This document shows positions 1 through 64,000 of a stretch of 64,000 bases of DNA, one piece after another (positions within the stretch are counted from its first letter, which is position 1; each line of letters begins with the position of its first letter). Origin of the DNA: Candidatus Fraserbacteria bacterium. Lineage in GTDB: Bacteria > Bipolaricaulota > Bipolaricaulia > RBG-16-55-9 > DRXL01. Where the stretch lies: NCBI GenBank assembly GCA_037440025.1, contig JBBIUX010000006.1, forward strand, positions 11,296-75,295, in the 5' to 3' direction. A model generated the notes under the pieces. The model saw nothing but the letters and a program-made list of their open reading frames with translations, searched no databases and was not told the DNA's origin. Made by a program: the position numbers and the translations under genes.

Positions 1-1199
1 ACGGGACAAGCTGGGCTGACGTGGATATCGAGCAATTCAAAGAACTCGCCGAGGCCGAACTCTTTACAGAGATCAAACGAACTCTCTCCCGGCTCTATCG
101 AGTACCGTCTGAGCGCGTCTTCGATGTCTACTACAACGAGAGTTGGCTCTATGAGAGTCGAGAGTCTAGGAGTCCGGAGTCTCAAGCTCTAGACTCTGAG
201 GGCTTGGTCTCTGTGACCAGCAAGACGCTCTTGCAATGGTTGCGCGAGCTGGGCTTGGCGTATGAAAAAGACGGCGCGATCTGGCTCAAGGTGACGGCAC
301 TAGGACGCCCGCAAGACAGGGTGCTGGTACGCAGTCAAACCGGCGAGCCGACCTACAGACTTCCCGACATGGCCTATCACGCGAACAAACTCCTGCGCGG
401 CTTCGATGTGATTGTGGACATCTTCGGGGCAGACCATCAAGAGACCTCTCAGGACGTCGTAGCGGCGGTGCGGGCGCTCTATGACCAGGGCAAGCTCCCC
501 CCAGAATGCACCCCCGACAAAATTCGTGTGCTCATCCATCAGTGGGTCAATCTCTTGCGTGGGGGCCAGCCAGTGAAAATGTCCAAGCGCATGGCCACCT
601 TCGTGACCATAGACGAGCTGATTGACGAGATCAAGCAAACGGTTGAACTGGATGAAAAGTCAGAAAAGTCAGACGAATTGAGAGAGGACTTTGCCGTCAA
701 CGTCGTGCGCTATTTTATTCTGATGCGCAGCCCCGACTCCCACGTCAATTTTGATCTGGACTTGGCTAAGAAACAGTCTAAAGACAACCCGGTCTATTAT
801 GTGATGTACGCGTACACACGGATTGGGAGCATCCTGGAGAAGTCTGGAGTCCAGAGTCTGGAGTCTGGGAAGTCAGAAGACTCTAGACTCCCAGACTCCT
901 CAGACTCCAGACTCCAACTCGACTTGCTGTGCGAGCCGGCCGAGTTGAAGCTGATCAAGAAGCTCGACGAATTTGAGCAGGCCGTTCGCGAGGCGACGGA
1001 GCATCTTGCCCCGCACTTTTTGGCAGTGTACGTGCACGAGCTGGCCGGGATCTTTCACGACTTTTACGAGAAGCATCGCGTGATAGACGAAACACATCCC
1101 GAACTGATGCGAGCACGGCTGGCGTTGGTGCGCGCTGTGCAGATCGTCTTGGGGCGCGCGTTCGACCTGTTGGGATTACAAGCGCCGGTGAGAATGTAA
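1..1199 (+). CDS. argS: Arginyl-tRNA synthetase, C-terminal ~390 aa (5' end lies outside window)
   Basis: Reading frame open to position 1; class-I aaRS 'VKMSKR' motif and DALR-type anticodon-binding C-terminus; two in-frame low-complexity inserts (ESRESRSPES..., SGVQSLESGKSEDSRLPDSSDSRL). Confidence 0.8.
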   Translation, partial: GTSWADVDIEQFKELAEAELFTEIKRTLSRLYRVPSERVFDVYYNESWLYESRESRSPESQALDSEGLVSVTSKTLLQWLRELGLAYEKDGAIWLKVTALGRPQDRVLVRSQTGEPTYRLPDMAYHANKLLRGFDVIVDIFGADHQETSQDVVAAVRALYDQGKLPPECTPDKIRVLIHQWVNLLRGGQPVKMSKRMATFVTIDELIDEIKQTVELDEKSEKSDELREDFAVNVVRYFILMRSPDSHVNFDLDLAKKQSKDNPVYYVMYAYTRIGSILEKSGVQSLESGKSEDSRLPDSSDSRLQLDLLCEPAELKLIKKLDEFEQAVREATEHLAPHFLAVYVHELAGIFHDFYEKHRVIDETHPELMRARLALVRAVQIVLGRAFDLLGLQAPVRM

Positions 1200-2116
1200 T
1201 GAGCTGGTTGCAGCGTCTCAAAGATGGATTGCAAAAGACCAAAGAGCAGTTGGTCGGTCGGCTGGCCCAGGTGCTCCAGCCGGGGCGGCGCATTGACGAA
1301 GCGTTGCTGAGCGAGCTTGAAGAAGTTTTGATCACGGCGGACGTCGGTGTCGAAGCGACATTGGAGATCGTGCAGGCGCTCAAAGACCGCGCCGCCGCGC
1401 GCGGCCTGCAAGACTCCTCTGCAGTGCTGGGGGTGCTCAAAGAGATTCTGAAAGAGCGCCTGCGGCCTGCAGAGGGGACGTTGAGCTTGCGCGCTGACGG
1501 CCGGCCCACGGTCTTCTTCATTGTGGGGGTGAACGGGTCGGGCAAGACGACGACGATCGCCAAGTTGGCGCAACATCTCAGAGAAGACCTGGGCAAGAGA
1601 AAAATTATCTTTGCCGCGGGGGACACGTTCCGGGCGGCGGCGATTGAGCAGTTGGGCATCTGGGCCGAGCGTACGGGGGCGCAGCTCGTGAAGCATCAAG
1701 CAGGCGCGGACCCCTCGGCGGTCGCGTTCGATGCCGTGGAGCGTGCTCTGGCCGAGAAGGCCGACGCGCTCTTCATTGACACGGCAGGGCGCTTGCAGAC
1801 CAAACACAATTTGATGGAAGAGCTCAAAAAAATAAACAGAGTCGTCGAGAAGCGTTTGGGGCGGGGAATTGATGAGCGCTTGTTGGTCTTAGACGGCACG
1901 ACCGGCCAGAACGCCATCTCGCAGGCGAAGCTCTTTCACCAAGCCGTCAACGTGACGGGGATCGTCGTCACCAAATTAGATGGGACGGCCAAGGGCGGCG
2001 CGGTCATCCAAATCGCGGGCGAATTACAGTTGCCCATCAAGCTCATCGGGGTGGGCGAGCGGGCCGACGATTTGAGAGAATTCCAAGCAGACGAGTTCGT
2101 CGAGGCGCTGTTGTAG
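1199..2116 (+). CDS. ftsY: Signal recognition particle receptor FtsY
   Basis: SRP-GTPase motifs (GVNGSGKTTTIAKLA, DTAGR, TKLDG); start overlaps argS stop (TAATG). Confidence 0.9.
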   Translation: MSWLQRLKDGLQKTKEQLVGRLAQVLQPGRRIDEALLSELEEVLITADVGVEATLEIVQALKDRAAARGLQDSSAVLGVLKEILKERLRPAEGTLSLRADGRPTVFFIVGVNGSGKTTTIAKLAQHLREDLGKRKIIFAAGDTFRAAAIEQLGIWAERTGAQLVKHQAGADPSAVAFDAVERALAEKADALFIDTAGRLQTKHNLMEELKKINRVVEKRLGRGIDERLLVLDGTTGQNAISQAKLFHQAVNVTGIVVTKLDGTAKGGAVIQIAGELQLPIKLIGVGERADDLREFQADEFVEALL

Positions 2117-2146
2117 ACATTGGCGAGCTTGGTCGTGTGATGTATA

Positions 2147-2413
2147 ATGCGATGTATGATCCGCAAGCAAGTCTATTTAGAGCACCAGCAAGAGAAGTAC
2201 TTGAAGCAGCTCTCCAAGAGACTTGGGCAGAGTGAGGCCGAACTTATCCGGCAGGCCATTGACCAAGCGTTAGCAGCCGATGCGACACTGCTGGCGACGG
2301 ATCTGGAGGCGTGGGAGCAGGAGAAGGCCTTTATTCGCAGTCTCATGGCTCGGAAACCTCTGCGTCGCAGCAGCCGACGCTGGGCACGGGAAGAGTTATA
2401 CGAGGAAAAGTGA
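2147..2413 (+). CDS. Small ribbon-helix-helix (CopG/antitoxin-like) protein, orphan
   Basis: 88-aa ORF 'IRKQVYLEHQQEKYLKQLSKRLGQSEAELIRQAIDQ' resembles RHH antitoxins; no toxin partner adjacent. Confidence 0.3.
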   Translation: MRCMIRKQVYLEHQQEKYLKQLSKRLGQSEAELIRQAIDQALAADATLLATDLEAWEQEKAFIRSLMARKPLRRSSRRWAREELYEEK

Positions 2414-2492
2414 ATGGCAGCCAAGCCGTTTTTTCTTCTCGAGAGGGGGTGCACTTCGTCAATCCCTTTGCTCCAGGAGTCGAGCTCCCACT

Positions 2493-4037
2493 ATGAAAGT
2501 CCTCACTGGTACACAGATGGCCGAGCTGGATCGCCAAGCTATCGAAATCGTGGGCCTTCCCAGCTTGGTGCTGATGGAGAACGCCGGGCGAGCCGTACTG
2601 GCAGAGCTTGCTACGCGCTTCCCTGATCTGGCAGAGAAAAAGAGCGTCATCATCGTTGGGCCGGGCAACAACGGAGGGGACGGGCTCGTCGTCGCCCGAG
2701 GGCTGCTCGATCTGGGTGCCCGGATTGAAGTGCACGTCCTGTGCAACCCTAAGTACTTCTCCCCAGAGACGCGCCATCAGGACGGTATGCTGCGCAAGCT
2801 GGGGTTCAAACTTGAATACCACACCAAGCCAAAGCACACCAGAGAGATCTATCGGGCTCTGAAAGGAGCCGACATCGTGATAGATGCGCTCTTTGGCACG
2901 GGCTTTCGCGGACCGGCGCGCAACCTGCCCGCTTACGCCATCGAGCTGATCAATCTCAGTACGGCGTTCGTTTGTGCCGTTGACATTCCCTCCGGAGTAG
3001 AAGCCGACACAGGCTACGTCACAGGGCCGGCCGTTCAAGCCGATCTGACGGTGACGCTGGCCTTGCCCAAGCTGGGACTCTTGCTCTACCCCGGACGCCA
3101 GTACGTCGGCGAGCTGGTCGTGAAGCCCATCGGTTACCCCCAGACACTGCTAGAACAGTATGCCAGCAAGATGACGTTGGTCGAGCCGGCATGGGTGCGA
3201 GGACGATTGCCCCGGCGCGAGCCGTATAGCCACAAGGGGAACTACGGCAAGGTGTTGGTTATTGCAGGCTCGCGGGGCTACACCGGAGCAGCGGCCTTAA
3301 CGGCCGAAGCGGCCCTGCGTGCTGGCGCGGGGCTTGTCTATCTGGCGGTGCCGGAGAGCTTGCTGCCCGCGATGGAAGCCAAACTGACTGAAGTAATAAA
3401 ACTGGGCTTGCCTGAAGAAGACGGATCGTTGGCACTGGCAGCGCTCGAGAGCATTTTAGCAATCTCTCAGGACAAAGACGTGCTGGTCGTTGGGCCGGGG
3501 CTGGGCCAGCACCCGCAGACGGTGAAGCTGGTATGCCAGCTTGTCGCCCAAGCCAACAAGCCGTTAGTTTTAGATGCCGACGGGCTCAATGCGCTCGCCG
3601 GCCATCTGGACGTTGTGGCGCAGCGTCAGGCCCCGACGGTGCTCACGCCCCATCCCGGCGAGCTGGCTCGGCTCATCGCTCAGAGCGTCGAAGAGATCGA
3701 GGCCGACCGGGTCGGCGTAGCCCGTGAGACAGCGCGACAGTGTACCAGCGTGCTGGTGCTCAAGGGCGTGCCCACGGTCACGGCGACGCCCGACGGGGAG
3801 ATTTTTATAAACTCGACGGGCAATTCGGGGCTGGCCAGCGGCGGCAGCGGCGACGTGCTGACGGGATGTCTTGCCGGCTTGCTGGCTCAAGGGCTTGACG
3901 GTATAACGGCGAGCGTCTGCGCGGTCTACCTGCATGGCTTGGCGGCGGACCATCTCAAACCGACCCTGGGCGAGCGCGGCATGATCGCTGGGGATGTGCT
4001 CAGGGAACTGCCGTATACGCTGCGTGAGTTCGAGTGA
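2493..4037 (+). CDS. nnr: Bifunctional NAD(P)H-hydrate epimerase / ADP-dependent dehydratase (YjeF N- and C-terminal domains)
   Basis: MKVLTGTQMAELDRQAIE..GPGNNGGDGLVVAR (YjeF-N) and GSGDVLTGCLAGLLAQG (carbohydrate-kinase-like C domain). The ORF track N-terminal extension from 2280 is implausible; ATG at 2493. Confidence 0.85.
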   Translation: MKVLTGTQMAELDRQAIEIVGLPSLVLMENAGRAVLAELATRFPDLAEKKSVIIVGPGNNGGDGLVVARGLLDLGARIEVHVLCNPKYFSPETRHQDGMLRKLGFKLEYHTKPKHTREIYRALKGADIVIDALFGTGFRGPARNLPAYAIELINLSTAFVCAVDIPSGVEADTGYVTGPAVQADLTVTLALPKLGLLLYPGRQYVGELVVKPIGYPQTLLEQYASKMTLVEPAWVRGRLPRREPYSHKGNYGKVLVIAGSRGYTGAAALTAEAALRAGAGLVYLAVPESLLPAMEAKLTEVIKLGLPEEDGSLALAALESILAISQDKDVLVVGPGLGQHPQTVKLVCQLVAQANKPLVLDADGLNALAGHLDVVAQRQAPTVLTPHPGELARLIAQSVEEIEADRVGVARETARQCTSVLVLKGVPTVTATPDGEIFINSTGNSGLASGGSGDVLTGCLAGLLAQGLDGITASVCAVYLHGLAADHLKPTLGERGMIAGDVLRELPYTLREFE

Positions 4038-4801
4038 GCGCTATGCTCATTGATAGCCACGCTCACTTAGACAGTCCCCGGTTTGACGCGGACCGCGAGC
4101 ACGTCGTCCGACGGGCGCTCGAAGCCGGCGTCAGGGTTATCTCTATCGCGACCGATCTACGTTCCGGCCACAAGGGCTTAGAGATCGCGCGCAAGTATGA
4201 ACTGCACTGCACAGCAGGGCTCCACCCGCATGAAGCGGACCAGTTCGCTGGGCCGGAGACGCTCGACCAGCTCCGCAAGCTGCTGGCTGAGCCGGAAGTC
4301 GTCGCCGTCGGCGAGATCGGCTTAGATTATTTCAAAGAGTACGCGCCGCGGGAGACTCAGCAAAAAGCGTTGCGGGCGCAGCTGGCGTTGGCGCTCGAAC
4401 TGAATAAACCCGTGGTTGTTCACCTGCGTGATGCGGCTGAAGACTTACTGAAAATTCTGAAGGAGCACTCTGGGGTGCGCGGGGTCGTGCACAGTTTTAC
4501 GGGAGATTGGGCACTTGCACAGAAGCTGCTCGATTTGGACTTGTATCTCTCGGTCAACGGGATCGTGACGTTTGAGAAGTCTCAGACCTTGCGCGAAGCT
4601 GTCGCAAAGATTCCGTTAGAGAGATTATTGGTCGAGACGGACTGCCCGTATTTAGCGCCGGTGCCGGTGCGCGGCCGGCGCAACGAGCCAAGTTTTGTGC
4701 GCTACGTCGCCCAGACGGTAGCCCAGATAAAAAAGCGCTCGCTCGACGACATCGCACGGGCGACGACGCGGAACACCCAGGAGGTCTTTGGGCTCTCATG
4801 A
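4034..4801 (+). CDS. tatD: TatD-family metal-dependent hydrolase/DNase
   Basis: LIDSHAHLD...GEIGLDY...VHSF signature; 4-nt overlap with nnr. Confidence 0.85.
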   Translation: MSAMLIDSHAHLDSPRFDADREHVVRRALEAGVRVISIATDLRSGHKGLEIARKYELHCTAGLHPHEADQFAGPETLDQLRKLLAEPEVVAVGEIGLDYFKEYAPRETQQKALRAQLALALELNKPVVVHLRDAAEDLLKILKEHSGVRGVVHSFTGDWALAQKLLDLDLYLSVNGIVTFEKSQTLREAVAKIPLERLLVETDCPYLAPVPVRGRRNEPSFVRYVAQTVAQIKKRSLDDIARATTRNTQEVFGLS

Positions 4802-5661
4802 GCAAATTGGTGCTAGGCTGTCATCTCTCCATCTCCGGCGGGCTTGACCAAGCCATCGCCCGCGCTGAGACCTTACAAATCAACGCGCTGCAGATCTTCT
4901 CGCACAACGCCCGCAGCTGGAAGATGGGCGCGCTCAAGCCCGAAGACGCCCAAAAGTTTATAGAACGCCGTCGGCAGAGCAGGATCGAGTACGCGGTCAT
5001 CCATACGATTTATCTGATTAATTTGGCCTCGCCCGACCCAAGAATTTTTGGGCTGTCTGTGCAAGCCCTACGGGACGAAGTAAAACGAGCCGGCGAGCTG
5101 AATATCCCCCACGTCAATACGCACATCGGGGCGCACATGGGCCAAGGAGTAGATGCCGGTTTGGAGCGCATCGTCCAAGCGATAGATCAAGTGCTGGCCA
5201 GTCCCGCAGCCCAGCACGCCCCAGGCGTAAAAATTCTTCTGGAAAATTCAGCCGGCGAGGGGACCGAGCTGGGAACTCAGCTCGCTGAGCTGGGGGTTGT
5301 GCTCAACAATATAAAGGACAAGAGCCGAGTCGGGGTCTGCGTGGATACGTGTCACGCGTTCTGCGCCGGCTACGATCTGACGACGCCCGACGGGCTGGAG
5401 AAGACGCTCACAGAACTAGAGCGCACGGTCGGGCTGGAGCGCCTCGAGCTGGTTCACTTGAACGATTCAAAATTTCCCTTGGGGTCGCAGCGTGACCGTC
5501 ACGAGCACATCGGGCAGGGATATATCGGGAGCGAAGGCTTTCGCTTGCTGGTCAATCACAAGGCGTTGCGCGAGAAGCCGTTTATCTTGGAGACGCCCAA
5601 GGACGACGACTCCTCTGATCCGACGAACTTGGCGCGGGTGCGGGCGTTGCGGTATGATTAG
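4798..5661 (+). CDS. nfo: Endonuclease IV (AP endonuclease family 2)
   Basis: LGCHLSISGG..., HxxY/TIM-barrel AP-endonuclease motifs, ~287 aa. Confidence 0.85.
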   Translation: MSKLVLGCHLSISGGLDQAIARAETLQINALQIFSHNARSWKMGALKPEDAQKFIERRRQSRIEYAVIHTIYLINLASPDPRIFGLSVQALRDEVKRAGELNIPHVNTHIGAHMGQGVDAGLERIVQAIDQVLASPAAQHAPGVKILLENSAGEGTELGTQLAELGVVLNNIKDKSRVGVCVDTCHAFCAGYDLTTPDGLEKTLTELERTVGLERLELVHLNDSKFPLGSQRDRHEHIGQGYIGSEGFRLLVNHKALREKPFILETPKDDDSSDPTNLARVRALRYD

Positions 5662-5740
5662 GGACCTAACCCCAACCCCTTCCCTAAAGGGAAGGGGCAA
5701 ACTCCCCTCCCGCTTTAGGGGAGGGGCCTGGGGGAGAGGT
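5661..5740. repeat. REP-like double-hairpin repeat, family A (CTAACCCC-CCCTTCCCTAAAGGGAAGGGG..CCCCTCCCNCTTTAGGGGAGGGG..GGGGAGAGGT)
   Basis: Two adjacent perfect palindromes plus a GGGGAGAGGT tail that supplies the SD for tal; copies at 6412, 8258 (reverse) and 55889. Confidence 0.8.
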
Positions 5741-5748
5741 AAACGATC

Positions 5749-6393
5749 ATGAAATTCTTTCTCGACACCGCCAACGTCAAAGAGATTGCGCAAGCCCACG
5801 AAATGGGGGTCCTAGACGGCGTCACGACCAACCCAACGCTGTTGGCCAAAGAGGGCCGCGACCCTGTTCACGTCGTCAAAGAGATCTGCAAGATCGTCGA
5901 GGGCCCAGTCAACGCCGAAGTGATCAGCACGGACTGTGAGGGGATGCTCAAAGAGGCGCGCCGGTGGGCCGAGCTGAGCGAGAAGATCGTGGTCAAAATT
6001 CCCATGACCCGCGAGGGCATGAAAGCCGTGCGCATACTCTCAGAAGAAGATATTCCCACGAACGTGACGCTGATCTTCTCGCCCAGTCAAGCGCTCATCG
6101 CTGCAAAAGCCGGTGCCTATTACGTCAGCCCGTTTGTCGGGCGTCTTGACGACAGAAGCGAGGACGGGATGCAGCTCGCCTCGCAGATCATTCAGATTTT
6201 TGATAACTACGGCTTCGAGACGGAGGTCTTAGTAGCGAGTGTGCGGCACCCGATACACGTGGTCGAAGCTGCTCTGATGGGCGCGGACATTGCGACCATG
6301 CCCTATGCTGTGTTTGAGAAGCTGTTCGATCACCCGCTGACAGATATGGGGCTGCAACAATTTTTGGCGGACTGGGAGAAGCTGCAGCGATGA
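5749..6393 (+). CDS. tal: Transaldolase / fructose-6-phosphate aldolase family (short TalC/FSA type)
   Basis: [13 protein letters not shown]...GVTTNPTL... , 214 aa. Confidence 0.85.
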
Positions 6394-6845
6394 GCGTGAA
6401 GCCCCCATACTGGGACCTAACCCCCGCCCCCTTCCCTGAAGGGAAGGGGAGTTCCCCTCCCTCTTTAGGGGAGGGGGTAGGGGAGAGGTCAGACCTAGAT
6501 CAAGAGCGTCACCACTACGTCCAGGCGCTGGCGCGCGTCGTGGAGGCCCTGCCCAAAGTGTTCGCTCAGATACCAGAGGTCGAGCGCGTCTGGCTCTTTG
6601 GCTCGTATCTGCGCGGGCGACGCGATCTCTGCACCGATCTCGATCTGATAGTGGTGATGCACTCCAAGCACGATGTAGTGACGCGCACGGCTCACCTCTA
6701 TCACCGCTTGGCAGCGTTGCTTCCGTTGGAGGTGGACATAGATCTGGTGGCGTACACGCCGGAGGAGTTCGCCCGTGAGCGCGAGAGCGGATTTTTGAAA
6801 TGGGCCTTAGCCCAAGGGCAGATGCTCTATGAGAGAGCCGACTGA
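6390..6845 (+). CDS. Minimal nucleotidyltransferase (MNT-type antitoxin-like); true start probably downstream of the repeat
   Basis: [21 protein letters not shown] = GS..D.D nucleotidyltransferase motif; the first ~30 codons are a translated REP repeat. Confidence 0.55.
6412..6490. repeat. REP-like double-hairpin repeat, family A copy
   Basis: Same architecture as 5661-5740; overlaps annotated N-terminus of next ORF. Confidence 0.8.
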
Positions 6846-7278
6846 AGAGGGCCGGCGCTGGCTGGAGCAGGCCGAAGAAGATCTGAAATGGACGCGCCAT
6901 CTTGTGCGCGAGGGGGCGCATCACATCGCGTGCTTTCTCGCCCAGCAAGTCGCAGAGAAAGCCCTCAAGGCGTTTCTGTACGCTCAGGGGCGAGAAATCG
7001 TCTTGGGGCATTCTATCGAGCGGCTGTGTCAAGAGGCAGCCCAGTATTGGGAGGCGTTTGCACGGCACGCCCAGCGCTGGGCCATCTTAGACGGCTACTA
7101 TGTGCCGACGCGTTACCCCAACAGCCTGCCAGGGAGCATCCCTGCAAAAGTCTACACCCGCGAAGCCGCAGAAGAAGCAGCGCGGCTGGCGGAAGAAGTC
7201 GTCAGGGTCGTGCGCGAGCAGCTGAAGGGCAAGGGGAGAGGTCAGAACTATGAGCACTCAGACAGTTCGGTTCCTTGA
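6829..7278 (+). CDS. HEPN domain protein (toxin-like partner of MNT)
   Basis: 149 aa, helical; 17-nt overlap with upstream nucleotidyltransferase ORF, the classic MNT/HEPN operon layout. Confidence 0.55.
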
Positions 7279-8215
7279 GACGCGCACCGCCTTCGGCGAG
7301 GCGCTCCTAGAGCTCGCAGCGAAAGATAGTGATATCGTCGCGCTGACAGCAGACCTGCCCGGCTCGACACGCTTGAGTTGGTTCAAAGAGAAGTTCCCTG
7401 AGAGATTTTTTGACTTCGGCGTCGCCGAAGCCAATATGATGAGCGCCGCCGCGGGGCTGGCCCTCTCGGGCAAAAAGCCCTTCGTCTCAACGTTTGCGAT
7501 CTTCGTCGAAAAGGCATTTGAGCAAATTCGCCAGACCATCGCGTATAACAAGCTGCCCGTCAAAATCGTCGCGACACACGGGGGAATCACGGTTGGTGAG
7601 GACGGCGCCTCCCACCAGACCGTCGAAGACATTGCAATTATGAGGGCATTGCCCAACATGACCGTGATCGTCCCGGCGGACTATTACGAGACCAAGAAAG
7701 TTATTTATGCTGTCTATAATCATCCGGGGCCGGTCTATGTGCGCTTGGCCCGCGCGGCCTTCCCCGTCGTCTTCGATGAGTCTGTGACGTTTGACATAGG
7801 TCAAGCGAAGCTTGTGCGCCCCGGCACGGACGTCACTATCTTTGCGTGCGGGCTGATGCTCTTCTATAGTCTTCAGGCTGCGGAGCTTCTTGCCCAAGAG
7901 AAGATCTCAGCCCAGGTCGTCAACGTTGCTACTGTGAAGCCGTTGGACGCGCGTGTGGTTGACTACGCGCGGGCGACGGGCTGCGCCGTCAGCGTCGAGG
8001 AGCACTCGGTGATCGGGGGACTGGGCGGGGCGCTGGCAGAAATTTTATCAGAGCAGGCCATCCCCTTGGTGCGCGTCGGGGTTCAAGACCGATTTGGGCA
8101 GTCGGGCAAGCCTGAACAGTTACTGGCGCACTACGGGCTGACGGCGGAAAGGATTGCTGAAGCGGCGCGAACGGTTAAGAAACCTCTCCCCCGGCCCCTC
8201 CCCGAAGCGTTTTGA
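7250..8215 (+). CDS. Transketolase C-terminal (pyrimidine-binding + C-terminal domain) subunit of a split transketolase
   Basis: [28 protein letters not shown]... typical Tkt pyr/C domains; no N-terminal subunit gene adjacent. Confidence 0.75.
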
Positions 8216-8329
8216 TGCCACCGCTTTCTGAAGAAGATGCTGCATCAAAACGCTTCGCCCTGAAGGGGGAGGGAAGTTCCCCCTTCCTCTTTAGGGAAGG
8301 GGGCATAGGGGGTTAGGTCGGGAACTTGC
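8190..8329. repeat. Composite repeat: inverted repeat GAAGCGTTTTGATGC/GCATCAAAACGCTTC followed by a family A double hairpin (reverse orientation)
   Basis: 15-nt arms at ~8205 and ~8241 straddle the tkt stop; family A copy 8258-8329. Confidence 0.7.
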
Positions 8330-8547
8330 GCACCATCGTCGCTGACATCTGTCGGCTTAGCGTGATCGCGGTCACGGCGCCGCCCGTGAATATGATGGGC
8401 GCAACAGTGCGCGGCGCACAGAGATCATAGTACGCTGGGGACGGTTGTCCTTGGGATAGACATAGAGAAAGGGTAGACTCAGGCCAAAGAAGAAGAATGG
8501 AAAGAGGGCGCGACGGGTGACTACAGTGAGCAGAGCGAGAGCCCTGC

Positions 8548-8576
8548 TTGACATCGAGGCCCGATTATGCTAGGAT
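8548..8576 (+). promoter_or_regulatory. Putative sigma70-type promoter TTGACA-17-TAGGAT
   Basis: Consensus -35 with 17-nt spacer; a short 25-codon ORF (8610-8687) with GGGAGG SD follows. Confidence 0.45.
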
Positions 8577-8701
8577 ACTACCAAGTTTTTTGTAGAGGGA
8601 GGAAACGACGTGGAGAAGAACCGAGCTCGATGGGGCTCGGGCGGGAACAGGGGCGATCTTCCAACCTCGCTCCACGGTCATTCTTGAAGAGAGCGTTCGA
8701 T

Positions 8702-8731
8702 TTGACAAGAGGGGGGAGCGGGTGTTAGAAT
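8702..8731 (+). promoter_or_regulatory. Putative strong promoter TTGACA-17-(TGt)TAGAAT with extended -10, upstream of a ~215-nt leader
   Basis: TTGACA at 8702-8707, TGtTAGAAT at 8723-8731; GTG start of the large gene at 8951 with AGGAGG SD. Confidence 0.5.
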
Positions 8732-8950
8732 GTCGGCAAATTCACGCCTTGGGAGTGTATCTGGTGCTTTCACACAGAGAGACAGGACCAAGGGCGAGCG
8801 TTTTCGTGAGCGTATGCAGTATCTTCATCGGGAGGTGGTCGCAACTACGAAAGCACGGATCGTTTTGGTAGACGCTCGCATCGGCGCGGGCGTTGTTTGT
8901 TCTGAGCATGTTGGCCATATTTTAGACCCCAAATAGAAGGAGGTATACAA

Positions 8951-11900
8951 GTGAAGAAGAGCAGAGTACAGTTGGCGAGCCTGATCGCCGTGATCGCTTT
9001 TATTGTGGGCATCACGGCCATGGCTCCAGCAGCGCTGGCCAGTAAAGGCCAGGTTCTTCTCACGGATATTAACGGAACGCCCAAGCAATATTGGCGCGTG
9101 GGCGAGACACTCTTTATCACGGTGATCGACCCCGATGAGAACCGTGATTCAGATGAGGTCGAGTTCCTGAAGGGCAGTTTGACGACCCAGTTGGGGGACG
9201 AGGTCCCCGTGGTGCAGCTCTGTGCCGGACCGTGCCCGGAGTTCCCAGATTTGAAGGCCGGTGGGGCCATTGGGGACTTTGTGAGCAGTAGGGAAGGCGA
9301 AGACAAGTTGGTCTTGCAAGAGACCGGAGTCAATACCGGGGTCTTCCGTAGCCAAACCGGTATTCTCATCACCAAAGCGACGGTTGGCCAGCCGGTCACC
9401 TTAGGGGACCAGCTCCTGCAAGTCTTCGATACCGATACGCTCTTTGTGCGCTATCAAGACCCGACCAACCCCAACGATATCGGCATCAATCTGGGCAAGA
9501 TTTATACCGGCACCGCGCCGGGCACCCGAGCACGTGCTATCATCTCTATTACTGATGCTGGTGGGAACCCGGTCAGTCTGACGGACATCGGTCGCACGAT
9601 CTTCGTCACGGTCACTGACGCGGACGAGAACACCAGCCCCACCACCATCGAGACGGTCAAGGCCACGCTCTTCAACGCCCGCACCAAGCAGGCGATGGAG
9701 CTGACCCTGGTCGAGACCGGCCCTGACACGGGCGTCTTCAGAAATGTTGACGGCGTCATCTTAGTGGACTTCAAGAACAAGGGGCGGACGCTGGGCGCCA
9801 GTGAGCTTGATGCGCTCGATAAAGACACCATTCTTGCGTTCTATCAAGCGCCCGCCGGCGTCGTTCCGGTAATAACTCCGCCGACCGGGACACGCACCGA
9901 CGTCGGCGAGAGCGCGCTCATCCGATGTGAGCGCGTCGTCCCGGTGAAATTGGCCCCCGGTGCCGAGAGCGAGATCACCGTGCGCTGCACGGCCAAGCAA
10001 CAGCTGACCGCCATCATCATCAGCGATCGGCCCGATCCGGCCTTCACTGTCACCGGCGACACCCGCGGCGGCACGATCAGCCCGCTCGCCCCGGGACAGA
10101 AGTTCGAGCTCAAATACCGAGTGCGCGCCGGAGCCGCGCCGGGAACCTTCGCCATCACAGGCTCGGCGACCCCGGCAACAGCCGCAGGCGCCGATCCAGC
10201 CAATACCGTGACCTGGACCTCGAACATCGAAGTCGCAGCTTCCGGTGCGGCGAGCGCCTTTGGCTTCGCAGCCCTGAAGGTCACCACGGTAGATTCGAGC
10301 CTGGTGACCGTCACGCGCGACGTGCCCGATACCGTCGCAGCCAATAAGGAGTTCACCGTCAAGGTGAAAGTGACGGCGAAACAAGCGCTTCGCGCTCTGC
10401 TCGTCAACGACAACGTTGATGGCTGCACGCTCGTCGGGGGAACGGTCTCCCGCGCCGGAACTATTACCCCGCTCGAGCCGGGACAGTCGTTTGAGCATAG
10501 CTATAAGCTGACCTGCCCCGAGGGCACCATCACGATCACGGGCACGGTCACCCCGGTGACCGTAGCGGGCGCACAAGCCCCCGTTACTATTAGCTCGACC
10601 TTTACCGTCGGCGCGGTCCCCGTGGCGATGCTCGGCATGGGCGATATCAATGACCCCCATGACTTCGCGGTCGCCCAAGTGAAGGTCGCCCATCGCAACC
10701 CGGCGCGCATCTCGTTCATCGGCCCCACCGGGCAAGAGATCAGCGAGTTGCGCATCGGCGATGACGTCTTCGTCCAGGTCGAGGACCGCGACCAGAACGC
10801 CGACTCCGACAGGGTCGAGCGCGTCGTCGTCATGATCTTCGACATCAACGGCGGCCAGGAGCTGGAAGTCCTGACCGAGACGGGCGTCAACACCAGCGTC
10901 TTCCGCAACACCGGCCCGTTGAAGATCGTTCCCAAGGCTGTGGCTTCCTGCCCCGTCCCCGATGACCTGACGGTCTTCGGCCAGGGCCCGGAGGTCGTCT
11001 TCACGCCCACCGTGGACGCACAGAACGACGGGCAACTGGCAGTCGCCCGCGACGACGTCATCTACGCGACCTACTTCGACGACGATGTCGCAATGATCGA
11101 GAGCATTGACGAGATCAAGCGCGCTCTCGATGCCTTCGACGTCATCGCCATTACGGCTACGATCAAGCCTTCGGCCTTCGATCAGTTTGATAAGAAGATT
11201 CGATTCGTCAACGACGCCGGTCGGCCCATTGAAGAGTACAAGGTGGGCATGGACGTCTTCGTGCAGTTAGAGGACCCCATCTCCAACTTCCGCTCCGATC
11301 TGGTGGAGCAAATCCCGGTGATCGTGCTCGACCGCCACACGGGAGATCGTGAGTGCGTCACCCTGCAGGAGACCGGCCCCAACACGGGTCTGTTTATGAA
11401 CCAGCAGGGGTTGCCACTGCGCCGCGGCCTGCCCAGCGACATCAAGCTGGGCGACGGCATCCTGCAGATGCAGGATCGCGACAACATCGAAGCGCACTTC
11501 CAGGCCGCCGATAACCCCCAAGACTACGCGGCCACGTCCATCGGGATCATCCCGCTCTTTGAGCCGCCGACACCAGTGGCCAGGCCCACGGTCAAGTTCG
11601 ACCCGGCTTCCATCGAGATCGGCAAGCCCGTCTTCATCGAAGTAACGGACGCTGGTCGCAGTGGGACGCTCACGGATGCCGTGACGCTGACGCAGCTGCG
11701 CGGCGGCACGGTCGTCAAGACCTGGAAGGTCACCGTGAATCAGACGGCCCAGGCGGGCGTCTTCCGCAGCGAGTCTATCAGCACGGGTGAGCCCGGCAGC
11801 GGCGCCACCGTTGAAGCCCAAGACGGCGACACTCTCAGAGCCGAGTACGCCGGCGCCGATCCGGCCACGGCCACGCTCTTTATCGCCAAATTCGAAGTGC

Positions 11901-12154
11901 AGGCCTTCACCGTCTCGCCCAACCCCGCGACCACCCGGGCGACCTTCCGGGTTGAGGGCACCGGCATCGAGCGGACCGCCGTGAGCGTCTACGATCTGTC
12001 GGGGAAGCTCGTCTTCACCGGCAGCAGGGCCGGCGCGTCGCTGGAGTGGACCGTCTCTGACGTGGGCAACGGCGTCTACCTCTTCGTGATCACGGCGTCG
12101 GGCAAGGGACAGACCAAGGCGAGCAAGGTCATAAAGCTCGTGGTCTTGCGCTAG
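8951..12154 (+). CDS. Large secreted adhesin-like protein: signal peptide, 5-6 cadherin-like Ca-binding repeats (..D.D.N...ETG.NTGVFR..), two DUF11-like Ig repeats, T9SS type-A C-terminal sorting domain
   Basis: Repeats VIDPDENRDSD / VTDADENTSP / VEDRDQNADSD / LEDPISNFRSD each ending ETGxNTGVFR; C-terminus SPNPATTRATFRV...VSVYDLSGKLV...GVYLFVITASGKGQTKASKVIKL matches the Por_Secre_tail pattern. Confidence 0.7.
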   Translation: MKKSRVQLASLIAVIAFIVGITAMAPAALASKGQVLLTDINGTPKQYWRVGETLFITVIDPDENRDSDEVEFLKGSLTTQLGDEVPVVQLCAGPCPEFPDLKAGGAIGDFVSSREGEDKLVLQETGVNTGVFRSQTGILITKATVGQPVTLGDQLLQVFDTDTLFVRYQDPTNPNDIGINLGKIYTGTAPGTRARAIISITDAGGNPVSLTDIGRTIFVTVTDADENTSPTTIETVKATLFNARTKQAMELTLVETGPDTGVFRNVDGVILVDFKNKGRTLGASELDALDKDTILAFYQAPAGVVPVITPPTGTRTDVGESALIRCERVVPVKLAPGAESEITVRCTAKQQLTAIIISDRPDPAFTVTGDTRGGTISPLAPGQKFELKYRVRAGAAPGTFAITGSATPATAAGADPANTVTWTSNIEVAASGAASAFGFAALKVTTVDSSLVTVTRDVPDTVAANKEFTVKVKVTAKQALRALLVNDNVDGCTLVGGTVSRAGTITPLEPGQSFEHSYKLTCPEGTITITGTVTPVTVAGAQAPVTISSTFTVGAVPVAMLGMGDINDPHDFAVAQVKVAHRNPARISFIGPTGQEISELRIGDDVFVQVEDRDQNADSDRVERVVVMIFDINGGQELEVLTETGVNTSVFRNTGPLKIVPKAVASCPVPDDLTVFGQGPEVVFTPTVDAQNDGQLAVARDDVIYATYFDDDVAMIESIDEIKRALDAFDVIAITATIKPSAFDQFDKKIRFVNDAGRPIEEYKVGMDVFVQLEDPISNFRSDLVEQIPVIVLDRHTGDRECVTLQETGPNTGLFMNQQGLPLRRGLPSDIKLGDGILQMQDRDNIEAHFQAADNPQDYAATSIGIIPLFEPPTPVARPTVKFDPASIEIGKPVFIEVTDAGRSGTLTDAVTLTQLRGGTVVKTWKVTVNQTAQAGVFRSESISTGEPGSGATVEAQDGDTLRAEYAGADPATATLFIAKFEVQAFTVSPNPATTRATFRVEGTGIERTAVSVYDLSGKLVFTGSRAGASLEWTVSDVGNGVYLFVITASGKGQTKASKVIKLVVLR

Positions 12155-12167
12155 CGAACCCACAAAT

Positions 12168-12197
12168 GTAGGGGCACGGCGGCGCCGTGCCCCTACG
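12168..12197 (+). terminator. Perfect 14-bp-stem palindrome GTAGGGGCACGGCG/CGCCGTGCCCCTAC after the adhesin gene (no U-tract)
   Basis: Exact inverted repeat seen directly; 13 nt after the stop codon. Confidence 0.5.
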
Positions 12198-12248
12198 GTA
12201 CACCAATGGTGCAAGCAATACGCAATGTATAAGGAGGTTAAGGAAACG

Positions 12249-13199
12249 ATGAACCGAAGTTTGATTCTGGCGTTGGCGCTCGTCCTTCTGACCGGCCTGA
12301 CGGCTGTGGCCCAAGAGGGCGTGGGAGCCAACCCAGTCTTCAAGAACGGCGTAGACGCGCGCGCGCTCGCCATGGGCGGAGCCTTCGTCGGCGTCGCCGA
12401 CAGCTACTCTGCGTGTTATTGGAACGCCGCGGGCGTCGCTAAAGCCGCTGCCGATCAGTCCATTAAAGTCGGCGGCATGAACACGAACCTGTTTGGAGCC
12501 GGCATCAACTACAATCACGCCGGGGCCACCTTTACGCTCTTTGGGATGCCCTGGGGCTTGAGCGTCTCGTTGGTGTCCATCACCGACATCCCGCTCGGCG
12601 ACGGCAGCATGGGCAGCAACACCGAGCTGCTCGGCACGTTCTGCGGAGCCTTCCCGCTCCCGCTGAACGGGATGAACGTCTCCGTGGGCGGGGCCGGTAA
12701 ATACTACAGCCACACGCTCTTAGATGAGTCGGCCACGGGCATCGGCTTCGATGGCGGCCTGCTGATTGACGGGCTGATTCCGGGCCTGACCATCGGCGCG
12801 GCGGCCTATGACGTGGGCGGCACGAAGATGAATTGGACCACCGGCTCAGTCGGGGTAGTGGACCAGCTCTTCCGTGTCGGCTTTGGCTTTGCCGTCTCGC
12901 CGGACTTTGTGCTGGCGGCGGGCGTGGACCTGTATGCCGGCGGGGAGATGGCGATCCGTGCCGGTGCGGAGTTCAAGGGGATTGGCCCCTTGGCGGTGCG
13001 TGCCGGTGCAGTCCGTCCGGCGGACAGCGAGCAGTTCGCGCTCACCGTTGGCGCCGGGCTGATGCTAGGCACCCTGGGCGTGGACTTTGCGTGGCTGCAG
13101 AACAACATGATCGTCGGCGAGGGCGCCAGCGACACGATCGTGCTCTCGGCTTCGTTCAGCTTCGGCGGCGCTGAAGAGATGGCGCCTCCGTCGCAGTAA
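12249..13199 (+). CDS. Outer-membrane beta-barrel protein, FadL/PorV/PorP-like; likely T9SS-associated
   Basis: Signal peptide, then ARALAMGGAFVGVADSYSACYWNAAGVA (FadL-family N-terminal motif); alternating beta-strand pattern; sits between two CTD cargo genes. ATG at 12249 with AAGGAGG SD. Confidence 0.5.
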   Translation: MNRSLILALALVLLTGLTAVAQEGVGANPVFKNGVDARALAMGGAFVGVADSYSACYWNAAGVAKAAADQSIKVGGMNTNLFGAGINYNHAGATFTLFGMPWGLSVSLVSITDIPLGDGSMGSNTELLGTFCGAFPLPLNGMNVSVGGAGKYYSHTLLDESATGIGFDGGLLIDGLIPGLTIGAAAYDVGGTKMNWTTGSVGVVDQLFRVGFGFAVSPDFVLAAGVDLYAGGEMAIRAGAEFKGIGPLAVRAGAVRPADSEQFALTVGAGLMLGTLGVDFAWLQNNMIVGEGASDTIVLSASFSFGGAEEMAPPSQ

Positions 13200-13281
13200 G
13201 GGGTACGAGACCATGTTCCGAACGGCTATCTTCACATCATCGGATAAGCAACTCGACAACAAAGAGAGAAGGAGGTACGAA

Positions 13282-16200
13282 TTGAAGTTGAGCAAGGCTC
13301 CGAACTTGCGGACGGTTATTATCGCCGTATTGGCTTTTATACTGATCGGAACTGCGGCAGATGCCTTCGGCCGCGAGCTGCGCGTCACCACTGCGGCTGA
13401 CCTCGTTAGCTGTGCGGCGGGTGTAGCGTTGGCAGCCGGCCCTGATGCAGGCCAGGTCTCGGCTCCAGGAGATACCTGTGTGGTTCTCCCGGGAACTTAT
13501 ATAGTAGCTGCCAACATTCTTGTTACTCTACAGAACCTTACCATTCGTTCAGCTATCGGTGCCAATGCGACCATCGTCAACTTAGCTACATTTGCAGTGC
13601 GCATCCAGCGAGATGGTGTGACCATCGGCGGACCAAAGATCGATCAAGGTCTGACCTTCCTGAATGGCAACTTTGCCGGCGCTATCCAGATCGGGACGGG
13701 TGCGCCCGTCGGCCAGGCGGATGAGAATATCACCATTCAGCACAACATCATCCGGAACAATGCCGGACCGGGCATCACAACGGTAGTCCCGACCTCGGTG
13801 GAGCTGTTCAAGTTCTTCCTGAACACGATCCGAGACAATCTCGGACCGGGCATCGTCTTCTTGAACGCCGGGTCGGTGGGCCGTCGTGGCCAGGACCGCA
13901 ACGTGGTCATCGAGCAGAACTACTTCGAGAACAACTTCGGTCCGAATATTATCTTCGGCAACGGCGGCAGCGTCGAACAGACAGCCATCCTGAACAACAC
14001 GATCAACCGAGCGTTCCTCGGCAGCGGCATCCAGTTCAGCAATACCGGCGAGGTGCGCGATTCGCTGATCGTGAAGAACCTTGTTCAGTTCAATACCTTC
14101 TTCGGGATGCTGTTCGTCAACACCGGCCGCGTGGATAACGTCCTGATCAAGGACAACACCGGCCCGACGCTCGATCAAGGGATCACCCGCAACATGGCCG
14201 GCGGCATTTACTTCATACTGCCCGTCACCGAGTTGCGTGACGTCACCATCGAGGGCAACAACATCAACTCGAACCAGAACTTCGCGGTTCCCTTCATCCT
14301 GGGCAACGGTATCTTCACGTTCGTCCCTGGAGACATCGAGGGGCTGGCCCTCACGGGGAACAACATTCGCCAGAACTGCAGCAACGGCGTCCTGAAGCTG
14401 CTCGGTGGCGACTTGGTGCGCTCAAGCTTCGACTCCAATAAGGTGTTCAACAACGGGTTTGGCATCGTCGCCGGCTGTCCCGTCTTCGGACCGAGCGCCG
14501 GCTTCATTGCCATCAACACGAATAATAACATCCAGGACAACAAGTTCTCCGGCAACGAGTTCCGCGAGAACAGTCTGACGGGTGCAACGCTGTTCACCAC
14601 GACCGGTGACATCAGCCGCCTGAGCTGGACCAACGATAAGTTCATCAAGAACACGGTCCGCGGCCTGTCGCTCTTCGTAGCGGCGACCGGCGACATCGCC
14701 GATCTCAGCACCAGCGGCATCGAGGTGTTAGAGAACCAGGCTGGTCCGGGCACGGGCGCAGACATCCGCACCTTGACCGGTGACATGGAGTCGTTCAACG
14801 TTGATAACAGCAAGTTCAACAACAACGGTGGCTTCGGCCTGCGCATCATCTCGCTTGGTGCGCCGCCGGCCCGCGGGGATATTGACTCAATCAAGATCAG
14901 CAACTCGCAGTTCAACTTCAACGGCACGCGCGCCCCGGTCGGTTTGGGAAGCGGCGTCCTGTTGGCTGCAGAGTCCATCCGCACCGTTGACGTGAGCAAG
15001 TCCGTGGGCACGAACAACAACGATCACGGCTTCAGCGCCGCATCCAGCCGCGATCTGGCGCTGTTCACGTTCACTGACGATGAGTTCTCCAACAACGACC
15101 GGAATGTCGATACTATCGGCAACGGCATTGACATCAGTGTCAACGAAGCGGCGAGCGAGATCACCGTGACTGGCAGCAAAGTCAACAGCAATAACAGCGG
15201 TATCAAGATCACGGCGCAAGATCGAATCGGGCGCAACTATGTGATCGAGAACAACCCAGAGATCAACAGTAACCGCGACGCGGGTATTGACTTATTCAGC
15301 GGGCGCGACCTGGATAGCGTGCGCATGGCCAACAACAGCTTGGCGCGCAACGCCATCGGCGTCCGGCTCGATGCCCACGATCGCGGTAGCCGTATCGAAC
15401 TCAACAAGAACAGAATCCTAGGGAACGACGGCGTGGGCGTCGGCGTGTTGCTCAATACCTCCGGCACGACCATCACTGAGAACAGCATCCGCAACAACGC
15501 CACGGGTATCGAAGCGCGCAAGGTGCGTGACAATAAGATCACCAAGAACAACATCGCGCGCAACGAGAACTTCGGCGTGGATGCCAACGCGCTCTCGCCG
15601 GGCGAGTCCATTGATGCCAAGGAGAACTGGTGGGGTGAGCCTTCTGGTCCAAAGCACGCCACCAACCCCGGCGGCATCGGCGACCGCGTCACCGACAAAG
15701 TGACGTTCGTGCCGTTCCTGACCGAGCCGGCCTTCCCCACGGAAGCCGTCTTCCAGATCGAGAACCTTGAACCGCTGACCTTTGATGTCACCGTGGGTGA
15801 CAGCGTGACCTTCAGGTATAGGATCAAGAACAACGGCACCGAAGAGGACACGCAGACCGTGACGATCACGATCAAGGACGGCCTGGGCAACGTCGTCCTG
15901 CAGACGAGCAAGCAGGTCACGGTCAACCCCGCGGGCTTCAGAGAAGATCAGTTCAGCTTCATCTTCCAGACGCCCGGCGAGTACACGGTGACCGTGGAGA
16001 CGCCCGACGACAGCAAGAGAGCCCAGGGAACCGTCGCCGGTGGAGCCGCGTGCTTGCCGTTCGCCTTGGACACCAACAAGAACAAGGTGCTCGACGACGC
16101 GGAGATCATCACCGCGATAGACCTGTGGGTCAAGAACGGCGATGTCCCCGGCTGCAGCCCACCACTGAAGATCAGCGACACCCAGATCATCCAGCTGATC

Positions 16201-16911
16201 GACCTGTGGGTCAAGGGCAGCCAGCTGACCGTGCCGTTGGGCGGCAAGTTCACCCCGGCCTCGGTCGTCAACCCGACGACCGCCAAGGTCGCGACCCTGG
16301 CCGCGAGCGTCCGCACCGTCCGCCCCGGTGAGTCCTTCACCGTGACGGTGCAGCTCGACGCCAAGGACGGCATCAACGGGCTGCTGATCGCCCAGAGCCT
16401 GCCCACCGGTTGGAGCGTCACGCCCGCTCAGCTCAATGGCGCGTACTACAAAGCTTCTGAGAACAAGTGGCTCTGGCTCAACGCCAAGGGCACGGTCATG
16501 CTCAGCTATACCGTGACCGTTCCGGCCAGCGCCGGGCCCGGCGTCTACACCATTGCCGGGCGGGTGAAGGCCGCGGTGCCCAGCGTGGAAGCGGAGCTGC
16601 AGCCCCTGACCGTCGAAGTGCTCGGTGCGCCGGTCGCTCTGGCGGTGAAGTCCATCACGCTCAGCCAAGCGCCGGTGCGCAACTCTGGGGCGTACTTCGT
16701 GGTCGAGGGCGTGGGGATCGCGCAAACGACGGTCCACGTCTTCAACTTGAGCGGCAAGCTGGTCTTCAACCAGAGTGCTCAGGGCAACGTCGTGCCGTTC
16801 TCGGCAGCGAGCGAGTTGGCCAACGGCGTCTATCTATACATCGTGACGGTCAAGGGTGCGGACGGGCAGACCGTGACGAGCAAGATCCAGAAGCTCGTCG
16901 TGCTCCGATAA
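13282..16911 (+). CDS. Secreted right-handed parallel beta-helix (NosD/pectate-lyase-like) repeat protein with an internal EF-hand/dockerin-like module and T9SS type-A CTD
   Basis: Dozens of ~22-aa N/G-rich beta-helix rungs; NWWGEPSGP motif; DTNKNKVLDDAE EF-hand loop; C-terminus ...VHVFNLSGKLV...GVYLYIVTVKGADGQTVTSKIQKLVVLR. Probable TTG start at 13282 with AGGAGG SD (ORF track start 13213). Confidence 0.7.
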   Translation: MKLSKAPNLRTVIIAVLAFILIGTAADAFGRELRVTTAADLVSCAAGVALAAGPDAGQVSAPGDTCVVLPGTYIVAANILVTLQNLTIRSAIGANATIVNLATFAVRIQRDGVTIGGPKIDQGLTFLNGNFAGAIQIGTGAPVGQADENITIQHNIIRNNAGPGITTVVPTSVELFKFFLNTIRDNLGPGIVFLNAGSVGRRGQDRNVVIEQNYFENNFGPNIIFGNGGSVEQTAILNNTINRAFLGSGIQFSNTGEVRDSLIVKNLVQFNTFFGMLFVNTGRVDNVLIKDNTGPTLDQGITRNMAGGIYFILPVTELRDVTIEGNNINSNQNFAVPFILGNGIFTFVPGDIEGLALTGNNIRQNCSNGVLKLLGGDLVRSSFDSNKVFNNGFGIVAGCPVFGPSAGFIAINTNNNIQDNKFSGNEFRENSLTGATLFTTTGDISRLSWTNDKFIKNTVRGLSLFVAATGDIADLSTSGIEVLENQAGPGTGADIRTLTGDMESFNVDNSKFNNNGGFGLRIISLGAPPARGDIDSIKISNSQFNFNGTRAPVGLGSGVLLAAESIRTVDVSKSVGTNNNDHGFSAASSRDLALFTFTDDEFSNNDRNVDTIGNGIDISVNEAASEITVTGSKVNSNNSGIKITAQDRIGRNYVIENNPEINSNRDAGIDLFSGRDLDSVRMANNSLARNAIGVRLDAHDRGSRIELNKNRILGNDGVGVGVLLNTSGTTITENSIRNNATGIEARKVRDNKITKNNIARNENFGVDANALSPGESIDAKENWWGEPSGPKHATNPGGIGDRVTDKVTFVPFLTEPAFPTEAVFQIENLEPLTFDVTVGDSVTFRYRIKNNGTEEDTQTVTITIKDGLGNVVLQTSKQVTVNPAGFREDQFSFIFQTPGEYTVTVETPDDSKRAQGTVAGGAACLPFALDTNKNKVLDDAEIITAIDLWVKNGDVPGCSPPLKISDTQIIQLIDLWVKGSQLTVPLGGKFTPASVVNPTTAKVATLAASVRTVRPGESFTVTVQLDAKDGINGLLIAQSLPTGWSVTPAQLNGAYYKASENKWLWLNAKGTVMLSYTVTVPASAGPGVYTIAGRVKAAVPSVEAELQPLTVEVLGAPVALAVKSITLSQAPVRNSGAYFVVEGVGIAQTTVHVFNLSGKLVFNQSAQGNVVPFSAASELANGVYLYIVTVKGADGQTVTSKIQKLVVLR

Positions 16912-17008
16912 AGCGAGTGGATCTCCTCGGAGGGGCGAAGCAAGACGATGCTTTGCCCCTCCAGGGGAATTACACACTATGGAAATGGAACAGGAGGTTT
17001 AGCAAGAG

Positions 17009-17800
17009 ATGAAGTTCCTTAAGAATCCGCTTGGCTTGTTTGCTTTAGCGGCCTTAGCTGTCGCCGGGATCGCGTTCCTGGTGTGGGCTGCTGGGGCGAA
17101 CGTTAACTGCGTCGGCGGTGTGTGCTATAGCACCAACGGAAGAGCTACCAATGCTGGTGGCACGAATGACGCTAACGTGACTACTGGCGTCTTCACCGGA
17201 GAGAACGACACCGCCTCCATCGAGTGCCGCGTGGTCGGCGACGATGGCGGCGATAATACCTTCAGTGCTGGCGGAGGCAGCGATACCCTCTATTTGGGGC
17301 CTCGCAAGGATGATGGTACTCAAGCAGCTATCACTGTCGAAGGCGAAGACGGCGACGACGTGATCGTTGATGGATGCAGCAGCAATAATACATTGAACGG
17401 TGGCAACGGAAACGACGTCATCATCGAAGATGCCCAAGGTACACTCGACGGCGGCGATGGCAACGACCTGTTGGCCGGCGGCCAGGACAATGACACTCTC
17501 ACCGGCGGCAATGGGAACGATGTGCTCAATCCCGGACCTGGAGATGACACCATAAACTCTTCTTCTGCAGACGGCGACGACATCGTGATCATCCACGCTG
17601 GTGATACACCTGCAGGGGCGACTAGTGACGACTACACCTGTTACGGCCACGACACCATCCTGAAGTTCGGCTACGGAAGGGATGGGGTTGTCGTGCTAAC
17701 TGCAGGACAAAAGACAGAAGAGACTGATCCGCAGACGGGCGGGACGTATACTATCACGGCTGGTGCCAACAGCACCTGCACCATCATCTACGTGGAGTAA
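17009..17800 (+). CDS. Small secreted/anchored RTX-repeat (hemolysin-type Ca-binding GGxGxD) protein, paralogue 1
   Basis: N-terminal hydrophobic segment; GGNGNDVII / [27 protein letters not shown] nonapeptide repeats; conserved C-terminus ...CTIIYVE. Confidence 0.6.
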
Positions 17801-17880
17801 GGGCTGGCGAGAGGACCCTCGGTCACCCGAGGGTCCCTCAGCCAATTAGATATTATTAGGAAAAGGAGGCCAAGCGAGAG

Positions 17881-18786
17881 ATGAAGCTCTTCAAGCTTGT
17901 GCGCAATCATTTCGCTCTGTTCTTTCTAGCGGCCTTGGCGGTCTCCGGCGTGGCCTACCTGGTGTGGGCCGTCGGAGCCAACGTCAATTGTATCGCCGGC
18001 ACGTGCTCCAGCACCAACGGCAACCAAGATACCACTTCTCCCTATGACAGCACCACCGTCTTCACAGGGGAGAACGACACGGCATCTATTGAGGCAGTGG
18101 GGAGTGGAACCAGTTGTACTAACAATATATTCCAACTGGGTGGAGGCACTGATGTTGCCTACATCCTTGACCCCCAGACTGCTTCTAAGGAGCCCATCCA
18201 GGTCCAGGGTGAAAGTGGCGATGACGTGATCCTCGATGGCTCAACGGCGAACAACTGTCTCTTGGGCAATGACGGCAACGACTTCATCGCCGAGGATGCC
18301 GTGGGCATACTCGTCGGCGGCAATGGGAACGACCTGCTCGCTGGCGGCCGGGATAATGACGTTTTGGGAGATACTGATCTTAACGGTACTTGCGCCGCTA
18401 ACGAGAGTGATCCCAACAACGATGTCTTCACCGGTGGGCCAGGCAATGATACCTACTGCACCGCCGATAACGATGGCGATGACATCGTGATCATCCACGC
18501 TGGCGATGTGCCTGCTAACAACAACGAGGATTACACCTGCGAAGGGAACGACACGATCCTGTTGTTTGGGTTCAATTTGGATCTGGTGCAAACCAAGCTT
18601 CCCACGGAGACAACGGGAAACTTCTACAACCTGACGGCTGCTCCGGCTGGCTTAGCTGGGAACCAAGTAGCCGTGGGCGATCCGGTGAACAACCCGACAG
18701 GCTCCAATACAGGAGCACGGTATACCTTCACGGCTAACAATACTGGTGCTGCTACTGGCACCTGCAACATCATCGCGGTCGAGTAA
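17881..18786 (+). CDS. RTX-repeat protein, paralogue 2
   Basis: Same architecture and many identical segments ([28 protein letters not shown]-terminal CNIIAVE). Confidence 0.6.
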   Translation: MKLFKLVRNHFALFFLAALAVSGVAYLVWAVGANVNCIAGTCSSTNGNQDTTSPYDSTTVFTGENDTASIEAVGSGTSCTNNIFQLGGGTDVAYILDPQTASKEPIQVQGESGDDVILDGSTANNCLLGNDGNDFIAEDAVGILVGGNGNDLLAGGRDNDVLGDTDLNGTCAANESDPNNDVFTGGPGNDTYCTADNDGDDIVIIHAGDVPANNNEDYTCEGNDTILLFGFNLDLVQTKLPTETTGNFYNLTAAPAGLAGNQVAVGDPVNNPTGSNTGARYTFTANNTGAATGTCNIIAVE

Positions 18787-18851
18787 GGGCTGGCTATAAA
18801 GAGCGCAGTGGGGAAGCCCTCGGAGCGCACGCTTCGGGGGCTTTTGGTTTT

Positions 18852-18920
18852 GAATCACGGAAGGCACGGAATCGCCACGGAGAGCACAGAAGAATGGTTC
18901 TCTCTGTGCCCTCCGTGATG
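18852..18920. repeat. CACGGAAG-type long hairpin repeat (family C)
   Basis: GAATCACGGAAGGCACGGAATCGCCACGG...CTGTGCCCTCCGTGATG imperfect inverted repeat; same family at 23487, 24298, 25286, 25923, 31209, 31616, 32321, 33231. Confidence 0.75.
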
Positions 18921-18984
18921 CAGAGCTTGCACGGGAAAGGGGGAGTAGGTAGGATAGCAAAGTGATTCTCTGGAGGCATTATAT

Positions 18985-19404
18985 ATGAAATGGCGTCCGG
19001 TCTATCTTGTTGGTATCGGAATCGTCGTGATCGCAGTGATCGGCGGCGGGCTCTGGTGGTGGCAAACGAGTTCCAATACCCTTGCCCCTACCCCACGCTA
19101 TCGCCCTGCCGTGCAAACCCCCCTCAGGACCGATGACCCCAACATCCGCGCAACTCTCGTCGTCTTGCAGTTGGGCAGCAACGAGGGCTTGCTGCGCGTC
19201 GTGCGCCACTACCTGCAACAGAACCCCCAAGCCGACTTCTATCACTTCATCGCCCCAGAGGGGACTATGCTGGCCCTGCGCACGGCAACTTTCTCCGACC
19301 CGGCAAAGCTCCCCCAACGGTTGCGCCAGCGCCTCGCCGCATGGCCCAAGATAACGCGCGCGGGGCGAGAAGGACTATACACCATCTACCATCTGGAGAA
19401 GTAG
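18985..19404 (+). CDS. Hypothetical membrane-anchored protein
   Basis: N-terminal TM helix (VYLVGIGIVVIAVIGGGLWWW); preceded by TAGGATAGC -10-like motif. Confidence 0.4.
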   Translation: MKWRPVYLVGIGIVVIAVIGGGLWWWQTSSNTLAPTPRYRPAVQTPLRTDDPNIRATLVVLQLGSNEGLLRVVRHYLQQNPQADFYHFIAPEGTMLALRTATFSDPAKLPQRLRQRLAAWPKITRAGREGLYTIYHLEK

Positions 19405-19489
19405 CGAGTGAGCCGGACGCGCGTTTGACAACGACTCATCCTTTTTTCTAAACTTAACTTGTTCACACTAAGAAGAGGGAGGAAAGCCC

Positions 19490-21100
19490 ATGCGGCAGAA
19501 GAAACTCTGGCTCCTGGCAGGACTGCTCCTTGCATTCCAGGCTCTAGGTTCCGCAACTATTGAACAGGCGCTCGATCAGAACAAGAACGGCTTCTTGGAT
19601 GACTTAGAGATGCTCCAGGCACTCACTCTCTGGGTACGGCAAACCCCCGTGCCCGGAACAGAGGGCGTGATCATCAGCGATACCCAGATCTTGCAACTGC
19701 TTCAGATGTGGATCAAACAGACACCGATCCCAGGGGAACAGCCACCTCCTCCCCCGCCACCGCCTACAGCCGCCACAGCCTGCCCTGACGCCCCCGCCGG
19801 CGCGCGGGTCTTGACCGTACCCGCTCAGTTTCCCACGATCCAACAAGCCATTCAGAACGCCCGCGACGGCGATAAGGTTTTGGTCAAGCCGGGCACTTAC
19901 AGCGGAGGCATTGTGATCAATAAAGGGATCATCTTCGAAAGCCAGGAGGGCAAGAGCCTCACCAACATTGCCAGCACCGGCGACCAGAAGGGGATCGTCG
20001 TCCTACGGACCGTCGGCGCGGTGATCCGGGGCTTTGGCATCAGCGGGGGAAGATCCGGCATCAGTATCGAAGCCTCCAGTCGAGTCTGTGTCGAACAGAA
20101 TGAAATCTTCAGCAACGTTGGCTCTGGCATTGAGATCGCGGGCAAGCTGACCGAATTGGGCCGCGAAGCCCAGGACATCACCATCGTCAACAACGCCATT
20201 CGCAACAACGTGGGCTATGGCGTCATCGCGACGGAATTCCTGCGCGGGAAGATCCTCGGTAATCAGATCATGGACACGGCAGCTAACCCCGACGGAAGCG
20301 CTGGTTACGGGATCGCGGTCATCGGCGGGAGTCGCGTCGAAATCCGCAAGAATAAAATCTTCCGGTCGCGCTCCCATGGTCTCTTCACCAGCGAGATCAC
20401 CGATCTGCAAATCGCGGAGAACGAGATAAGAATCTCCCCGACAGCACCGGGGGCGACACCGGCAGCGGGGATGGTCGTCGGTCACGGCGCAATTGGAGCG
20501 TTGGTTACAAATAACGCTGTCAGTGAGAGCGAGATCGGCATTCTCATCGAGGAGGTGCGCAGTATCACGCTGCGCGATAATACTATCAGTCGGAGCCGGG
20601 TCGCGGGGGTGCGGGTCAATAGGTCGCTCTTGGTCCGCCTAGAGGGAGATCGCATCACGGAGACACAGCCTCCTCCCATGAGCCCTGAGCGCCCCGCCAT
20701 CGGCGTAGAAGCGCTCAACGACTCCACGGTAAGCTTGACGGGAGTGATCATCCAACGGAGCTTCAGCTATGGCTTGCTGGTGTTGAGCAGGGCGGAAGTC
20801 GAGGTCATGCAGAGCGTGATAGAGCAGACAGCCGGACGACCCGGAGTGTTGGGACGAGGAGTGGGCGTCCAGGGCGCGCTCCTAAAGATGAGAGATAGCA
20901 CCATCGCTCAAAACGCTGACGATGGAGTTGCCGTGCTGGCCAACGGACGGGCGGAACTTTCGGGCAATACAATCAGTGATCATAGCAATTTCGGCATCTT
21001 TGCTGATCCCACTGGCGCCGTACAGTGCCCTGTCGCAAATGTCTTTATCAATAATGAACAGAACCGCTCCGTCAATGTGCCGACAGCTTGCGAAAGCTGA
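19490..21100 (+). CDS. Secreted parallel beta-helix protein with N-terminal EF-hand/dockerin-like module and poly-Pro linker
   Basis: Signal peptide; DQNKNGFLDDLE EF-hand loop + LWV/ISDTQILQL helices; PPPPPPPP; NosD-like beta-helix rungs. Confidence 0.6.
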   Translation: MRQKKLWLLAGLLLAFQALGSATIEQALDQNKNGFLDDLEMLQALTLWVRQTPVPGTEGVIISDTQILQLLQMWIKQTPIPGEQPPPPPPPPTAATACPDAPAGARVLTVPAQFPTIQQAIQNARDGDKVLVKPGTYSGGIVINKGIIFESQEGKSLTNIASTGDQKGIVVLRTVGAVIRGFGISGGRSGISIEASSRVCVEQNEIFSNVGSGIEIAGKLTELGREAQDITIVNNAIRNNVGYGVIATEFLRGKILGNQIMDTAANPDGSAGYGIAVIGGSRVEIRKNKIFRSRSHGLFTSEITDLQIAENEIRISPTAPGATPAAGMVVGHGAIGALVTNNAVSESEIGILIEEVRSITLRDNTISRSRVAGVRVNRSLLVRLEGDRITETQPPPMSPERPAIGVEALNDSTVSLTGVIIQRSFSYGLLVLSRAEVEVMQSVIEQTAGRPGVLGRGVGVQGALLKMRDSTIAQNADDGVAVLANGRAELSGNTISDHSNFGIFADPTGAVQCPVANVFINNEQNRSVNVPTACES

Positions 21101-21138
21101 GAACAAGAGATAACTATACAAAGAGGGGGGCAGACTCT

Positions 21139-23355
21139 ATGCGAGTGATAATTGTTGTTGGGGTGTTGCTAGTGGTCGGAATAGTTGCTGAGGCACAGAC
21201 GCTACGAGTGACCGTGCCGGTGGATCTTGTCAATTGTGTATCGGGAGTGCCGCTGGTCGCGGGCCCGGACGCGGGGAGCGCTGTGGGTCCCGGCGGCGCT
21301 TGCGTTGTCGCTTCGGGCACTTACCCTGTAGCAGTTACCATTACCGTGCCCGGATTGATTCTGATTTCCACAAACGGCGCCATGGCCACGACGATCGCTG
21401 GCCCAGTCACTATAACTGCTGCGGCCAACGGTGTCACCCTTGGTCGAGCAGGCCAAGGATTTATGATCACCGGGGGCCTGACCGTAGGCGCTAATCAGAA
21501 CATTACTGTTGAGGACAGCATCTTCACAGGAAGTGGAGGGCCGGGAGTGTTGGTCGGTGCTCCAGGGGCTGTCCGTAATCTACGTTTTTTGAATCTTCAA
21601 GTACGCGCTAACGGAGGCGGGGGGATCATCTTCACGGGAGGATCTGTCGACGATCTGCTCATCACCGGGAGCGTGATCGAGACCAACGGAGGCCCGGGTA
21701 TAGGTTTCGCTATTGGCGGAAGCGTTCGCAGCTTCAACCTCTCTAGCAACCGCATCATTGGCAATGCGATCGGAGGGATCATCTTCGTTGGCCCCACCAA
21801 CGATGTTGAAGATAGCGAATTTTCTAATCTTATTGTACAAGGCAATGCCGGTCCGGGATTGGCTCTTGCTAACACCGGGCGCGTCATGGGGGTGGTGGTC
21901 TCTGGCAGTAACATCTCCAGTAACACCGGCGACAACGTCGTCTTTGGGAACGGCTTGACCTCAGATGTGGTGTTCGAGAACAACACTATAGAAAACGCCG
22001 CCGCCAACGGCGTAAACTTTTCCAATACTGGTGCGGTGGAAGACTTTGTCTTCCGGAACAACACCATCCAACGCAACGGCTTTAACGGCGTCTTGTTCTT
22101 CAACACCGGCAGGGTAGATAGCATTCAGATCCTTGACAACCGTCTGCGCAATAACGGTTTCCATAATCTTTTTATTAATCATCTGGGGCCTCGTGATTTC
22201 TCGGTCGGGCGGTTGACGATGGAGGGCGGCTTCGTCGACCAAGCGGGCGACAACGGCATCCGTATTGTGACTCTGACCACCGACATTGTCTTCATCACCT
22301 TGACCAATGTTCAAATCAGCAAGAACGGGGGGATAGGGGTCTGCTTACGCACAAACGGGGGAGCTATCGCTGACATCAAGTTTGAAGGAGCAGTTATCAA
22401 AGAAAACCAAGGGGGAGCAGGCTTAACTCCCTGTGATACAGCAGCTGCGCCGATCGGCTCTGGAGCGGAATTGATCACGCTGACGGGGAACATCGGTCCG
22501 GCAGAAGTTACTGGAAGCACCTTTGCCAATAATGGCGGCTTCGGCCTGCGCTTGCAATCGTTGGGGGCCGGTGGCGCGATGGGCGACGTGGGGCCGGTGG
22601 CTGTGCGAAACAGCGCATTCGATCAGAACGGCACGCGGGCCCCGGCGGGCTTGGGCTCTGGGTTCACCGCTCGAGGCCGAGGCGTCCGCGACATCTCCAT
22701 CAACCCCACCACAGCTAATAATAACAACGATCACGGCGTAGATATTCAAGCGACCAGTGATATTAGCAATGTCTCCATTACTGGAGGCGAGTTCTCCAAT
22801 AATGACCGCAACGTAGACACGATTGGCGCGGGGATCAACATCAGCGCCACGCAACGCCTGAGCGGTGTGAAAGTGACAGGAGCCAAGCTGATGTCGAATT
22901 CCCAGGGGGCGCGTGTTCAGGCCGACCGAGCTTCGGATAATCACATCAACCAGTGCGAGATCTCTGGCAATAGACAAGCTGGAGTTGAGGCCTCGATCAC
23001 GTCGGGAGACGATGTGGATGCAACGAACAACTACTGGGGCAGCCCTTCCGGCCCCAGCGGGACCAACGGCGCTGTGGGGCAGGTCACGGCCAGTCCGTTC
23101 TTGAGCGCCCCGCCGGGCGGTCCCACGCCGCCTACACCACCGACGCCACCCACACCGCCAACTCCACCGACCCCGCCGACGCCACCGGCGGGAGGCTTTG
23201 CCGCCTGCGCCGCAGGCGCAGATAACAGAATTGACGATCTAGAAATGCTGGGCATTCTCGATGCATGGATCAAGGGGCAGAGCTATCAAGCCTGCGGGGT
23301 GCCCACGGATTTGGACGTCTTGCAGGCGTTGGATCGCTGGGCGCGGGGAGTGTAG
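21139..23355 (+). CDS. Secreted parallel beta-helix protein, paralogue of the 13282 gene, with (PTPPT)n linker and C-terminal dockerin-like module
   Basis: Long stretches collinear with the 13282 product (NNNDHG..EFSNNDRNVDTIG.GI.IS, NYWGSPSGP); PTPPTPPTPPTPPTPPTPP; ATG at 21139 with GAGGGGGG SD. Confidence 0.7.
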   Translation: MRVIIVVGVLLVVGIVAEAQTLRVTVPVDLVNCVSGVPLVAGPDAGSAVGPGGACVVASGTYPVAVTITVPGLILISTNGAMATTIAGPVTITAAANGVTLGRAGQGFMITGGLTVGANQNITVEDSIFTGSGGPGVLVGAPGAVRNLRFLNLQVRANGGGGIIFTGGSVDDLLITGSVIETNGGPGIGFAIGGSVRSFNLSSNRIIGNAIGGIIFVGPTNDVEDSEFSNLIVQGNAGPGLALANTGRVMGVVVSGSNISSNTGDNVVFGNGLTSDVVFENNTIENAAANGVNFSNTGAVEDFVFRNNTIQRNGFNGVLFFNTGRVDSIQILDNRLRNNGFHNLFINHLGPRDFSVGRLTMEGGFVDQAGDNGIRIVTLTTDIVFITLTNVQISKNGGIGVCLRTNGGAIADIKFEGAVIKENQGGAGLTPCDTAAAPIGSGAELITLTGNIGPAEVTGSTFANNGGFGLRLQSLGAGGAMGDVGPVAVRNSAFDQNGTRAPAGLGSGFTARGRGVRDISINPTTANNNNDHGVDIQATSDISNVSITGGEFSNNDRNVDTIGAGINISATQRLSGVKVTGAKLMSNSQGARVQADRASDNHINQCEISGNRQAGVEASITSGDDVDATNNYWGSPSGPSGTNGAVGQVTASPFLSAPPGGPTPPTPPTPPTPPTPPTPPTPPAGGFAACAAGADNRIDDLEMLGILDAWIKGQSYQACGVPTDLDVLQALDRWARGV

Positions 23356-23483
23356 GCCCTCACCCCGCCCTGCGGGCACCCCGAGACGTTTTGGTGCAGC
23401 ATCTTTCCGAGAAAGCGGTCGCACCAAAACGTCTCGCCCTCTCCCGTAGTTGACCTACGGGAGAGGGGTTGGGGGTGAGGGCC
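23355..23483. repeat. Nested palindromic repeat, family B (GGCCCTCACCCC....GGGGGTGAGGGCC with inner GAGACGTTTTGGTGCAG/TCGCACCAAAACGTCTC)
   Basis: Outer and inner inverted repeats read directly; related copies at 33163, 62278 and in-frame in recG. Confidence 0.75.
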
Positions 23484-23486
23484 TCT

Positions 23487-23573
23487 GAATCACGGAAGGC
23501 GCGGAATCGCCACGGAGAGCACGGAAGATTTTTTCTGTGTCTTCCGTGGCCCGTTCGGTGTCCTCCGTGATTC
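23487..23573. repeat. Family C CACGGAAG hairpin repeat, copy with promoter tail
   Basis: ~135 bp near-identical to 31209-31338. Confidence 0.8.
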
Positions 23574-23578
23574 AAAGT

Positions 23579-23607
23579 TTGACCTGCAGAAGTGCCCAGG
23601 CTATACT
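23579..23607 (+). promoter_or_regulatory. Near-consensus sigma70 promoter TTGACC-17-TATACT embedded in the repeat tail
   Basis: TTGACC 23579-84, TATACT 23602-07, 17-nt spacer; ATG of next ORF at 23634. Confidence 0.6.
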
Positions 23608-23633
23608 GAAAGGGCTGAGGCGAGGTGTGAGCT

Positions 23634-23954
23634 ATGTCTGTCACGAAGTCGCAGCCAAAGCCCCAGGACGTAGAGAAATGGGGCGTCTATGCCAAGGCAA
23701 GTCGGCTCTTCGCGGAAAGGGTCAAAAACCTCCCCGGCGTCCGAGCCGTAGCAGCCAAATATTGCGGGGATTACGTGGATTTGTGGGTCTTCACCGACGA
23801 AGTCCACCAGAGCGAGTTGATCCACCCTGTGGGAGCGGCCCTCAAACAGCTCGGAGAGCAATTTCCTGAACTCCTCTTTGACTCGTTCGTAACACGTCAA
23901 GGGATCCCAGACGGCTTTGTAGCCTTCTTCCATGCCAACGCCCCAGGAGCATGA
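23634..23954 (+). CDS. Hypothetical protein, possibly nucleotidyltransferase-like
   Basis: 106 aa; GDYVDLWVF resembles a degenerate NT-fold motif; 23-nt overlap with next ORF. Confidence 0.3.
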   Translation: MSVTKSQPKPQDVEKWGVYAKASRLFAERVKNLPGVRAVAAKYCGDYVDLWVFTDEVHQSELIHPVGAALKQLGEQFPELLFDSFVTRQGIPDGFVAFFHANAPGA

Positions 23955-24285
23955 GGGGAAATCGCGCGCTATTGAGCGCCTCTTCTCCGTATTCAATGAC
24001 AATGAACCGGATCATTGGGATTGGCTGGCTATCGTAGCCTTCTACGCTGCGCTTCACTGGGTGGACGCTGCCCTGGCACACCAAGGGCTCCATCCGAGCA
24101 ACCATCGAGAGCGGAACCGGATGGCGCAAGGCTTGCCGATCTGGAACGAATATTACGAGCTCTACGCGGTAAGCCGGATTGCGCGCTACGAAGCAGGGCA
24201 TGTGTCCCAACAGATTGCCATACGCATGCGCGATCAGAATTTGCCCGCTGTACGTATCTGGGCTCAACAGACCAAGCAACCATAG
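23932..24285 (+). CDS. Hypothetical protein, possibly HEPN-like (R-x4-H in RYEAGH)
   Basis: 117 aa, helical, Rx4H motif; coupled to upstream ORF. Confidence 0.3.
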   Translation: MPTPQEHEGKSRAIERLFSVFNDNEPDHWDWLAIVAFYAALHWVDAALAHQGLHPSNHRERNRMAQGLPIWNEYYELYAVSRIARYEAGHVSQQIAIRMRDQNLPAVRIWAQQTKQP

Positions 24286-24297
24286 CGTTTGAAAGTA

Positions 24298-24393
24298 GAA
24301 TCACGGAAGGCGCGGAAATCGCCACGGGGGACACGGAAACGGCAGGTGTTTTCTGTGCCTTCCGTGGCTCTTTCTTCTGTGGGCTCCGTGGTT
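24298..24393. repeat. Family C hairpin repeat
   Basis: GAATCACGGAAGGCGCGGAAATCGCCACGG...GGCTCCGTGGTTC. Confidence 0.75.
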
Positions 24394-24486
24394 CAGAAGC
24401 GTTAGGGGATAGGTGAGGGGTGGCAAAGCGAACCTTCATCGGGTATAACTGAAATACCATGACCGCTATGCTTTTAGGAGAACTTA

Positions 24487-24759
24487 GTGCGCATTCGCAA
24501 GCTCCTGTGGAGCCAAGCTATCATCGAGAAATTGCACACAAAGCATCGAGTCTCGCCCAGCGAGGTCAAGGCCGTCTGTGCTGGCGCACATATAACATGG
24601 GCCGGACGACGTGGCACGTATTATCTGCTGGGACAGACCAAGAGCGGACGCTATCTCTTCGTCGTTGTGGCCCATAAAGGCTCCGGGGTGTTCAAAGTCA
24701 TCACTGCCCGAGATATGACCGAAGCCGAACGCCAACGCTTCTCGAGGAGGAGACCATGA
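24487..24759 (+). CDS. brnT: BrnT-family (DUF497) ribonuclease toxin
   Basis: 90 aa, GTG start; ...ETKH.V...EVE.VF...RYLTAFF/ RYLFVVVAHKG pattern of BrnT; overlaps antitoxin start. Confidence 0.65.
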   Translation: MRIRKLLWSQAIIEKLHTKHRVSPSEVKAVCAGAHITWAGRRGTYYLLGQTKSGRYLFVVVAHKGSGVFKVITARDMTEAERQRFSRRRP

Positions 24760-25103
24760 AACTCCCGAAATTTCGCTCCGAACAAGAAGAAGCAGCCTTC
24801 TGGGAGACCCACGACCTCAGCGATTATCTGGACGAGCTTGAGGAGATACAATTCGAGTGGGCTCCGGACGAAGACACCTGCCCCAGCTGCGGCGCGGCCA
24901 TGAAGCCTGAACAGTTCGAAGTCGAACTGCTGGAGGGGCTCTACCTGCGGAATCTGCGGCGATATCGCTGCCCGGTGTGCCAGACGGTCCAACTCACGCC
25001 GGAGTCGTTGGTGCACATCAACCAGACAGACAGCTTGATTAGGCGATTCGGATTAGCAGGGCTTCTGTTGCAAAAGGAGTTAGTAAGCGAGTTCAGAACC
25101 TAG
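24756..25103 (+). CDS. brnA: BrnA-like antitoxin with C-terminal zinc ribbon
   Basis: EEAAFWETHDLSDYLDE BrnA-type motif; CPSCG...CPVC. Confidence 0.6.
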   Translation: MKLPKFRSEQEEAAFWETHDLSDYLDELEEIQFEWAPDEDTCPSCGAAMKPEQFEVELLEGLYLRNLRRYRCPVCQTVQLTPESLVHINQTDSLIRRFGLAGLLLQKELVSEFRT

Positions 25104-25126
25104 CGCAAGCAAAAGCTGGCATCGAA

Positions 25127-25349
25127 GCGCCCCTGGGGGGAGACCCCCGGGGGCGGTGGTTTTTAACCTAACCCCCAAGCCCCCTTCCCAGCGAAGAGTC
25201 AAGAGTCTAGGAGTCGAGGGTCGAGAGACTCCAGACCCCCAGACTCTGGACCTTTCTGTAAGGGAGGGGCTAGGGGAGAGGTCTTGAACCACGGCAAGCA
25301 CGGAACCTGCCACGGGGAATACGGAAGACGGCGGGTCTTTTTCCGTGCC
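25127..25349. repeat. Composite intergenic repeat block: terminator-like GC hairpin+T-tract (family D), GAGTC/GACTC-rich repeat (family E), truncated family C hairpin
   Basis: GCGCCCCTGGGGGGAGACCCCCGGGGGCGGTGGTTTTTAACC; AGAGTCTAGGAGTCGAGGGTCGAGAGACTCCAGACCCCCAGACTCTGGACC; GAACCACGGCAAGCACGGAA... Confidence 0.75.
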
Positions 25350-25367
25350 TTAACGACACAGACGACT

Positions 25368-25478
25368 TTATAAATGCGGTGTCCGCCGCTCCGCCAGGTA
25401 GTCGCGGATCAGAGGAAGCACCGTAAATCCCAAAGCTGTTAGCCCAATGACCAGGAGAATAATGTACAGCGGTAACAT
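25368..25478 (-). CDS. Tiny single-TM peptide (36 aa, MLPLYIILLVIGLTALGFTVLPLIRDYLAERRTPHL), second gene of the small-membrane-peptide cassette
   Basis: Not in ORF track (<60 aa); ATG 2 nt after stop of upstream gene; paralogue of 31509-31616 product. Confidence 0.5.
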   Translation of the reverse strand: MLPLYIILLVIGLTALGFTVLPLIRDYLAERRTPHL

Positions 25479-25480
25479 AC

Positions 25481-25702
25481 TCACCCCCTCGCGATCTTCC
25501 TTAACCGTAAATAGCCGAAAATATAGATCAGCAACCAGATAATTGATCCCAGGACCGAGACCCCCAAGTGAAATCCTTCCGGGTTAAGAAACTGACCGAA
25601 GACCAGCGCGCCAATGGCAATATTCGCCACATCAAACAGCTTCTCGATAACAACGCGCTCTGCTTCGTGCTCTCCCGATAGAGGCTTTTCCTTTTTACTC
25701 AT
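25481..25702 (-). CDS. Small two-TM membrane protein (73 aa), paralogue of 31339-31509 product
   Basis: LFDVANIAIGALVFGQF...LGSIIWLLIYIFGY aligns with LMDVANYAAGALLIGQI...LGGAIWLCFYAIEE. Confidence 0.55.
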   Translation of the reverse strand: MSKKEKPLSGEHEAERVVIEKLFDVANIAIGALVFGQFLNPEGFHLGVSVLGSIIWLLIYIFGYLRLRKIARG

Positions 25703-25789
25703 GCTATTAGCAGTATAGAAGCCCCGTCCGGTTTTGTCAATGGTGGGAGCGCAGGGCGAGTGTTTTCCCCCTCACCCCTTGCTCCCCTC

Positions 25790-26013
25790 TCCCTTCGCGG
25801 TGGTTTTTGACCTAACCCCCCAGCCACCTTCCCAGCGAAGAGTCTAGGAGTCGAGGGTCGAGAGACTCCAGACCCCCAGACTCTGGACCTTTCTGTAAGG
25901 GAGGGGCTAGGGGAGAGGTCTGCATCACGGAAGGCGCGGAATCGCCACGGGGGACACGGAAACGGCAGGTGTTTTCAGTGCCTTCCGTGGCTCTTTCTGT
26001 GGGCTCCGTGGTT
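25790..26013. repeat. Composite repeat block: partial family D, family E (GAGTC-rich), family C hairpin
   Basis: Near-duplicate of the 25127-25349 block in the opposite arrangement around the small membrane gene. Confidence 0.75.
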
Positions 26014-26105
26014 CGAGCTTGCACCGCAAAGCCCCAGGAGGGAGGGAGAGGGGACAGCTTGAACGAAACCGCCGCATAGGGTAGGATGGCTAATCGGAGA
26101 GCACG

Positions 26106-26342
26106 ATGAGCACTGCCATAATGTCGAAACAAACAGAGAAAGCCAAGCAGTTCTATCGCCGGTTGGAGCCCCGCTTGCTCCCTGAGCATCGTGGGCAGAT
26201 CGTAGCCATCGAAATCGAGTCCGGGACTTATTTCCTCGGGGATGACGAGCTGGAGGTCGCCCGCCGTGCCCAAGCCCAATTCCCTGACAAACTCTTTTAT
26301 TTCTTCCGCGTCGGGGAACGCGCCGTCCACAAACTGCGCTAA
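26106..26342 (+). CDS. Small DUF5678-like protein (partner of retropepsin-like protease)
   Basis: 78 aa; stop immediately precedes start of protease gene (TAATG). Confidence 0.4.
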   Translation: MSTAIMSKQTEKAKQFYRRLEPRLLPEHRGQIVAIEIESGTYFLGDDELEVARRAQAQFPDKLFYFFRVGERAVHKLR

Positions 26343-26713
26343 TGCTTCGCGGACGGGTCAATGAGTACGGCGAGCCGCTGGTGGTGATCACCTTGGACTT
26401 GGGCCATAAACGCCAACGGCAGACTGCCATCATTGATACTGGTTTTAACGGTTACCTGAGCGTGCCCAAGCCCGTGATTCAGCAATCTGATTGGCAGTGG
26501 CTTGGCTTTGAGGACTATGAGCTGGCCTCCGGAGCCGTTGTCCGAGAGCAAGTCTACCGGGGAAGAATCATCTTCGATCAGAAACGACTGGAGGTCTACG
26601 TGGTGGCCACTGATTCCGCAGATATTTTGATCGGCACACGATTATTGCAAAGCAAGCGGCTGTTGATCGACTTTAGCAGCGACGCAGTTCACATCAAGGA
26701 CAGTCGCGACTAA
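26342..26713 (+). CDS. Retropepsin-like (clan AA) aspartic peptidase
   Basis: AIIDTGFNGYLSVP = DTG active-site motif in a ~120-aa single-lobe protease. Confidence 0.6.
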   Translation: MLRGRVNEYGEPLVVITLDLGHKRQRQTAIIDTGFNGYLSVPKPVIQQSDWQWLGFEDYELASGAVVREQVYRGRIIFDQKRLEVYVVATDSADILIGTRLLQSKRLLIDFSSDAVHIKDSRD

Positions 26714-26727
26714 GAAGGACAGCCTCG

Positions 26728-26830
26728 AGCGCCCCTGGGGGAGCGATCCCCGGGGGCGGTGGTTTTTGACCTAACCCCCGACTACTACAAAGGTGGGGAG
26801 GGGCTAGGGGAGAGGTCTCGCCGCGTGCAA
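26728..26830. repeat. Family D terminator-like hairpin + GGGGCTAGGGGAGAGGTC tail
   Basis: GAGCGCCCCTGGGGGAGCGATCCCCGGGGGCGGTGGTTTTTGACCTAACCCCC... Confidence 0.7.
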
Positions 26831-26881
26831 ACGGCTTGCACGGCTGTGGCTGGCGGAGTAGGATAACAAGGGTGATCGCGC

Positions 26882-27445
26882 ATGGCCACCAAAGCCCAGA
26901 TCAAATTCACCTACGAAGACTACAAGAGCCTGCCTTACTCAGAGCGCGAGCGCTTTGAGCTCCTGGAAGGAGAGCTGATCCCTATGCCGCCGTCCCCAGG
27001 ATTCGCCCATCAATCGGTCTCGTTGGAGCTGGTTACCCGACTCCATCTCTTTGTGCAGGAGAGAACATTAGGGACGGTCCTTGAGGCCCCCTTTGACGTA
27101 GTGCTGGGAGAGCCCGGGGAAGAGCAGGTCGTGCAGCCGGACATTCTCTTCGTCTCCAAGGAGCGACGCCGTATCATCCAGGAAGACGAAATTCGCGGAG
27201 CGCCTGACCTCGTCGTCGAAATTCTCTCCCCTTCTACGAAAGAGAAGGATCGCACCTACAAGCGCCGTCTCTATGCCAAGTATGGCGTCCGGGAATACTG
27301 GATCGCCGATCCCGACAGTCAGACCATCGAGGTACTCACGCTGGGCAAGCGGGGCTATGAACGGGCCGGGCTCTATCACAAAAACGAGATATTGGAGTCG
27401 CCGCTCTTGTCGGGTCTGCGAATTCCCCTGAGCGAAGTCTTATAG
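26882..27445 (+). CDS. Uma2-family (DUF820) restriction-endonuclease-fold protein, paralogue 1
   Basis: MATKAQIKFTYEDYKSLPY...QPDILFVS...GAPDLVVEILSPST (PD-(D/E)xK-like core). Confidence 0.75.
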   Translation: MATKAQIKFTYEDYKSLPYSERERFELLEGELIPMPPSPGFAHQSVSLELVTRLHLFVQERTLGTVLEAPFDVVLGEPGEEQVVQPDILFVSKERRRIIQEDEIRGAPDLVVEILSPSTKEKDRTYKRRLYAKYGVREYWIADPDSQTIEVLTLGKRGYERAGLYHKNEILESPLLSGLRIPLSEVL

Positions 27446-27455
27446 GACGGAGTCT

Positions 27456-28952
27456 TTGCTCTTTCCAACACGAAGACGGGTTTTGCTATTCGCTGCCATA
27501 GCTCTGTTGGGAGCAGCTTTGGGATTTGGCGGTCTCTTAGAAAGCTGCCAGCCCCCCAATAAAGCGCCGTTAGCGCGCTTCAGCTTTAGCCCCAAAGAGC
27601 CCAAAATCGGGGAGACCGTCACGTTTGACGGCTCGGCTTCGCGAGATCCCGACGGCAAGATTGTCAGCTATCTGTGGGATTTTGGCGACGGAGCGACCGC
27701 TCAGAACGTGACGACAACGCATGCGTTTCAGGAAGACGGCGAGTACGATGTCATTCTGCAGGTAATGGATGACCGCGGCACGAGCTCTAATGTGGAGAAA
27801 ACAGTGCGCGTTGCTCCGCTCAACGAACTGCCTACAGCAAGCTTCACCGTCGCCCCCAGCGAGCCGAAGACAAACCAATCTGTCACTTTTGACGCTTCAG
27901 CATCGGTTGATCCAGACGGCACGATCACAGCTTATACGTGGGAGTTCGGCGATCAAACGACAGGGCAAAACAAGATCGCCACGCACGTCTATAAGACGGC
28001 GGGCACGTACACCGTGAAGCTCACGGTGACGGACAACAAGGGCGCGAAATCTTCGGCCACTAAAGGAATTACTGTTATAGAGGCTCCGCCCAACGAGCCG
28101 CCGTTTGCGAAACTTGACTTCACCCCCGCGACCGCGACGGTCAATGAGCCCGTGAACTTCGACGCTTCCGAATCGCGCGACGACGGCCAGATTGTCAAAT
28201 ATCAATGGGATTTTGGCGACGGTGCCAGCGGTGAGGGTCAGCAGGTCTCGCACACATATAAAACGGCTGGGACGTTTATCGTCAAGCTGACGGTGACAGA
28301 CGATCTCGGTGCAACTGGTTCGACCACGCGCAGCGTGATCGTTCGCGAGTCTGCTGTCATAGAGTCGTTCGCCGTGCCAGGGGAGGAGCCCAGCGGGCTC
28401 GCCTGGGACGGGGAGAACTTCTGGCTGGCTGATATAGACAGCGAGAAGATCTATAAGCTCGATAAAGCCGGGAAGATTCTAAGCTCGTTCGCTGCCCCAG
28501 GGAGCACGCCGACCGGGCTGGCCTGGGATGGGGAGAACTTGTGGGTTGCCGATAGCCTGGATGCACGGATTTATAAAGTCAATCCCCAGAATGGAAAAGT
28601 CACCGGCGCTTTTGATCTCCCCAACTCCGATCCCCAAGGGCTCGCCTGGGATGGCGAGAATCTCTGGGTGATGGACGCCGACACGGGGAAGCTCGAAAAG
28701 CTCGACTCCAACGGGGATGTGCTCGAATCGTTTGACTCCCCCGGCGACTCCCCGGCAGGCCTTACCTGGGACGGCAAAAATCTATGGATGAGTGACAGCG
28801 ATGCCGGGTTAATCAAAATTGACCCAGCGACGGGCAAACAGATCAGCACCGTCAAAGCCCCCGGTCCCGACCCGCGCGGCCTGGCTTGGGATGGGACGTA
28901 TCTGTGGGTCGTGGATGGTGAGGACCTCAAAGTCTATCGGGTGGCGCCATGA
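27456..28952 (+). CDS. Lipoprotein with three PKD domains and a beta-propeller of ~6 'GLAWDGENLWV' blades
   Basis: VTFDGSASRDPDGKIVSYLWDFGDG x3; periodic P.GLAWDG.NLWV.D x6; TTG start, LLESC lipobox-like. Confidence 0.6.
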   Translation: MLFPTRRRVLLFAAIALLGAALGFGGLLESCQPPNKAPLARFSFSPKEPKIGETVTFDGSASRDPDGKIVSYLWDFGDGATAQNVTTTHAFQEDGEYDVILQVMDDRGTSSNVEKTVRVAPLNELPTASFTVAPSEPKTNQSVTFDASASVDPDGTITAYTWEFGDQTTGQNKIATHVYKTAGTYTVKLTVTDNKGAKSSATKGITVIEAPPNEPPFAKLDFTPATATVNEPVNFDASESRDDGQIVKYQWDFGDGASGEGQQVSHTYKTAGTFIVKLTVTDDLGATGSTTRSVIVRESAVIESFAVPGEEPSGLAWDGENFWLADIDSEKIYKLDKAGKILSSFAAPGSTPTGLAWDGENLWVADSLDARIYKVNPQNGKVTGAFDLPNSDPQGLAWDGENLWVMDADTGKLEKLDSNGDVLESFDSPGDSPAGLTWDGKNLWMSDSDAGLIKIDPATGKQISTVKAPGPDPRGLAWDGTYLWVVDGEDLKVYRVAP

Positions 28953-31147
28953 AGTTTTTCAGTCTTTTGGGGATCGGGCTGTTGGCGCTTTCTGTCGGTG
29001 CTGGTGCCCAGACGGGACCGCCGCCAGCCAAATTTGCTTATGACCAACTCGAAAGCCGGCTCGTTGAAGTCGCCCAACGCACCGGAGACAGAACAGCTTG
29101 GGCGCTGCAACACGGGATTCGCTTGGAATCGGGTACCGTGAGCGTCATTCTTGAAAGCGATCAGGTCCGTGAGCAGTCTCTTACGGCGCTCGGCGCTCAG
29201 ATTGAGGCCCGATCTTCCCGTCTGGTGCGCGTGCGCGTGCCCGCTGAAAAGCTCTTTGAACTGGCAGAGAGTTTGCCCCAGAGCGCCTATGTGCGGCTCC
29301 CGCTGCGTCCCTGGGGTGCAACAATCGAAGGTCTCCAGGTGACCGGTGCGAGCGGGTTTCACGCCCAAGGTGTTCGTGGCCAGGGGGTGCGCGTGGCCGT
29401 GATAGATATCGGGTTTTCGGGGCTCTCCGCGGCCATCGCTGCGGGCCGGATTGCTCACGTCGTCTTTCACAAAGACTACACGGGGCTGGGGATGGAAGGT
29501 GGCGACGAACCCCATGGAACAGATGTGACAGAGATTCTCTCCGCCATGGCCCCGGAGGCCGAGTTCTTACTCTATCGAATCACAGATGAAGTTGATTTAG
29601 AGAACGCCGTGGAAGACGCGCTGCAGCGCGGTGTCGAGATTATCAATCACTCGGTCGGCTGGGTGAACACCGATTTTGGCGACGGGACGGGACTGATCGC
29701 ACAGATCGCGCAAAACGCCGTTCGTCGTGGGGCCGTCTGGGTCAACGCTGCCGGAAACGCCGCGCAACGGCATTGGGCAGGGCTATGGCAAGATTTTGAC
29801 AGAGATGGTTGGCTCAATGTCGAAGACGAACGCGAGCGGCTCGCGCTCGAAGTCGAGGCCGGCGACACTATAGAGATCTTTCTGACGTGGGACGAATGGC
29901 CTCGGGCGCGTACGGACTATGATCTCTATCTGTTCTACGATCTTAATGGCGATGGGCAGCTCGATGCCGAAATGGAGATAGTCGCCTCTTCGGTCAATCG
30001 CCAAAGCGGCAGACAGCCCCCAACAGAGAGCATCGAATATCTCGCTCCCCTGCCCGGGCACTATGCTATTGCCGTTGGAGGCCCACCGGAGGCAGCGGGG
30101 AGCGCATTGGAGATTTTCAGCTTTAATCACGACCTGACACCGGCGGTTGCCGCGGGGAGTCTGTTGGCTCCGGCGCAGGCTCCCGACGTGATCGCCGTGG
30201 GTGCTGTAGATTACCAAGAGTATACCCAGGGCACGATCGAGCCTTTTAGCTCCCAAGGGCCGACCAGTGATGGCCGAATGAAACCCGATCTGGCGGCCCC
30301 CGACGGCGTGCTGGTCTCTACAGGGCGCTTCTTTGGGACCTCGGCGTCAGCCCCATTTGTTGCTGGTGCCGCAGCGCTTCTGCTCTCTCTTGAGCCTAAC
30401 TTAAGCCCGGCTCAACTGCGCGTGCGCCTGCTCGCGCAGACTGCTGACGTTGGTCCTGTTGGGGCGGACAACGTTTTTGGCGCGGGCAAGCTGCTATTGC
30501 GCTTTAATACGCAACCGTCGGTTCCCGAACCTGCCGTTTCACAGCTTGATGTAGAGGCGAAGACCAGTGAATTGAAGTGCAAGGAGGGCAAGACAAAGAC
30601 CCTGAGATTCAAAGCGGAAAACACCAGCGATGATGACATTGAAATTGACGAAACCCTCATCGCTACGAATGCCTATTTCGAGCGTGATAGGGACAAGGCA
30701 GCCGGCAAGGTCGTGAAGGCAGACAAGAAGAAGACTCTGTCTGTCAAGGTGGAGTGTCTGCAGACAGAGACCCTCAGCAAGAGCGAATACGAGCAGTATG
30801 TGAGCTTCAGGACCGACGAAGGCGGAGGCCGGATTGCTTATGCTTATCCATCGGGCGTTGGCTCGGTGGTCGCTACGGCTTTGAGTGTCAATGGCGTGCG
30901 GCTCTCCAAGAGCAGAGCGATCTTCGACGTGCAGGGTGCCCCCTTGGCCCAGGTGCAGGTCTTCAGCCTGAGCGGCAAGATGGTCTACGATAGCGGCATG
31001 GTCGCGAGCAGCTCACTCTCCTGGAACCTGCTCAATGAGTCCGGGCAGCGCGTGCCCAATGGCGTCTATCTCTATGTCGTGACGATGCAGGCGCCCGATG
31101 GCCGGTTGGTCAAGAGCAAGATCCAGAAGCTAGTCGTGTTGAGATAG
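28949..31147 (+). CDS. Subtilisin-like S8 serine peptidase with T9SS type-A C-terminal sorting domain
   Basis: D (VAVIDIG), H (HGTDV), S (GTSASAPFVAGAAALL) catalytic motifs; C-terminus VQVFSLSGKMV...NGVYLYVVTMQAPDGRLVKSKIQKLVVLR. Confidence 0.8.
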   Translation: MKFFSLLGIGLLALSVGAGAQTGPPPAKFAYDQLESRLVEVAQRTGDRTAWALQHGIRLESGTVSVILESDQVREQSLTALGAQIEARSSRLVRVRVPAEKLFELAESLPQSAYVRLPLRPWGATIEGLQVTGASGFHAQGVRGQGVRVAVIDIGFSGLSAAIAAGRIAHVVFHKDYTGLGMEGGDEPHGTDVTEILSAMAPEAEFLLYRITDEVDLENAVEDALQRGVEIINHSVGWVNTDFGDGTGLIAQIAQNAVRRGAVWVNAAGNAAQRHWAGLWQDFDRDGWLNVEDERERLALEVEAGDTIEIFLTWDEWPRARTDYDLYLFYDLNGDGQLDAEMEIVASSVNRQSGRQPPTESIEYLAPLPGHYAIAVGGPPEAAGSALEIFSFNHDLTPAVAAGSLLAPAQAPDVIAVGAVDYQEYTQGTIEPFSSQGPTSDGRMKPDLAAPDGVLVSTGRFFGTSASAPFVAGAAALLLSLEPNLSPAQLRVRLLAQTADVGPVGADNVFGAGKLLLRFNTQPSVPEPAVSQLDVEAKTSELKCKEGKTKTLRFKAENTSDDDIEIDETLIATNAYFERDRDKAAGKVVKADKKKTLSVKVECLQTETLSKSEYEQYVSFRTDEGGGRIAYAYPSGVGSVVATALSVNGVRLSKSRAIFDVQGAPLAQVQVFSLSGKMVYDSGMVASSSLSWNLLNESGQRVPNGVYLYVVTMQAPDGRLVKSKIQKLVVLR

Positions 31148-31170
31148 TCGTATAAAAGAACGGAATCGGA

Positions 31171-31295
31171 GCGCCCTTGGGGGGAGACCCCCGGGGGCGT
31201 TGGTTTTTGAATCACGGAAGGCGCGGAATCGCACGGAAAGCACGGAAGGTTTTTTTCTGTGTCTTCTGTGGCCTGTTCGGTGTCCTCCGTGATTC
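31171..31295. repeat. Family D terminator-like hairpin + family C hairpin (second copy of the promoter-bearing unit)
   Basis: GCGCCCTTGGGGGGAGACCCCCGGGGGCGTTGGTTTTTGAATCACGGAAGG... Confidence 0.8.
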
Positions 31296-31300
31296 AAAGT

Positions 31301-31329
31301 TTGACCTGCAGAAGTGCCCAGGCTATACT
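31301..31329 (+). promoter_or_regulatory. TTGACC-17-TATACT promoter (identical to 23579-23607); near-leaderless start
   Basis: ATG at 31339 lies only 9 nt after the -10 hexamer. Confidence 0.6.
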
Positions 31330-31338
31330 GAAAGGGCA

Positions 31339-31509
31339 ATGAACCCGAAACAGCGAGAAGTCTTGGCAGAGAAACTGATGGACGTCGCCAACTATGCAGC
31401 CGGTGCATTGCTGATCGGCCAGATCATTAGCAAAGAGTTCATCATGGCTTGGACGCTCCTGGGCGGAGCGATTTGGTTATGCTTCTACGCGATTGAGGAG
31501 GTGCAGTAA
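31339..31509 (+). CDS. Small two-TM membrane protein (56 aa), cassette gene 1
   Basis: MNPKQREVLAEKLMDVANYAAGALLIGQIISKEFIMAWTLLGGAIWLCFYAIEEVQ; paralogue of the 25481-25702(-) product. Confidence 0.55.
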   Translation: MNPKQREVLAEKLMDVANYAAGALLIGQIISKEFIMAWTLLGGAIWLCFYAIEEVQ

Positions 31510-31616
31510 TGGATACAGTTTTGTTGCTGTTGCTCATCATCCTCGTGGGGGGACTAGCCTTCACGCTGCCCACGATCATTGGGGACTGGCGGCGGGCGCG
31601 CTCCGGGCATAAGTAG
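31509..31616 (+). CDS. Tiny single-TM peptide (35 aa), cassette gene 2
   Basis: MDTVLLLLLIILVGGLAFTLPTIIGDWRRARSGHK; start overlaps upstream stop (TAATG); paralogue of 25368-25478(-). Confidence 0.5.
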   Translation: MDTVLLLLLIILVGGLAFTLPTIIGDWRRARSGHK

Positions 31617-31701
31617 AATCACGGAAGGCGCGGAATCGCCACGGAGAGCACGGAAGTTTTTTCTGTGCCTTCCGTGGTTCTTTCTGTGGACTCCGTGATT
31701 C
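31616..31701. repeat. Family C hairpin repeat
   Basis: GAATCACGGAAGGCGCGGAATCGCCACGGAGAGCACGGAAG-TTTTTTCTGTGCCTTCCGTGG... Confidence 0.8.
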
Positions 31702-31707
31702 CAACGC

Positions 31708-31751
31708 TTGTACAGTGAGGGGGAATGGAGTACCATAACAAGGTGATCTCT
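31708..31751 (+). promoter_or_regulatory. Conserved Uma2 leader: TTGTAC-17-TACCAT promoter-like element + AAGGTGA SD
   Basis: Identical leader at 33303-33346; related TAGGATAAC-AAGGTGATC leaders at 26858 and 33918. Confidence 0.45.
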
Positions 31752-32312
31752 ATGGCCACCAAAGCCCAGATCAAGTTTACTTACGAAGATTACAAAAGCC
31801 TGCCCTACGTGGAGCGCGAGCGCTTTGAGCTCCTGGAAGGAGAGTTGATTATGGCCCCGTCGCCCAATACAGAGCATCAAGAAATTGCTCGTGAACTCTT
31901 CCGCCCTCTGGGGGAGCATATCCGTAGCCATAACCTAGGGAAGATCTATTTTGCTCCTTTAGATGTCGTGCTAGGGGAACCCGGCAACGAACAGGTCGTC
32001 CAACCTGATATTCTCTTTGTCTCTCAAGCCCGTCGCACGATTATCCGCGATGATGAGATCCGCGGAGCCCCAGACTTAGTCGTGGAGATCATCTCGCTCT
32101 CGACGGAAGAGAAGGACCGGGTTTTCAAGCGCCGCCTCTATGCCAAGTATGGCGTCCAGGAATACTGGATCACCGATCCCGACAGTCAGACCATCGAGGT
32201 ACTCACGCTGGGCAAGCGGGGCTACGAGCGGGCGGGACTGTATACGAAGAGCGAGACGCTGAAATCGCCGCTCTTGCCGGGCTTGCACATCCCCCTTGAT
32301 GAGATCTTCTAG
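31752..32312 (+). CDS. Uma2-family endonuclease-fold protein, paralogue 2
   Basis: Same N- and C-terminal sequences as paralogue 1 (~95% nt identity in 3' third), divergent middle. Confidence 0.75.
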   Translation: MATKAQIKFTYEDYKSLPYVERERFELLEGELIMAPSPNTEHQEIARELFRPLGEHIRSHNLGKIYFAPLDVVLGEPGNEQVVQPDILFVSQARRTIIRDDEIRGAPDLVVEIISLSTEEKDRVFKRRLYAKYGVQEYWITDPDSQTIEVLTLGKRGYERAGLYTKSETLKSPLLPGLHIPLDEIF

Positions 32313-32320
32313 AGGCCTTT

Positions 32321-32393
32321 GAATCACGGAAGGCACGGAATCGCACGGAGAGCACGGAAGAACGGCGGGTCTTTTCAGTGTCTTCCGTGGCTC
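32321..32393. repeat. Family C hairpin repeat
   Basis: GAATCACGGAAGGCACGGAATCGCACGGAGAGCACGGAAG...TCTTCCGTGGCTC. Confidence 0.75.
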
Positions 32394-32459
32394 CGCGAGA
32401 GTTCCGGGTTTTCAGGAGACGGCTTGAACGCAACCAAAGAGCGTGATAGGATAAGCTAG

Positions 32460-33088
<629 letters not shown>

Positions 33089-33110
33089 GAGAACCCAACC
33101 CAACGGAATA

Positions 33111-33295
33111 GGCCGCCCTTGGGGGGAGACCCCCGGGGGCGTTTGTTTTTGGGGGCCCTCACCCTGGCCCCTCACCCCTCTGGCTCCCCTCTCCCTCGGA
33201 GGGGAGAGGGGACGGGGGTGAGGGCCTGTGCATCACGGAACGCACGGAAGACTTTCTCTGTGCCTCCCGTGGCTTTTTCAGTGCGTTCTGTGATT
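33111..33295. repeat. Composite repeat block: family D hairpin, family B palindrome, family C hairpin
   Basis: GGCCGCCCTTGGGGGGAGACCCCCGGGGGCGTTTGTTTTTGGGGGCCCTCACCC...GGGGGTGAGGGCCTGTGCATCACGGAACGCACGGAAG... Confidence 0.75.
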
Positions 33296-33346
33296 CCAAC
33301 GCTTGTACAGTGAGGGGGAATGGAGTACCATAACAAGGTGATCTCT

Positions 33347-33940
33347 ATGGCCATCAAAGCCCAGATCAAATTCACCTACGAAGATTACAAGAGCCTGCCC
33401 GAATCTGAGACCGAGCGCTATGAGCTTGTAGAGGGGGAGTTGGTGATGGTTCCTTCACCAGATACAGAACATCAAGATATTGTCGGTAACCTCTTTCGGT
33501 TGCTCAGTGACCACGTCCATAAGCACCGGTTGGGCAAGGTCTACCTCGCTCCCCTGGACGTCGTGCTGGGGGAGCGAGATGAGGAGGAGGTTGTCCAACC
33601 GGATATTCTGTACGTCTCCTACCAGCGTCGGGGTATCATCGCCCGCGAGGAGATCCGTGGTGCTCCAGACCTGATCGTCGAGGTGCTCTCCCCCTCCACA
33701 GCTCAACGTGACCGCACCTTGAAAAAGAAGTTGTACGCACGTCACGGGGTGCAGGAGTATTGGATTGTCGACCCGAAAGCACAAACGCTCGAGGTCTATG
33801 AGTGGCGACCGAAGGGCTTCGAGCGTGTTGGGCTCTATGGTGCTGAGCAAACGCTTACTTCTCGTCTCTTGCCAACCTTACACATTCCCCTGAGAGAAAT
33901 TTTCAATGACCGAGACGGACAAGGTAGGATAACAAGGTGA
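33347..33940 (+). CDS. Uma2-family endonuclease-fold protein, paralogue 3 (3' end reads through the conserved leader of paralogue 4)
   Basis: MAIKAQIKFTYEDYKSLPE...; C-terminus ...DRDGQGRITR encoded by the GGTAGGATAACAAGGTGA leader. Confidence 0.7.
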   Translation: MAIKAQIKFTYEDYKSLPESETERYELVEGELVMVPSPDTEHQDIVGNLFRLLSDHVHKHRLGKVYLAPLDVVLGERDEEEVVQPDILYVSYQRRGIIAREEIRGAPDLIVEVLSPSTAQRDRTLKKKLYARHGVQEYWIVDPKAQTLEVYEWRPKGFERVGLYGAEQTLTSRLLPTLHIPLREIFNDRDGQGRITR

Positions 33941-33945
33941 TCTCT

Positions 33946-34509
33946 ATGGCCACCAAAGCCCAGATTAAATTTACTTACGAAGACTACAAGAGCCTGCCCT
34001 ACGTGGAGCGCCAACGCTTCGAGCTACTCGAAGGAGAATTGATCCCTATGACGCCATCACCCGGTGAGGCCCATCAGGCCACTTCCATAGCCCTGTCGTC
34101 CTTGCTGTACCGATTTGTTCGGGAGCATCAGGTGGGCCGCGTCTACGAAGCCCCATTTGATGTCGTCTTAGGAGAACCAGGAGAGGAGCAGGTCGTCCAG
34201 CCCGATATTCTCTTTGTCTCTCAAGTCCGTCGCACGATTATCCGCGATGATGAGATCCGCGGAGCCCCAGACTTAGTCGTGGAGATCCTCTCACCCTCGA
34301 CCGAAGAGAAGGACCGGGTTTTCAAGCGCCGCCTCTATGCTAAGTATGGGGTAACAGAGTATTGGATTGTGGACCCCGACGCTCGAACTATAGAGGTGCT
34401 GGCGCTGGGCAAGCGGGGCTACGAGCGGGCTAGGCTCTATAAAAAAAGTGAGACGCTGGAATCGCCGCTCTTGCCGGGGTTACACATCGCACTCAATGAA
34501 GTCTTTTGA
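33946..34509 (+). CDS. Uma2-family endonuclease-fold protein, paralogue 4
   Basis: MATKAQIKFTYEDYKSLPYVERQRFELLEGELIPM...; stop overlaps recG start region. Confidence 0.75.
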   Translation: MATKAQIKFTYEDYKSLPYVERQRFELLEGELIPMTPSPGEAHQATSIALSSLLYRFVREHQVGRVYEAPFDVVLGEPGEEQVVQPDILFVSQVRRTIIRDDEIRGAPDLVVEILSPSTEEKDRVFKRRLYAKYGVTEYWIVDPDARTIEVLALGKRGYERARLYKKSETLESPLLPGLHIALNEVF

Positions 34510-36874
34510 TTCTCGGCTCTCCCAACTGCGCAAAGTTTTGCAACTTGAGCAGCGCACCAGCTACCAAGACACCGCTGTCATCGGGGGCTTGGAGGGTTTC
34601 GTCGAGACGTGCGCACAAGAGCTGATGGCTACTCAGACTGAAGCCGTCGTTGCCATCGCACAGCGCTTGAAGAAACTCGTGCGCGGGTACACTATCAAAC
34701 TTCCAGAGGCCCGTCGCGCCGTTGTGCGCGAACTTGAAGATTGCTTGCGGGCTTTGGAGGCCCTCACCCCCAGCCCATCGTCATCCTCACCTCTAGCTCC
34801 TCTCCCCTCCGAGGGAGAAGGGAAAAGGCCAGGTGAGGGTCTACAAGCCTCAGTACGCTTCGCCAAGGGCGTCGGCCCCGAACGGGAGAAGTTACTCAAT
34901 AAGCTTGGCATTCAGACTATTGAAGACCTGTTGACGTACTTCCCGCGCCGCATCGAAGATCGCCGCGAGAGCAAAAAGATCATGCAGCTGCGACACAGCG
35001 ATAAGGTCACCGTCAAAGGGCGCGTGCGGGCCGTGGATGTCATCAGACCCAGAAAAAATCTAGAGATCATCAAAGCGGCCGTTCAGGATAATACGGGGAT
35101 TCTCTATGCCGTCTGGTTCAACCAGCCGTGGCTCAAAAATCAATTAGTGCAGGGCGAGCTGATCGCGCTCTACGGGGCTGTCGAGAGCACGCACGGCCAG
35201 ATGCAGATGAGCAACCCCGTCTGGGAGCCGGCTGGGAAAAATTTTCTCACGGGCCGGCTGGTGCCGGTTTATCCTGCGACGGAAAGGCTCACGCCCACGG
35301 TGCTCTATAGGTTAATTCAGAACAATCTCTCGCGCTCTCGCGATGCGCTCACCGAGGTACTGCCCGAGGACTTGCGGGCACGCCGGGGACTGCTGCCGCG
35401 CGCAGAAGCTTTTGAGAAGATGCACTTCCCCCAAACGGTTGACGAGTACCAACAAGCCCACGATACATTGGCGTTCGAAGAGCTCTTTCTCTTTCAATGG
35501 GGGGTTGCTGTAGAAAAGCAGAAGATCGGCGAGCGCCCTGGACGAAGCTTACACATCTCAAACGAAAGGCTGGACGAGTTTTTCGGAGTGCTGCCCTTCA
35601 AGCTGACGCGAGCGCAAGAGCGAGCGATTGCCGAGATCCGCGCCGATCTGGCGGCTCCCCAACCGATGAATCGGCTCTTGCAAGGGGACGTCGGCTCCGG
35701 CAAGACGGTTGTGGCGACGGCGGCATGCTTGATCGCTATGGAGTCGGACTACCAGGCGGCGCTCATGGCGCCGACAGAGATATTGGCGCAGCAGCACTTT
35801 CGTAACATTACAGAGTTGCTCGCGCGGCTGAGCAAGCCCCCAAGAGTCGTGCTGCTCATCGGGAGCCTGCCGGAGCGCGATAAGGCGTCTCTACGCCGGA
35901 CGATCCAGCAGGGCGACATTGACTTAGTGATCGGCACGCACGCGCTCATCCAAGATGAAGTGCGCTTTCAGCGCTTGGGACTGGCCGTGATTGACGAGCA
36001 ACACCGTTTCGGGGTCGTTCAGCGAGCCCAGCTCGAACAGAAGGGCGCAAATGTAGATATTTTAGTCATGAGCGCCACCCCCATCCCTCGAACGATTACT
36101 CTGACGCTTTACGGGCAATTTGAGGTCTCTCTTTTGGACGAACTGCCCTTTGAGAAGCAGATCCAGACATTCTGGATTTCCGAGGAGAAGCGCGACCAGG
36201 TCTATGATTTTGTCGTGCAAGAGCTGAAGACGGGCGCTCAGGCGTATATTGTCTTCCCCTTGATCGAAGAGTCTGAAGAGCTGGACTTGAAAGCCGCGAC
36301 GCAGGCGAAAGAAGAATTAGAACAGACGTTTTTGAAAGAGTTTCGTGTGGGGTTGCTGCACGGGCGCATGAGCGAGAGCGAGAAGCAAGCCGTCATGAAG
36401 CGGCTCGTCCATAAGGAGCTGGACGTTCTCGTGAGCACGACCATTATTGAAGTCGGAATCGATGTGCCCAGCGCGACTGTTATGATTATTGAGCACGCTG
36501 ATAGATTTGGGCTGTCGCAGCTCCATCAGTTGCGAGGGCGGATAGGGCGGGCCGGAGATAAGTCCTATTGTTTTGCCATCGCGACCCCGCGCAGCGAAGA
36601 GGGCCAACGACGGCTGCACGTCTTTCAGGGCACACTGGACGGCTTTCAGATCGCCGAAGAAGACTTAAAGATTCGCGGCCCAGGCGATATGCTCGGCGTG
36701 GCGCAGCACGGGCTCGACAGCACCTTCAAGGTTGCAGACCTGATAGCAGATATAGATTTGATGAAAGCCGCGCGCGAGGAAGCTTTTCAGTTGGTGCAAC
36801 AGAAGCCGGACGACGCTCTTACAGCCGAGTTTCGGCGTCGCTTCGGGGACAAGTTCGAGCTGGCAAGAGTATAA
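34496..36874 (+). CDS. recG: ATP-dependent DNA helicase RecG
   Basis: Wedge domain + SF2 helicase motifs (GDVGSGKT, DEQHRFGV, MSATPIPRT, QLRGRIGR); carries an in-frame family-B-like palindromic insert near the N-terminus. Confidence 0.9.
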   Translation: MKSFDSRLSQLRKVLQLEQRTSYQDTAVIGGLEGFVETCAQELMATQTEAVVAIAQRLKKLVRGYTIKLPEARRAVVRELEDCLRALEALTPSPSSSSPLAPLPSEGEGKRPGEGLQASVRFAKGVGPEREKLLNKLGIQTIEDLLTYFPRRIEDRRESKKIMQLRHSDKVTVKGRVRAVDVIRPRKNLEIIKAAVQDNTGILYAVWFNQPWLKNQLVQGELIALYGAVESTHGQMQMSNPVWEPAGKNFLTGRLVPVYPATERLTPTVLYRLIQNNLSRSRDALTEVLPEDLRARRGLLPRAEAFEKMHFPQTVDEYQQAHDTLAFEELFLFQWGVAVEKQKIGERPGRSLHISNERLDEFFGVLPFKLTRAQERAIAEIRADLAAPQPMNRLLQGDVGSGKTVVATAACLIAMESDYQAALMAPTEILAQQHFRNITELLARLSKPPRVVLLIGSLPERDKASLRRTIQQGDIDLVIGTHALIQDEVRFQRLGLAVIDEQHRFGVVQRAQLEQKGANVDILVMSATPIPRTITLTLYGQFEVSLLDELPFEKQIQTFWISEEKRDQVYDFVVQELKTGAQAYIVFPLIEESEELDLKAATQAKEELEQTFLKEFRVGLLHGRMSESEKQAVMKRLVHKELDVLVSTTIIEVGIDVPSATVMIIEHADRFGLSQLHQLRGRIGRAGDKSYCFAIATPRSEEGQRRLHVFQGTLDGFQIAEEDLKIRGPGDMLGVAQHGLDSTFKVADLIADIDLMKAAREEAFQLVQQKPDDALTAEFRRRFGDKFELARV

Positions 36875-36881
36875 TAGGGCT

Positions 36882-37184
36882 ATGATCACGCGTGACGACG
36901 TCCTGCACATCGCCAAGCTGGCTAGGCTCAAGCTCACCGAAGAAGAGGTCTCTCTCTTTCAAGAGCAGCTCGGCCGGATTCTCGATTATTTCAGGCAATT
37001 AGAGGAGCTCGACACGGAGAACGTCGCACCGATGAAGCATATCTTAGATGTGCGCAATGTCTTCCGGGCCGACGAGCCTCACCCATCCATGCCTGTGAGC
37101 GAGGCCCTCAAGAACGCCCCCAAGCGCCGCGACGATTACTTTGAAGTCCCCAAGGTCGTCGAGAAGTCTGAAGCCGGAGGCTGA
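36882..37184 (+). CDS. gatC: Asp/Glu-tRNA amidotransferase subunit C
   Basis: MITRDDVLHIAKLARLKLTEEE... typical GatC. Confidence 0.8.
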   Translation: MITRDDVLHIAKLARLKLTEEEVSLFQEQLGRILDYFRQLEELDTENVAPMKHILDVRNVFRADEPHPSMPVSEALKNAPKRRDDYFEVPKVVEKSEAGG

Positions 37185-37246
37185 AGCATCCGACTCAGAA
37201 GATGCAAGCCCAATAAATTGGGCTCGGAGCACACTTGAGTGTGCTT

Positions 37247-38926
37247 TCATCTGCTGAGACGGCGACTTGAGTCGCCGGACACCTGCAGCCGGCGCGAGGC
37301 GATATTATTGTCATAGCGATCAAGCTCAAGACGCAGGGCCGGATCGCGCAACAGGCGAACCGGGTCTTGCAGATGGCGCACGCGTGCCAGCAACGCTGCG
37401 TCAGGCGCCTCGACAGGGGGCACCCACGAGAGCGTCACCGTCGTGGCTCCCCCTGCCGGAATGGCTACAAAGTGGCGAAATGGCGGCTCGTTCAACGGGT
37501 CTGCGTCGTCGTCAACGGGCTGCCAGCCCTCCGGCCAGGCGGAGAGATCAAGCTGGGAGTTGTCCTTCCAATAGAGTTCGACGATCACATTAGAAATATC
37601 TGAAAACCCTCGGTTGTGCACGGTGAGGTGCACACGATTGACAGCGCCCGCCACGGCGTCTTCGTGATCGTTCTCTCCGAAGGGCTGCTCCGTGCCATTG
37701 AGAATGTCCAGAGGGGGGCCATCTACACGAATATCCGGGCTGAAGCCAATCTCTAGCGCGGGGACGCTGCCGTCGTCGGTGATAGTGTCCCGGACGATGA
37801 GTTCTGGGAGGGCTTGCTCTAACAGATAGAGCGCCGCCGGAAGGTTTTCTTCGAAAGTCGGCTGAATTTGCTCAGTGGGCAGAACGAACCCTGGCGTGCC
37901 CGTCGCCGGGCGCAGCTCCACTAAGATAGATAGCCCCGCGGTCTCACTGTAAACCCAATCGGTTGAGACGCCGCCGGCTGGGTAGGGGCAACCTAAACTG
38001 ATCTGACATGCCTGATATGTTTGCCCGTGAACGCCCTGCATGAGCTGGGCCATCGTCTCGACGATCCGGGTGTACTCACCGCCATCAGACGGGGGATTGA
38101 AGCGAGCGTCTTCGCTGAGGGGCACAGGGGGATCGAACGTGTAGGCCCACGGCGCGCCGACGATCTGGGAAAAACTGTGATAGTCAATAAACGCTTTGAA
38201 GCGGTGGCGCGGGTCGAGCACCAGATCACGGATTGATCTGATCTCCGGCTCGGAGAAGGGTTCTGGGCCGCGATAGGTAATGCTGCGGGGGTCACGGCTG
38301 CCGCCAGCACGGGAACCCCATTGGAAGCCCCAATTTCTGTTCAGATCAACGCCGAGGACGTCGTTGCCCAGGTCTCTTCGGTTTTTGCGCCACAGGCGAC
38401 AGAGCTGCTCTGGGGCTGTGGGGCACGGATCTGAGCGCGTGTACTCGTGGCCGTCAGGGTTGACCATCGGGACGACCCAAATCTCTAAGGTATTTATTAA
38501 TTTTTGCACGCGCTCGTCGGTCGCGTAGTTTTGGGCTAAGTATTGAGCGATCAAGAAGGGTACTTCGACGCCGATCCATTCGCGAGCGTGCTGGCCGCCA
38601 ATAAACAGCGTTTCGGGTTCGGTGGGGTCTTCAGTAGAAACGTCGTCGCTGAGTTTGACAGCCCAGATCTCGCGGCCTTGGTGGCTTTGGCCGAGCGAGA
38701 CGACTTGGACAATGTGGGGGTACTGCTCGGCCAGCGCGAAGAGATCGGCTTTCAGCGAGCGAAATTCCCACAGACCAAAGCCGGCAATATGTGAAACCCC
38801 CGTGAAGTCGTAGGCGTGATAGACCCACGACGGCTGGGGCTGCGTCTGGGCTGGCTGGATGCTCCCCACGATGAGAAAGATAACCAACAAAGACGCGCGT
38901 TGCATGGCAGTGCCTCCCTGCTTCAT
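37247..38926 (-). CDS. Secreted M14-family zinc carboxypeptidase
   Basis: Signal peptide; HAREWIG zinc-binding motif region; ~559 aa. Confidence 0.7.
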   Translation of the reverse strand: MKQGGTAMQRASLLVIFLIVGSIQPAQTQPQPSWVYHAYDFTGVSHIAGFGLWEFRSLKADLFALAEQYPHIVQVVSLGQSHQGREIWAVKLSDDVSTEDPTEPETLFIGGQHAREWIGVEVPFLIAQYLAQNYATDERVQKLINTLEIWVVPMVNPDGHEYTRSDPCPTAPEQLCRLWRKNRRDLGNDVLGVDLNRNWGFQWGSRAGGSRDPRSITYRGPEPFSEPEIRSIRDLVLDPRHRFKAFIDYHSFSQIVGAPWAYTFDPPVPLSEDARFNPPSDGGEYTRIVETMAQLMQGVHGQTYQACQISLGCPYPAGGVSTDWVYSETAGLSILVELRPATGTPGFVLPTEQIQPTFEENLPAALYLLEQALPELIVRDTITDDGSVPALEIGFSPDIRVDGPPLDILNGTEQPFGENDHEDAVAGAVNRVHLTVHNRGFSDISNVIVELYWKDNSQLDLSAWPEGWQPVDDDADPLNEPPFRHFVAIPAGGATTVTLSWVPPVEAPDAALLARVRHLQDPVRLLRDPALRLELDRYDNNIASRRLQVSGDSSRRLSR

Positions 38927-38945
38927 TCTTCTTCATTTTCATTGT

Positions 38946-39629
38946 TCATTGGCTCACGGTGACTTCCGTGCCGATGGGCTCCCCGCGCACAATTCGTTCG
39001 AGATTGCCCGCACGGAAGACGTCGAACACTCTTATAGGGATTTTGTTCTCCCGACAGATCGCTAAAGCCGTCAGGTCCATCACGTTCAGTCTCTTGGCTA
39101 TCGCTTCGTCCAGTGTGAGTTCTGTATAGAGCTTGGCTTTGGGATTTTTTTTAGGGTCGGCACTGTAGACGCCGGGGACGTCCGTTGCTTTCAGCAAGAC
39201 TTGAGCAGCGATTTCGCTTGCTCTGATCGCTGCGGCTGTATCTGTCGTCACGAAGGGGTTGCCCGTCCCACCGGCGAAGATCACGATCTTCTTCTCTGAC
39301 AGGGCTTGGCGAGCGCTGCGGGGATCGAGGGGCTCGGTGTAGGCTGTGACCACCGCCGACTGTAACAGCACCGGAGCGCCGTGGTTCTCTAGGCTCTGGC
39401 GCAGCGCTAGGCCGTTGAGCACCGTAGCTAACATGCCCATCTGATCGGCCACCACGCGATCTAGCTCTTTCAGTTCCGCGCCGCGCAGAAAGTTCCCGCC
39501 GCCGATGACCACGGCGATCTCCGTCCCTAACGTGCGAGTGCATCGTATTTGCTCGGAGATGATCTCGAGTGCTGCGGAGTCGAGCCCGCAACCCCGATCT
39601 CCTCCCAGAGCCTCTCCGGAGAGCTTCAA
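38946..39629 (-). CDS. pyrH: UMP kinase (start probably a non-ATG codon slightly upstream)
   Basis: KLSGEALGG...VVIGGGNFLRG...; upstream frame continues RRRILLKLSGEAL. Confidence 0.85.
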   Translation of the reverse strand: MKLSGEALGGDRGCGLDSAALEIISEQIRCTRTLGTEIAVVIGGGNFLRGAELKELDRVVADQMGMLATVLNGLALRQSLENHGAPVLLQSAVVTAYTEPLDPRSARQALSEKKIVIFAGGTGNPFVTTDTAAAIRASEIAAQVLLKATDVPGVYSADPKKNPKAKLYTELTLDEAIAKRLNVMDLTALAICRENKIPIRVFDVFRAGNLERIVRGEPIGTEVTVSQ

Positions 39630-39672
39630 GAGAATGCGGCGACGTGTGTGAACGTGCAGGCCGATAGAATGC

Positions 39673-40281
39673 TCACTTTCCTATTGCAAACCGAGCGAAT
39701 CTCTTCACGATGATCGTCTCGCCCACTTTGTTCGTCAGCTCGCCCAACATATCTTCGACCGTGGTCTTGCCCGTGGGGTCTTTAATGAAGGGCTGCTTCA
39801 GTAAACAGACTTGCTGATAGAAGTTTTTGATCTTCCCCTCGACGATCTTTTCGATCACATGAGCGGGCTTGCCCTCTTGCTGGGCTTGATGGCGATAGAG
39901 CTCTTTCTCTTGCGCGCTGACTGAAGCCGGTACGTCTTCGGGCTTGACGTACTGCGGGGGCGGATACGCCGCCGCAATGTGCATCGCCAAGTCTTTCAAA
40001 ACTTCACGGAACGCTTCACTGTTCGCAGCAAAGTCCGTCTGACAGTTCATCTCGACCAGGACCCCGACGCGCCCGTTATGGTGAATGTACGCTTCGACAC
40101 GTCCGTGCTTGGTCTCTCCAGCCCGCGAGGCGAAGAGTTCTTTGCCCTGCTCGCGCAGGATGAGCTTGGCTTTCTCTAAGTCTCCCTGGGCTTCTTCCAG
40201 GGCCTTCTTGCAGTCGAGAATGCCGATGCCTGTCTCCTCACGGAGCCTTTTCACTAACTCGTTCAACGGTGCCGTGCTCAT
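39673..40281 (-). CDS. tsf: Elongation factor Ts
   Basis: LVKRLREETGIGILDCKKAL (UBA-like N-terminus) and EF-Ts core. Confidence 0.9.
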   Translation of the reverse strand: MSTAPLNELVKRLREETGIGILDCKKALEEAQGDLEKAKLILREQGKELFASRAGETKHGRVEAYIHHNGRVGVLVEMNCQTDFAANSEAFREVLKDLAMHIAAAYPPPQYVKPEDVPASVSAQEKELYRHQAQQEGKPAHVIEKIVEGKIKNFYQQVCLLKQPFIKDPTGKTTVEDMLGELTNKVGETIIVKRFARFAIGK

Positions 40282-41081
40282 GCTGTTGCTCCCTCTTCTG
40301 GGTCTTCGACAACCGTTGGGGCTCCGTTGACCTGTACAGCAGCTGGAATGACTGCCGCGGCCTCCTCCGGCTTCTTGACGGGGGTCTTATCGGCGGAGCG
40401 ACCCTCGCGGCCCTCTAACACGGCATCGGCCATGCGGGCCGTGATCAGCTTGGTCGCTTTGATCGCGTCATCGTTGCCGGGGATGGGGAAATCAATGGGA
40501 TCGGGATCGCAGTTGGTGTCCACAATGGCCGCCACGGGAATCCCCAGCAGCTGCGCTTCGTGAATGGCGTTCTTCTCTAAGATGGTGTCCACCACAAAGA
40601 GAGCGCCGGGCAAATGGTCCATGTAGCGCAGGCCTTCGAGGGTGCGCTGCAGTTTCATCAGTTCGCGGCGCCAGTTCTGTGCCTCTTTGGGCGGCATGCC
40701 GTCGAAAACCCCGGCCTCTTCCATATCTTCTAAATCTTTCATTCGCTGAATGCGCTTCTGGATGATGCCAAAGTTGGTCAGAGTTCCACCGAGCCAGCGC
40801 TGGTTCACATACAGGGCGCCGCAGCGTTTGGCCTCTTCAGCAATGGTCTCTTGGACTTGGCGCTTCGTGCCCACAAAGAGCGCGTTCTTCCCGGAAGCGA
40901 CCGTATCGCGCACGAAGAGATAGGCTTCCTCAAAAAGACGAATGGTCTTTTCTAAATCTATGATATGAATGCCCTTGCGCTCGGTGAAGATATACTCACG
41001 CATCTTGGGGTTCCACTTGCGCACCCGATGCCCGAAATGCACCCCCGTTTCTAATAGCTCTTTGATCGTTAGAAGCTCCAC
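40278..41081 (-). CDS. rpsB: 30S ribosomal protein S2 (GTG start with AGGAGG SD; ORF track N-extension to 41204 unlikely)
   Basis: LLETGVHFGHRVRKWNPKM; acidic/Ala-Pro-rich C-terminal tail. Confidence 0.85.
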   Translation of the reverse strand: MELLTIKELLETGVHFGHRVRKWNPKMREYIFTERKGIHIIDLEKTIRLFEEAYLFVRDTVASGKNALFVGTKRQVQETIAEEAKRCGALYVNQRWLGGTLTNFGIIQKRIQRMKDLEDMEEAGVFDGMPPKEAQNWRRELMKLQRTLEGLRYMDHLPGALFVVDTILEKNAIHEAQLLGIPVAAIVDTNCDPDPIDFPIPGNDDAIKATKLITARMADAVLEGREGRSADKTPVKKPEEAAAVIPAAVQVNGAPTVVEDPEEGATA

Positions 41082-41288
41082 ATCGCTTCCTCCTTTCTCC
41101 AAAGTTCCGAGCGTCTTCTTCCAGCTGGTTTGCCACAGATATATGGACAGGAAGAGACGCGCTAACGGTCCCCCTAATGTAGCAAAACAGGCGTGAATCT
41201 GCAAGTTTGAGAGACCCTGGCCGGTGTGGCTCCGCCTTGATTGCTTCTCAGAGACTTTTACGGCTATAATCGTCTGGGTGAGTGCACT

Positions 41289-42695
41289 GTGCCAGAGACA
41301 TCAGAATTCTCAAGGGCGCTGCCGAAAAACCGTGAGGCCGAACAGGTCATTCTAGGGGCGTCCATGCTGGACCCCGAAGCGACGATTCCCCAGCTGCTTC
41401 AAACCCTTCAGCCTGATGATTTCTTTTGGAAAGCTCATCAGAGTATCTATCGGGGCATTCTGGAGCTCTTCGAGGGTGGCAAACCCGCCGATCTGATCAC
41501 CGTTGGAAATCGTCTTGATGAGCTCAATAGACTCGACGATATTGGTGGCCGGGCATACTTGAGTGAGCTGGTCGCCAAAGTGACCACCACGGCCAGCGTG
41601 CCCTATTACGCGGAGATCATCAAAAAGAAGGCGATCCTGCGTGCGCTCATCGAGGCCGGCCATGAAATTGCCGAGTTGGGGTTTAGCGAAGAGTCCGAAC
41701 TGGAGCCCCTGCTCGATGCCGCTGAAGAGAAAGTCTTTCAGATCTCACGCTTCCAGCTCAAACAGAATTTCTATCTCATTCGGGATTTTCTTCATGAGCA
41801 TCTGGAGCACCTAGAAAGGCTGCAGCGCGATCCCTCGCAGCATACAGTCACGGGGTTGCCCACAGGCTATCGTCGTTTTGACGAGATGACCGCGGGTCTA
41901 CAGCCTTCGGACTTGATCATTGTGGCGGCACGCCCCAGCGTCGGCAAGACGTCTCTGGCGCTCTCCATCGGACGCCAGATGGCGTTGCGCTTTGCCCGAT
42001 GTGTCGGTTTTTTCAGCTTAGAGATGACCAAAGAGCAAGTCTTAGAAAGACTGCTCTGCGCCGAGGCGCGCATTAATTTGCACCGTTTGCGCGGCGGGTA
42101 TCTGCAAACGGACTCGGAGTCATGGAGAAGGATCATCAGTGCAGCAAACAAGCTGCAGAACAGCAAAATTATTGTTGACGACACCCCCAGCATCTCCGTG
42201 TTGGAGCTGAAAGCCAAGGCGCGGCGCATGAAGGCCGAGCATGGGCTGGACGCGCTGTTTGTGGATTACTTGCAATTGGTCGAAGGAGGAGGGCGCAGCG
42301 ACGTGCGCGAGCAGGAGGTGGCGTACATTGCCCGGTCGCTCAAGGGGTTAGCCCGTGAACTGGATATTCCGGTGGTGGCGCTCTCGCAGCTCTCGCGGGC
42401 GCCGGAGCGTCATCAGCCCAGAAGACCCAGGCTGTCGGATCTCAGAGAATCAGGCGAGATCGAACAAACTGCTGATGTGGTGCTCTTTCTGTATCGTGAA
42501 GACCCTGGGGGCGAAGAGAGCTCTGAAGAGTCTGAAGGCCAAGACCATCCGACGGCCCCTTTGGTCCATGAGACCGAGATCATTATTGGGAAGCAGCGCA
42601 ACGGCCCGACAGGATCTTTTAAGCTGCTCTTCCATCGCGCGTACACAAGCTTTGAGGAGCATTACGTCGGGGAGGAGGTCGGGCCGACATTCTAG
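41289..42695 (+). CDS. dnaB: Replicative DNA helicase DnaB (no intein)
   Basis: AEQVILGASMLDPE N-terminal domain, Walker A RPSVGKTSLAL, RecA-like core; acidic low-complexity insert near the C-terminus. Confidence 0.85.
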   Translation: MPETSEFSRALPKNREAEQVILGASMLDPEATIPQLLQTLQPDDFFWKAHQSIYRGILELFEGGKPADLITVGNRLDELNRLDDIGGRAYLSELVAKVTTTASVPYYAEIIKKKAILRALIEAGHEIAELGFSEESELEPLLDAAEEKVFQISRFQLKQNFYLIRDFLHEHLEHLERLQRDPSQHTVTGLPTGYRRFDEMTAGLQPSDLIIVAARPSVGKTSLALSIGRQMALRFARCVGFFSLEMTKEQVLERLLCAEARINLHRLRGGYLQTDSESWRRIISAANKLQNSKIIVDDTPSISVLELKAKARRMKAEHGLDALFVDYLQLVEGGGRSDVREQEVAYIARSLKGLARELDIPVVALSQLSRAPERHQPRRPRLSDLRESGEIEQTADVVLFLYREDPGGEESSEESEGQDHPTAPLVHETEIIIGKQRNGPTGSFKLLFHRAYTSFEEHYVGEEVGPTF

Positions 42696-42763
42696 AGTGC
42701 CCTTGCTCTCTCCTCAGGAGATGCGCTATAATCTCGACAAATTCCCGTGGTCTGGAGGGTGCG

Positions 42764-43555
42764 ATGCAGTCTGAGGTCTTGCTCGAAGTGCGCGATTTGG
42801 TTAAAGACTTCGGTGGCCTGCGTGCCGTCAATCGCTGTTCTTTGTCTGTCAAACGTGGCACGATCACGGGGTTGATCGGCCCCAACGGCGCGGGCAAGAC
42901 GACGCTTTTTAATGTAATCACGGGGTTCCACAAACCTGATAGCGGCCAGGTCATCTTCCGCGGGGAAGAGATCACTGGGCTGCCTGCCTATCGCGTCTTT
43001 CGCAAGAAGCTCTGTCGCACCTTTCAGATTCCCCGCGAGTTCAAGCAGATGACCGTTTTGGAGAACTTAATGCTTGTCCCCGCCGGGCAGCGCGGGGAGA
43101 ATATTTTTTATCCGTGGTTTCTGCCGGGGATCGTGCGACGGCAAGAGCAGGAGGTTCGCGACCAAGCGCTCGCCGTGCTGGAATTTGTCAATTTGCTGCA
43201 TCTGAAGGACGAGTATGCGGGCAATCTGTCTGGAGGGCAGAAGAAATTGCTCGAGTTGGCCCGCACATTGATGGCTGACCCACAAATGGTGCTGCTCGAT
43301 GAACCCGGCGCGGGCGTCAATCCCACTTTGATGAAACAGCTCGTAGCGAATATTGAACGTCTGTGCTCTGAGCGCGGCGTAACGTTCTTGTTGATTGAGC
43401 ACGATATGGATTTTGTGATGAATTTGTGCAATCCGGTGATCGTCATGAGCAACGGGGAGAAATTGGCCGAGGGCACGCCTCAAGAGATCCAACGAGATGA
43501 GCGCGTCTTGGAAGCGTATCTGGGCAGCCAGTACCGCACCATAATGTCGGAGTGA
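42764..43555 (+). CDS. livG: Branched-chain amino-acid ABC transporter ATP-binding protein LivG
   Basis: Walker A GPNGAGKTT, LSGGQKK signature, LivG-type insertion. Confidence 0.85.
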   Translation: MQSEVLLEVRDLVKDFGGLRAVNRCSLSVKRGTITGLIGPNGAGKTTLFNVITGFHKPDSGQVIFRGEEITGLPAYRVFRKKLCRTFQIPREFKQMTVLENLMLVPAGQRGENIFYPWFLPGIVRRQEQEVRDQALAVLEFVNLLHLKDEYAGNLSGGQKKLLELARTLMADPQMVLLDEPGAGVNPTLMKQLVANIERLCSERGVTFLLIEHDMDFVMNLCNPVIVMSNGEKLAEGTPQEIQRDERVLEAYLGSQYRTIMSE

Positions 43556-44262
43556 GCATGGCACTGTTAGAAGCGCAGGGGCTCGTCTCCGGCTACGGCG
43601 GGATGGAAATTCTGCACGGGGTCTCTATCACCATCGAGCCAGGACAGATCGTCTCGATTATCGGCCCCAACGGTGCGGGCAAGAGCACGTTGCTGAAGAC
43701 GATCTTTGGGTTGCTATCAGTAAAATCTGGGAAAGTCGCGTTCAACGGTACGGATATCACGGGCTGGAGCCCTGACCGCATCGTCCGGCTGGGGATGTGC
43801 TTTGTGCCCCAGACGGAGAACGTCTTCCCCTCGCTGACGGTGCAAGAGAACTTTGAGATGGGTGCTTTCATTCGCGATGACGACTATCGCGCTCGCCTGG
43901 GAGAGATCTTTGAGTTGTTTCCCGACTTGAGGGCACGGCGCCATGTCAGAGTGGGGGCGCTCTCTGGAGGGCAGCGCCAGATGGTGGCGATGGGCCGAGC
44001 GCTGATGCTCGACCCAAAGCTCTTGCTCTTAGACGAGCCGAGCGCAGGGCTGGCTCCCAAGCTGGTCGAGCTGCTCTTTGAACGGGTGAGGGAGATCAAC
44101 AAGACAGGGGTGGCGATGGTCATGGTCGAGCAGAACGCCCGAGAAGCTTTGAAATTCTCGGATCATGGCTATGTGCTTGCTTCCGGCGAGAATCGCTTTG
44201 ACGACACCGGGCCGGCGCTCTTACAGAACGAAGAGATCGGGCGGTTGTATCTGGGAGGCTGA
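43552..44262 (+). CDS. livF: Branched-chain amino-acid ABC transporter ATP-binding protein LivF
   Basis: GPNGAGKST, LSGGQRQ; 4-nt overlap with livG. Confidence 0.85.
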   Translation: MSMALLEAQGLVSGYGGMEILHGVSITIEPGQIVSIIGPNGAGKSTLLKTIFGLLSVKSGKVAFNGTDITGWSPDRIVRLGMCFVPQTENVFPSLTVQENFEMGAFIRDDDYRARLGEIFELFPDLRARRHVRVGALSGGQRQMVAMGRALMLDPKLLLLDEPSAGLAPKLVELLFERVREINKTGVAMVMVEQNAREALKFSDHGYVLASGENRFDDTGPALLQNEEIGRLYLGG

Positions 44263-44289
44263 CGAGCAGATTATTGTCTTGATATACTT

Positions 44290-44496
44290 ATGGGTCGGAG
44301 TAAGAAGGTGCGCAGACGTATCGCTGGTTTGGAGCATCAAATTGCGCTTCATCGTGAGAAGATCGCTATAGAGCAAGCTCAATCTTCTCCGGATTGGCGA
44401 AACATCCGCAAGTGGGAAAAAGACATCGCGATCTTGCAGCGTGAGAGTGAACGACTCCGAGCTCGGCTGCCCGGCTGGCGCAAGAGAGGTGTATGA
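44290..44496 (+). CDS. Hypothetical small basic coiled-coil protein inserted in the liv operon
   Basis: 68 aa, Arg/Lys-rich; no recognisable family. Confidence 0.3.
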   Translation: MGRSKKVRRRIAGLEHQIALHREKIAIEQAQSSPDWRNIRKWEKDIAILQRESERLRARLPGWRKRGV

Positions 44497-44499
44497 AAG

Positions 44500-44751
44500 A
44501 TGCTTAAGGCTACAGAGACCATGACGGTCTTACGACCGACGACAGACTTATTAGAGTTAGCTTTAGAGGAGCTAGCTGAGGAGTGTGCCCACGTCTTGCA
44601 TCTCATGGCGCAACTGCGTCGTCTGCCTGAAGGAGACGAGCGCGATACTTTGGAAGGCGAGTTGTCGGCAGCCTTGGTCCATCTGCGAATGGAGTCCACT
44701 TTTGCCTTAAAAGAGTGGGACAAGCTCACCGACAGCTTGCCCGACGATTAA
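44500..44751 (+). CDS. Hypothetical small acidic helical protein inserted in the liv operon
   Basis: 83 aa; 3-nt spacing to previous ORF and 4 nt to livH. Confidence 0.3.
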   Translation: MLKATETMTVLRPTTDLLELALEELAEECAHVLHLMAQLRRLPEGDERDTLEGELSAALVHLRMESTFALKEWDKLTDSLPDD

Positions 44752-44755
44752 AGCT

Positions 44756-45664
44756 ATGCTCGAGCTGACTGTCTATGGGATCATCTACGGGAGCATTATC
44801 GCGCTGGGCGCGATTGGGCTCACTCTGATTTACGGGATTTTGCGGTTTGCCAACTTCGCCCACGGCGATTTGATGAGTGTGGGGGCATATCTCGCTTTTT
44901 TCTTGATTCATGTGCTCTTTCCCCTCTTGGGGGTGCCCCAAGAGCGCTTCGGGGGGACCAGCTTCGGCTGGCAGCTCTTGCTGGCTATGCCCATCGCCGT
45001 CGTCCTCACGGCGCTCTTGGCGATCGCGCTCGATCAGGTCTTTTACAGGACACTGCGCGCTCGGCGGGCGAGCCCAGTGATCTTAGCTATGGCTTCTTTG
45101 GGAACAGCCTTCATCGTGCGCAATCTCATCTATATTCTGTGGGGGCCGGATAAGATCAATTACTTTCCGGGGATCTCTCGACCGGCCTGGCAGCTCCCCT
45201 TTGACATTCGCATCCGGCCTGACGAGCTCATCATCGTCGTGCTGGCGCTGGGTTTAGTGGCGCTCGTCTATCTGTTTTTACAAAGGACAAAGTTGGGCAA
45301 AGCGATGCGTGCGACGGCAGACAATCCCGATCTGGCACGCGTCACGGGGATCAACACCGAACAAGTACGGTTGTGGACGTGGGGGATAGGAGCGGGTTTA
45401 GCGGCAGTCGCGGGGATTATGTACGGGGTGAACGCGCAACTCTTCCCGGAGATGGGCTGGGGTTTTCTGCTCCCGCTCTTTGCTGCTGCCGTGTTAGGGA
45501 CGGTGGGGAATCCCTACGGCGCTTTGATCGGGGGTCTGGTCATCGGGATTGTGCAGCGTCTTTCGACGGAGTGGCTCAATCCGGCCTATCAGCCCGCGGT
45601 CGCTTTTCTCGTCTTAATTGTAGTGCTTCTGGTGCGACCGCAGGGCATTTTTGGGGTAAAATAG
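44756..45664 (+). CDS. livH: Branched-chain amino-acid ABC transporter permease LivH
   Basis: 8-10 TM helices, LivH-type. Confidence 0.85.
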   Translation: MLELTVYGIIYGSIIALGAIGLTLIYGILRFANFAHGDLMSVGAYLAFFLIHVLFPLLGVPQERFGGTSFGWQLLLAMPIAVVLTALLAIALDQVFYRTLRARRASPVILAMASLGTAFIVRNLIYILWGPDKINYFPGISRPAWQLPFDIRIRPDELIIVVLALGLVALVYLFLQRTKLGKAMRATADNPDLARVTGINTEQVRLWTWGIGAGLAAVAGIMYGVNAQLFPEMGWGFLLPLFAAAVLGTVGNPYGALIGGLVIGIVQRLSTEWLNPAYQPAVAFLVLIVVLLVRPQGIFGVK

Positions 45665-45668
45665 CTTT

Positions 45669-46832
45669 ATGGAACTCACTCGCATCATAGCGTTAGTCAC
45701 TTTTGGGGGGCTGGGGGGATGGTTGTTCAGCTTCTTTGCGCGCTCGGCCCGATGGCGGTGGGGGCTGGCCGTCTTGGGAGCTCTTCTCTTTGGGGTCATT
45801 ATGGGGATGGCACCCAGAGAATGGGTAGCATATCTCATGGCGCCCGCTATTACGGCCTGTCTCTATGCGGTCTTGACGCTGGGGCTGAACGTTCAGTGGG
45901 GGTTGACAGGGCTTTTTAATATTGGGATCGCGGCGTTTTTTGCCGTGGGGGCGTTCACCTCGGCGCTCATCACGAAAGCGATGCCTACAGGGCTTGCTGC
46001 TGAATATACCAAGCAGCTCTTTGGGCTCAATCTCCCGTTTATCTTCGGTGTGTTGGGGGCAGCCGTTGTCTGCGGGGTGATCGCGCTGGTGATCGGCTTG
46101 CTCACCCTGCGCCTGCGTGAAGACTATCTCGCCATCTCGACTATTGGGATCTCTGAGTCTTTGCGAATCGTCTTTCAGAGCGAGCGCTGGCTGGCCAACG
46201 GGCCGCAGCCGCTGTCGGGCATCCCCAAGCCGCTCTTCTGTTTGGTTGAAGACCACCCGTGTGCCTGGCTGCCCGGTTTTCTGAAAGAGCTGCTTGCGCC
46301 CTTGGACTCGCGCGACTACGACGTGATCTTGCTTGTGCTTCTTGTGCTCTCTCTTGTGATAATCTTTCTGTTGCTCCAGCGGGTCACGTGGTCGCCGTGG
46401 GGCCGGGTCTCGCGAGCGATCCGTGAGGACGAAGCAGCGACGAGTGCGTTCGGCAAGAACGTCTTTGCGTTTAAGGTGCAAGCGTTCGTCTTGGGAGCTT
46501 GTGTGATGGGCATTGGCGGAGCTTTGTTTACGGCATCGGTGAGCACTATTGATTTTGGGCTCTTTCATCCGATGAGCTATACGTTCATGATCTGGGTGAT
46601 GCTGATGGCTGGGGGATCGGGCAATCACAAGGGCGCGGTCTTTGGGGCGTTTGCCATCTGGGCCATCTGGATGGGCACGACATTTCTCAGCGATGCTCTC
46701 GTGCCCTTTCAGTTCAAGACCCAGGTCTTCTACGTGCGCTATCTGTTGGTTGGGGTCTTGCTCTTAGCCATCTTGCTCTTTCGGCCGCAGGGGGTCTTAC
46801 CGGAGGAGAAGGGGAGCGTACAGAGCAAATAG
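45669..46832 (+). CDS. livM: Branched-chain amino-acid ABC transporter permease LivM
   Basis: Polytopic permease following livH. Confidence 0.85.
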   Translation: MELTRIIALVTFGGLGGWLFSFFARSARWRWGLAVLGALLFGVIMGMAPREWVAYLMAPAITACLYAVLTLGLNVQWGLTGLFNIGIAAFFAVGAFTSALITKAMPTGLAAEYTKQLFGLNLPFIFGVLGAAVVCGVIALVIGLLTLRLREDYLAISTIGISESLRIVFQSERWLANGPQPLSGIPKPLFCLVEDHPCAWLPGFLKELLAPLDSRDYDVILLVLLVLSLVIIFLLLQRVTWSPWGRVSRAIREDEAATSAFGKNVFAFKVQAFVLGACVMGIGGALFTASVSTIDFGLFHPMSYTFMIWVMLMAGGSGNHKGAVFGAFAIWAIWMGTTFLSDALVPFQFKTQVFYVRYLLVGVLLLAILLFRPQGVLPEEKGSVQSK

Positions 46833-46871
46833 AAAAACACAAGCGGGAGCCCCCAGGTCTTTCTCGTCAGA

Positions 46872-47159
46872 TCACTTTCTCTGCGGGATTTCCTTGAGCT
46901 TCTCGGCCAACCACAGATGGATGAGGGCGGTGGTGGGTACTCCTTGGCGTTGGGCCTCCGCACGGAGTTGGGCAATTAAGTTCTTAGCTATGGCGCAATA
47001 GACTTTACTAGAACGGATGTTCACGCGCACATCAACTTCCTTCATGAGGTCTTCGTAGTCGGCGGTGCTATGAGTGTCCCAGAACTCCCAGAGCCCTTCG
47101 AGGGAGCTGAAGCTCTCCGGCAAGGGATCGCGTGTACGACTTCGTTTAACTTTTAGCAT
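46872..47159 (-). CDS. brnA: BrnA-like antitoxin (second copy)
   Basis: EGLWEFWDTHSTADYEDLM motif; ATG at 47159 overlaps brnT stop by 14 nt (ORF track extends to 47195). Confidence 0.55.
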   Translation of the reverse strand: MLKVKRSRTRDPLPESFSSLEGLWEFWDTHSTADYEDLMKEVDVRVNIRSSKVYCAIAKNLIAQLRAEAQRQGVPTTALIHLWLAEKLKEIPQRK

Positions 47160-47430
47160 AGAGTTGTCGCTCCTTCCGGTCCATCTCGCGAGCACTGAGG
47201 ATCAGCGCCTTGCCTGTTCGCTTGTAGATGAAAAATGCCGTCAAGTAGCGTCCGGCCTCCATCCGCCCCAGTGCTCGATAGACGTGTTCACCACGGAAAC
47301 GTCCTCGAAGCATCTTCTTAACCTTAGGGCGATGGGCAAAGACTTCTTCGACCTCTTTTGGCGTGACATGGTGCTTCGTCTCAATCTTGGACACCACTTC
47401 TTCCAGCCATAGGAGTTCTGTGATCTCCAC
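47146..47430 (-). CDS. brnT: BrnT-family (DUF497) toxin (second copy)
   Basis: 94 aa; ...KIETKHHVTPKEVEEVF...GRYLTAFFIYK. Confidence 0.65.
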   Translation of the reverse strand: MEITELLWLEEVVSKIETKHHVTPKEVEEVFAHRPKVKKMLRGRFRGEHVYRALGRMEAGRYLTAFFIYKRTGKALILSAREMDRKERQLYAKS

Positions 47431-47638
47431 AATTGCCTATCCATAGCAGACAGCTGCTTCTTAATACTATCATCTCCGACGGGAAAACACAAGCGGGAGC
47501 CTGTAGGCCCCCGCTCGCCAACTCCGATCGGCGAATGAATTCGCCGTCTGAGCAAGATGGAAGCGTGCTGAAGCGCGCTCGTAGCCCGATTCATCGGGCT
47601 TCCATCTGCTGAGACGGATGCTTGAGCATCCGCCCTCC

Positions 47639-48946
47639 TCACTCAGGCGGGACCTCCTTGACCAGCGCGATCGTCTTGATGCCGCCTGCGGCAGCCTTGT
47701 TGTACTGCCAGATCTCGATGGGAGAGACTATGTCGCCGGCGGCGTCGAAGTCCACCGCGCTGCCCGCGCCCTCGTAATTGATCGTGTCCTGGTCTTTGAC
47801 CAGAGCGCGAAGGGCTTTCTCGAAATCCGCAACACCTATTGCAGTGCCAGGCGGGTTGCAACTGCGGCGCAGCCGGTCGCGCACGGCTGTCCCACTCGCG
47901 GCCACACCGTCTTTGAGAGCCTGAGCATAGGCCAATCCAAGCGCAGCTACCGCATCGTAGGTCGTATCAATATACGGAATCGGCGGGATAGCGCCGTAGA
48001 CCTTCTTGAATTCCTCCTCGAACTTCTTGGCGTTGGGATCCGCTGGATCGGCGGCTGCTACCGTTCCGTAGAAGCCCTCCAGCAGGTCTGCACCCAACGC
48101 TTTGATCATGTCAGCGGACTTGGTACCATCTACGAACAGGAAGCTGCGGTATCTCTGGACTTCGACCGATTCTTTCAGGTAGATCGCAGCATGGCCGGGA
48201 TAGCTGATCGCAATCAGCACGTCCGGCTTGCCGTCCAGAGCCCTGCGCAGCTCGGCCACATAGCTGGCCTGTGGGTCCTCCGGGTGCGGGACCGCCGCGA
48301 GCACCTTGCCGCCGCGCTTCTCGAACGATTTGGCAAAGCGATCGTTTAAGCCTTGGCCGTAAGCGTTGTTGACGTAGAGCGTAGAGGCCGTGTTGTATTT
48401 GACCGGCGCTTCTTTGATCTCGCCCCGCGCCAACATGGCCAGGACGACCCCTTGGAGCGCATCTGAAGCCGTCGTCCGGAAGAGATAGTCATCATCCGGT
48501 TCGACAGTCAACAAGGGCGAGGAGGATGCTGGCGAGAGCTGGGGAACTTTGTTGGGCTTGGAGACTTCGCGGGCGATGGCCAGCGAAGCGCTGCTGGCTA
48601 ACCCGCCGACCAGCCCGACGGCTCCGTCCACTTTGACGAGCTTATTGGCACGATCCACGACTTGAGCGAAGTTGGGGAAGCCGGGGTCTTCGTGGACAAG
48701 TTTCACAATGGGGCCGCCGAGGACTTCCTTAGCGGCTTCGTTGAGGTGCTTCGCGGCGAGATCAGCGCCCTTGCGCTCTGCCGGGCCGAACTCGGCCAAC
48801 GGGCCGGTAGAGTCCAAAAGCGTCCCGATGGTGACCACCGGCGGTTGGGCGAGAAGCACAGGGCCACGGAGGACACCACTGAGAGTCACTGTGCCGACAG
48901 CCAGACCAACTCCTTTTAAGAATGTGCGACGTTTGAGAACTTTCAT
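47639..48946 (-). CDS. LivK-type periplasmic substrate-binding protein (Tat signal RRTFLKG)
   Basis: Type-I periplasmic binding fold; twin-arginine signal. Confidence 0.8.
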   Translation of the reverse strand: MKVLKRRTFLKGVGLAVGTVTLSGVLRGPVLLAQPPVVTIGTLLDSTGPLAEFGPAERKGADLAAKHLNEAAKEVLGGPIVKLVHEDPGFPNFAQVVDRANKLVKVDGAVGLVGGLASSASLAIAREVSKPNKVPQLSPASSSPLLTVEPDDDYLFRTTASDALQGVVLAMLARGEIKEAPVKYNTASTLYVNNAYGQGLNDRFAKSFEKRGGKVLAAVPHPEDPQASYVAELRRALDGKPDVLIAISYPGHAAIYLKESVEVQRYRSFLFVDGTKSADMIKALGADLLEGFYGTVAAADPADPNAKKFEEEFKKVYGAIPPIPYIDTTYDAVAALGLAYAQALKDGVAASGTAVRDRLRRSCNPPGTAIGVADFEKALRALVKDQDTINYEGAGSAVDFDAAGDIVSPIEIWQYNKAAAGGIKTIALVKEVPPE

Positions 48947-49161
48947 AGCAAAAGAAACCCTCCTTTTTTGATAATGTTAAAGCCATCGAGCGCCACAAAA
49001 CAGCTACACCAGGAAATCCACATTTTTATTGTGCGTGAACCACCTCCTGAAGGGGCACGTTGCAACGTGCCCTTACTCCTTCATTTTGGCGCTCGACGGC
49101 CTCGCGTTAGGCGGATTATAGCGTTGAGGCCCTGGGGAAGTCAAGACCCCCTCTTTTTTGA

Positions 49162-50445
49162 TTACTCTGAGGGCATTTCCAGACGAACTGTCTGAATTGT
49201 GCCTCTTGTGTACCGCCAAATTTCAATGGGAGTGATCACGTCTCCGTGGGTATCAAAATTGACCGCGCCGGCGGCTCCTTCATAGTCTATCTCCTTGCCG
49301 TCTTTGAGCGCTTGAAGAGCTTGCTTGAGGCCCTCGACGCCCGCGCTTACGATTTCACCCGGAGGGTTGCTTACAAAACGCAGGGCATCACGGATAGCCA
49401 GACCTTCGGCCTTGGCAGCTTTCTGAATTGCCAAGGCCAGCAAGATCACCGCATCATACGTATTGGCCATAAAAGGCTGCGGCGGCAATTCGTTATACGC
49501 TCGCTGATATGCAGCGTTGAAAATCTCCAGCGAAGGAGTCTTTTCCGACCCCGGCGCGGTGCCGTACATCCCCTCGACGGCTTCAGCTCCGACGGCTTCA
49601 ATGATCTTCTCGGATTTCGTTCCGTCCACAAACAAAAACGTATTGATGTACCCGCCCTCCATCGCTTCTTTGAGATAAATCGTCGCATGTCCTGGGTAGC
49701 CGATGGCGACGAGTACATCGGTCTGAGCTTCGGTCAACTTGCGCAGCTCGGCCACGTAGCTAGGCTGGGTTTCCTCCGGGTGCGCGGCCTCGCTCACCAC
49801 GCGCCCGCCGTAGCGCTCGAACGACCTCTTGAACTCATCTGTAAGACCTTGTCCATAGGGGTTGTTCACGTACATTACGGCGGCGGCCGTGTATCCCAAC
49901 TCAAAAGCCAACTTTCCCAAAATCACACCCTGCAGGGCATCGGACGGACATGTTCGGAAGAGCAAATCTTTGCCTGCATCGTCCGGCAAATTCGTCAAGA
50001 GCGGCGAGGTCGAGGCCGGTGAGATCAGAATGACTCTGTTGGGGATCGTGACGGTCTGTGCCACGGGCACCGTGACCCCGCTGGCCAGTGCGCCGACGAT
50101 CGCCGGGACTTTATCAATCTCGATGAGTTTCTTCGCGCGGTCAATAGCTACGGAAGCCGCCGTCGCTGCGTCCTCGTGCACGAGCTCAAGCGTGCGTCCC
50201 CCCAACAGCCCACCGGCATCATTGATGTGCGTGGCTGCCAAGTCAGCCGAATTGCGCAACGGTGGCCCGAACTCAGCCAACGCGCCGGTATAGTCCAACA
50301 GCGTGCCGATCTTGATCGGCCCCGATGGCTGGGATGGCCCACAGCTTGCCAGCCCTATGAGCCAGCTCAGTCCTGCTATAGCTCCAATGCCCCGTAAGAA
50401 CTCACGTCGCGTGTGCTTCATAGCGTACCTCCTTGAGAGATTCAT
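49162..50445 (-). CDS. LivK-type substrate-binding lipoprotein (RREFLRG Tat motif + LASC lipobox), paralogue
   Basis: Collinear with the 47639 product. Confidence 0.8.
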   Translation of the reverse strand: MNLSRRYAMKHTRREFLRGIGAIAGLSWLIGLASCGPSQPSGPIKIGTLLDYTGALAEFGPPLRNSADLAATHINDAGGLLGGRTLELVHEDAATAASVAIDRAKKLIEIDKVPAIVGALASGVTVPVAQTVTIPNRVILISPASTSPLLTNLPDDAGKDLLFRTCPSDALQGVILGKLAFELGYTAAAVMYVNNPYGQGLTDEFKRSFERYGGRVVSEAAHPEETQPSYVAELRKLTEAQTDVLVAIGYPGHATIYLKEAMEGGYINTFLFVDGTKSEKIIEAVGAEAVEGMYGTAPGSEKTPSLEIFNAAYQRAYNELPPQPFMANTYDAVILLALAIQKAAKAEGLAIRDALRFVSNPPGEIVSAGVEGLKQALQALKDGKEIDYEGAAGAVNFDTHGDVITPIEIWRYTRGTIQTVRLEMPSE

Positions 50446-50515
50446 GCCAATCCTAGAGAGTCAGTGATTTGCTTGTCAAATCTGGGCTGTGCTATGCTAA
50501 TGGCAGGGTGAGTTT

Positions 50516-51082
50516 GTGAAAAAGACCAATGAGATAACAGAACTGATACGACGGCTGCTCACGCATATCGGAGAAGACCCCGACCGTGAGGACTTGCTTG
50601 AAACCCCGCGACGCTTCATCGAGATGATCGAGTCACTCACCGCGGGTTATCACCAAGATCCTCAAGAGCTTGTGGCTGGGGCGATCTTTCCCGTTAAGTA
50701 CGATCAGATGATCGTCGTCAAAGACATTCTGTTTTACAGTCTCTGCCAGCATCATATCCTGCCCTTCTTTGGCAAGGCCCACGTCGGCTATATCCCCAAT
50801 AGCAAGGTGATCGGCATGAGCAAGATCCCTCAGGTCGTTGAACATTTTTCGAAGAAATTGCAACTCCAAGAGTGCCTCAGCGAAGAGATCGCTGACTTCT
50901 TGATGGAGGCGCTCCGGCCCAAAGGGGTCGGCGTCGTCGTCGAGGGCTTTCACTTGTGCATGGCCATGCGCGAGCTGCAAAAAGACGCCTGGTTAGTAAC
51001 CAGCGCCGTGAAGGGTATTTTCAGAAGAGACCCACGCACACGCGGCGAGTTTTTGCAACTTATCGGCAAACGGGGTTTGTAA
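50516..51082 (+). CDS. folE: GTP cyclohydrolase I
   Basis: CQHHILPFFGKAHVGYIPN and downstream cysteine/His ligands. Confidence 0.85.
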   Translation: MKKTNEITELIRRLLTHIGEDPDREDLLETPRRFIEMIESLTAGYHQDPQELVAGAIFPVKYDQMIVVKDILFYSLCQHHILPFFGKAHVGYIPNSKVIGMSKIPQVVEHFSKKLQLQECLSEEIADFLMEALRPKGVGVVVEGFHLCMAMRELQKDAWLVTSAVKGIFRRDPRTRGEFLQLIGKRGL

Positions 51083-51409
51083 ATGGCTACAGAGCGCTCT
51101 CGACAAGTGCTGTTTGAGGTTCAAAGTGTCTTAGGGCGCACGATTCGCCTCACCCGTCGTTATTGGCTCAAGATTGTGCGGGATAAGCACCCAGTCATGC
51201 GCGGTAAGGAACAACACGTGCAAAAAGCTTTGGCTGAACCGGTAGAGGTGCGTCGCAGCAAGTCTGACCCTGCTGTCCATCTCTACTATCGTCGATATGG
51301 TCAGCGGTTTATCTGCGTGGTAGCGCGACATCAGAACGGCGACGGCTTTGTAATTACCACCTATATCAGCGATAATATCAAAGAAGGTGAGATCGTATGG
51401 AGAAGATAA
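51083..51409 (+). CDS. DUF4258 toxin-like protein
   Basis: 108 aa; classic partner of DUF2283; 13-nt overlap. Confidence 0.5.
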   Translation: MATERSRQVLFEVQSVLGRTIRLTRRYWLKIVRDKHPVMRGKEQHVQKALAEPVEVRRSKSDPAVHLYYRRYGQRFICVVARHQNGDGFVITTYISDNIKEGEIVWRR

Positions 51410-51618
51410 AAAAGATCAAGGTGATTTACGATCGGGAGGGGAACACGTTGAATGTTTGGTTTGCAGACCCTCACAAAGAATACACGTGTGAGGAGACCGG
51501 AGAAGAAGTCATATTGGTGAAGGATCGTACAGGGCGCGTGATCGGCTTCGAGAAGCTGAACTTCCTCTCGCAGCCGCTCTTGCACCCAGAACTCGACGTG
51601 GAAGCGGTTGTCAAATAG
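51397..51618 (+). CDS. DUF2283 antitoxin-like protein
   Basis: 73 aa; KVIYDREGNTLNVWF pattern. Confidence 0.5.
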   Translation: MEKIKKIKVIYDREGNTLNVWFADPHKEYTCEETGEEVILVKDRTGRVIGFEKLNFLSQPLLHPELDVEAVVK

Positions 51619-51623
51619 TGATG

Positions 51624-52292
51624 CTAGCGTGATTTTGGCGTATACGAGACCGTGAACTCGACTAAGACCCCGCTGAAATCTTTAGGGGGCCCGGAGATTT
51701 TTTCAGAAAAATGCTCCCAGGCCCCCGACCACGGAGACCAGATATACCCAAAAGAAGCCCGCAGCGTGATCACGTCCGTCAGCACAAACTCAATCCCGAC
51801 ACGGGGAACCACCGAGAGAAAGAGCCGCCTCAGCAGCGTGTCGTGCGCCGTTTGCAAGACGGACTCAAAGTCTTCTTCGGTGAGGGCGCGTTGGCCCAAG
51901 AGCAGTGTGGCTGTGCCCACACCAAGCCCCCCGCTCACAAAACCACGTAAGCTGGGCACGGCTTGCGAGAGCGGCCAGCGCCTGTCCACAAAAGCACTGA
52001 AATAAAAGAGCGAAAGACTCACTCGTCGTGGGCCGCGCTGCGCACCTACGGAACCTTCCGCTAGGGAAAGCCCTAAGGGAAGCCACTCGACCGCGTGCAC
52101 CCGCGTCCAGCTGCCCGTCAACGGCACGGGGGAGGAGAGTGCCGGGAAATCGTTCTTTCCTAGAAGCTCGTTGAGATCACTTACACTGAGATAGAATAGC
52201 CCGGAGACCAGCTCAAAAAGCGATGACGGTTCTTGTGCTAGGGCCATTCCTACACACAGAACTACCCCGGCTAGATAGACGAGTCTTTTCAT
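51624..52292 (-). CDS. Hypothetical exported protein (signal peptide, beta-rich)
   Basis: MKRLVYLAGVVLCVGMALAQEP signal; no family recognised. Confidence 0.4.
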   Translation of the reverse strand: MKRLVYLAGVVLCVGMALAQEPSSLFELVSGLFYLSVSDLNELLGKNDFPALSSPVPLTGSWTRVHAVEWLPLGLSLAEGSVGAQRGPRRVSLSLFYFSAFVDRRWPLSQAVPSLRGFVSGGLGVGTATLLLGQRALTEEDFESVLQTAHDTLLRRLFLSVVPRVGIEFVLTDVITLRASFGYIWSPWSGAWEHFSEKISGPPKDFSGVLVEFTVSYTPKSR

Positions 52293-52322
52293 AAAAAAGC
52301 CTCCTTATAAATTTTCACGCTG

Positions 52323-53258
52323 TCAATGTTCGTACCCCCGATCGGGCAAGAGAATACTTTCTGGTCCGATCTGCATCCTCACGCCCTCTGTTTGGGGTAC
52401 TACTTGGCCGATAACAGTAAACTCACAAACCTGCCGGGCGTCAAGGAGTAGCTCTGACGGGAGCGTGAAGAGCAGCTCGAAATCTTCCCCAAAGAAAAGC
52501 CCCATGGCGAGGAGCTCGTCTTGATCGCGGGCCAGCTCTTCGATCTCCAGAGCAAAGGGGATCGCCGTTGCGTCCAAGCGAAAGCCGACTCTACTCGCCT
52601 CGCCCAGCTGATAGAGCGAACGCGCTAGCCCATCTGAAATATCCATCATGCTGCTCGCCAAGGGCGCGAGCGCCTGCCCTTCGCTCAGTCGGGGTGTGAA
52701 CTGCAAGAGCTGGTTGGCTTGATCGTACTCTTTCTGTTCGAAAAACTGAAGCGCCGCGGCTGTTCGGCCTAAATCTCCTGTGACGCAGACGAGATGCTCT
52801 TCATGGGCACCTTGGCGCCGGACGGGCTTTTGTGCCTCCCCCAGCCCTGTCGTCACTATCGTTAGCTCGCTGTGACGGTCGGTATCACCACCAAGTAATT
52901 TTGTCTCGCACGCATCGCAGCACGCTAAGGCCCCGTCTAAGAGTTCTTCTAAAAATTTTTTATCAAACTCCGGTGCCCCCAGGGCGATCACGACACCGAG
53001 TGGCTTTCCGCCCATCGCGGCGATGTCACTGAGCGAGACGGCCACGGCTCGCCACCCGATCGTGTAAGGCGTCACCCCTTCAGGGAAGTCCGTCTGACGA
53101 TGGAGCATATCCGTCGTCAGCAGAAGATTGGTCTTTTTGAAGGGGATGACGGCACAATCGTCGCCGATGGGAAGCTTGCCGCTCAAGAGCCTGATGACAT
53201 CGCGCTCGCGCATAGTCTTAACTATAACAAAGCGCCTCGGAGCTCGCCACGGCGACAA
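52323..53258 (-). CDS. thiL: Thiamine-monophosphate kinase (AIR-synthase-related fold)
   Basis: LSGKLPIGDDCAV...GGDTD... ; start may be the internal ATG near 53213. Confidence 0.7.
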   Translation of the reverse strand: MSPWRAPRRFVIVKTMRERDVIRLLSGKLPIGDDCAVIPFKKTNLLLTTDMLHRQTDFPEGVTPYTIGWRAVAVSLSDIAAMGGKPLGVVIALGAPEFDKKFLEELLDGALACCDACETKLLGGDTDRHSELTIVTTGLGEAQKPVRRQGAHEEHLVCVTGDLGRTAAALQFFEQKEYDQANQLLQFTPRLSEGQALAPLASSMMDISDGLARSLYQLGEASRVGFRLDATAIPFALEIEELARDQDELLAMGLFFGEDFELLFTLPSELLLDARQVCEFTVIGQVVPQTEGVRMQIGPESILLPDRGYEH

Positions 53259-53339
53259 GCGATTTTTGACGACGGCTCTACCGACTTTTTATGGCCCGTT
53301 GAGCTACACTGCTAGTATCTCGAGACCAAAGGAGACGAT

Positions 53340-54005
53340 ACCTATGCGCAAGTTCATGGCGCTGATAGGCTTGACGGCTCTGTTGGGCTTGAGCACCGAT
53401 GCGGCTCTTGGGACAGGGGGAAACGTAGCTGAAAAGCCGGTTTATGTCGTGGTCATGACGCACGTCGAGGGCGACAGACCCGAACACGAAAGCAGCCCCA
53501 CTTGTGTGAGCGATCTGCGCTATCAGACGGACCCGCTGCCCCTGCCCGGCGTGCCGCCGCGAGGCACTTCGTTTGCCATAGACATCGCGGGCACCGAGCT
53601 GCTGCACGAGATCTTGCAGAAATACGCAGATTTAGATGGCAAGAGGCCGATGTCGGGCCGTATCTAGAATATTCGAGCCGAGTACAAGCTGTCGTAGATA
53701 TGTTCGGCCCGACAGATCTGACGGTGCTCTTTGAGGGAGCCAATCCCAGACTGATGGAGCAGGTCTTCGGCACGTCAGACCGAAACTCAGAGGTCTTAAA
53801 GCGAGCCGGCCCCGTCAACTGGGTCTCTGCGGATGATCCGCCGTTCTTGATTTTGCACGGCGAACGCGACCCGCTCGTCCCCGTCAGTCAGTCTCAAATT
53901 TTCTATGAGAAACTACAAGCGGCGGGCGTGTCGGCGACGCTCGTGATCGTGAAGAACGCCGGGCACAGCTTTGCCCCGATGGGCGGGCCGATCAGCCCAA
54001 AAGGA
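53340..54005 (+). pseudogene. Secreted alpha/beta-hydrolase (esterase/S9-like) remnant: N-terminal part and C-terminal part in different frames, nucleophile region missing
   Basis: Signal peptide ORF 53340-53667; C-terminal motifs (DPPFLILHGERDPLVP, NAGHSF) continue in another frame from ~53640; no GxSxG found. Confidence 0.4.
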
Positions 54006-54144
54006 GGGAATGTCATGCGCGGTTTGAAGTGGGTCGGCTTAGGCGCGGCCTTGGTCTTTTTGGCCTTGGCTGCGGGGAATTCAGGGCGGGTCGGCTTGGC
54101 GCAGAGTCAGCCGAACGTAGGCGGCCATCCGCCGCGAGATCCAA

Positions 54145-54480
54145 TTGGACGATTTCATCGTCATGCCCAACCATCTGCACGGCATCGTGATCATCACCGA
54201 CGGCAGGGGATTGCATTCCGTAGGGGCGCACGGCCGTGCGCCCCTACATCGTGCCCCCAGATCATTGGGATCATTCATCGCCGGTTTCAAATCGGCTACC
54301 ACCCAACGGATCAATCGCATCCGTGGCACGCCGGGAATGCCCCTATGGCAACGCAATTATTACGAGCACGTCATCCGCACCGAGGACGAGCTGAACCAGA
54401 TTCGCGCGTATATTGCCGAAAGTCCCTGGAAATGGGAATGGGACGAGAACCATCCGAGCCACCTGCTGGCTCCCCACTGA
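54145..54480 (+). pseudogene. REP-associated tyrosine transposase (RAYT / IS200-like TnpA) fragment lacking the N-terminal ~50 residues
   Basis: HuH motif VMPNHLHGIV and catalytic-Tyr region WQRNYYEHVIR present; frame closed by TAG two codons upstream of the AIRREIQLDDF segment. Confidence 0.55.
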
Positions 54481-54607
54481 GGCCAGACGAGCAAGCTGTC
54501 AGACGTCGGGGCAAAAGAGAAAACGATCCCGTGGCGCAGCGACCCCTCTGGCTTGCGGAGAACAGAACGTTAGCCTAAAATAGCCAGTAGAGGATGTGTA
54601 GAATTTC

Positions 54608-54880
54608 ATGCTCAACGGCGATGTGGGCCTTCTGGAGCGGATGCGCCGCACTCGCAGCGGTTGGGGCGAAGATGACTTGGACAAGCTCTACCGTAGCTTC
54701 GGCTTCCGTGAGATCACACGCCCCAGAGCTCCGCACCGCGTCTACGTCCACCCCGACCATCCCGATCTGCGGGCCACCGTCGCACGAAAGAAGTCTCTGC
54801 CCAAGGGATATGCAACGACCGCCGTGCGGATCATCGACAAGCTCTTGGAGAGGCAGAAAGCGAAAGGGGGCAATCCATGA
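54608..54880 (+). CDS. hicA: HicA-family mRNA interferase toxin
   Basis: ...HRVYVHPDHPDLRATVARKKSLPKGYATTAVRIIDKL fits the HicA (YcfA-like) pattern; 4-nt overlap with hicB. Confidence 0.55.
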   Translation: MLNGDVGLLERMRRTRSGWGEDDLDKLYRSFGFREITRPRAPHRVYVHPDHPDLRATVARKKSLPKGYATTAVRIIDKLLERQKAKGGNP

Positions 54881-55116
54881 AGAAGGATGTAGGCTACTAT
54901 GACCGCTTGCCGTGGAAGGTTGAGATCGAGCCTGAGCGCCAGGACGACGGCACGATCGTTTACATTGCCTCGCATCCAGAATTTGAGGGTGTGTTAGGCA
55001 GTGGGGCCACGCCTGAAGAAGCGCTGGCTGATCTACACCAAGCGCGTCGGGCCATGATCGAGGCTTTGCTGGCCGAGGGCTATCCCGTGCCCGAGCCGAC
55101 AGCCGTCGCAGTCTAG
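54877..55116 (+). CDS. hicB: HicB-family antitoxin (UPF0150)
   Basis: 79 aa; ...YIASHPEFEGVLGSGATPEEALADL... Confidence 0.55.
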   Translation: MKKDVGYYDRLPWKVEIEPERQDDGTIVYIASHPEFEGVLGSGATPEEALADLHQARRAMIEALLAEGYPVPEPTAVAV

Positions 55117-55312
55117 TATCTTCTTCATCGCGGGCTGCCGAGGACAGCTGATTCAATCTCTTCCCCTAGGCAGATCCTGGGACTGACCATCACAGGAGAG
55201 AAGAGTTTGCAGGCACCGATCTCTTGGTGCAGGGAGTGCAACCCCTTGACAGAGCGGCTTCAGAGCCATATAATTAGGAATCCTAACTATATCAGATCAA
55301 AGGAGGCTCGCT

Positions 55313-55888
55313 ATGAATATCGCTGGCTACACCTACGGGAGCGCCGCTCCCTCGCCCGTCCCGATGAAAGAGTTTGAGGAGCTCAAGCAAGCGGTGCTCT
55401 TCACCGCCGAAGACGCAAAGTACCTCAAGATGGCCGGCGAAGTCCTCAAAGACCAAATTGACGCCGTATTAGATCTCTGGTACGGCTTTGTGGGATCACA
55501 CCCGCATCTGGTCTATTACTTCGCCGGGCCTGATGGCAAGCCCGATGCAGATTATTTAGCTCAAGTGCGCAAGCGCTTTGGCCAATGGATATTAGATACC
55601 TGCACTCGCCCCTACGATCAGACGTGGCTGAACTATCAGCACGAGATCGGGCTGCGCCACCATCGCACCAAGAAGAATCAAACCGATAGAGTGCGCTCCG
55701 TGCCCCACGTCCCGCTGCGCTATCTCATCGCTTTTATCTACCCCATCACGGCGACGATCAAGCCCTTCTTGGCGAAGAAGGGGCACAGCCCCGACGAGGT
55801 TGATAAGATGCACCAAGCATGGTTCAAGTCGGTCACGCTGCAGGTCGCGCTGTGGAGCTCCCCCTATGCGAAAGACGGAGATTTTTAA
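55313..55888 (+). CDS. Protoglobin / globin-sensor-domain protein
   Basis: ~190 aa with protoglobin-like helices (LDLWYGFVGSHPHLVYYF...WLNYQHEIGLRHH). Confidence 0.45.
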   Translation: MNIAGYTYGSAAPSPVPMKEFEELKQAVLFTAEDAKYLKMAGEVLKDQIDAVLDLWYGFVGSHPHLVYYFAGPDGKPDADYLAQVRKRFGQWILDTCTRPYDQTWLNYQHEIGLRHHRTKKNQTDRVRSVPHVPLRYLIAFIYPITATIKPFLAKKGHSPDEVDKMHQAWFKSVTLQVALWSSPYAKDGDF

Positions 55889-56570
55889 CCTAACCCCCCG
55901 CCCCCCTTCCCTAAAGGGTAAGGTGGAGAACTCCCCTCCCACTTTAGGGGAGGGGCTGGGGGAGAGGTCTGGACCAGACTTAGACGAGAAGATCATTGGA
56001 GCGCTGGAGCGGCTCTCCCACGTGCTGCGCACGCTCCTGTGGGAGGAGGCCGTGGAGAGCCGTCTCAGCCCCATCCAGATTCAAACGCTCATCTATCTGA
56101 ATTCTCACACAGGAGATCTCTGCCGTGTGGGGCAGCTCGCCCAGGAGTTCGGGCTGACCCCCGCGACGATGAGTGACGCCGTCGCTTCGCTGGAAGCGAA
56201 GGGGCTGCTCACCCGCAAGCCGTGGCTGGAAGACCGACGCGCGCAGACGCTGCGCCTGACAGCTCAGGGGCGGCGTTCTGCCGAAAAGCTCTCGCGCTGG
56301 GCAGAAGCCCTGCAAGAGTCGCTCGCGCAGCTCTCCGAAACAGAGAAAGCAGAAAGTTTGAAGTTCTTGCTCAAGCTCATTGAGTCGCTCTATCGCGCTG
56401 GTATTATTACAGTCGCGAGGATCTGTCTGACATGCCGGTTCTTTCGTCCCAACGCCCATAGAGATTCCCAAGCGCCGCATCACTGTGCGTTGATGGACAA
56501 GCCCTTGGCCGAGTGCGATCTGAGAGTAGACTGTTTGGAACATGAACTGGCCTTATCGCCCGGCAACTAA
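55800..56570 (+). CDS. MarR-family transcriptional regulator with Cys-rich C-terminal extension (true start probably ~55980, after the repeat)
   Basis: Winged-helix region LNSHTGDLCRVGQLAQEFGLTPATMSDAVASLEAKGLLTRKP; C-terminal CLTC...C...C. Confidence 0.6.
   Translation: MIRCTKHGSSRSRCRSRCGAPPMRKTEIFNLTPRPPSLKGKVENSPPTLGEGLGERSGPDLDEKIIGALERLSHVLRTLLWEEAVESRLSPIQIQTLIYLNSHTGDLCRVGQLAQEFGLTPATMSDAVASLEAKGLLTRKPWLEDRRAQTLRLTAQGRRSAEKLSRWAEALQESLAQLSETEKAESLKFLLKLIESLYRAGIITVARICLTCRFFRPNAHRDSQAPHHCALMDKPLAECDLRVDCLEHELALSPGN
55889..55969. repeat. Family A REP-like double hairpin
   Basis: CTAACCCCCCGCCCCCCTTCCCTAAAGGGTAAGG...CCCCTCCCACTTTAGGGGAGGGGCTGGGGGAGAGGTC. Confidence 0.8.
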
Positions 56571-56631
56571 AGTTGCGGGCTGGGGTTGCGAAGCCCGCTG
56601 AAGCGGGCTTTGTAACTTCTAGCCTGTGGCT

Positions 56632-57180
56632 TCAGCCACCAGGCTTTTTCGCCAGCAGCCAGACCACGCCCACGCCCAGCAGCAGGTCCCCCATGCTGAA
56701 CGCATTGGCAAACGGCACCCAGCTGGGCAGCCAAAAGATATCCCCCAAAACATTGAGCTTCGTCTGCTCGCTCATTAATATGACGTTGCCTGAGACGCCG
56801 TCAGTTAGTAATTTTTCTACTGTTGCAATTCTCCCGGCAGCGCGTAGTGCGTCTATGGACGCCGGCATGTGCCCGCCGTTGGCCGTGATCACGATGAAGT
56901 TTGAAAGCATCCCCAGGGCCATCACCCATAATGCCCGCTCGCGGACATTCACTACAGCAAAGAGCAGCAAGAGCAGATACGACCCAATGTGAAAAAACTC
57001 CATCCCCCAGGTGAGGATAGGCTTGGCCCCCTGACCCAAGGGGAGAATGAGTATCTGAATGAGCACAGCGAGCAGCACCAACCAACTTGCTCGTAGCTTC
57101 AATTGCGCAAGATGTGCTACTCCCCGATGGCGCACCAACCCGATAAGAAGCCCTAGGAGAATCGCCCAGAGGAGGACCAT
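56632..57180 (-). CDS. Polytopic membrane protein (DUF5317-like)
   Basis: 5-6 hydrophobic helices; 28-nt overlap with upstream HD-GYP gene. Confidence 0.4.
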   Translation of the reverse strand: MVLLWAILLGLLIGLVRHRGVAHLAQLKLRASWLVLLAVLIQILILPLGQGAKPILTWGMEFFHIGSYLLLLLFAVVNVRERALWVMALGMLSNFIVITANGGHMPASIDALRAAGRIATVEKLLTDGVSGNVILMSEQTKLNVLGDIFWLPSWVPFANAFSMGDLLLGVGVVWLLAKKPGG

Positions 57181-58472
57181 AACGGCTCCTTCAGCTCATC
57201 GGAGATGACGCGCGCTAAGGCTTCGACGACTTGAGGGTCGAACTGGCGCCCGCTCAGGCCTTGAATCATGCGGACAGCTTCAGCTGGCTCGTAGTGACTG
57301 GGGCGTCCTTGGGATTCGCGGTAGACACGGTCGCTGGTGAGCGCGTGATAGACGTCCGCGACATGAATGATGCGCGCGCCGATGGGGATTTTTTCACCTT
57401 TGAGCCCGTCGGGGTAGCCGGTACCGTCCCAGCGTTCGTGTTCGTACTTGACGATCTGAGCGGCTTCGCTGTACATTTCAAGATTTTTCAAAAGATCGGC
57501 ACCGATGATGGTATGCTGTTTGACGAGCTTCCACTCGGACTCATCGAGGGGGCCCTGTTTGTTGAGAATTTTTTCGGGGATACCGATCTTGCCGATGTCG
57601 TGCACCAGAGCCGCAACGCGAATCGTCTCGATGTGGTCTTCGGGGAGTTCCATCTCGCGGGCGATCTTCTCGGCGAGGTCCGCGACCTCTTCGGAGTGTT
57701 CTGCCGTGTAGGGATCGCGCTCGTGCATCATGTGGACCATCATTTCGATAGTGTGGCGGGTTTCCCGGCGCAGTTTGGTGTAGCCGCGCAGCGTCAGGTG
57801 CACTCCCACCACTGGGATGAGCACAAGCAGGGCTTGCCAAGGCATTTGGGCATAGAGAACGGCTATTAAGATGGCGATAATGCCGAGGGCAAGGACTTGA
57901 AAGGGGAGGTTGCGCATTTTGAACGGCAAAAGCTTTGTAAACTTGATGCGTTGGGTCAAGGTGAGAATTCCAGAAACGAGAATCGTGTTTGTTGTTGTAT
58001 AGCCTAAGTAAGCAAGAACTGGCGGTACCATTTCAGCGAGGGAGGTGTACGGGGGCGGGTGACCTCCGAGCAGTTGGAAGATTCCGATAGCTACCCAACT
58101 GTTGAGTAGAAGCTGACCAGTATTAAACCCAATACGAGAAAAAAACGCAATTGAGCTTCCTGGCAAATAGTGCCATCGCAAAACGATTTCAGCAGGGAGT
58201 GTTCCTAATAAAATGCTCCAGATCATCACCGAAGGGCCAACGATAAACAGCGCGGCACAATAGATAACCTCACTAGTTGAAATCCTACGCTTTAGGGCAA
58301 CTTCAACTTCGAAGATATCAGCTAGGAAGGCAAGAATTGCAGCAATCAGCACTAGCGATATTTGTGTTGGATCACGCTGAAGCTGAGGCAGGTAGAGGCC
58401 AATGGGTATCAAGCTCAGCAAAACAACAGACCATACATACAACTTCGCTTGCCAGCTCATGCTGGCAAGCAT
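57153..58472 (-). CDS. 7TM-receptor-fused HD-GYP c-di-GMP phosphodiesterase
   Basis: N-terminal 7 TM helices; HDIGKIGIP...HERWDGTGYP HD-GYP motifs. Confidence 0.75.
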   Translation of the reverse strand: MLASMSWQAKLYVWSVVLLSLIPIGLYLPQLQRDPTQISLVLIAAILAFLADIFEVEVALKRRISTSEVIYCAALFIVGPSVMIWSILLGTLPAEIVLRWHYLPGSSIAFFSRIGFNTGQLLLNSWVAIGIFQLLGGHPPPYTSLAEMVPPVLAYLGYTTTNTILVSGILTLTQRIKFTKLLPFKMRNLPFQVLALGIIAILIAVLYAQMPWQALLVLIPVVGVHLTLRGYTKLRRETRHTIEMMVHMMHERDPYTAEHSEEVADLAEKIAREMELPEDHIETIRVAALVHDIGKIGIPEKILNKQGPLDESEWKLVKQHTIIGADLLKNLEMYSEAAQIVKYEHERWDGTGYPDGLKGEKIPIGARIIHVADVYHALTSDRVYRESQGRPSHYEPAEAVRMIQGLSGRQFDPQVVEALARVISDELKEPLWSSSGRFS

Positions 58473-59000
58473 TATAGGGAAACTAAAAGAGGGAGTCCAG
58501 TAGGGACTCCCTCAAGGAATTTCAAAATTTTGTTTTAGTTTACGCCCACTTCTCAGGAGCGCCGCTCATGAGCACGAAGGCGCCGAGGATCGCCAAGATG
58601 TAGAGCACTCGTGCCCCGATCTTCCTGCTGAACCAGCCAGTCACCCGCTCCGCCACCTGATCGTTGTATTCTCCCCACTTCATGATAGTTGCCTCCTTTG
58701 GTTAAAGTGATACTATTATTTTATACTAATTTCCGTTATTTGTCAAGGGTTTTGAGCAAAATCGCGTATGATTGTGCTTTTAGGAAGTGGATGTGTAGGT
58801 GGCTGCTTATGAAGTATATTGCTCGCTTTCACCCCGATACTCACTTGTTTGCCCTCCCACAGGAATATTATACACAAAGTTCGATTTTTTAGACATCGAA
58901 CTTAGGCCGTGTCACTGAAGCGATCGCCTGGTCTTACAAAGTCTCCTGGCGGCAACCTCCAGCCCGCGACTTCCCTGCGACTTCAGCCGCCGGGTGTTCG

Positions 59001-60392
59001 TCAGGGGCGAAACTCACGCTTAAAGCGCGTCTCGCCCGTCGTGTCAATGTACTCTAACGTCAGGCGGCCTGTCGTCCCAGAGAGCGTGATCTGCCCAAAA
59101 TTCCAATACTCGTTGCTCCCGTAGAGACGGGTGGGATTGAGCGTCTCGTCCAACGGCCCCATGTACGATGTCAGCGCGCTCAGCGGCCCCGACGTAAACT
59201 CATAGAAATCTATCGTTCGATCTCGGTTAGGATCGTACTGAACGACGTCCACGATGTGCTCATCCCCGGTGAGCCAGACGACGGTCTTGATGCCGTTCTC
59301 GATGATGAAGTTGGAGATCTCCGTGAGCTCGCGCTCGAAGCCCGTGGGGCTCTCGCCGTTAGCCCAGCCGTCGCAGGCCGCCGGACAATCCGAAGGAAAC
59401 GAAAGCTTCACCGTCGAGACGATGAACTTCCAGGTCGCGTCAGAGCTTTTGAGGCGCTCTTTCAGCCAAGCCAGTTGTTCTTTGTCGAGCATTGTCTTTT
59501 CAGGACCGTCGGGCAGCTTGTTATCACTGCGATACTGGCGCGTGTCTAAGATAAAGATTTCCACGTGCTTGCCCCAGCGGAACGAGCGATAGAGACGGTT
59601 CGGGTCTTGCGGATTTGGCGTGATGGGGAAGTACTCAAAGAGCACTTGGCGCCCGATAGCCAATCTCTTGGGGTCTACGGTCGTGCCCGCAAAATTGTTG
59701 ATGACTTCGTGATCGTCCCAGATGACATACAAGCTGCTGGTCACACGGGCTTTTTGATAGGGTTTATCGGCGAACTGGTACTTTTGCTTGGCGCGGTATT
59801 CTTCTAAAGCATTGGCGATGAAATCGCTGCCGGGGAGGTTGGGCGGGCTGGGGCAGCGCTCGTCGTTATACGCCGTATCGCCCAAGAAGAGAAAGAAGTC
59901 GGGCTGCGCGTCTGAAAGATGGTTGAAGATAAAATACTCCGGGCGGCGGCATTGGCCCTGCCCTCCTAAGTCGGCGCTCCAGGCGAATTTTACATCTGAA
60001 GCCGCGTTTGCTTCAGGAGCCGTGACGAACGTCCCGGTGACGGGCTCGCTCTGCTCGTTTCCTAACACTTGGCGAGCGCGATAGTAATAGCGTGTCCCCG
60101 GCTTGAGATTTTTCAAAAAGACTTTTCCGGTGAAATCTGTGCTCTCTGGAAGAGCAACCGGCTCGGCCCGCTGGGCATCGCTGAACTGCTCATCTGTAGC
60201 GTATTCGACAGCGAGCGCCGAGCCGGGAACCTCCAGCCCACGTGCCCAAATGATCGCGCTGTCTGTCGTGACGTCGCCGGAGGAGACCCCGTGCGTGATG
60301 GCCAGCTTCATTCCGGCTCCGACGCTGCTGGTGAATGCCAATATCCCTCCAATGAGCAACAAAACCCCACCCTTGAGAGCGGTTTTCATCAT
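59001..60392 (-). CDS. PhoD-like alkaline phosphatase / metallophosphoesterase, secreted
   Basis: Signal peptide; GDTAYNDE...IWDDHEVINNF PhoD-type metal-binding motifs. Confidence 0.65.
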   Translation of the reverse strand: MMKTALKGGVLLLIGGILAFTSSVGAGMKLAITHGVSSGDVTTDSAIIWARGLEVPGSALAVEYATDEQFSDAQRAEPVALPESTDFTGKVFLKNLKPGTRYYYRARQVLGNEQSEPVTGTFVTAPEANAASDVKFAWSADLGGQGQCRRPEYFIFNHLSDAQPDFFLFLGDTAYNDERCPSPPNLPGSDFIANALEEYRAKQKYQFADKPYQKARVTSSLYVIWDDHEVINNFAGTTVDPKRLAIGRQVLFEYFPITPNPQDPNRLYRSFRWGKHVEIFILDTRQYRSDNKLPDGPEKTMLDKEQLAWLKERLKSSDATWKFIVSTVKLSFPSDCPAACDGWANGESPTGFERELTEISNFIIENGIKTVVWLTGDEHIVDVVQYDPNRDRTIDFYEFTSGPLSALTSYMGPLDETLNPTRLYGSNEYWNFGQITLSGTTGRLTLEYIDTTGETRFKREFRP

Positions 60393-60457
60393 CGTCCTAC
60401 ACCTCCTATAAATTCTCCCGTCATTCTAGCAGCGAAGCGTCGGCCTGCCAAATGCGC

Positions 60458-61348
60458 TCACAGTTCGCTCCAGGCTTGTTCCAGAAGCTGGCGGTGCCTT
60501 GTCTCATTGAGCCCGTTGATCTCCGCATAGCGCGAGTCAAGAGCGATCTGTGCTATCTCTTTGAGCCTGTCTTTGCGGCGACGGAGCTTCTGCGCCGTCT
60601 GCACGAGCGAGCGATAGTACTCACGGCGCAACGCGAACTTCTCTCGATCATAGGGCATTTCGTGGCCGGGGATGAATTTTTCGGCCCTTAGGCGCTCGAC
60701 TTTCGAGAACAGCCCGGCGAGTTTTGTGATCTTGCCCTCAGGGTTCGGGTAGAGAGCGTCGCTGAGAAAGATTATTTTCTCTTTGGGCAGATGAACGATG
60801 ATAGAGTCTTTTGTGTGGCCCCCGCCAGCGTAAAGCAAGCGAAAGTGCACACTGCCGAGCTCAAGTTCCAGCTTCCCCGTAAAAGTGATCTGCGGCAGAA
60901 CCAGACGCAATCCCTCGAACTGCCCCAGATGGAGCGTCGGCACCATCTTCAGCACCCAACCCGACACCCAATCTATTATGTGCTCCGGTGCCCAGTCGTC
61001 GCGCATATTGGCAAGCATTTTCTGTTTGGTGAAGGCATGGGCGATCACCGGGGCTGCAAAGATTTGGTTCCCGAACGTATGGTCCCAATGGCGATGAGTG
61101 TTTATCACATACCGTATGGGCAGGTCGGTGAGATGCCGTAACGCCTCGAGCGCGCGGCGGGCGTGGTCGGGTGAGTTGCCCGCATCAAGCACGACGACGC
61201 CCTCGTCCGTTAGGACAAACCCAATCGTCGGTTCGACGTATTCCCATTGGGGCGGGACGATCCAGACGCGCTCGCTCACTTGGAAGAGTTTTCTCATCCG
61301 GGGCTCGGAAACTTCCTGCACTTCAGGCGAGCGCGGAGGCATAGTCAA
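60458..61348 (-). CDS. MBL-fold metallo-hydrolase
   Basis: INTHRHWDHTFGN = HxHxDH motif. Confidence 0.7.
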   Translation of the reverse strand: MTMPPRSPEVQEVSEPRMRKLFQVSERVWIVPPQWEYVEPTIGFVLTDEGVVVLDAGNSPDHARRALEALRHLTDLPIRYVINTHRHWDHTFGNQIFAAPVIAHAFTKQKMLANMRDDWAPEHIIDWVSGWVLKMVPTLHLGQFEGLRLVLPQITFTGKLELELGSVHFRLLYAGGGHTKDSIIVHLPKEKIIFLSDALYPNPEGKITKLAGLFSKVERLRAEKFIPGHEMPYDREKFALRREYYRSLVQTAQKLRRRKDRLKEIAQIALDSRYAEINGLNETRHRQLLEQAWSEL

Positions 61349-62259
61349 TTGTAGCGCATCAGCAACGCCAAGACAGCTTTCTGCGCGTGCAGTCTGTTCT
61401 CGGCTTCATCGAAGATTGCGCTCTGCGGCCCGTGCGCGACGTCGTGCGTGATCTCTTCTCCATAATGCGCCGGCAAACAGTGCATCACGATCGCGTCGGG
61501 CTTGGCCAGTCTCAGAAGCTCTCGGTTGATCTGAAAATTTTTGAACTTTTTCCGGCGCTCTTGGGCTTCTTGTTCTTGGCCCATGCTCGTCCAGACATCG
61601 GTGTACAGAACGTCAGCGTCCTTAGCCACTGCTGTCGGGTCATGCCCTAGCTCGACCTTCCCCAACCGACGCGCTTGCTCTGTAATCTCGCGATTCGGCT
61701 CGTGTCCCTGCGGGCAGGCAATGGAGATCGTCATCCCCAGCTTGGGCCCGGCTTCCAGCCACGAGTTACAGACGTTGTTCCCGTCGCCGATCCAGGCGAA
61801 CTTTAAGCCCTCAAGCTTTCTCTTCTTCTCGTGCACCGTCAAGAGATCGCCAAGAATTTGGCACGGGTGCAGCAGATCAGAAAGCCCATTGATGACGGGG
61901 ACGTCAGAGTATTTAGCCAACTCTTCGACGATCTGATGACCGAAGACCCGGGCCATGATCCCATCGCAGTAGCGCGACAACACTTTGGCGATGTCTTCGG
62001 TCGTCTCACGCTGACCTAGTTTGATATCATCTGGGCTTAAATAAATCGCGTGGCCGCCCAACTGGGTCATGCCGACTTCGAATGAGACGCGCGTGCGCAG
62101 ACTGGGTTTTTGAAAGATCATCGCGAGGGTCTTGCCCGCGAGCATCGTATGGGTGACCCCCACGCGCAACTCGCGCTTGAGCTGCAGCGCCGTCTCCAAT
62201 AGTGCCCACAGGTCTTCGGCGGAATAATTTTGGAAAGAGACCAAGTCTTTATGGCGCAT
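61345..62259 (-). CDS. argF: Ornithine carbamoyltransferase
   Basis: STRTRVSFE, DVWTSMGQE, HCLPA motifs. Confidence 0.85.
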   Translation of the reverse strand: MRHKDLVSFQNYSAEDLWALLETALQLKRELRVGVTHTMLAGKTLAMIFQKPSLRTRVSFEVGMTQLGGHAIYLSPDDIKLGQRETTEDIAKVLSRYCDGIMARVFGHQIVEELAKYSDVPVINGLSDLLHPCQILGDLLTVHEKKRKLEGLKFAWIGDGNNVCNSWLEAGPKLGMTISIACPQGHEPNREITEQARRLGKVELGHDPTAVAKDADVLYTDVWTSMGQEQEAQERRKKFKNFQINRELLRLAKPDAIVMHCLPAHYGEEITHDVAHGPQSAIFDEAENRLHAQKAVLALLMRYN

Positions 62260-62277
62260 AGTACTTCTCTCCTCCTA

Positions 62278-62346
62278 GGGCCCTCACCCGGCCCTTCGGG
62301 CCACCCTCTCCCGTCTGAACGGGAGAGGGGCTGGGGGTGAGGGCCT
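62278..62346. repeat. Family B nested palindrome (GGGCCCTCACCCGGCCC..CCCTCTCCCGTCTGAACGGGAGAGGGG..GGGGGTGAGGGCC)
   Basis: Inverted repeat read directly; between divergent argF and ilvE. Confidence 0.75.
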
Positions 62347-62444
62347 CCTCTGCAACGCTGGCATCATACTGAAATTTTTTAGCTGTGCCAAGTTGATTTT
62401 TCCCGGTGCTTTGTTTAGAGTGGAAGCCAAGAAGGAGGAGAGCG

Positions 62445-63326
62445 ATGAAGGTCTATCTCAACGGTCAGTTCGTCCCTGAGGAAGAAGCGAAAATAAGCGT
62501 CTTCGATCACGGGCTGCTCTACGGCGACGGCGTCTTTGAGGGTATTCGGGCGTATGATGGCTATGTCTTCAAGCTCGACCGACACATTGACCGGCTCTAC
62601 GACAGCGCCCGGGCGATCTCTCTCGAAATCCCGCTGACCAAAGAGCAGATGGCCCAAGCGATCATTGAAACGTTAAGAACTAATAGACTGCACAGTTCGT
62701 ACATTCGCCCGATCGTGACGCGCGGGCCCGGTGATTTAGGGGTAGACCCGCGCCGCTGCCACGGGAAGCCCTCGGTCATTATCATCGTCAAGGAATGGAA
62801 GTCGCTCTACGGCGAAGAGATCAGCAAGCGCGGCCTGCGCGCTATCGTCGCCAGTACCCGCGCTCGACCACCGGATACGCTGTCGCCCAGCATCAAGTCG
62901 CTCAACTATCTCAATAACATTATGGCCAAGATCGAGGCCAATCACGTCGGCGCGGACGAGGCGATCATGCTCGACAGCAACGGCTTTGTCGCCGAGGGCA
63001 CGGCTGATAACGTCTTCATCGTCAAAGACGGGAAGATCTTCGTGCCCCCAACAGTGACCAATCTGCCCGGCATCACCCGTGAGACGGTGATCGAGCTTGC
63101 CCAACAAGAGAAAATTCCCGTGCGCGAGGAGTTTTTTGGGATTTCGGCGCTCTACATGGCCGACGAGTGTTTTATCACGGGGACGGCTGCTGAGATCGCC
63201 CCAGTCGTCGAGATTGACGGACGAAAGATCGGAGTGGGCACGCCGGGACCGATCACGAGTACATTGCGCAAGAAATTTAAATCTATCACGGGCATCCCGG
63301 AAACAGGTACGTCCATCTACGAGTGA
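62445..63326 (+). CDS. ilvE: Branched-chain-amino-acid aminotransferase (class IV)
   Basis: [37 protein letters not shown]; ATG with AGGAGG SD (ORF track alt-start 62406). Confidence 0.85.
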
Positions 63327-63332
63327 GGCATA

Positions 63333-63613
63333 ATGAAAGTAAAACTGGGAGAAGCTGGCCAGATCAAGCTGCCGGGCAAAGTGCGCCAAGCGTTGCGCCT
63401 GAAAAGCGGCGATACCTTGGAGGTGCAAGTGATTGACGGGCACATTTTTCTGCACCCTTTGCGCGATCCTGAGCAAGCTTGGTTCTGGACCCCAGAGTGG
63501 CAAGCAAAAGAGCGCGAAGCTGATGAAGATTTTCAAGCCGGGCGTTACAAGAGCTTTGCCAAGGCCGAAGACTTGATTAAAGATCTGCAAGCGCGTCGTC
63601 GCTCACGCCGCTG

Positions 63614-63614
<1 letters not shown>
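63333..63614 (+). CDS. AbrB/MazE/SpoVT-type antitoxin
   Basis: MKVKLGEAGQIKLPGKVRQALRLKSGDTLEV swapped-hairpin pattern. Confidence 0.55.

Positions 63615-64000
<386 letters not shown>

What the first reader, a model, noticed from the sequence alone, without database searches (positions are those of the whole stretch)
140..930. GAGTC/GACTC-rich dispersed repeat inserted in-frame twice within essential argS
ArgRS carries two low-complexity inserts, ESRESRSPESQALDSEG (nt ~150-200) and SGVQSLESGKSEDSRLPDSSDSRLQLD (nt ~838-925). Their DNA (GAGAGTCGAGAGTCTAGGAGTCCGGAGTCTCAAGCTCTAGACTCTGAG; GTCTGGAGTCCAGAGTCTGGAGTCTGG...GACTCCAGACTCC) shares 10-14-mers (AGAGTCTAGGAGTC, GACTCCAGAC) with the intergenic repeats at 25181-25262 and 25811-25905. 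So a mobile simple-sequence element has colonised an aminoacyl-tRNA synthetase while keeping the reading frame open, presumably in surface loops. GAGTC is also a GANTC-class methylation/restriction site, so dense clusters could matter epigenetically.
Basis: partly seen in the sequence, partly recalled or inferred. Interest (0 to 1): 0.6.

Follow-up and report, generated by a model that had tools for sequence, protein, structure and literature searches.

The report
Seven-base repeat arrays inside argS
Two disordered surface loops of an essential enzyme gene (arginyl-tRNA synthetase) in an uncultured Bipolaricaulota bacterium are encoded by arrays of a 7-base GAGTC repeat, a local case of a common bacterial simple repeat that also sits in-frame in housekeeping genes of other phyla.

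Summary
Window 3-1199 is the 3' part of argS from a Candidatus Bipolaricaulota MAG. Nt 153-200 and 840-923 are in-frame arrays of GAGTC units followed by inverted GACTC units. They align colinearly with two intergenic copies at about 25194-25250 and 25838-25887.

Both segments lie in loops that vary in length and sequence among Bipolaricaulota ArgRS orthologues. Both loops are low-confidence in an AlphaFold model and are short in outgroups.

This is repeat DNA tolerated in-frame in permissive loops, but I found no sign of a transposon: no target-site duplication and no transposase. GAGTCNN arrays turned out to occur in many phyla. In the 120 loci I fetched, period 7 dominates the tandem repeats and the motifs are very diverse. 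At least eight of those arrays sit in-frame in genes such as PheT, MutL, PolA, MutS2 and CarB.

Site 2 holds a resident array also present in relatives. Its inverted arm expanded in this lineage. The site 1 array replaced a different palindromic element that the two closest relatives still carry.

Best model: arrays arise and change by slippage and fold-back copying, are copied between loci, and are then filtered by selection for an open frame. A GANTC methylation role has no support. The case is ordinary to moderately interesting.

The parts
3..1199 (+). argS, the 3' part: 398 codons plus the stop. It corresponds to residues 208-605 of the 605-aa ArgRS P0001. The KMSKR motif is intact.
153..200 (+). 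Insert 1 (site 1, P0001 residues 258-273). Sequence: GAGAGTC GAGAGTC TAGGAGTC CGGAGTC TCAAGC TCTAGACTC TGAG. It is colinear with the intergenic copies. Only the reading frame in use is free of stops. It lies in the loop between the two halves of the catalytic domain.
   Evidence: pLDDT below 50 at 269-274; this stretch is a gap in C. jejuni ArgRS 3fnr
654..673 (+). In-frame 9-nt tandem duplication, GAAAAGTCA x2.2, encoding EKSEKS (residues 425-430). It lies in a third variable loop just after the KMSK region.
840..875 (+). Insert 2, left arm: five heptad-type units, AAGTCT GGAGTCCA GAGTCTG GAGTCTGG GAAGTCA. It begins in the native Glu-Lys-Ser codons. The relative L002 has the same number of units at this site.
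876..923 (+). Insert 2, the GAA loop plus the right arm: GACTCTA GACTCCCA GACTCCTCA GACTCCA GACTCCA ACTCGAC. It pairs with the left arm. Its start matches the right arm of the intergenic copies. L002 has only one unit here.
   Evidence: (z = -4.3); pLDDT below 50 at 492-509
25194..25250 (+). Intergenic copy 1 of the GAGTC/GACTC inverted array. It is nested in the loop of a larger palindromic element (GACCTAACCCCC ... GGGGAGGGGCTAGGGGAGAGGTC, about 25166-25290), downstream of a BrnT/CopG toxin-antitoxin pair and a terminator-like hairpin.
25838..25887 (+). Intergenic copy 2. It is one unit shorter, is otherwise identical to copy 1, and is nested in the same outer palindrome (about 25809-25921).

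Best explanation
**What it is.** The two ArgRS segments are intragenic members of the common bacterial class of heptanucleotide tandem-repeat arrays. Here the core is GAGTC, and the arrays are in inverted (GAGTC ... GACTC) arrangement. They are not pieces of a transposon.

**How it most likely works (inferred).**
- Arrays are created and remodelled locally by replication slippage in steps of about 7 nt.
- Fold-back (hairpin) template switching builds the inverted arm.
- Arrays at different loci of one genome serve as templates for each other, by ectopic gene conversion or microhomology-mediated template switching. This would spread genome-specific variants.

**Why argS tolerates it.** In an essential gene, only variants that keep the frame, lack stops and fall in structurally permissive loops survive. 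The result is two disordered Ser/Glu/Asp/Arg-rich loops with no evident function of their own.

**History of the two sites.**
- Site 2 holds an old resident array whose inverted arm grew by about 39 nt in this lineage.
- The site 1 array is a recent copy of the same element seen between genes. It replaced a different palindromic element that the closest relatives still carry.
For: **Shown**
- Period-7 arrays at both sites and between genes.
- The four copies are colinear and share irregular spacers. Two 20-21-nt patterns occur 3 times each with none in shuffled controls, while the first pattern has only 25 hits in the whole JGI metagenome collection.
- The loops are hypervariable in about 45 Bipolaricaulota ArgRS and short in outgroups.
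- The loops have low pLDDT and are gaps against a solved ArgRS.
- Other orthologues carry GAGTC-type arrays at the same sites, with different unit number, period (7, 8 or 9 nt) and core (L002, L126, L154, L155, L156).
- L001 and L002 share five left units and the centre GAAGTCAGA(A)GACT, but differ in the right arm (5-6 units against 1).
- Site 2 differs even between proteins of one 90% cluster.
- The sister lineages P0002 and P0003 carry a different 45-nt hairpin element at site 1.
- GAGTCNN arrays occur in cyanobacteria, Acidobacteriota, Planctomycetota, Gemmatimonadota, Chloroflexota, Lysobacterales and others.
- In those loci, 304 period-7 arrays compare with 1-42 for any other period, and 168 of them have non-GAGTC motifs.
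- At least 8 arrays lie in-frame inside or between Pfam domains: PheT, MutL, PolA, MutS2, CarB, M16 peptidase, CobN and a WD40 protein.
- The literature describes heptamers as the over-represented long simple-sequence repeat in prokaryotes, attributed to polymerase slippage (PMC4679880, PMC4692102).

**Inferred:** slippage, fold-back and copying between loci as the mechanism.
Against: - No direct evidence of slippage: no population length polymorphism was seen for this MAG, because the P0001 cluster has a single member.
- 41% of the sampled arrays keep intact GAGTC cores while their spacers vary. That could instead mean constraint on the core.
- Insert 1 is not itself a significant hairpin.
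- Copying between loci is also what a mobile element would produce.
- Only 64 kb of the source genome was seen, so the copy number and the full-length form of the element are unknown.
- The NJ tree used to polarise events has no support values.
Confidence: 0.6

Rival explanations
1. A non-autonomous mobile element (MITE-like or Rickettsia-palindromic-element-like), moved by a transposase encoded elsewhere in the genome, inserted twice into argS and at least twice between genes. Only in-frame insertions survived.
For: - The window holds four colinear copies, at genic and intergenic sites.
- Insert 1 is absent from the two closest relatives, which carry a different element there.
- The intergenic copies are nested in other palindromes, as MITEs and BIMEs often are.
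- In relatives, clearly dispersed palindromic elements do occupy different loops of ArgRS. Element B is at site 1 in L002 and L003 but at site 2 in L125. Element C/D is found at four different sites.
Against: - Inspection showed no target-site duplication and no defined ends.
- Copy lengths are 48, 84 and about 57 nt, and the arms are unequal.
- The site 2 array is shared by position with relatives and differs by whole repeat units.
- The same kind of array occurs in many phyla with arbitrary spacers and many other 7-nt motifs. That fits a replication process better than one transposon family.
- I noticed no transposase, though most window ORFs were not scanned.
Confidence: 0.22
2. The inserts are selected at the protein level: acidic, Ser-rich flexible loops that tune ArgRS, for example its tRNA binding, solubility or interactions. 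The repeat structure of the DNA would be incidental.
For: - The segments are retained in an essential, otherwise well-conserved enzyme.
- Both are hydrophilic and fall in loops.
- The loop at site 1 has the same length (17 codons) as the unrelated element in the sister lineages.
Against: - The peptides are not conserved, even among close relatives or within 90% clusters.
- The same DNA motif is read in different frames at the two sites.
- Many orthologues have short loops with no insert (P0005, P0008, P0016 and P0026 at site 1).
- The similarity is at the DNA level and extends to non-coding copies.
Confidence: 0.08
3. Dense GAGTC clusters serve as methylation or restriction-related (GANTC or GAGTC) epigenetic or protein-binding sites.
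For: - The GAGTC core is kept while spacers vary in 48 of 116 sampled arrays.
- GAGTC is somewhat under-represented outside the arrays.
Against: - The depletion is mild (observed/expected 0.80 under a third-order Markov model, rank 94 of 1024), and GAATC and GATTC are not depleted.
- Genomes with GAGTC arrays have more period-7 arrays with unrelated motifs (168 of 304).
- No methyltransferase or nickase was examined or found.
- Methylation cannot be read from sequence.
Confidence: 0.05
4. An assembly or binning artefact: repeat-induced misassembly of a metagenome-assembled genome created the inserts.
For: - The source is a MAG.
- Short repeats can confuse assemblers.
- The second assembly that carries P0001 (Logan, SRR11582161) may come from the same reads.
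Against: - The reading frame is intact through both inserts, and the rest of the model is confident (pLDDT 87).
- Analogous arrays and elements sit at the same two loops in independent assemblies from other samples.
Confidence: 0.02

Closest known systems
Heptanucleotide tandem repeats of prokaryotes: cyanobacterial STRR sequences; the 'long SSRs' of Mrazek et al. 2007; GGGNATC repeats of Xanthomonas and Nostoc (PMC4692102); TAACTGA repeats of Beggiatoaceae (PMC4679880)
   Same: - Head-to-tail arrays of 7-nt units, a few copies long.
- Scattered over the genome and mostly intergenic.
- Found in many phyla, with many different motifs.
- Attributed to polymerase slippage.
- A minority are intragenic: 32% of the Nostoc G-rich repeats according to PMC4692102.
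   Different: - Here the core is GAGTC, with variable 2-4-nt spacers.
- The array is paired with an inverted GACTC array, so it can form a hairpin.
- Two arrays lie in-frame in one essential gene.
- The papers I could read do not mention GAGTC-core arrays.
Rickettsia palindromic elements (RPEs; Ogata et al. 2000, as reviewed in PMC10969869)
   Same: - Short palindromic repeat DNA found both between genes and in-frame inside unrelated housekeeping genes.
- Located where the protein fold tolerates it.
- Several families occur per genome.
   Different: - RPEs are about 100-150 bp, and each family encodes a conserved peptide.
- They are restricted to Rickettsia.
- The GAGTC arrays are 48-84 nt, built of 7-nt units, read in different frames, and of a kind found across phyla.
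- The other Bipolaricaulota elements seen in relatives (elements B and C/D) resemble RPEs more closely than the GAGTC arrays do.
MITEs and REP/BIME elements (Correia, ERIC, Nezha, REP with RAYT; PMC10969869, PMC3733652)
   Same: - Hairpin-forming and small.
- Nested or mosaic arrangement with other palindromes downstream of genes.
- Occasional in-frame fusions with ORFs.
   Different: - No terminal inverted repeats with defined ends and no target-site duplications.
- I saw no GTAG or CGTC tag by eye.
- No partner transposase was seen.
- The internal structure is a tandem array.
In-frame intragenic tandem repeats (mini- or microsatellite expansion in protein linkers)
   Same: - Hypervariable length at a fixed position in a protein.
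- Units that are multiples of 3 appear in some orthologues: the 9-nt AAGTCTATG-type units in L155 and the GACTCTNNN units in L126.
   Different: In the window the units are 7-8 nt, so the frame is kept only by the total length. The same sequence also exists outside genes.

Membership tests
Heptanucleotide tandem repeat arrays (STRR / long SSR class) | Head-to-tail copies of a 7-nt unit, three or more copies | tested here: met
   TRF finds period 7 at 841-868 (4.0 copies, 80% matches), 878-920 (5.9 copies, 84%) and 25194-25227 (4.7 copies). Insert 1 has four GAGTC units at 7-8-nt spacing but falls below the TRF score.
Heptanucleotide tandem repeat arrays (STRR / long SSR class) | Same kind of array found dispersed in many genomes and phyla | tested here: met
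   The genome-contig scan gave at least 120 loci in more than 10 phyla. In those loci, 304 period-7 arrays compare with 1-42 for any other period.
Heptanucleotide tandem repeat arrays (STRR / long SSR class) | Copy number changes by whole units between related genomes (slippage behaviour) | tested here: inconclusive
   L001 and L002 differ by about five right-arm units at the same site, and orthologues differ in unit number and period. No within-population data exist for the source MAG.
Rickettsia palindromic elements (RPE) | About 100-150-bp element, each family encoding a conserved peptide | tested here: not met
   The inserts are 48 and 84 nt. The peptides differ between copies and between frames.
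Rickettsia palindromic elements (RPE) | Palindromic DNA inserted in-frame in housekeeping genes at structurally permissive positions, with intergenic copies of the same family | tested here: met
   Insert 2 folds with z = -4.3. The frame is open. The loops have low pLDDT. Intergenic copies exist.
Rickettsia palindromic elements (RPE) | Sequence similarity to the RPE-1 to RPE-10 consensus sequences | not tested
   No RPE sequences were available in the tools. The lineage (Bipolaricaulota) and the heptad structure make similarity unlikely.
MITE | Defined terminal inverted repeats flanked by a target-site duplication | tested here: not met
   I compared the junctions with orthologues that carry no GAGTC array at that site (L125 and L003 at site 1; L003, L004 and L127 at site 2) and found no duplication and no fixed ends.
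MITE | Related autonomous insertion sequence or transposase in the genome | not testable with these tools
   Only 64 kb plus 1.3 kb of the source genome is available. Only a few window ORFs were scanned against Pfam, and none of those was a transposase.
REP / BIME | 20-40-bp GC-rich palindrome with a GTAG or CGTC tag, associated with a RAYT transposase | tested here: not met
   Reading the sequences shows no such tag at either end of the arrays. No RAYT was seen.
Arginyl-tRNA synthetase (host gene) | Arg_tRNA_synt_N, tRNA-synt_1d and DALR_1 domains with the class I signature motifs | tested here: met
   The precomputed Pfam domains of P0001 include all three. DALR_1 scores E = 1.5e-30. IGHCR is at 129-133 and KMSKR at 399-403. 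The AlphaFold model has pLDDT 87. The best solved match is ArgRS 3fnr, E = 9e-56.

The most novel reading that the evidence does not exclude
Bipolaricaulota may carry a phylum-wide equivalent of the Rickettsia palindromic elements. At least five repeat families would be involved:
- GAGTC heptad hairpins.
- A 45-nt hairpin, 'element B'.
- An 87-nt hairpin, 'element C/D', whose stem shows compensatory changes.
- A CGAA/TTCG-rich family.
- The GGGTGAGGG/CCCTCTCCC family.

These families repeatedly replace one another in the same four loops of ArgRS and in other housekeeping genes (RecG in this window). They would spread without a transposase, by templated copying between hairpins. More broadly, a conserved 7-nt-step replication process would seed arrays inside essential genes across bacterial phyla.
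Probability: 0.25. Interest if true: 0.6.

Novelty: new member of a known kind. Interest (0 to 1): 0.4.

Why it matters
- It shows that 7-nt simple repeats, usually treated as intergenic curiosities, can live in-frame inside essential genes. They mark the loops of a protein that tolerate any sequence.
- For ArgRS it gives a natural map of four permissive insertion sites.
- For MAG work, it warns that length differences between orthologues in such loops come from repeat turnover, not from functional domains or misassembly. These loops could serve as fast strain markers.
[quoted passage not shown] It would also point to a common replication-based mechanism.

Tried and rejected
1. **Window-wide repeated 11-mers and 13-mers**, used to find other intragenic repeat copies, were mostly chance matches. 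The only useful lead was RecG 34756-34818.
2. **My crude ORF calls** were unreliable around the repeats, where spurious antisense ORFs appear. I did not use them for statistics.
3. **Core versus spacer decay in units flanking the arrays** was uninformative, because the arrays end abruptly.
4. **Restriction-type avoidance of GAGTC** showed only mild depletion, so I rejected it as a signal.
5. **Rfam** matched no family in the window.
6. **The metagenome scan for AGAGTCTAGGAGTCNNGRGTC** was meant to find more copies from the same lineage. None of its 25 hits looked like a copy from that lineage; all lay in heptad arrays on contigs of GC 0.40-0.64 that I did not classify. This showed that the 14-mer is not lineage-specific, although the full pattern is rare globally.
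7. **The peptide search for the element C/D family** failed. The first query was too short, and the concatenated query gave no hit at E <= 0.01. Proteome-wide spread of that element therefore remains untested.
8. **A nicking-enzyme (GAGTC) plus polymerase amplification idea**, recalled from in-vitro work, was dropped because most period-7 arrays in the same genomes have unrelated motifs.
9. **The hairpin reading of insert 1** was rejected (z = -0.17).
Full report
**What is there.** Window 3-1199(+) is the 3' part of argS. The translated fragment carries a DALR anticodon-binding domain (E = 1.5e-30). It is 100% identical to the 605-aa protein P0001. The full gene is on L001, which is identical to the window over their overlap.

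The nearest named relatives are Candidatus Bipolaricaulota / Acetothermia, at 73% identity to Acetithermum autotrophicum. The class I motifs are intact, with IGHCR at 129-133 and KMSKR at 399-403. An AlphaFold2 model built on 30 orthologues is confident, with mean pLDDT 87 and pTM 0.88.

**The observation.** GAGTC and GACTC together occur 98 times in the window, against 141 expected from base composition. Only four clusters of three or more sites exist: 155-196 (++++-), 847-914 (+++-----), 25196-25246 (+++--) and 25840-25883 (++--).

Each cluster is an array of GAGTC units spaced 7-8 nt apart, then a short spacer, then an array of GACTC units. TRF calls period 7 at 841-868, 878-920 and 25194-25227.

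- Insert 1 is nt 153-200 (48 nt, residues 258-273, ESRESRSPESQALDSE).
- Insert 2 is nt 840-923 (84 nt, residues 487-514, KSGVQSLESGKSEDSRLPDSSDSRLQLD).

The similarity between the copies inside and outside the gene holds up in a proper comparison:
- AGAGTCTAGGAGTCNNGRGTC occurs at 161, 25202 and 25839.
- GACTCYAGACYCCCAGACTC occurs at 879, 25227 and 25864.
- Dinucleotide-preserving shuffles gave no match for either pattern.
- All four copies align colinearly (A2).

The left arm of the intergenic element matches insert 1, and its right arm matches the start of the right arm of insert 2. Insert 2 is a strong hairpin as single-stranded DNA (-29.1 kcal/mol, z = -4.3). Insert 1 is not (z = -0.17). 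The two intergenic copies sit in the loop of a larger palindromic element (GACCTAACCCC ... GGGGAGGGGCTAGGGGAGAGGTC). That element also occurs without the GAGTC core at 5664-5742, 6414-6493, 26768-26818 and 55887-55975.

**Are the inserts lineage-specific, and where do they lie in the protein?** I aligned 30 ArgRS sequences (A1) and extracted the two regions from 47 homologues. Both sites are hypervariable in length and sequence within Bipolaricaulota and short in the outgroups (TA06, Ignavibacteria).

- At site 1 the baseline loop is about 16 residues (P0005, P0008, P0016, P0026), against 27 in the window protein.
- At site 2 the baseline is about 21 residues, against 36.

In the model, the only segments with pLDDT below 50 are 269-274 (site 1), 399-405 (the KMSK loop) and 492-509 (site 2). 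Against the solved C. jejuni ArgRS (3fnr), site 1 and a third variable loop are gaps.

**What the relatives show at the DNA level.** I fetched argS DNA from ten relatives and read the loops codon by codon.

*Site 2.* GAGTC-type arrays recur here in several orthologues:
- L002 has GAAATCA GAAGTCA GAAGTCA GAAGTTA GAAGTCA GA GACTTC.
- L155 has 9-nt units: AAGTCTATG AAGTCTATA GAGTCTCTA GAGTCTCTG GAGTCGTTA.
- L126 has GAGTC followed by five GACTCTNNN units.
- L156 has GACTC, GAGTC, GAGTC.

The arrays start in the native Glu/Asp-Lys-Ser codons (GA[GC]AA[GA]TC). L001 and L002 have the same five left units and the same centre, GAAGTCAGA(A)GACT. They differ in the right arm, with 5-6 units against 1 (+39 nt). 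The site 2 array is therefore resident and changes in place. Its inverted arm expanded in the window lineage, and the added sequence resembles the right arm of the intergenic copies. Site 2 also differs among proteins of one 90% identity cluster (P0016, P0181, P0182).

*Site 1.* L154 also has four GAGTC units here. In an NJ tree (no support values), P0001 is sister to P0002, with P0003 next. Both of those carry a different 45-nt hairpin, element B (CAGGCTTCGCCTGGAC.GTAC.C.GTGCCGCACAGCGGCACGATG). It occupies exactly the 17 codons where P0001 has the GAGTC array. Insert 1 is thus best read as a recent replacement of element B by a copy of the element seen between genes.

*Other repeat families use the same loops.*
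- Element B is at site 1 in L002, L003 and P0017, with a diverged version in L126 (P0024), but at site 2 in L125.
- An 87-nt hairpin element (C/D, with peptides such as ..VRLRRPQAGEGEQ..) occurs at an N-terminal site (P0027; partial in P0015, P0030 and P0032), at site 1 (P0009), at site 2 (P0031, P0047) and at a third loop (P0013).
- These non-heptad elements are strongly palindromic (z = -2.7 to -7.0). Direct GAGTC arrays are not (z = -0.4 to -1.0).

The same thing happens in another gene of the window. RecG (34496-36871; Pfam) has an in-frame palindromic segment of a different family at 34756-34840, just before its wedge domain. Most relatives have a shorter linker there (A3).

**How general is the GAGTC array?** I scanned one genome per GTDB species for four GAGTC units at 7-9-nt spacing.

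The hits come from cyanobacteria (Anabaena, Nostoc, Microcystis, Okeania, Moorena), Acidobacteriota, Gemmatimonadota, Planctomycetota, Chloroflexota, Lysobacterales/Xanthomonas, Bacteroidota, Verrucomicrobiota, Actinomycetota, one Bipolaricaulota MAG and a Thermoplasmata archaeon. About a dozen show the same inverted GAGTC ... GACTC arrangement.

In these 854 kb, TRF finds 304 period-7 arrays of three or more copies, against 1-42 for any other period. Of those, 168 have motifs unrelated to GAGTC. The periodicity is therefore general and the GAGTC core is not special. This fits published accounts that heptamers are the over-represented long simple-sequence repeat of prokaryotes and are attributed to polymerase slippage (PMC4679880, PMC4692102). 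I found no paper on repeats in Bipolaricaulota.

Of the 126 arrays, 34 lie in frames that stay open for at least 60 codons on both sides. Pfam confirms eight that sit inside or between domains of conserved proteins: PheT, MutL, PolA, MutS2, CarB, an M16 peptidase, CobN and a WD40 protein. A ninth open frame, L092, matched only a 4Fe-4S domain. In-frame heptad arrays in housekeeping genes are thus not peculiar to this MAG.

All were in heptad arrays on contigs of GC 0.40-0.64, and none looked like a copy from the source lineage. The pattern is globally rare, which makes three copies in 64 kb meaningful as within-genome copying. It is still not a lineage marker.

**Mechanism.**

*Shown:*
- The 7-nt periodicity.
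- The inverted arrangement.
- Colinearity of the four copies.
- Residence of the site 2 array across relatives, with differences of whole units.
- Replacement at site 1.
- Location in low-confidence loops.
- Use of a stop-free frame. Insert 1 is open in only one of its three forward frames.

*Inferred:*
- Arrays arise and change by slippage.
- The inverted arm is built by fold-back template switching.
- Arrays at different loci template each other, which would explain why genome-specific spacer irregularities (TAG, CCA) are shared by genic and intergenic copies.
- Selection on an essential gene removes every variant that breaks the frame or falls outside a permissive loop.

The main rival is a transposase-driven MITE- or RPE-like element. 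It is not excluded, because only 64 kb of the genome is visible. However, I found no target-site duplication, no fixed ends and no transposase.

A protein-level function is unlikely. The peptides are not conserved, and the same DNA is read in different frames. The methylation idea has no support. GAGTC outside the arrays has observed/expected 0.80 under a third-order Markov model, ranking 94 of 1024 pentamers, and GAATC and GATTC are at 0.97. No Rfam family matches anywhere in the window.

**Verdict.** It is wrong or unproven that this is a lineage-specific mobile element with an epigenetic role.

It is a new member of a known kind: heptanucleotide tandem arrays, behaving like Rickettsia palindromic elements when they lie inside genes. 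The wider patterns deserve a systematic survey. Several repeat families swap places in the same ArgRS loops across Bipolaricaulota, and heptad arrays sit inside housekeeping genes in many phyla. The single finding itself rates moderate interest.

Noticed in passing
window 34756-34840 (+), inside recG (34496-36871): An in-frame palindromic repeat of a different family (GAGGCCCTCACCCCCAGCCC ... CTCTCCCCTCCGAGGGAGAAGGG ... GGTGAGGGTCT). It is related to the intergenic copies at 62260-62348, 23354-23483 and 33183-33227. It encodes the linker ALTPSPSSSSPLAPLPSEGEGKRPGEG just before the RecG wedge domain. Most relatives have a shorter linker there.
   Followed up: partly
window 654-673 (+), inside argS: A 9-nt in-frame tandem duplication, GAAAAGTCA x2.2 (EKSEKS), in a third variable loop of ArgRS. 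Relatives differ in length here, and P0013 carries an element C/D insertion at this loop.
   Followed up: partly
window 5664-5742, 6414-6493, 8173-8320, 25166-25290, 25809-25921, 26768-26818, 55887-55975: A family of modular intergenic palindromes with the ends GACCTAACCCC ... GGGGAGAGGTC and variable interiors (CCCCTTCCC/GGGAAGGGG stems, or the GAGTC core). They often follow a terminator-like hairpin (GCGCCCCTGGGGGGAGACCCCCGGGGGCGGTGGTTTTT).
   Followed up: partly
window 18847-18924, 23482-23560, 24293-24394, 25917-26000, 31204-31337, 31611-31700, 32316-32391: A second abundant intergenic family, built of CACGGAA units followed by inverted TTCCGTG units. A related sequence may be read in-frame at site 2 of the ArgRS orthologue P0006 (..VCGFRAFELSNSRT..).
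   Followed up: partly
L127:10145-10231 and L128:2154-2255 (argS of relatives): An 87-nt hairpin element inserted in-frame at different ArgRS loops in different MAGs. Its 11-bp central stem differs between the two copies by three compensatory double changes (CTTGCCCGGCC/GGCCGGGCAAG against CTTCGCCAGCC/GGCTGGCGAAG), which suggests selection on the hairpin. A copy of its terminal motif CAGACTTCGTCTGGAC is intergenic at L127:4343.
   Followed up: partly
L013, L037, L080, L108, L111, L063, L075, L053 (other phyla): GAGTCNN heptad arrays lie in-frame in PheT (Uhrbacteria), MutL (Pyrinomonadaceae), PolA (Spirulina), MutS2 (Anabaena), CarB (a gammaproteobacterium), an M16 peptidase (Nostoc), CobN (Acidobacteria) and a WD40 protein (a cyanobacterium). 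They give peptides such as ESGVRSQ and SRESRV.
   Followed up: yes
L005-L124 (854 kb from 120 loci): Period 7 dominates the tandem repeats: 304 arrays of three or more copies, against 1-42 for every other period. The motifs are very diverse. Arrays of different heptamers often lie side by side.
   Followed up: partly
L155:6093-6123: In a relative, four GACTC units lie in the 48-nt spacer directly after the argS stop codon and before ftsY. This is in addition to the 9-nt-period GAGTC array at site 2 of the same gene.
   Followed up: no
L003:1493-1591 (site 2 of the sister orthologue P0002): Site 2 holds a segment with inverted heptad-like arms of another core: AGTGATG AGTGATC ... CACTAAT CACTATG. 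The whole 99-nt segment does not fold better than shuffled controls (z = +0.52). So the same loop in sister lineages carries heptad-like repeats with different motifs.
   Followed up: partly
window 26882-27445, 31725-32312, 33320-33940, about 33946-34450: Four paralogous genes (76-84% DNA identity over parts), each preceded by the intergenic repeat modules. Pfam confirms three of them as Uma2-family putative endonucleases. The fourth is inferred from DNA similarity only.
   Followed up: partly
window 24487-25103 and 25368-25702: A BrnT-like gene (below the Pfam gathering cut-off, 30.9 against 34.5 bits) and a CopG-antitoxin gene lie just upstream of intergenic copy 1. The two GAGTC intergenic copies, in the same orientation, bracket two small predicted membrane-protein genes on the minus strand.
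   Followed up: no

Follow-up and report, generated by a model that had tools for sequence, protein, structure and literature searches.

A Candidate S-Layer-Type Protein and a PorV/PorQ-Family Barrel in a Probable Cell-Envelope Operon of a Bipolaricaulota Bacterium

Introduction

The S-layer proteins TfsA and TfsB of Tannerella forsythia use a T9SS-type C-terminal sorting domain (CTD) for export and surface attachment. Their Bacteroidota host has a full T9SS; after cleavage of the CTD, a glycolipid is attached to the protein. They are not known to have an adjacent cognate barrel. Other CTDs are retained: PorU remains on PorV and PorZ on PorQ, and a PorP/SprF barrel has been proposed to hold uncleaved type-B cargo at the surface (PMC10202324). 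According to the literature, T9SS genes are confined to FCB phyla (PMC11285876; PMC10202324).

The S-layer protein of the archaeon Nitrosopumilus maritimus, NmSLP, forms a hexagonal lattice which is EGTA-sensitive (PMC11153153). Among the Bipolaricaulota, a cultured member is a diderm whose toga-like outer membrane bears an S-layer (bioRxiv 10.1101/2025.11.21.689855).

Here we describe a locus in a 64 kb stretch of bacterial DNA (the window). Its 8.5–18.8 kb unit is best explained, with a confidence that we place midway, as an operon for the cell envelope, expressed at a high level in a Bipolaricaulota bacterium; its first gene would encode an S-layer-type protein and its second a PorV/PorQ-family barrel.

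Results

Host, Gene Content and Expression Signals

The host belongs to Candidatus Bipolaricaulota, and thus to the toga-bearing diderms, and lies outside the FCB superphylum. Orthologues of the locus and its flanking synteny are found in MAGs labelled Candidatus Bipolaricaulota. All eight ORFs between positions 8951 and 23355 are present, on the + strand. Their initial description as surface or envelope proteins with calcium-linked components agrees with the signal peptides, the type-A-like CTDs and the abundance of calcium motifs. The features discussed below are as follows.

8548–8576, +: promoter-like element P1, TTGACA-17-TAGGAT with TG, upstream of P2
8702–8731, +: promoter-like element P2, TTGACA-18-TG-TAGAAT, 11 of 12 consensus positions
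8732–8950, +: leader, about 220 nt, conserved in alignment with relatives; hairpins are predicted (e.g. 8871–8894)
8951–12154, +: candidate S-layer-type surface protein, 1067 aa (motifs, AF2 model, Foldseek, profile searches, TIGR04183)
12225–13199, +: PorV/PorQ-family outer-membrane beta-barrel, 324 aa, with N-terminal plug (NCBIfam, AF2, Foldseek, PDB profile, synteny)
13213–16911, +: right-handed beta-helix protein, 1232 aa (PF13229, E=1.4e-21; NosD, E=1.4e-10)
17009–17800, +: RTX-repeat protein, 263 aa, with N-terminal hydrophobic signal or anchor (PF00353, 44.5 bits, cut-off 23)
17881–18786, +: paralogue of the RTX-repeat protein, 301 aa (49% identity; PF00353, 17.6 bits, cut-off 23)
18812–18845, +: hairpin resembling an intrinsic terminator (stem of 15 bp, then a T run), closing the five-gene unit
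18985–19404, +: ORF of 139 aa with N-terminal transmembrane helix, uncertain as a gene
19490–21100, +: NosD-like beta-helix protein, 536 aa, without CTD, with N-terminal EF-hand/dockerin-like module (aa 20–81)
21088–23355, +: beta-helix paralogue of the 1232-aa protein, 755 aa, without CTD (sequence comparison)
27456–28952, +: SGL/NHL-like beta-propeller protein, 498 aa, also with three PKD domains; its proximity to the system is conserved
28949–31147, +: S8 subtilase, 732 aa (PF00082, E=1.8e-29), with the third CTD (nt 30890–31144)

The promoter assigned to these genes in the preliminary description is real as a consensus sequence, and P2 is kept in two relatives (L002 and L008) as TTGACA...TG.TACAAT. 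In the same relatives, the -35 hexamer of P1 is kept and its -10 mostly kept. Shuffling gives an expectation of 4.7 promoter-like sites for the scanned region, which contains 13. At the end of the leader, a strong Shine-Dalgarno sequence (AAGGAGG, 8937–8943) precedes a GTG start. The consensus fold of the leader, derived from few sequences, includes 42 predicted pairs, just one of which is changed on both sides. Among the window genes tested, the first three of the operon have the highest CAI (0.74–0.77, with a reference set of two genes only) and GC3 (0.80–0.81), and the operon appears strongly expressed. The products of the first two genes are 72–84% identical to their orthologues, compared with about 50% for the next gene.

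C-Terminal Sorting Domains and Their Pairing with Barrels

The 1067-aa, 1232-aa and S8 proteins end in a common tail, ...NGVYL[FY]...K[VI].KLVVLR, with 41–46% mutual identity, in keeping with their earlier identification as T9SS type-A-like CTD proteins. No further ORF of the 64 kb window carries it. With TIGR04183 (cut-off 23), the 1067-aa protein scores 38.8 bits, the 1232-aa protein 28.9 and the S8 tail 16.5, which is below the cut-off; that of PF18962 is passed by the 1067-aa protein alone. The CTD is type-A-like (11/12 match TIGR04183 and 1/12 TIGR04131). Its profile matches the CTD of PorU (E=6e-8) and that of PorZ (E=2e-4); that of RemA, a cleaved cargo, reaches only E=0.14.

In 80 barrel-family loci from many phyla, a CTD ORF ends just upstream of the barrel gene in 40 and starts just downstream in 14; the 1.25 Mb covered contains 75 CTD ORFs, most of which (54) are these abutting ones. 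The order, a homologue of the 1067-aa protein followed by a barrel, persists in relatives even at a barrel identity of just 36–45%.

The locus was first described as a T9SS cargo locus. In canonical form, this would imply a complete T9SS elsewhere (SprA/Sov, PorK/L/M/N, PorT, PorU and PorZ), with a PorV-paralogue barrel shuttling cargo from translocon to sortase and with CTD cleavage. Such a system would fit the PorV-like barrel, the CTDs above the TIGR04183 cut-off (1067-aa and 1232-aa proteins) and the label 'T9SS type A sorting domain-containing' given by NCBI to Bipolaricaulota proteins. As in T9SS organisms, different enzymes carry the same CTD, and one locus, L006, includes nine CTD ORFs in 20 kb. 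However, profile searches revealed no T9SS core gene within the 64 kb window, a full-text literature search found no report of a T9SS in Bipolaricaulota and the reviews cited above place these genes nowhere outside the FCB phyla. Moreover, the closed genome of Ran1, a member of the Bipolaricaulota, is without LPS genes (PMC6092417), which argues against A-LPS attachment since this step would have no substrate, and the CTDs resemble the retained PorU/PorZ type. The host, the window and the literature (PMC11285876) thus speak against membership of a T9SS, and we consider a canonical system unlikely.

Domain Structure of the 1067-aa Protein

The 1067-aa protein includes a signal peptide (aa 1–30), NmSLP-type Ig repeats (R1, aa 33–185; R2, 196–300; R3, 583–712; R4, 747–868; and a degenerate R5, 879–978), two further Ig-like domains (M1, aa 313–432; M2, 441–556) and the CTD (aa 984–1067, nt 11900–12151). 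The motif ETG.[ND]T[GS].F occurs in four copies (aa 124, 255, 643 and 807), with a degenerate fifth near aa 930. The preliminary description counted five or more repeats of ~75 aa, each with a calcium site. The repeats are real, four clear and one degenerate, but their unit length is 105–153 aa; the strict site, D..[EQ]N..SD, is found in R1 and R3, but R4 reads DPISNFRSD, and in R2 (DADENTSPT) the final S and D are not kept. The protein is acidic (pI 4.7), with a CAI of 0.77 and a GC3 of 0.80. It contains 8 cysteines, which is unusual in classical S-layer proteins.

The ETGxNTGVF repeats matched no Pfam model. A repeat profile run against the PDB identified the N. maritimus S-layer protein as sole match (8c8k, E=9.9e-35), with the same motifs. 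This protein also came first with a profile from the Bipolaricaulota-type full-length family alone (8c8k, E=2.7e-7) and was the top Foldseek match of the AF2 model (8c8m, E=3.5e-21). The model is of moderate confidence (pLDDT 75, pTM 0.53) and whole-chain TM-scores are low (0.16). The repeats are Ig-like domains homologous to the N. maritimus S-layer protein, and the term cadherin-like, used initially, should be abandoned: no cadherin is found in Pfam or in the top 50 Foldseek matches.

The protein might instead be a non-lattice calcium-dependent adhesin, possibly cadherin-like or fibrillar, attaching to minerals or cells and still tethered by CTD and barrel. Its D-x-D-x-N acidic motifs would suit this function, and strain J31 colonises serpentine minerals (bioRxiv 10.1101/2025.11.21.689855). 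The same repeat dominates giant proteins which reach 7799 aa and 46 copies and look like fibrillar surface proteins; the domain is therefore not S-layer-specific. In our judgement, a subunit of 110 kDa also appears rather large for the hexagonal spacing reported for J31, 6.25 nm, which counts against an S-layer. Yet the family has a fixed size (~1050–1080 aa) and is highly conserved across >115 clusters, unlike typical variable adhesins. The expression signals fit a major structural protein, no cadherin family was matched by Pfam or Foldseek and the sole solved homologue is an S-layer protein. We regard the adhesin as improbable, and give an even chance to an S-layer-type surface protein which is co-expressed with other CTD cargo and keeps its CTD, by which a cognate PorV-like barrel anchors it.

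The PorV/PorQ-Family Barrel

As originally reported, the barrel gene lies between two cargo genes and adjoins both. Its best NCBIfam matches are the PorV/PorQ models (NF033709, PorV_fam: E=7.6e-16, 58.6 bits, under the cut-off of 90) and, with the family profile, PorV is the sole significant sequence match in the PDB (E=2.5e-10). The AF2 model is a beta-barrel (pLDDT 85.7) for which Foldseek gives the best TMq, 0.69, with PorV (6h3i_F) compared to 0.64 with FadL. The protein is a sub-threshold member of the PorV/PorQ family, PorV-like, as had been suggested, rather than a plain FadL, and is proposed to be the cognate CTD receptor or anchor. A conserved hatch had been put forward as an argument against a T9SS role. 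The barrel includes the plug motif ARALAMGGAF...YWNAAG, but PorV itself carries the same N-terminal motif and the hatch does not discriminate.

It is very improbable that this is a typical FadL-type channel for hydrophobic substrates (alkanes or fatty acids, for example) with coincidental surface-protein neighbours: FadL structures do lead the Foldseek matches by E-value (5e-10), some relatives have a precomputed PF03687 (UPF0164) match, the family consensus includes an NPA-like motif, YWNPAG, and the phylum uses hydrocarbons (bioRxiv 10.1101/2025.11.21.689855), but the profile search returned neither FadL nor TodX, NCBIfam and TM-score both favour PorV, the window barrel has NAA where NPA is expected and most CTD ORFs of the barrel-family loci abut the barrel gene.

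Other Genes of the Locus

In addition to its beta-helix, the 1232-aa protein carries an Ig-like domain, an EF-hand/dockerin-like region of ~60 aa (aa 944–1008, nt 16042–16236), a second Ig-like domain and the CTD (nt 16651–16908). In L002 and L008, its orthologue comes after the barrel. The 755-aa protein shares 34% identity with the first 650 aa of the 1232-aa protein and 49% with its own orthologues in these two relatives, and a Pro/Thr linker leads to its C-terminal EF-hand/dockerin-like module (aa 715–754). The gene for the 536-aa protein is preceded by a promoter-like site (19425–19454); relatives lack this gene at the corresponding position. PF13229 matches, with E-values from 1e-21 to 6.5e-30, confirm the beta-helix paralogues noted previously. 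The tandem RTX-like paralogues are also genuine, although the second falls below the PF00353 cut-off; the gene is single-copy in L002 and L008. Profile searches gave no family match for the 139-aa ORF. The homologue of the 1067-aa gene is immediately preceded by the PKD and S8 genes in L006 and L007.

Discussion

A Possible Mode of Surface Display

All products would be exported by Sec, as their visible signal peptides suggest, and would then cross the outer (toga) membrane. We infer this translocation, together with CTD retention and CTD–barrel binding. By analogy with PorU–PorV, PorZ–PorQ and type-B cargo with PorP/SprF, the CTD would be kept and dock on the cognate PorV-like barrel, which would serve as anchor. 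Homology suggests that the Ig-like domains, which are acidic and carry D-x-D/E-x-N motifs, may form a surface array, probably Ca2+-stabilised. The beta-helix and S8 cargo, with the same CTD, would be displayed likewise and, more speculatively, a common EF-hand/dockerin-like module may attach the two beta-helix proteins that lack a CTD. If true, a T9SS-style tail and barrel anchor would occur in a phylum where a T9SS is not known to exist.

Comparison with Known Systems

FadL and TodX resemble the locus barrel in their 14-strand-type structure, N-terminal plug and fold E-values (~1e-9). They differ in the lack of a sequence-profile match, and the genomic partners of the locus barrel are CTD proteins rather than lipid metabolism genes.

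NmSLP (Nmar_1547; PDB 8C8K/8C8M; PMC11153153) shares with the 1067-aa protein a chain of Ig-like domains, an acidic character and the motifs V.V.D.D.N.D, L.ETG.NTG.F and GD.I...Y.D. It is archaeal, 1734 aa long, composed of ten domains and glycosylated, with neither CTD nor outer membrane, whereas the 1067-aa protein is bacterial, includes two unrelated Ig-like domains in mid-chain and combines a T9SS-type CTD with a partner barrel. For the 1067-aa protein, a lattice like that of NmSLP is a prediction.

Like the locus, PorZ–PorQ and PorU–PorV of Porphyromonas gingivalis involve a type-A CTD and a PorV-family barrel, on which the CTD is retained (PMC10202324); the locus CTD profile is closest to the PorU and PorZ CTDs and the barrel to PorV. 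In contrast, they are part of a Bacteroidota machine of ~20 proteins, and no cargo–barrel cassettes are formed by their genes. The locus barrel is shorter than PorV (324 versus 402 aa) and below the family cut-off, in a host phylum without a known T9SS.

Type-B cargo systems (SprB–SprF, PG1035–PorP) differ from the locus, whose CTD is type-A-like and whose barrel matches PorV/PorQ models; Pfam and NCBIfam returned no PorP/SprF family for it. In both cases, however, the cargo gene is clustered with a dedicated PorV-like barrel gene, and the locus follows the same cassette logic.

Organization of the locus

The region from 8951 to 23355 carries eight ORFs, all on the + strand, and the N-termini of all their products appear signal-peptide-like on sequence inspection.

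ORFs of the locus (window position, strand, description)
8951-12154, +, 1067-aa protein (the adhesin)
12225-13199, +, 324-aa protein (the barrel)
13213-16911, +, 1232-aa protein (the beta-helix cargo)
17009-17800 and 17881-18786, +, 263-aa and 301-aa paralogues
18985-19404, +, 139-aa ORF, doubtful as a gene
19490-21100, +, 536-aa protein
21088-23355, +, 755-aa protein

The flanks are occupied by housekeeping genes (ArgRS, FtsY, TatD, transaldolase, transketolase, RecG, S2, EF-Ts and DnaB) and the locus is therefore chromosomal. A strong terminator-like hairpin (18812-18845) is located 3′ of the fifth gene and a promoter-like site (19425-19454) 5′ of the 536-aa gene. Genes 1-5 therefore look like a single transcription unit.

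The beta-helix domains are clear in Pfam searches. A module some 60 aa long (D.NKN..LDD.E...A..LW...ISD.QI.QL...W.K; encoded at 16042-16236, 19547-19732 and 23230-23349) recurs in all three beta-helix proteins and resembles a duplicated EF-hand or dockerin-like pair. EF-hand_7 matches one of the three copies (E=0.004, 17.8 bits, cut-off 30); there is no dockerin match in Pfam and a dockerin proper was rejected. The 263-aa and 301-aa products, both with an N-terminal hydrophobic signal or anchor, are RTX-repeat proteins rather than classical T1SS substrates. They had initially been described as tandem RTX paralogues, a reading which PF00353 upholds for the 263-aa protein (44.5 bits) and does not for the 301-aa protein, which fails at 17.6 bits.

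In two relatives (loci L002 and L008), the duplicated RTX-like gene (17009-18786) is present as a single copy and nothing corresponding to the 536-aa NosD-like gene is found at its position. In the window, an island of small ORFs (23400-27450) separates the beta-helix genes from a PKD gene (27456-28952) and an S8 subtilase gene (28949-31147). Since only about 0.5 kb or less precedes the PKD gene in L002 and L008, the island looks like an insertion. Among its genes are a BrnT-like/CopG-type antitoxin pair (24487-25103), the BrnT match being sub-threshold in Pfam, and a Uma2-family gene (26882-27445). The latter is one of four Uma2-family paralogues (putative restriction endonuclease-like) within 8 kb, the others being at 31725-32312, 33320-33940 and 33937-34509; together the four bracket the PKD and S8 genes.

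Expression signals

A promoter sequence, TTGACA-18-TG-TAGAAT (P2, 8702-8731), is found about 220 nt 5′ of the GTG start of the adhesin gene, itself preceded by a Shine-Dalgarno sequence, AAGGAGG. Two species whose proteins are 72-80% identical to that of the window retain P2, a second promoter-like element (P1, 8548-8576), the leader with its Shine-Dalgarno sequence, and the GTG start. Genes 1-3 (8951-16911) rank first in CAI (0.74-0.77, calculated against S2 and EF-Ts, a small reference set) and in GC3, at 0.80-0.81; the other genes tested have a GC3 of 0.63-0.77. These are strong expression signals, in line with the strong promoter proposed in the preliminary description.

The 400-nt region 5′ of the adhesin gene (8520-8950), with its two tandem promoter-like elements, is strongly conserved throughout in three species and includes hairpins with G-C to A-U type changes (e.g. 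8621-8640 and 8871-8894). Hairpins are also predicted by the consensus fold of the leader, with thin covariation (one compensatory pair among four sequences). Rfam gave no match anywhere in the window, and the conserved leader is therefore not a member of any known RNA family.

Type-A-like C-terminal domains in a host outside the FCB phyla

Three proteins in the window, and only these, end in ...NGVYL[FY]...KLVVLR: the adhesin, the 1232-aa beta-helix protein and the S8 subtilase. Their last 85 or so residues, the C-terminal sorting domain or CTD, share 41-46% pairwise identity. The model for T9SS type A sorting domains, TIGR04183 (cut-off 23), recognizes the adhesin (38.8 bits) and the beta-helix protein (28.9 bits), while the S8 tail, at 16.5 bits, falls under the cut-off; it matches 11 of 12 Bipolaricaulota CTDs. 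The three type-A-like tails noted from the sequence are therefore genuine, and the locus encodes the combination of an N-terminal Sec signal and a type-A CTD above the curated cut-off (TIGR04183/PF18962) used here to define cargo. A subtype profile constructed from the 12 CTDs and searched against PDB sequences retrieved the CTDs of PorU (E=6e-8) and PorZ (E=2e-4), FlgD (E=6e-4) and the RemA CTD (E=0.14). PorU and PorZ are the two T9SS proteins with uncleaved CTDs, which remain on PorV and PorQ respectively (PMC10202324). A further CTD profile search returned mainly short fragments, which provide no basis for counting cargo per genome.

T9SS genes are reported to be missing outside the FCB phyla (PMC11285876) and, according to reviews, both these genes and CTD proteins are restricted to Bacteroidota/FCB (PMC11285876; PMC10202324). 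The host is not a member of this group: Candidatus Bipolaricaulota/Acetothermia MAGs, in which the flanking synteny is identical, are the closest relatives that bear a name. None of the T9SS core components (SprA/Sov translocon, PorK/L/M/N or GldK/L/M/N, PorT, PorU, PorZ) was found among about 50 ORFs scanned in the 64 kb window. For these two reasons we do not retain the initial designation "T9SS cargo locus" in the sense of T9SS membership. A canonical T9SS might be encoded elsewhere in the genome, which would fit the TIGR04183 matches; with a host of this phylum and a window devoid of core genes, we consider it unlikely. In the literature searched, nothing relevant was found on T9SS in Bipolaricaulota/Acetothermia, on "PorV-like" proteins beyond Bacteroidota or on Por_Secre_tail.

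Within the Terrabacteria, the Bipolaricaulota are a diderm phylum placed beside the Thermotogae (bioRxiv 10.1101/2021.05.31.446380). The closed Ran1 genome is reported to be without LPS genes (PMC6092417), which speaks against attachment of PorU-cleaved cargo to A-LPS. The first cultured strain carries a toga-like outer-membrane extension under a hexagonal S-layer, whose protein is not named (bioRxiv 10.1101/2025.11.21.689855).

Adhesin repeats are homologous to an archaeal S-layer protein

The adhesin includes four copies of an ETGxNTGxF motif and a degenerate fifth. The preliminary description, which counted five or more repeats of about 75 aa, was thus close as to the motif and not as to the length, the unit being 105-153 aa. 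It had also called the protein cadherin-like, which we abandon: cadherin is absent from the Pfam matches at E<=0.01 and from the top 50 Foldseek PDB matches. An alpha-2-macroglobulin or complement reading was likewise rejected (Foldseek TM about 0.1 with generic beta-sandwich strings; Pfam bMG10 sub-threshold). In Pfam the adhesin matches only through its CTD.

A HMMER search of 1.84 billion cluster representatives with residues 36-330 identified 404 relatives at E<=0.001, among them giant proteins of up to 7799 aa. In these giants an iterated profile resolves as many as 46 copies of a domain some 136 aa long, with the consensus ...VTDADQNTD...TLTLTETGANTGVF...GDGVLEV..GDTITATYTD. Six giant repeat proteins were scanned and no Pfam family was found for the repeats. 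The C-termini of proteins carrying the domain (P0241-P0390 in our set) vary, and include T9SS-like ...V[IV][RK] ends, IPTL-CTERM, other hydrophobic-plus-basic PEP-CTERM-type signals, or none. In view of these mixed sorting signals, the domain is a general building block of surface proteins.

The whole adhesin gave no phmmer match against PDB sequences, and the Nitrosopumilus maritimus S-layer protein (NmSLP; 8C8K/8C8M) was found by profiles only. A profile of 30 repeats, four of them from the window, had a sole significant PDB match, 8C8K ("Cell surface protein", NmSLP; E=9.9e-35), aligned over six or more stretches with the same motifs. A full-length profile of the Bipolaricaulota-type family alone also ranks NmSLP first (E=2.7e-7), followed by the PorU and PorZ CTDs. 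The AF2 model of the adhesin is all-beta, with about nine beta-sandwich domains (pLDDT 75), and when it is compared with the PDB by Foldseek, NmSLP again comes first (E=3.5e-21). The adhesin repeats are homologous to NmSLP-type S-layer Ig-like domains. An undescribed domain family, matched by no Pfam model, thereby connects an archaeal S-layer protein of known structure with hundreds of giant bacterial surface proteins.

NmSLP builds a hexagonal, acidic lattice that is sensitive to EGTA (PMC11153153); the adhesin has a pI of 4.7. The case for a lattice of the adhesin is indirect, coming from the expression signals and from the S-layer on the cultured member of the phylum. That the protein is instead an adhesin which forms no lattice would agree with the broad use of the domain in surface proteins; with the NmSLP homology and the expression signals also in view, we find this doubtful.

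A divergent PorV-like barrel

The AF2 model of the 324-aa protein (pLDDT 85.7) is a closed, FadL-like barrel with a short helical N-terminal plug, nearer to PorV than to other barrels: Foldseek retrieved FadL (E=5e-10, TMq 0.64) and PorV (6H3I chain F; E=1.6e-9), the latter with the top TM-score of all matches (TMq 0.69). The protein has no match in Pfam and was placed by NCBIfam and profile searches. It matches the PorV/PorQ family model NF033709 (58.6 bits, cut-off 90), and the equivalog models give 20.3 bits for PorV (NF033710, cut-off 250) and 24.8 bits for PorQ (NF033711, cut-off 220). A 30-member barrel-family profile had Flavobacterium johnsoniae PorV as its sole significant match among all PDB chains (E=2.5e-10), in an alignment spanning the plug motif DARA.G.G...WNPA and the last (C-terminal) strands. 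The NCBIfam and profile matches together place the barrel as a divergent member of the PorV/PorQ family, an outlier with significant homology (E=7.6e-16) that does not reach the curated cut-off. This agrees with the PorV-like barrel between two cargo genes initially described.

A bona fide FadL transporter with a conserved hatch had been named as an argument against a T9SS role. A hatch-like motif does occur (YWNPAG in the family consensus, with NAA in place of NPA in the window barrel), yet it does not discriminate FadL from PorV because PorV has the same plug. A FadL channel lying next to the cargo genes by coincidence would account for the Foldseek match to FadL but is very improbable, since neither FadL, TodX nor OmpG appeared at E<=1 when the barrel-family profile was searched against PDB chains.

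Synteny and spread of the CTD-barrel cassette

More than 115 orthologue clusters of the adhesin (78-91% identity) were found, mainly metagenomic, one of them labelled Candidatus Bipolaricaulota, as are relatives of the barrel. In MAG GCA_025060395.1 the flanks are the same, running from ArgRS and FtsY as far as transketolase, and the adhesin, barrel and beta-helix genes come next. In a scan of GTDB representatives, the nearest loci were labelled Bipolaricaulota/Acetothermia and two were labelled "uncultured Thermotogae". The adhesin and barrel are 72-84% identical to their orthologues, against about 50% for the beta-helix cargo.

The cassette, a large CTD protein gene followed by the barrel gene, persists in relatives even where the barrel shares only 36-45% identity with that of the window (L003, L006/L007, L010-L012, L015). 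In L006/L007 (JGI 3300038770; GCA_973788475.1) the PKD and S8 genes lie directly 5′ of the adhesin homologue and five further CTD genes 3′ of the barrel. Positions 1-20900 of this locus carry nine CTD ORFs in 20 kb, in the order beta-helix, 324-aa protein, PKD, S8, adhesin homologue, barrel and five consecutive CTD genes, so that the same barrel is surrounded by a far more extensive set of cargo than in the window.

Adjacency was counted in 80 barrel-family loci from genome representatives, using a CTD profile seeded with the three tails of the window and then iterated over the ORFs of every locus retrieved. A CTD ORF ends just 5′ of the barrel in 40 of the 80 and starts just 3′ of it in 14; overall, 47 have a directly adjoining CTD ORF and 33 have none. 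Barrel-adjacent ORFs, upstream or downstream, represent 54 of the 75 CTD ORFs in 1.25 Mb. The 80 loci come from Bipolaricaulota, Poribacteria, Eisenbacteria, Zixibacteria, Ignavibacteria, Bacteroidota, Gemmatimonadota and KSB1, with some MAGs labelled Bacillota, Binatia or Spirochaetota; cargo with a cognate barrel is thus widespread both inside and outside the FCB phyla. Since the cassette is found at half of these loci and in many phyla, anchoring by CTD and barrel may be a general module untied to the Bacteroidota machine, which bears on the evolution of T9SS cargo handling.

Among the Poribacteria (18 loci, L013-L080), an adjacent CTD gene is located 3′ of the barrel in seven and 5′ in none, the opposite order to that of Bipolaricaulota and FCB loci. 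Cassettes also occur in MAGs labelled Bacillota, Clostridia, Pseudomonadota, Binatia, Spirochaetota, Firestonebacteria and Endomicrobiales (L038, L041, L052, L054, L069, L078, L081, L084). These labels are either binning or labelling errors or reflect a distribution far beyond FCB.

Proposed surface anchoring and a possible two-partner system

The elements established here are signal peptides on all products, type-A-like CTDs, a PorV-family barrel, NmSLP-type domains, a conserved cassette and strong expression signals. In the reading we favour, with moderate confidence, the CTD would be retained and docked on its cognate barrel, an interaction suggested by their genomic association, and such docking would provide an outer-membrane anchor with no need for LPS. 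The chain of Ig-like domains would form a Ca2+-stabilised surface array and the beta-helix and S8 proteins would use the same CTD tail. More speculatively, the two CTD-less beta-helix proteins might attach through the EF-hand/dockerin-like module they have in common with the 1232-aa protein.

With little confidence, we also suggest that Bipolaricaulota and the other non-FCB lineages with the cassette are without any T9SS, and that the type-A-like CTD and its adjacent PorV-like barrel form a self-contained two-partner system. Such a system would export and/or anchor the principal surface-layer protein, together with accessory enzymes, on an LPS-free toga membrane. If this second proposal is true, the CTD-PorV recognition module would be older and more widespread than T9SS, which would have recruited it later. 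The locus is a testable candidate for the toga surface layer in a newly cultured phylum, and for how such a layer is held on an outer membrane apparently without LPS.

Our searches found no description of S-layer Ig domains, CTD and barrel as a conserved two-gene cassette, of such a cassette in a toga-bearing Terrabacterial phylum outside FCB, or of a link between the ETGxNTGVF repeat and the Nitrosopumilus S-layer protein. The parts themselves, the S-layer Ig domain, the type-A CTD and the PorV-family barrel, are of known kinds, and Tannerella has S-layer proteins with CTDs.

Follow-up and report, generated by a model that had tools for sequence, protein, structure and literature searches.

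According to PMC12484212, dockerins consist of two duplicated segments, each with one helix and one loop that binds Ca2+. The module described here resembles dockerins (PF00404, types I-III) in its size of ~60 aa, in its composition of duplicated EF-hand-derived loop-helix segments (dockerin features as given in PMC12484212), in the Pro/Thr linkers that join it to many unrelated secreted proteins, and in the presence of many copies per genome within a restricted lineage. The likeness to EF-hands (PF13499, PF13405, PF00036; PS00018) lies in the first half of the module, which is predicted to consist of a helix, a 12-residue loop and a helix, with the canonical positions 1, 3, 5, 6, 8, 9 and 12 and a Glu at loop position 12, and in the duplication of this unit into a pair. 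With DUF7151 (PF23657), a Cys-flanked EF-loop repeat of collagen-like proteins, the module has the LDxNxNGxLDxxE loop in common. We analyzed three copies of the module in a 64,000-nucleotide stretch of DNA from a Candidatus Fraserbacteria bacterium (hereafter, the window), in which the relevant features are as follows.

13282..16911, + strand: protein A, with a signal peptide, a long parallel beta-helix, a CARDB-like Ig domain, the module, an Ig-like domain and a T9SS type-A C-terminal sorting domain
16048..16227, + strand: module copy A, internal, A type; sequence ACLPFALDTNKNKVLDDAEIITAIDLWVKNGDVPGCSPPLKISDTQIIQLIDLWVKGSQL
16069..16104, + strand: EF loop of copy A, canonical; DTNKNKVLDDAE
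19490..21100, + strand: protein B, with a signal peptide, the module, a poly-Pro linker and a NosD-like beta-helix
19553..19735, + strand: module copy B, canonical type, with the signal peptide (...AFQALGSA) directly upstream; sequence ATIEQALDQNKNGFLDDLEMLQALTLWVRQTPVPGTEGVIISDTQILQLLQMWIKQTPIPG
19574..19609, + strand: EF loop of copy B; DQNKNGFLDDLE
19736..19780 (approximate, from the translation), + strand: poly-proline stretch (EQPPPPPPPPP...) that links module B to the beta-helix
21139..23355, + strand: protein C, with a signal peptide, a beta-helix, a (PTP)n linker and the C-terminal module
23122..23193, + strand: Pro/Thr linker PTPPTPPTPP..., (PTP)n, directly before module C
23194..23352, + strand: module copy C, C-terminal, C type, preceded by the PT linker; sequence GFAACAAGADNRIDDLEMLGILDAWIKGQSYQACGVPTDLDVLQALDRWARGV

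The initial annotation had described a module common to three beta-helix proteins, located at the N-terminus, internally and at the C-terminus, with a Pro/Thr repeat linker ahead of the C-terminal copy, and all of this holds. The copies, 52-62 aa long, are all in frame, and BLASTP comparisons yielded 48% identity between B and A (E 7e-16) and E-values of 6e-8 for C against A and 3e-5 for C against B, a similarity that, as judged from these alignments, is far above chance. All three hosts match the Pfam Beta_helix model (protein A, E 1.4e-21; protein B, 6.5e-30; protein C, 1.1e-21), proteins A and B also match NosD (1.4e-10 and 2.6e-23, respectively), and the tail of protein A matches TIGR04183 (Por_Secre_tail) with 28.9 bits (cutoff 23). 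The start codons of protein A (TTG at 13282, behind AGGAGG) and protein C (ATG at 21139) both look right. A 3-copy profile run against the six-frame translation detected no fourth copy in the window (next match, E 0.26).

The AF2 model of module B (pLDDT 96.6, pTM 0.81) contains helices at residues 3-7, 17-29 and 43-55; the short first helix is followed by the EF loop, and the two later helices, one closing with LWV and the other with MWI, are connected by a VPGT hairpin. The model of module C (pLDDT 92.8) has helices at residues 4-10, 18-30 and 42-54, with the same order and spacing. The module is confidently predicted to adopt an autonomous three-helix fold. The initial annotation had named placement within the beta-helix core, as an ordinary rung, as the outcome that would overturn its reading; this option is ruled out by the all-helical models of the B and C types, and the module is flanked by Pro/Thr linkers.

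The two halves of the module are homologous (hhalign of the first against the second half, Prob 97.4%, E 1.6e-11). Being a duplicated loop-helix pair, the whole module would thus be the counterpart of a complete dockerin or EF-hand pair, with Ca ligands kept in the first loop only, and not the dockerin “half-site” that had been suggested from its geometry. A regular expression for the PS00018 EF-hand pattern matched the first loop in 107 of the 140 family modules and the second loop in none. The earlier reading of a canonical EF-hand loop is sustained for the first loop of copies A and B, both of which match this pattern, but not for copy C, where the first loop is degenerate (AAGADNRIDDLE) and positions 1 and 3 are devoid of acidic or amide residues. 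The first-loop ligand set of the B and A types consists of D1, N3, N5, G6, a hydrophobic residue at position 8, D9 and E12, and this loop most likely binds one Ca2+, whereas the second loop, from its residues, is degenerate, with the predicted ligands lost. An invariant Trp is found at the end of both long helices, in each case on the hydrophobic face.

In several other respects, the module departs from the EF-hands. Three helices are predicted (short helix, loop, helix, hairpin, helix) instead of the four of an EF-hand pair, the second unit having no entering helix and that of the first unit being very short. The second loop carries no Ca ligands, both helices end in the invariant Trp, the module occurs outside the cell as a mobile unit bounded by linkers, and the Cys-pair C type lacks the loop ligands. 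Module B scored 18 bits against EF-hand_7 (cutoff 30), sub-threshold matches to this model were obtained for 42 of the 87 modules (E 1.6e-4 to 1), and the Pfam EF-hand gathering score was reached by none of the family members tested. A profile search against PDB sequences retrieved 84 weak matches, all of them to EF-hand proteins (best E 1e-4) and none to dockerins; the Foldseek matches of the module to EF-hand proteins were not significant.

The alignment with DUF7151 is confined to the first ~20 residues of the module, and DUF7151 has neither the W-ending helices nor the second half. Sub-threshold matches were found in 49 of the 87 modules (best E 3e-4), with copies A and B scoring 13.6-15 bits, below the gathering score of 27.2 over the 46-residue model, of which positions 22-40 align. 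DUF7151/collagen proteins also appeared as multi-stretch partial matches in the exhaustive profile search described below.

Copy A contains a conserved Cys pair (AC-LPF ... PGC-SPP), as does copy C (C-AAG ... C-GVP). Across the family, 118 modules contain no Cys and 21 contain a pair, in two recurring arrangements; a lone hairpin Cys was observed in one case only, a truncated remnant. The two Cys of the A and C types are most likely linked by a disulfide, stapling the N-terminal segment to the hairpin. In the C type, the pair accompanies the loss of the predicted Ca ligands. Each subtype (A, B and C) recurs in conserved form in different genomes.

Occurrences beyond the window, the search for which had been proposed together with the module itself, proved to be numerous. 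An exhaustive profile search identified 330 cluster representatives at E<=1e-3, including 57 at E<=1e-10; word-indexed protein searches with the 3-copy and 87-sequence profiles returned 2 and 9 short proteins, respectively, and the census rests on the exhaustive representative search. The 140 full modules found among the top 150 representatives occupy the same three kinds of position as in the window (32 N-terminal, 47 internal and 61 C-terminal). Fusion is promiscuous, the passengers being mutually unrelated extracellular domains: PKD, Big_9, Beta_helix/NosD, CARDB, DUF11, FecR, CHU_C, SGL/NHL propellers, Peptidase_S8 (subtilases) and cupredoxin. Proline accounts for 15% of the 15 residues upstream of the module, against a background of 5.6%, and linkers rich in Pro, Thr, Gly and Ser are located at either end of the module or around internal copies. 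Typically, there is one module per protein, with two copies in P0003, P0007 and P0053, and in some proteins of 93 aa, nothing but the module accompanies the signal peptide.

A hand-made degenerate DNA pattern, scanned against 185,579 species genomes, detected 57 loci, nearly all of which lie in MAGs from Fraserbacteria, Bipolaricaulota/Acetothermia and their allies. At least 28 distinct modules are encoded in a single MAG, JAJCYT01, and locus L055 encompasses six tandem genes, each encoding a signal peptide followed by the module and an NHL propeller. The module is essentially limited to Ca. Fraserbacteria and Bipolaricaulota/Acetothermia, with dozens of secreted carriers per genome. No Pfam or NCBIfam model reaches its threshold on the module, and our literature search found no description of it in these phyla.

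The best mechanism that we can infer, given this dockerin-like distribution, is that of a docking tag stabilised by calcium. By analogy with dockerins, we see about even chances that the module is an uncatalogued, independently folding, duplicated EF-hand-type extracellular unit that acts as a docking tag. An EF-hand-type loop-helix unit was duplicated internally to give the module, whose consensus layout begins with a short helix at the N-terminus and the 12-residue Ca loop, followed by two helices that both end in L-W-I-x-G and are separated by a VPGT hairpin. Stabilised by Ca2+ or by a disulfide, the tag would fasten the secreted enzymes and adhesins that carry it to one shared receptor, which could be a scaffold protein or a component of the cell envelope, and would be a functional analogue of the dockerin with no detectable dockerin family membership. 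The Ca-dependent docking among beta-helix proteins put forward in the initial annotation is plausible by the same analogy but too narrow, considering the many unrelated passengers throughout the lineage.

As had been remarked earlier, a cohesin-like partner is not evident: neither a cohesin nor any other repeated receptor candidate was seen among the 18 window proteins scanned. ORF clustering over the 57 loci yielded no convincing recurrent neighbour family, with antisense ORFs in the GC-rich DNA confounding this comparison. The surface residues that directly follow each W-I occupy two symmetric positions and are L/T in JAJCYT01 but K/R elsewhere, a genome-specific pattern that weakly hints at an interface with a shared receptor. 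A comparison of module identity, made with receptor co-evolution in mind, gave a value only slightly higher within a genome (0.49) than between genomes (0.43), in a pattern-selected sample. The T9SS-type sorting domain of protein A implies that at least some of the hosts have another route of surface attachment. More tentatively, we consider it possible that an undescribed system of surface assembly, specific to Fraserbacteria and Bipolaricaulota, uses the module as its “dockerin”; a non-cohesin receptor would tether propellers, beta-helix adhesins and secreted enzymes, dozens per cell, and the three subtypes (Ca, Ca plus disulfide, and disulfide-only) would differ in receptor specificity or Ca dependence.

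The module could instead be a structural element without a partner, that is, a spacer or stabiliser rigidified by Ca2+ or a disulfide, similar to PKD, CARDB or Ig domains, but this appears rather unlikely. The company of PKD, Big_9 and CARDB would fit such a role, but spacers normally come in tandem, and the module is nearly always single; often, it lies at the extreme terminus beyond a long flexible linker, where there is nothing to span. The single Ca site and the invariant Trp residues, which look structural on their hydrophobic helix faces, are compatible with a spacer, as is the outcome of the partner search among the window proteins and the neighbours in the 57 loci. The proteins in which the module stands alone behind its signal peptide speak against it, and a strong lineage-specific spread over unrelated hosts is what one usually sees with tags for targeting or anchoring.

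A true, highly divergent dockerin, whose partner would be a scaffoldin with cohesins that is encoded at another place in the genome, seems improbable. The duplicated loop-helix, the size and the linkers to many secreted proteins all agree with a dockerin, and the best TM-scores among PDB chains belong to dockerins (8x39_A, 0.54; 4fl4_J, 0.53; 6kgf_D, 0.50-0.52), but these Foldseek matches are not significant (E>=0.8). Dockerin_1 gave a sub-threshold match in one of the 87 modules (E 0.058), hhalign against the PDB-verified CelS and CelD dockerins of C. thermocellum yielded Prob 0.8%, dockerins are missing from the 84 weak PDB matches, and the window contains no visible cohesin. Dockerins have two Ca loops; the module shares the duplication, but the symmetric second site is absent (0 of 140 on the Ca-loop pattern), leaving one predicted Ca site, or none in the C type. 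Furthermore, the entering helix is short, the module helix reads AIxxWIxG as opposed to the LKRYxL-type helix of two PDB-verified dockerins, loop position 12 is Glu in the module and Asp in those two dockerins, and the hosts in the sample examined are not carbohydrate-active enzymes. Because there is no Pfam or NCBIfam match above threshold, the weak matches are to EF-hand proteins and not to dockerins, and the structural resemblance, with TM-scores of ~0.5, is borderline, we do not assign the module to the dockerin family, contrary to the dockerin-like label that it first received.

EF-hand pairs commonly dimerise, and, in an explanation close to that of the initial annotation, the module might mediate homotypic oligomerisation and thereby cross-link its carriers, such as the three beta-helix proteins, so that they form a lattice on the surface. 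Some carriers are indeed encoded side by side (B and C in the window, the six tandem genes in L055), and a few proteins have two copies. We nevertheless judge this explanation to be about as improbable as the preceding one: the maintenance of the A, B and C subtypes across genomes points to distinct specificities or structures and not to one self-associating surface, and AF2 already models the monomer with high confidence when no partner is present. A coincidental or low-complexity similarity, or a beta-helix rung, has a negligible probability in view of the BLASTP E-values (3e-5 to 7e-16), the 330 relatives, the all-helical model with pLDDT 96.6 and the poly-Pro/PT flanks.

In the uncultivated Fraserbacteria and Bipolaricaulota (Acetothermia), the module, absent from Pfam and NCBIfam, offers a convenient marker by which the surface and secreted proteins of the lineage can be recognised, and a candidate handle on the retention or assembly of secreted proteins. 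A domain-family entry is the least that it warrants and would improve the annotation of hundreds of “hypothetical” proteins. Should a receptor for the proposed docking tag exist, the two would represent a second, independently evolved EF-hand-derived docking system beside cohesin-dockerin and, possibly, an orthogonal small affinity pair.

The copies in the window are 47-54% identical in their DNA, which marks them as paralogous modules of old standing rather than products of a recent duplication. Recent shuffling by DNA duplication is ruled out by this divergence and by the retention of each subtype in the orthologs from other genomes. Orthologs of protein A with 50-58% identity are encoded in five Fraserbacteria/Bipolaricaulota loci (L062, L046, L015, L038 and L041), and protein C has orthologs in L060 (63% identity) and L015 (49%). 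The ortholog of protein B (54% identity) is encoded in the Fraserbacteria locus L060, where it adjoins the protein C ortholog.

Three parallel beta-helix proteins encoded in the window, designated A, B and C, each carry one copy of the module:

13282-16911 (+), protein A, parallel beta-helix; TTG start at 13282 behind AGGAGG, longest open reading frame from 13213
16048-16227 (+), module copy A, residues 946-1005 of the 13213 reading frame
19490-21100 (+), protein B, parallel beta-helix
19553-19735 (+), module copy B, residues 22-82 of protein B, immediately C-terminal to the signal peptide (...AFQALGSA), with a poly-Pro run on its other side
21139-23355 (+), protein C, parallel beta-helix
23122-23193 (+), linker PTPPTPP... 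upstream of copy C
23194-23352 (+), module copy C, last 53 residues of protein C

All three hosts match the Pfam Beta_helix family (E values 1e-21 to 6e-30), and the three segments translate, in the frame claimed, exactly as given in the initial annotation. In BLASTP comparisons, copy B is 48% identical to copy A (E = 7e-16), and copy C matches A and B with E values of 6e-8 and 3e-5, respectively. An HMM built from the three, run on all six reading frames of the window, detected no fourth copy (next match, E = 0.26). At the DNA level, the copies are only 47-54% identical, and therefore, they are old paralogous modules, recent duplication being ruled out as their source. Two secreted-type proteins within 27456-31147, one combining an SGL propeller with three PKD domains and the other a Peptidase_S8 subtilase, belong to domain types that bear the module elsewhere and are themselves module-free.

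For the canonical type, represented by copy B, AlphaFold2 with an 87-sequence alignment produced a model with a pLDDT of 96.6 and a pTM of 0.81, in which three helices, the first of them short (residues 3-7) and the others at 17-29 and 43-55, are separated by a loop (8-16) and a hairpin (30-42). The C type, modelled from its own nine-sequence alignment, reached a pLDDT of 92.8, its three helices spanning 4-10, 18-30 and 42-54, indicating that the third copy adopts the same fold. These helical models rule out the possibility, raised in the initial annotation itself, that the motif is a rung of the beta-helix. The profiles of the first and second loop-helix matched each other in hhalign with a Prob of 97.4% (E = 1.6e-11), and hence, the module is an internal duplication.

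Sequence comparisons indicate that the module derives from the EF-hand. When the family profile was run against all PDB sequences, each of the 84 matches at E<=10 was an EF-hand protein, including SCaMC-1 (1e-4), neurocalcin, GCAP2, NCS-1, ALG-2 and troponin C, among others, with alignments that run from the short helix through the loop into the beginning of the second helix. Copies A and B, along with 107 of the 140 family modules, fit the PROSITE EF-hand pattern PS00018 in the first loop; the second loop fits in none of the 140, and copy C has no match at all, so that the canonical EF-hand loop proposed previously holds for A and B and fails for C. In protein B, positions 1, 3, 5 and 12 of this loop are occupied by D29, N31, N33 and E40. 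None of the Pfam and NCBIfam models reached its curated cutoff with any of 87 modules, the sub-threshold Pfam matches being to DUF7151 (49 of 87), EF-hand_7 (42), EF-hand_6 (33) and Dockerin_1 (1), and ten members examined in their source records are annotated as “hypothetical”, “NosD” or “beta-helix repeat”. The module is an uncatalogued EF-hand-derived family, which merits a domain-family entry and a search for its partner.

An exhaustive HMMER census of 1.84 billion cluster representatives with a five-sequence profile retrieved 330 proteins at E<=1e-3, including 57 at E<=1e-10, and a re-scan of the best 150 of the 330 delineated 140 full-length modules, with the consensus tIEqALDxNxNgxIDDxEILxAIxxWIxGxxVPGTxxxIxDxxILxLIxLWIxGxpi. 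Both tryptophans are strictly conserved, and almost the same is true of D17, E19 and D43 (B-module numbering). About 5% of the top profile matches belong to another family, DUF7151/collagen proteins, with only the first loop as common ground. The 140 modules are located C-terminally (61), internally (47) or N-terminally (32), and Pro, Gly, Ser and Thr are over-represented in their flanks (upstream Pro, 15% vs a background of 5.6%). The hosts contain a broad range of extracellular domains, namely, PKD, Big_9, Y_Y_Y, Beta_helix/NosD, CARDB, DUF11, FecR, CHU_C, SGL/NHL propellers, Peptidase_S8 and cupredoxin; there are also stand-alone 93-aa proteins made up entirely of signal peptide plus module. 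The module is autonomous in fold, linker-delimited, positionally free and fused to unrelated secreted passengers. In three JGI metagenome loci (L063-L065, 8001-8282), conserved free-standing proteins of 89-94 aa, again a signal peptide plus the module, lack the DxNxN loop and have a Cys near each end; their genes adjoin a glutamate dehydrogenase gene, with PKD/VWA surface proteins nearby.

All three subtypes known from the database set are found in the window. The B type is canonical, the A type combines the canonical loop with a Cys ahead of it and another in the hairpin (C-LPF ... PGC-SPP), and the C type lacks loop positions 1 and 3 and bears C-AAG ... C-GVP. Among more than 140 modules, Cys is absent in 118 and paired in the N-segment and hairpin in 17, in the N-segment and tail in 4, and in another combination in two; the single hairpin-only case is a truncated remnant. 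This pattern is consistent with disulfide formation in an exported module, and for the C type, the prediction is that a disulfide takes the place of the Ca site.

The motif DxNxNxx[ILFM]DDxE[IM]xxAxxxW, matched by 96 of the 151 retrieved proteins, was back-translated to a DNA pattern, and a scan of 185,579 species, one genome each, identified 57 loci, virtually all of which were upheld by an HMM re-scan that added further copies close by. The source MAGs are labelled Ca. Fraserbacteria, Ca. Bipolaricaulota/Acetothermia, “uncultured Thermotogae” (TPA bins), Bacterium HR16 and an unclassified “uncultured bacterium” bin, along with one weak Altiarchaeota match; in the NCBI taxonomy, Fraseribacteriota and Bipolaricaulota are separate candidate phyla. 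A single Fraserbacteria MAG, JAJCYT01, contributes 28 distinct modules. In one of its loci (L055, Ca. Fraserbacteria OFTM103, JAJCYT010000017.1), six tandem paralogous genes fill 8 kb, encoding, in order, a signal peptide, an N-terminal module, a PPLMGDD linker and an NHL-repeat beta-propeller, and most of the six proteins end in QKFCGG. The module is thus lineage-restricted, with dozens of copies per genome.

By analogy with dockerins, the module might serve as a tag, stabilised by Ca2+ or a disulfide, for docking to or retention by a common receptor, a reading to which we assign about an even chance; such a tag would hold the secreted passengers at that receptor. At the symmetric surface positions 30 and 56 of the module alignment, after each W-I, JAJCYT01 has mostly L and T, vs mostly K/R and K in other genomes, a genome-specific signature at equivalent sites of both repeats that weakly favours docking. 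Two results count against it: protein A also bears a T9SS type-A sorting domain, and no binding partner was found among the window proteins scanned, where the initial annotation had seen no cohesin-like one, nor was a recurrent one among the neighbour genes of the 57 loci. That the module is a partnerless structural stabiliser or spacer is conceivable, if rather doubtful.

A true divergent dockerin is improbable. The layout, a duplicated loop-helix of about 60 aa, is that of a whole dockerin; however, no dockerin is among the 84 PDB matches at E<=10, and hhalign of the family against the CelS/CelD dockerin pair yielded a Prob of only 0.8% (the CelS sequence is identical to PDB 2mte/1daq; CelD came from the same search of PDB). 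Furthermore, dockerins carry two Ca motifs (PMC12484212), whereas the module has one or none. The module is dockerin-like in layout and deployment, not in membership, and of the initial interpretation, the three copies and the EF-hand loop of A and B stand, but the dockerin “half-site” has to be abandoned. Homotypic oligomerisation through the module appears similarly improbable, and chance resemblance can be dismissed.

The organism behind the window is Fraserbacteria-like. Compared with the window, L062 (Fraserbacteria G05_MAG_00009) encodes a PorV-like protein with 89% and an adhesin with 85% identity, L001 (a JGI metagenome contig) is syntenic, and in L060, the orthologs of proteins B and C (54% and 63%, respectively) are encoded side by side. 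In place of the terminal C-type module, the C ortholog in L060 (3326-6157; 63% in the beta-helix) has a module of the canonical type and, behind it, a T9SS-like C-terminal domain, a different 3' end which implies that the 3' module region was exchanged between orthologs. In L001 (6802-10327), a frame change immediately upstream of the module breaks the protein A ortholog into two called genes (1059 and 108 aa), which points to a pseudogene or to an error in the assembly. Logan contigs L002-L005 (SRR277300xx) carry the C-type module as a 71-aa ORF without a signal peptide or N-terminal Cys (for example, L002 962-1177, with a DNA identity of 79% to window 23209-23349); upstream of this ORF, the sequence is unrelated and contains small toxin-antitoxin-like ORFs. 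This ORF is probably a remnant from rearrangement.

Other features of the window were also observed. A PorV/PorQ-like outer-membrane barrel at 12225-13199 (NF033709, E = 7.6e-16, under the curated cutoff) sits between two proteins (8951-16911) with T9SS type-A C-termini, which score 38.8 and 28.9 bits with TIGR04183 (curated cutoff, 23); the same gene order is found in L001 and L062. That a Fraserbacteria-like genome combines T9SS-like cargo signals with a PorV-like gene may deserve its own study. Two adjacent paralogous small proteins, 17009-17800 and 17881-18786, combine an N-terminal hydrophobic anchor with RTX-type GGxGxD nonapeptide Ca-binding repeats (Pfam HemolysinCabind, 1.4e-11 and 3.8e-3, respectively), and their location between module-bearing genes makes this a cluster with many extracellular Ca-binding proteins. 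Finally, a dispersed intergenic repeat of ~90-100 nt, with the consensus ATCACGGAAGGCGCGGAATCGCCACGGAGGGCACGGA..TTTTTTCTGTGCCTTCCGTGGC...GTGCGCTCCGTGATTC, has the following copies:

~18851-18919 (-)
23489-23574
24300-24374
25921-26001
31567-31719
33232-33314

This element, which contains an inverted repeat centred on a run of Ts, resembles a REP, MITE or terminator sequence and is present twice in L002.
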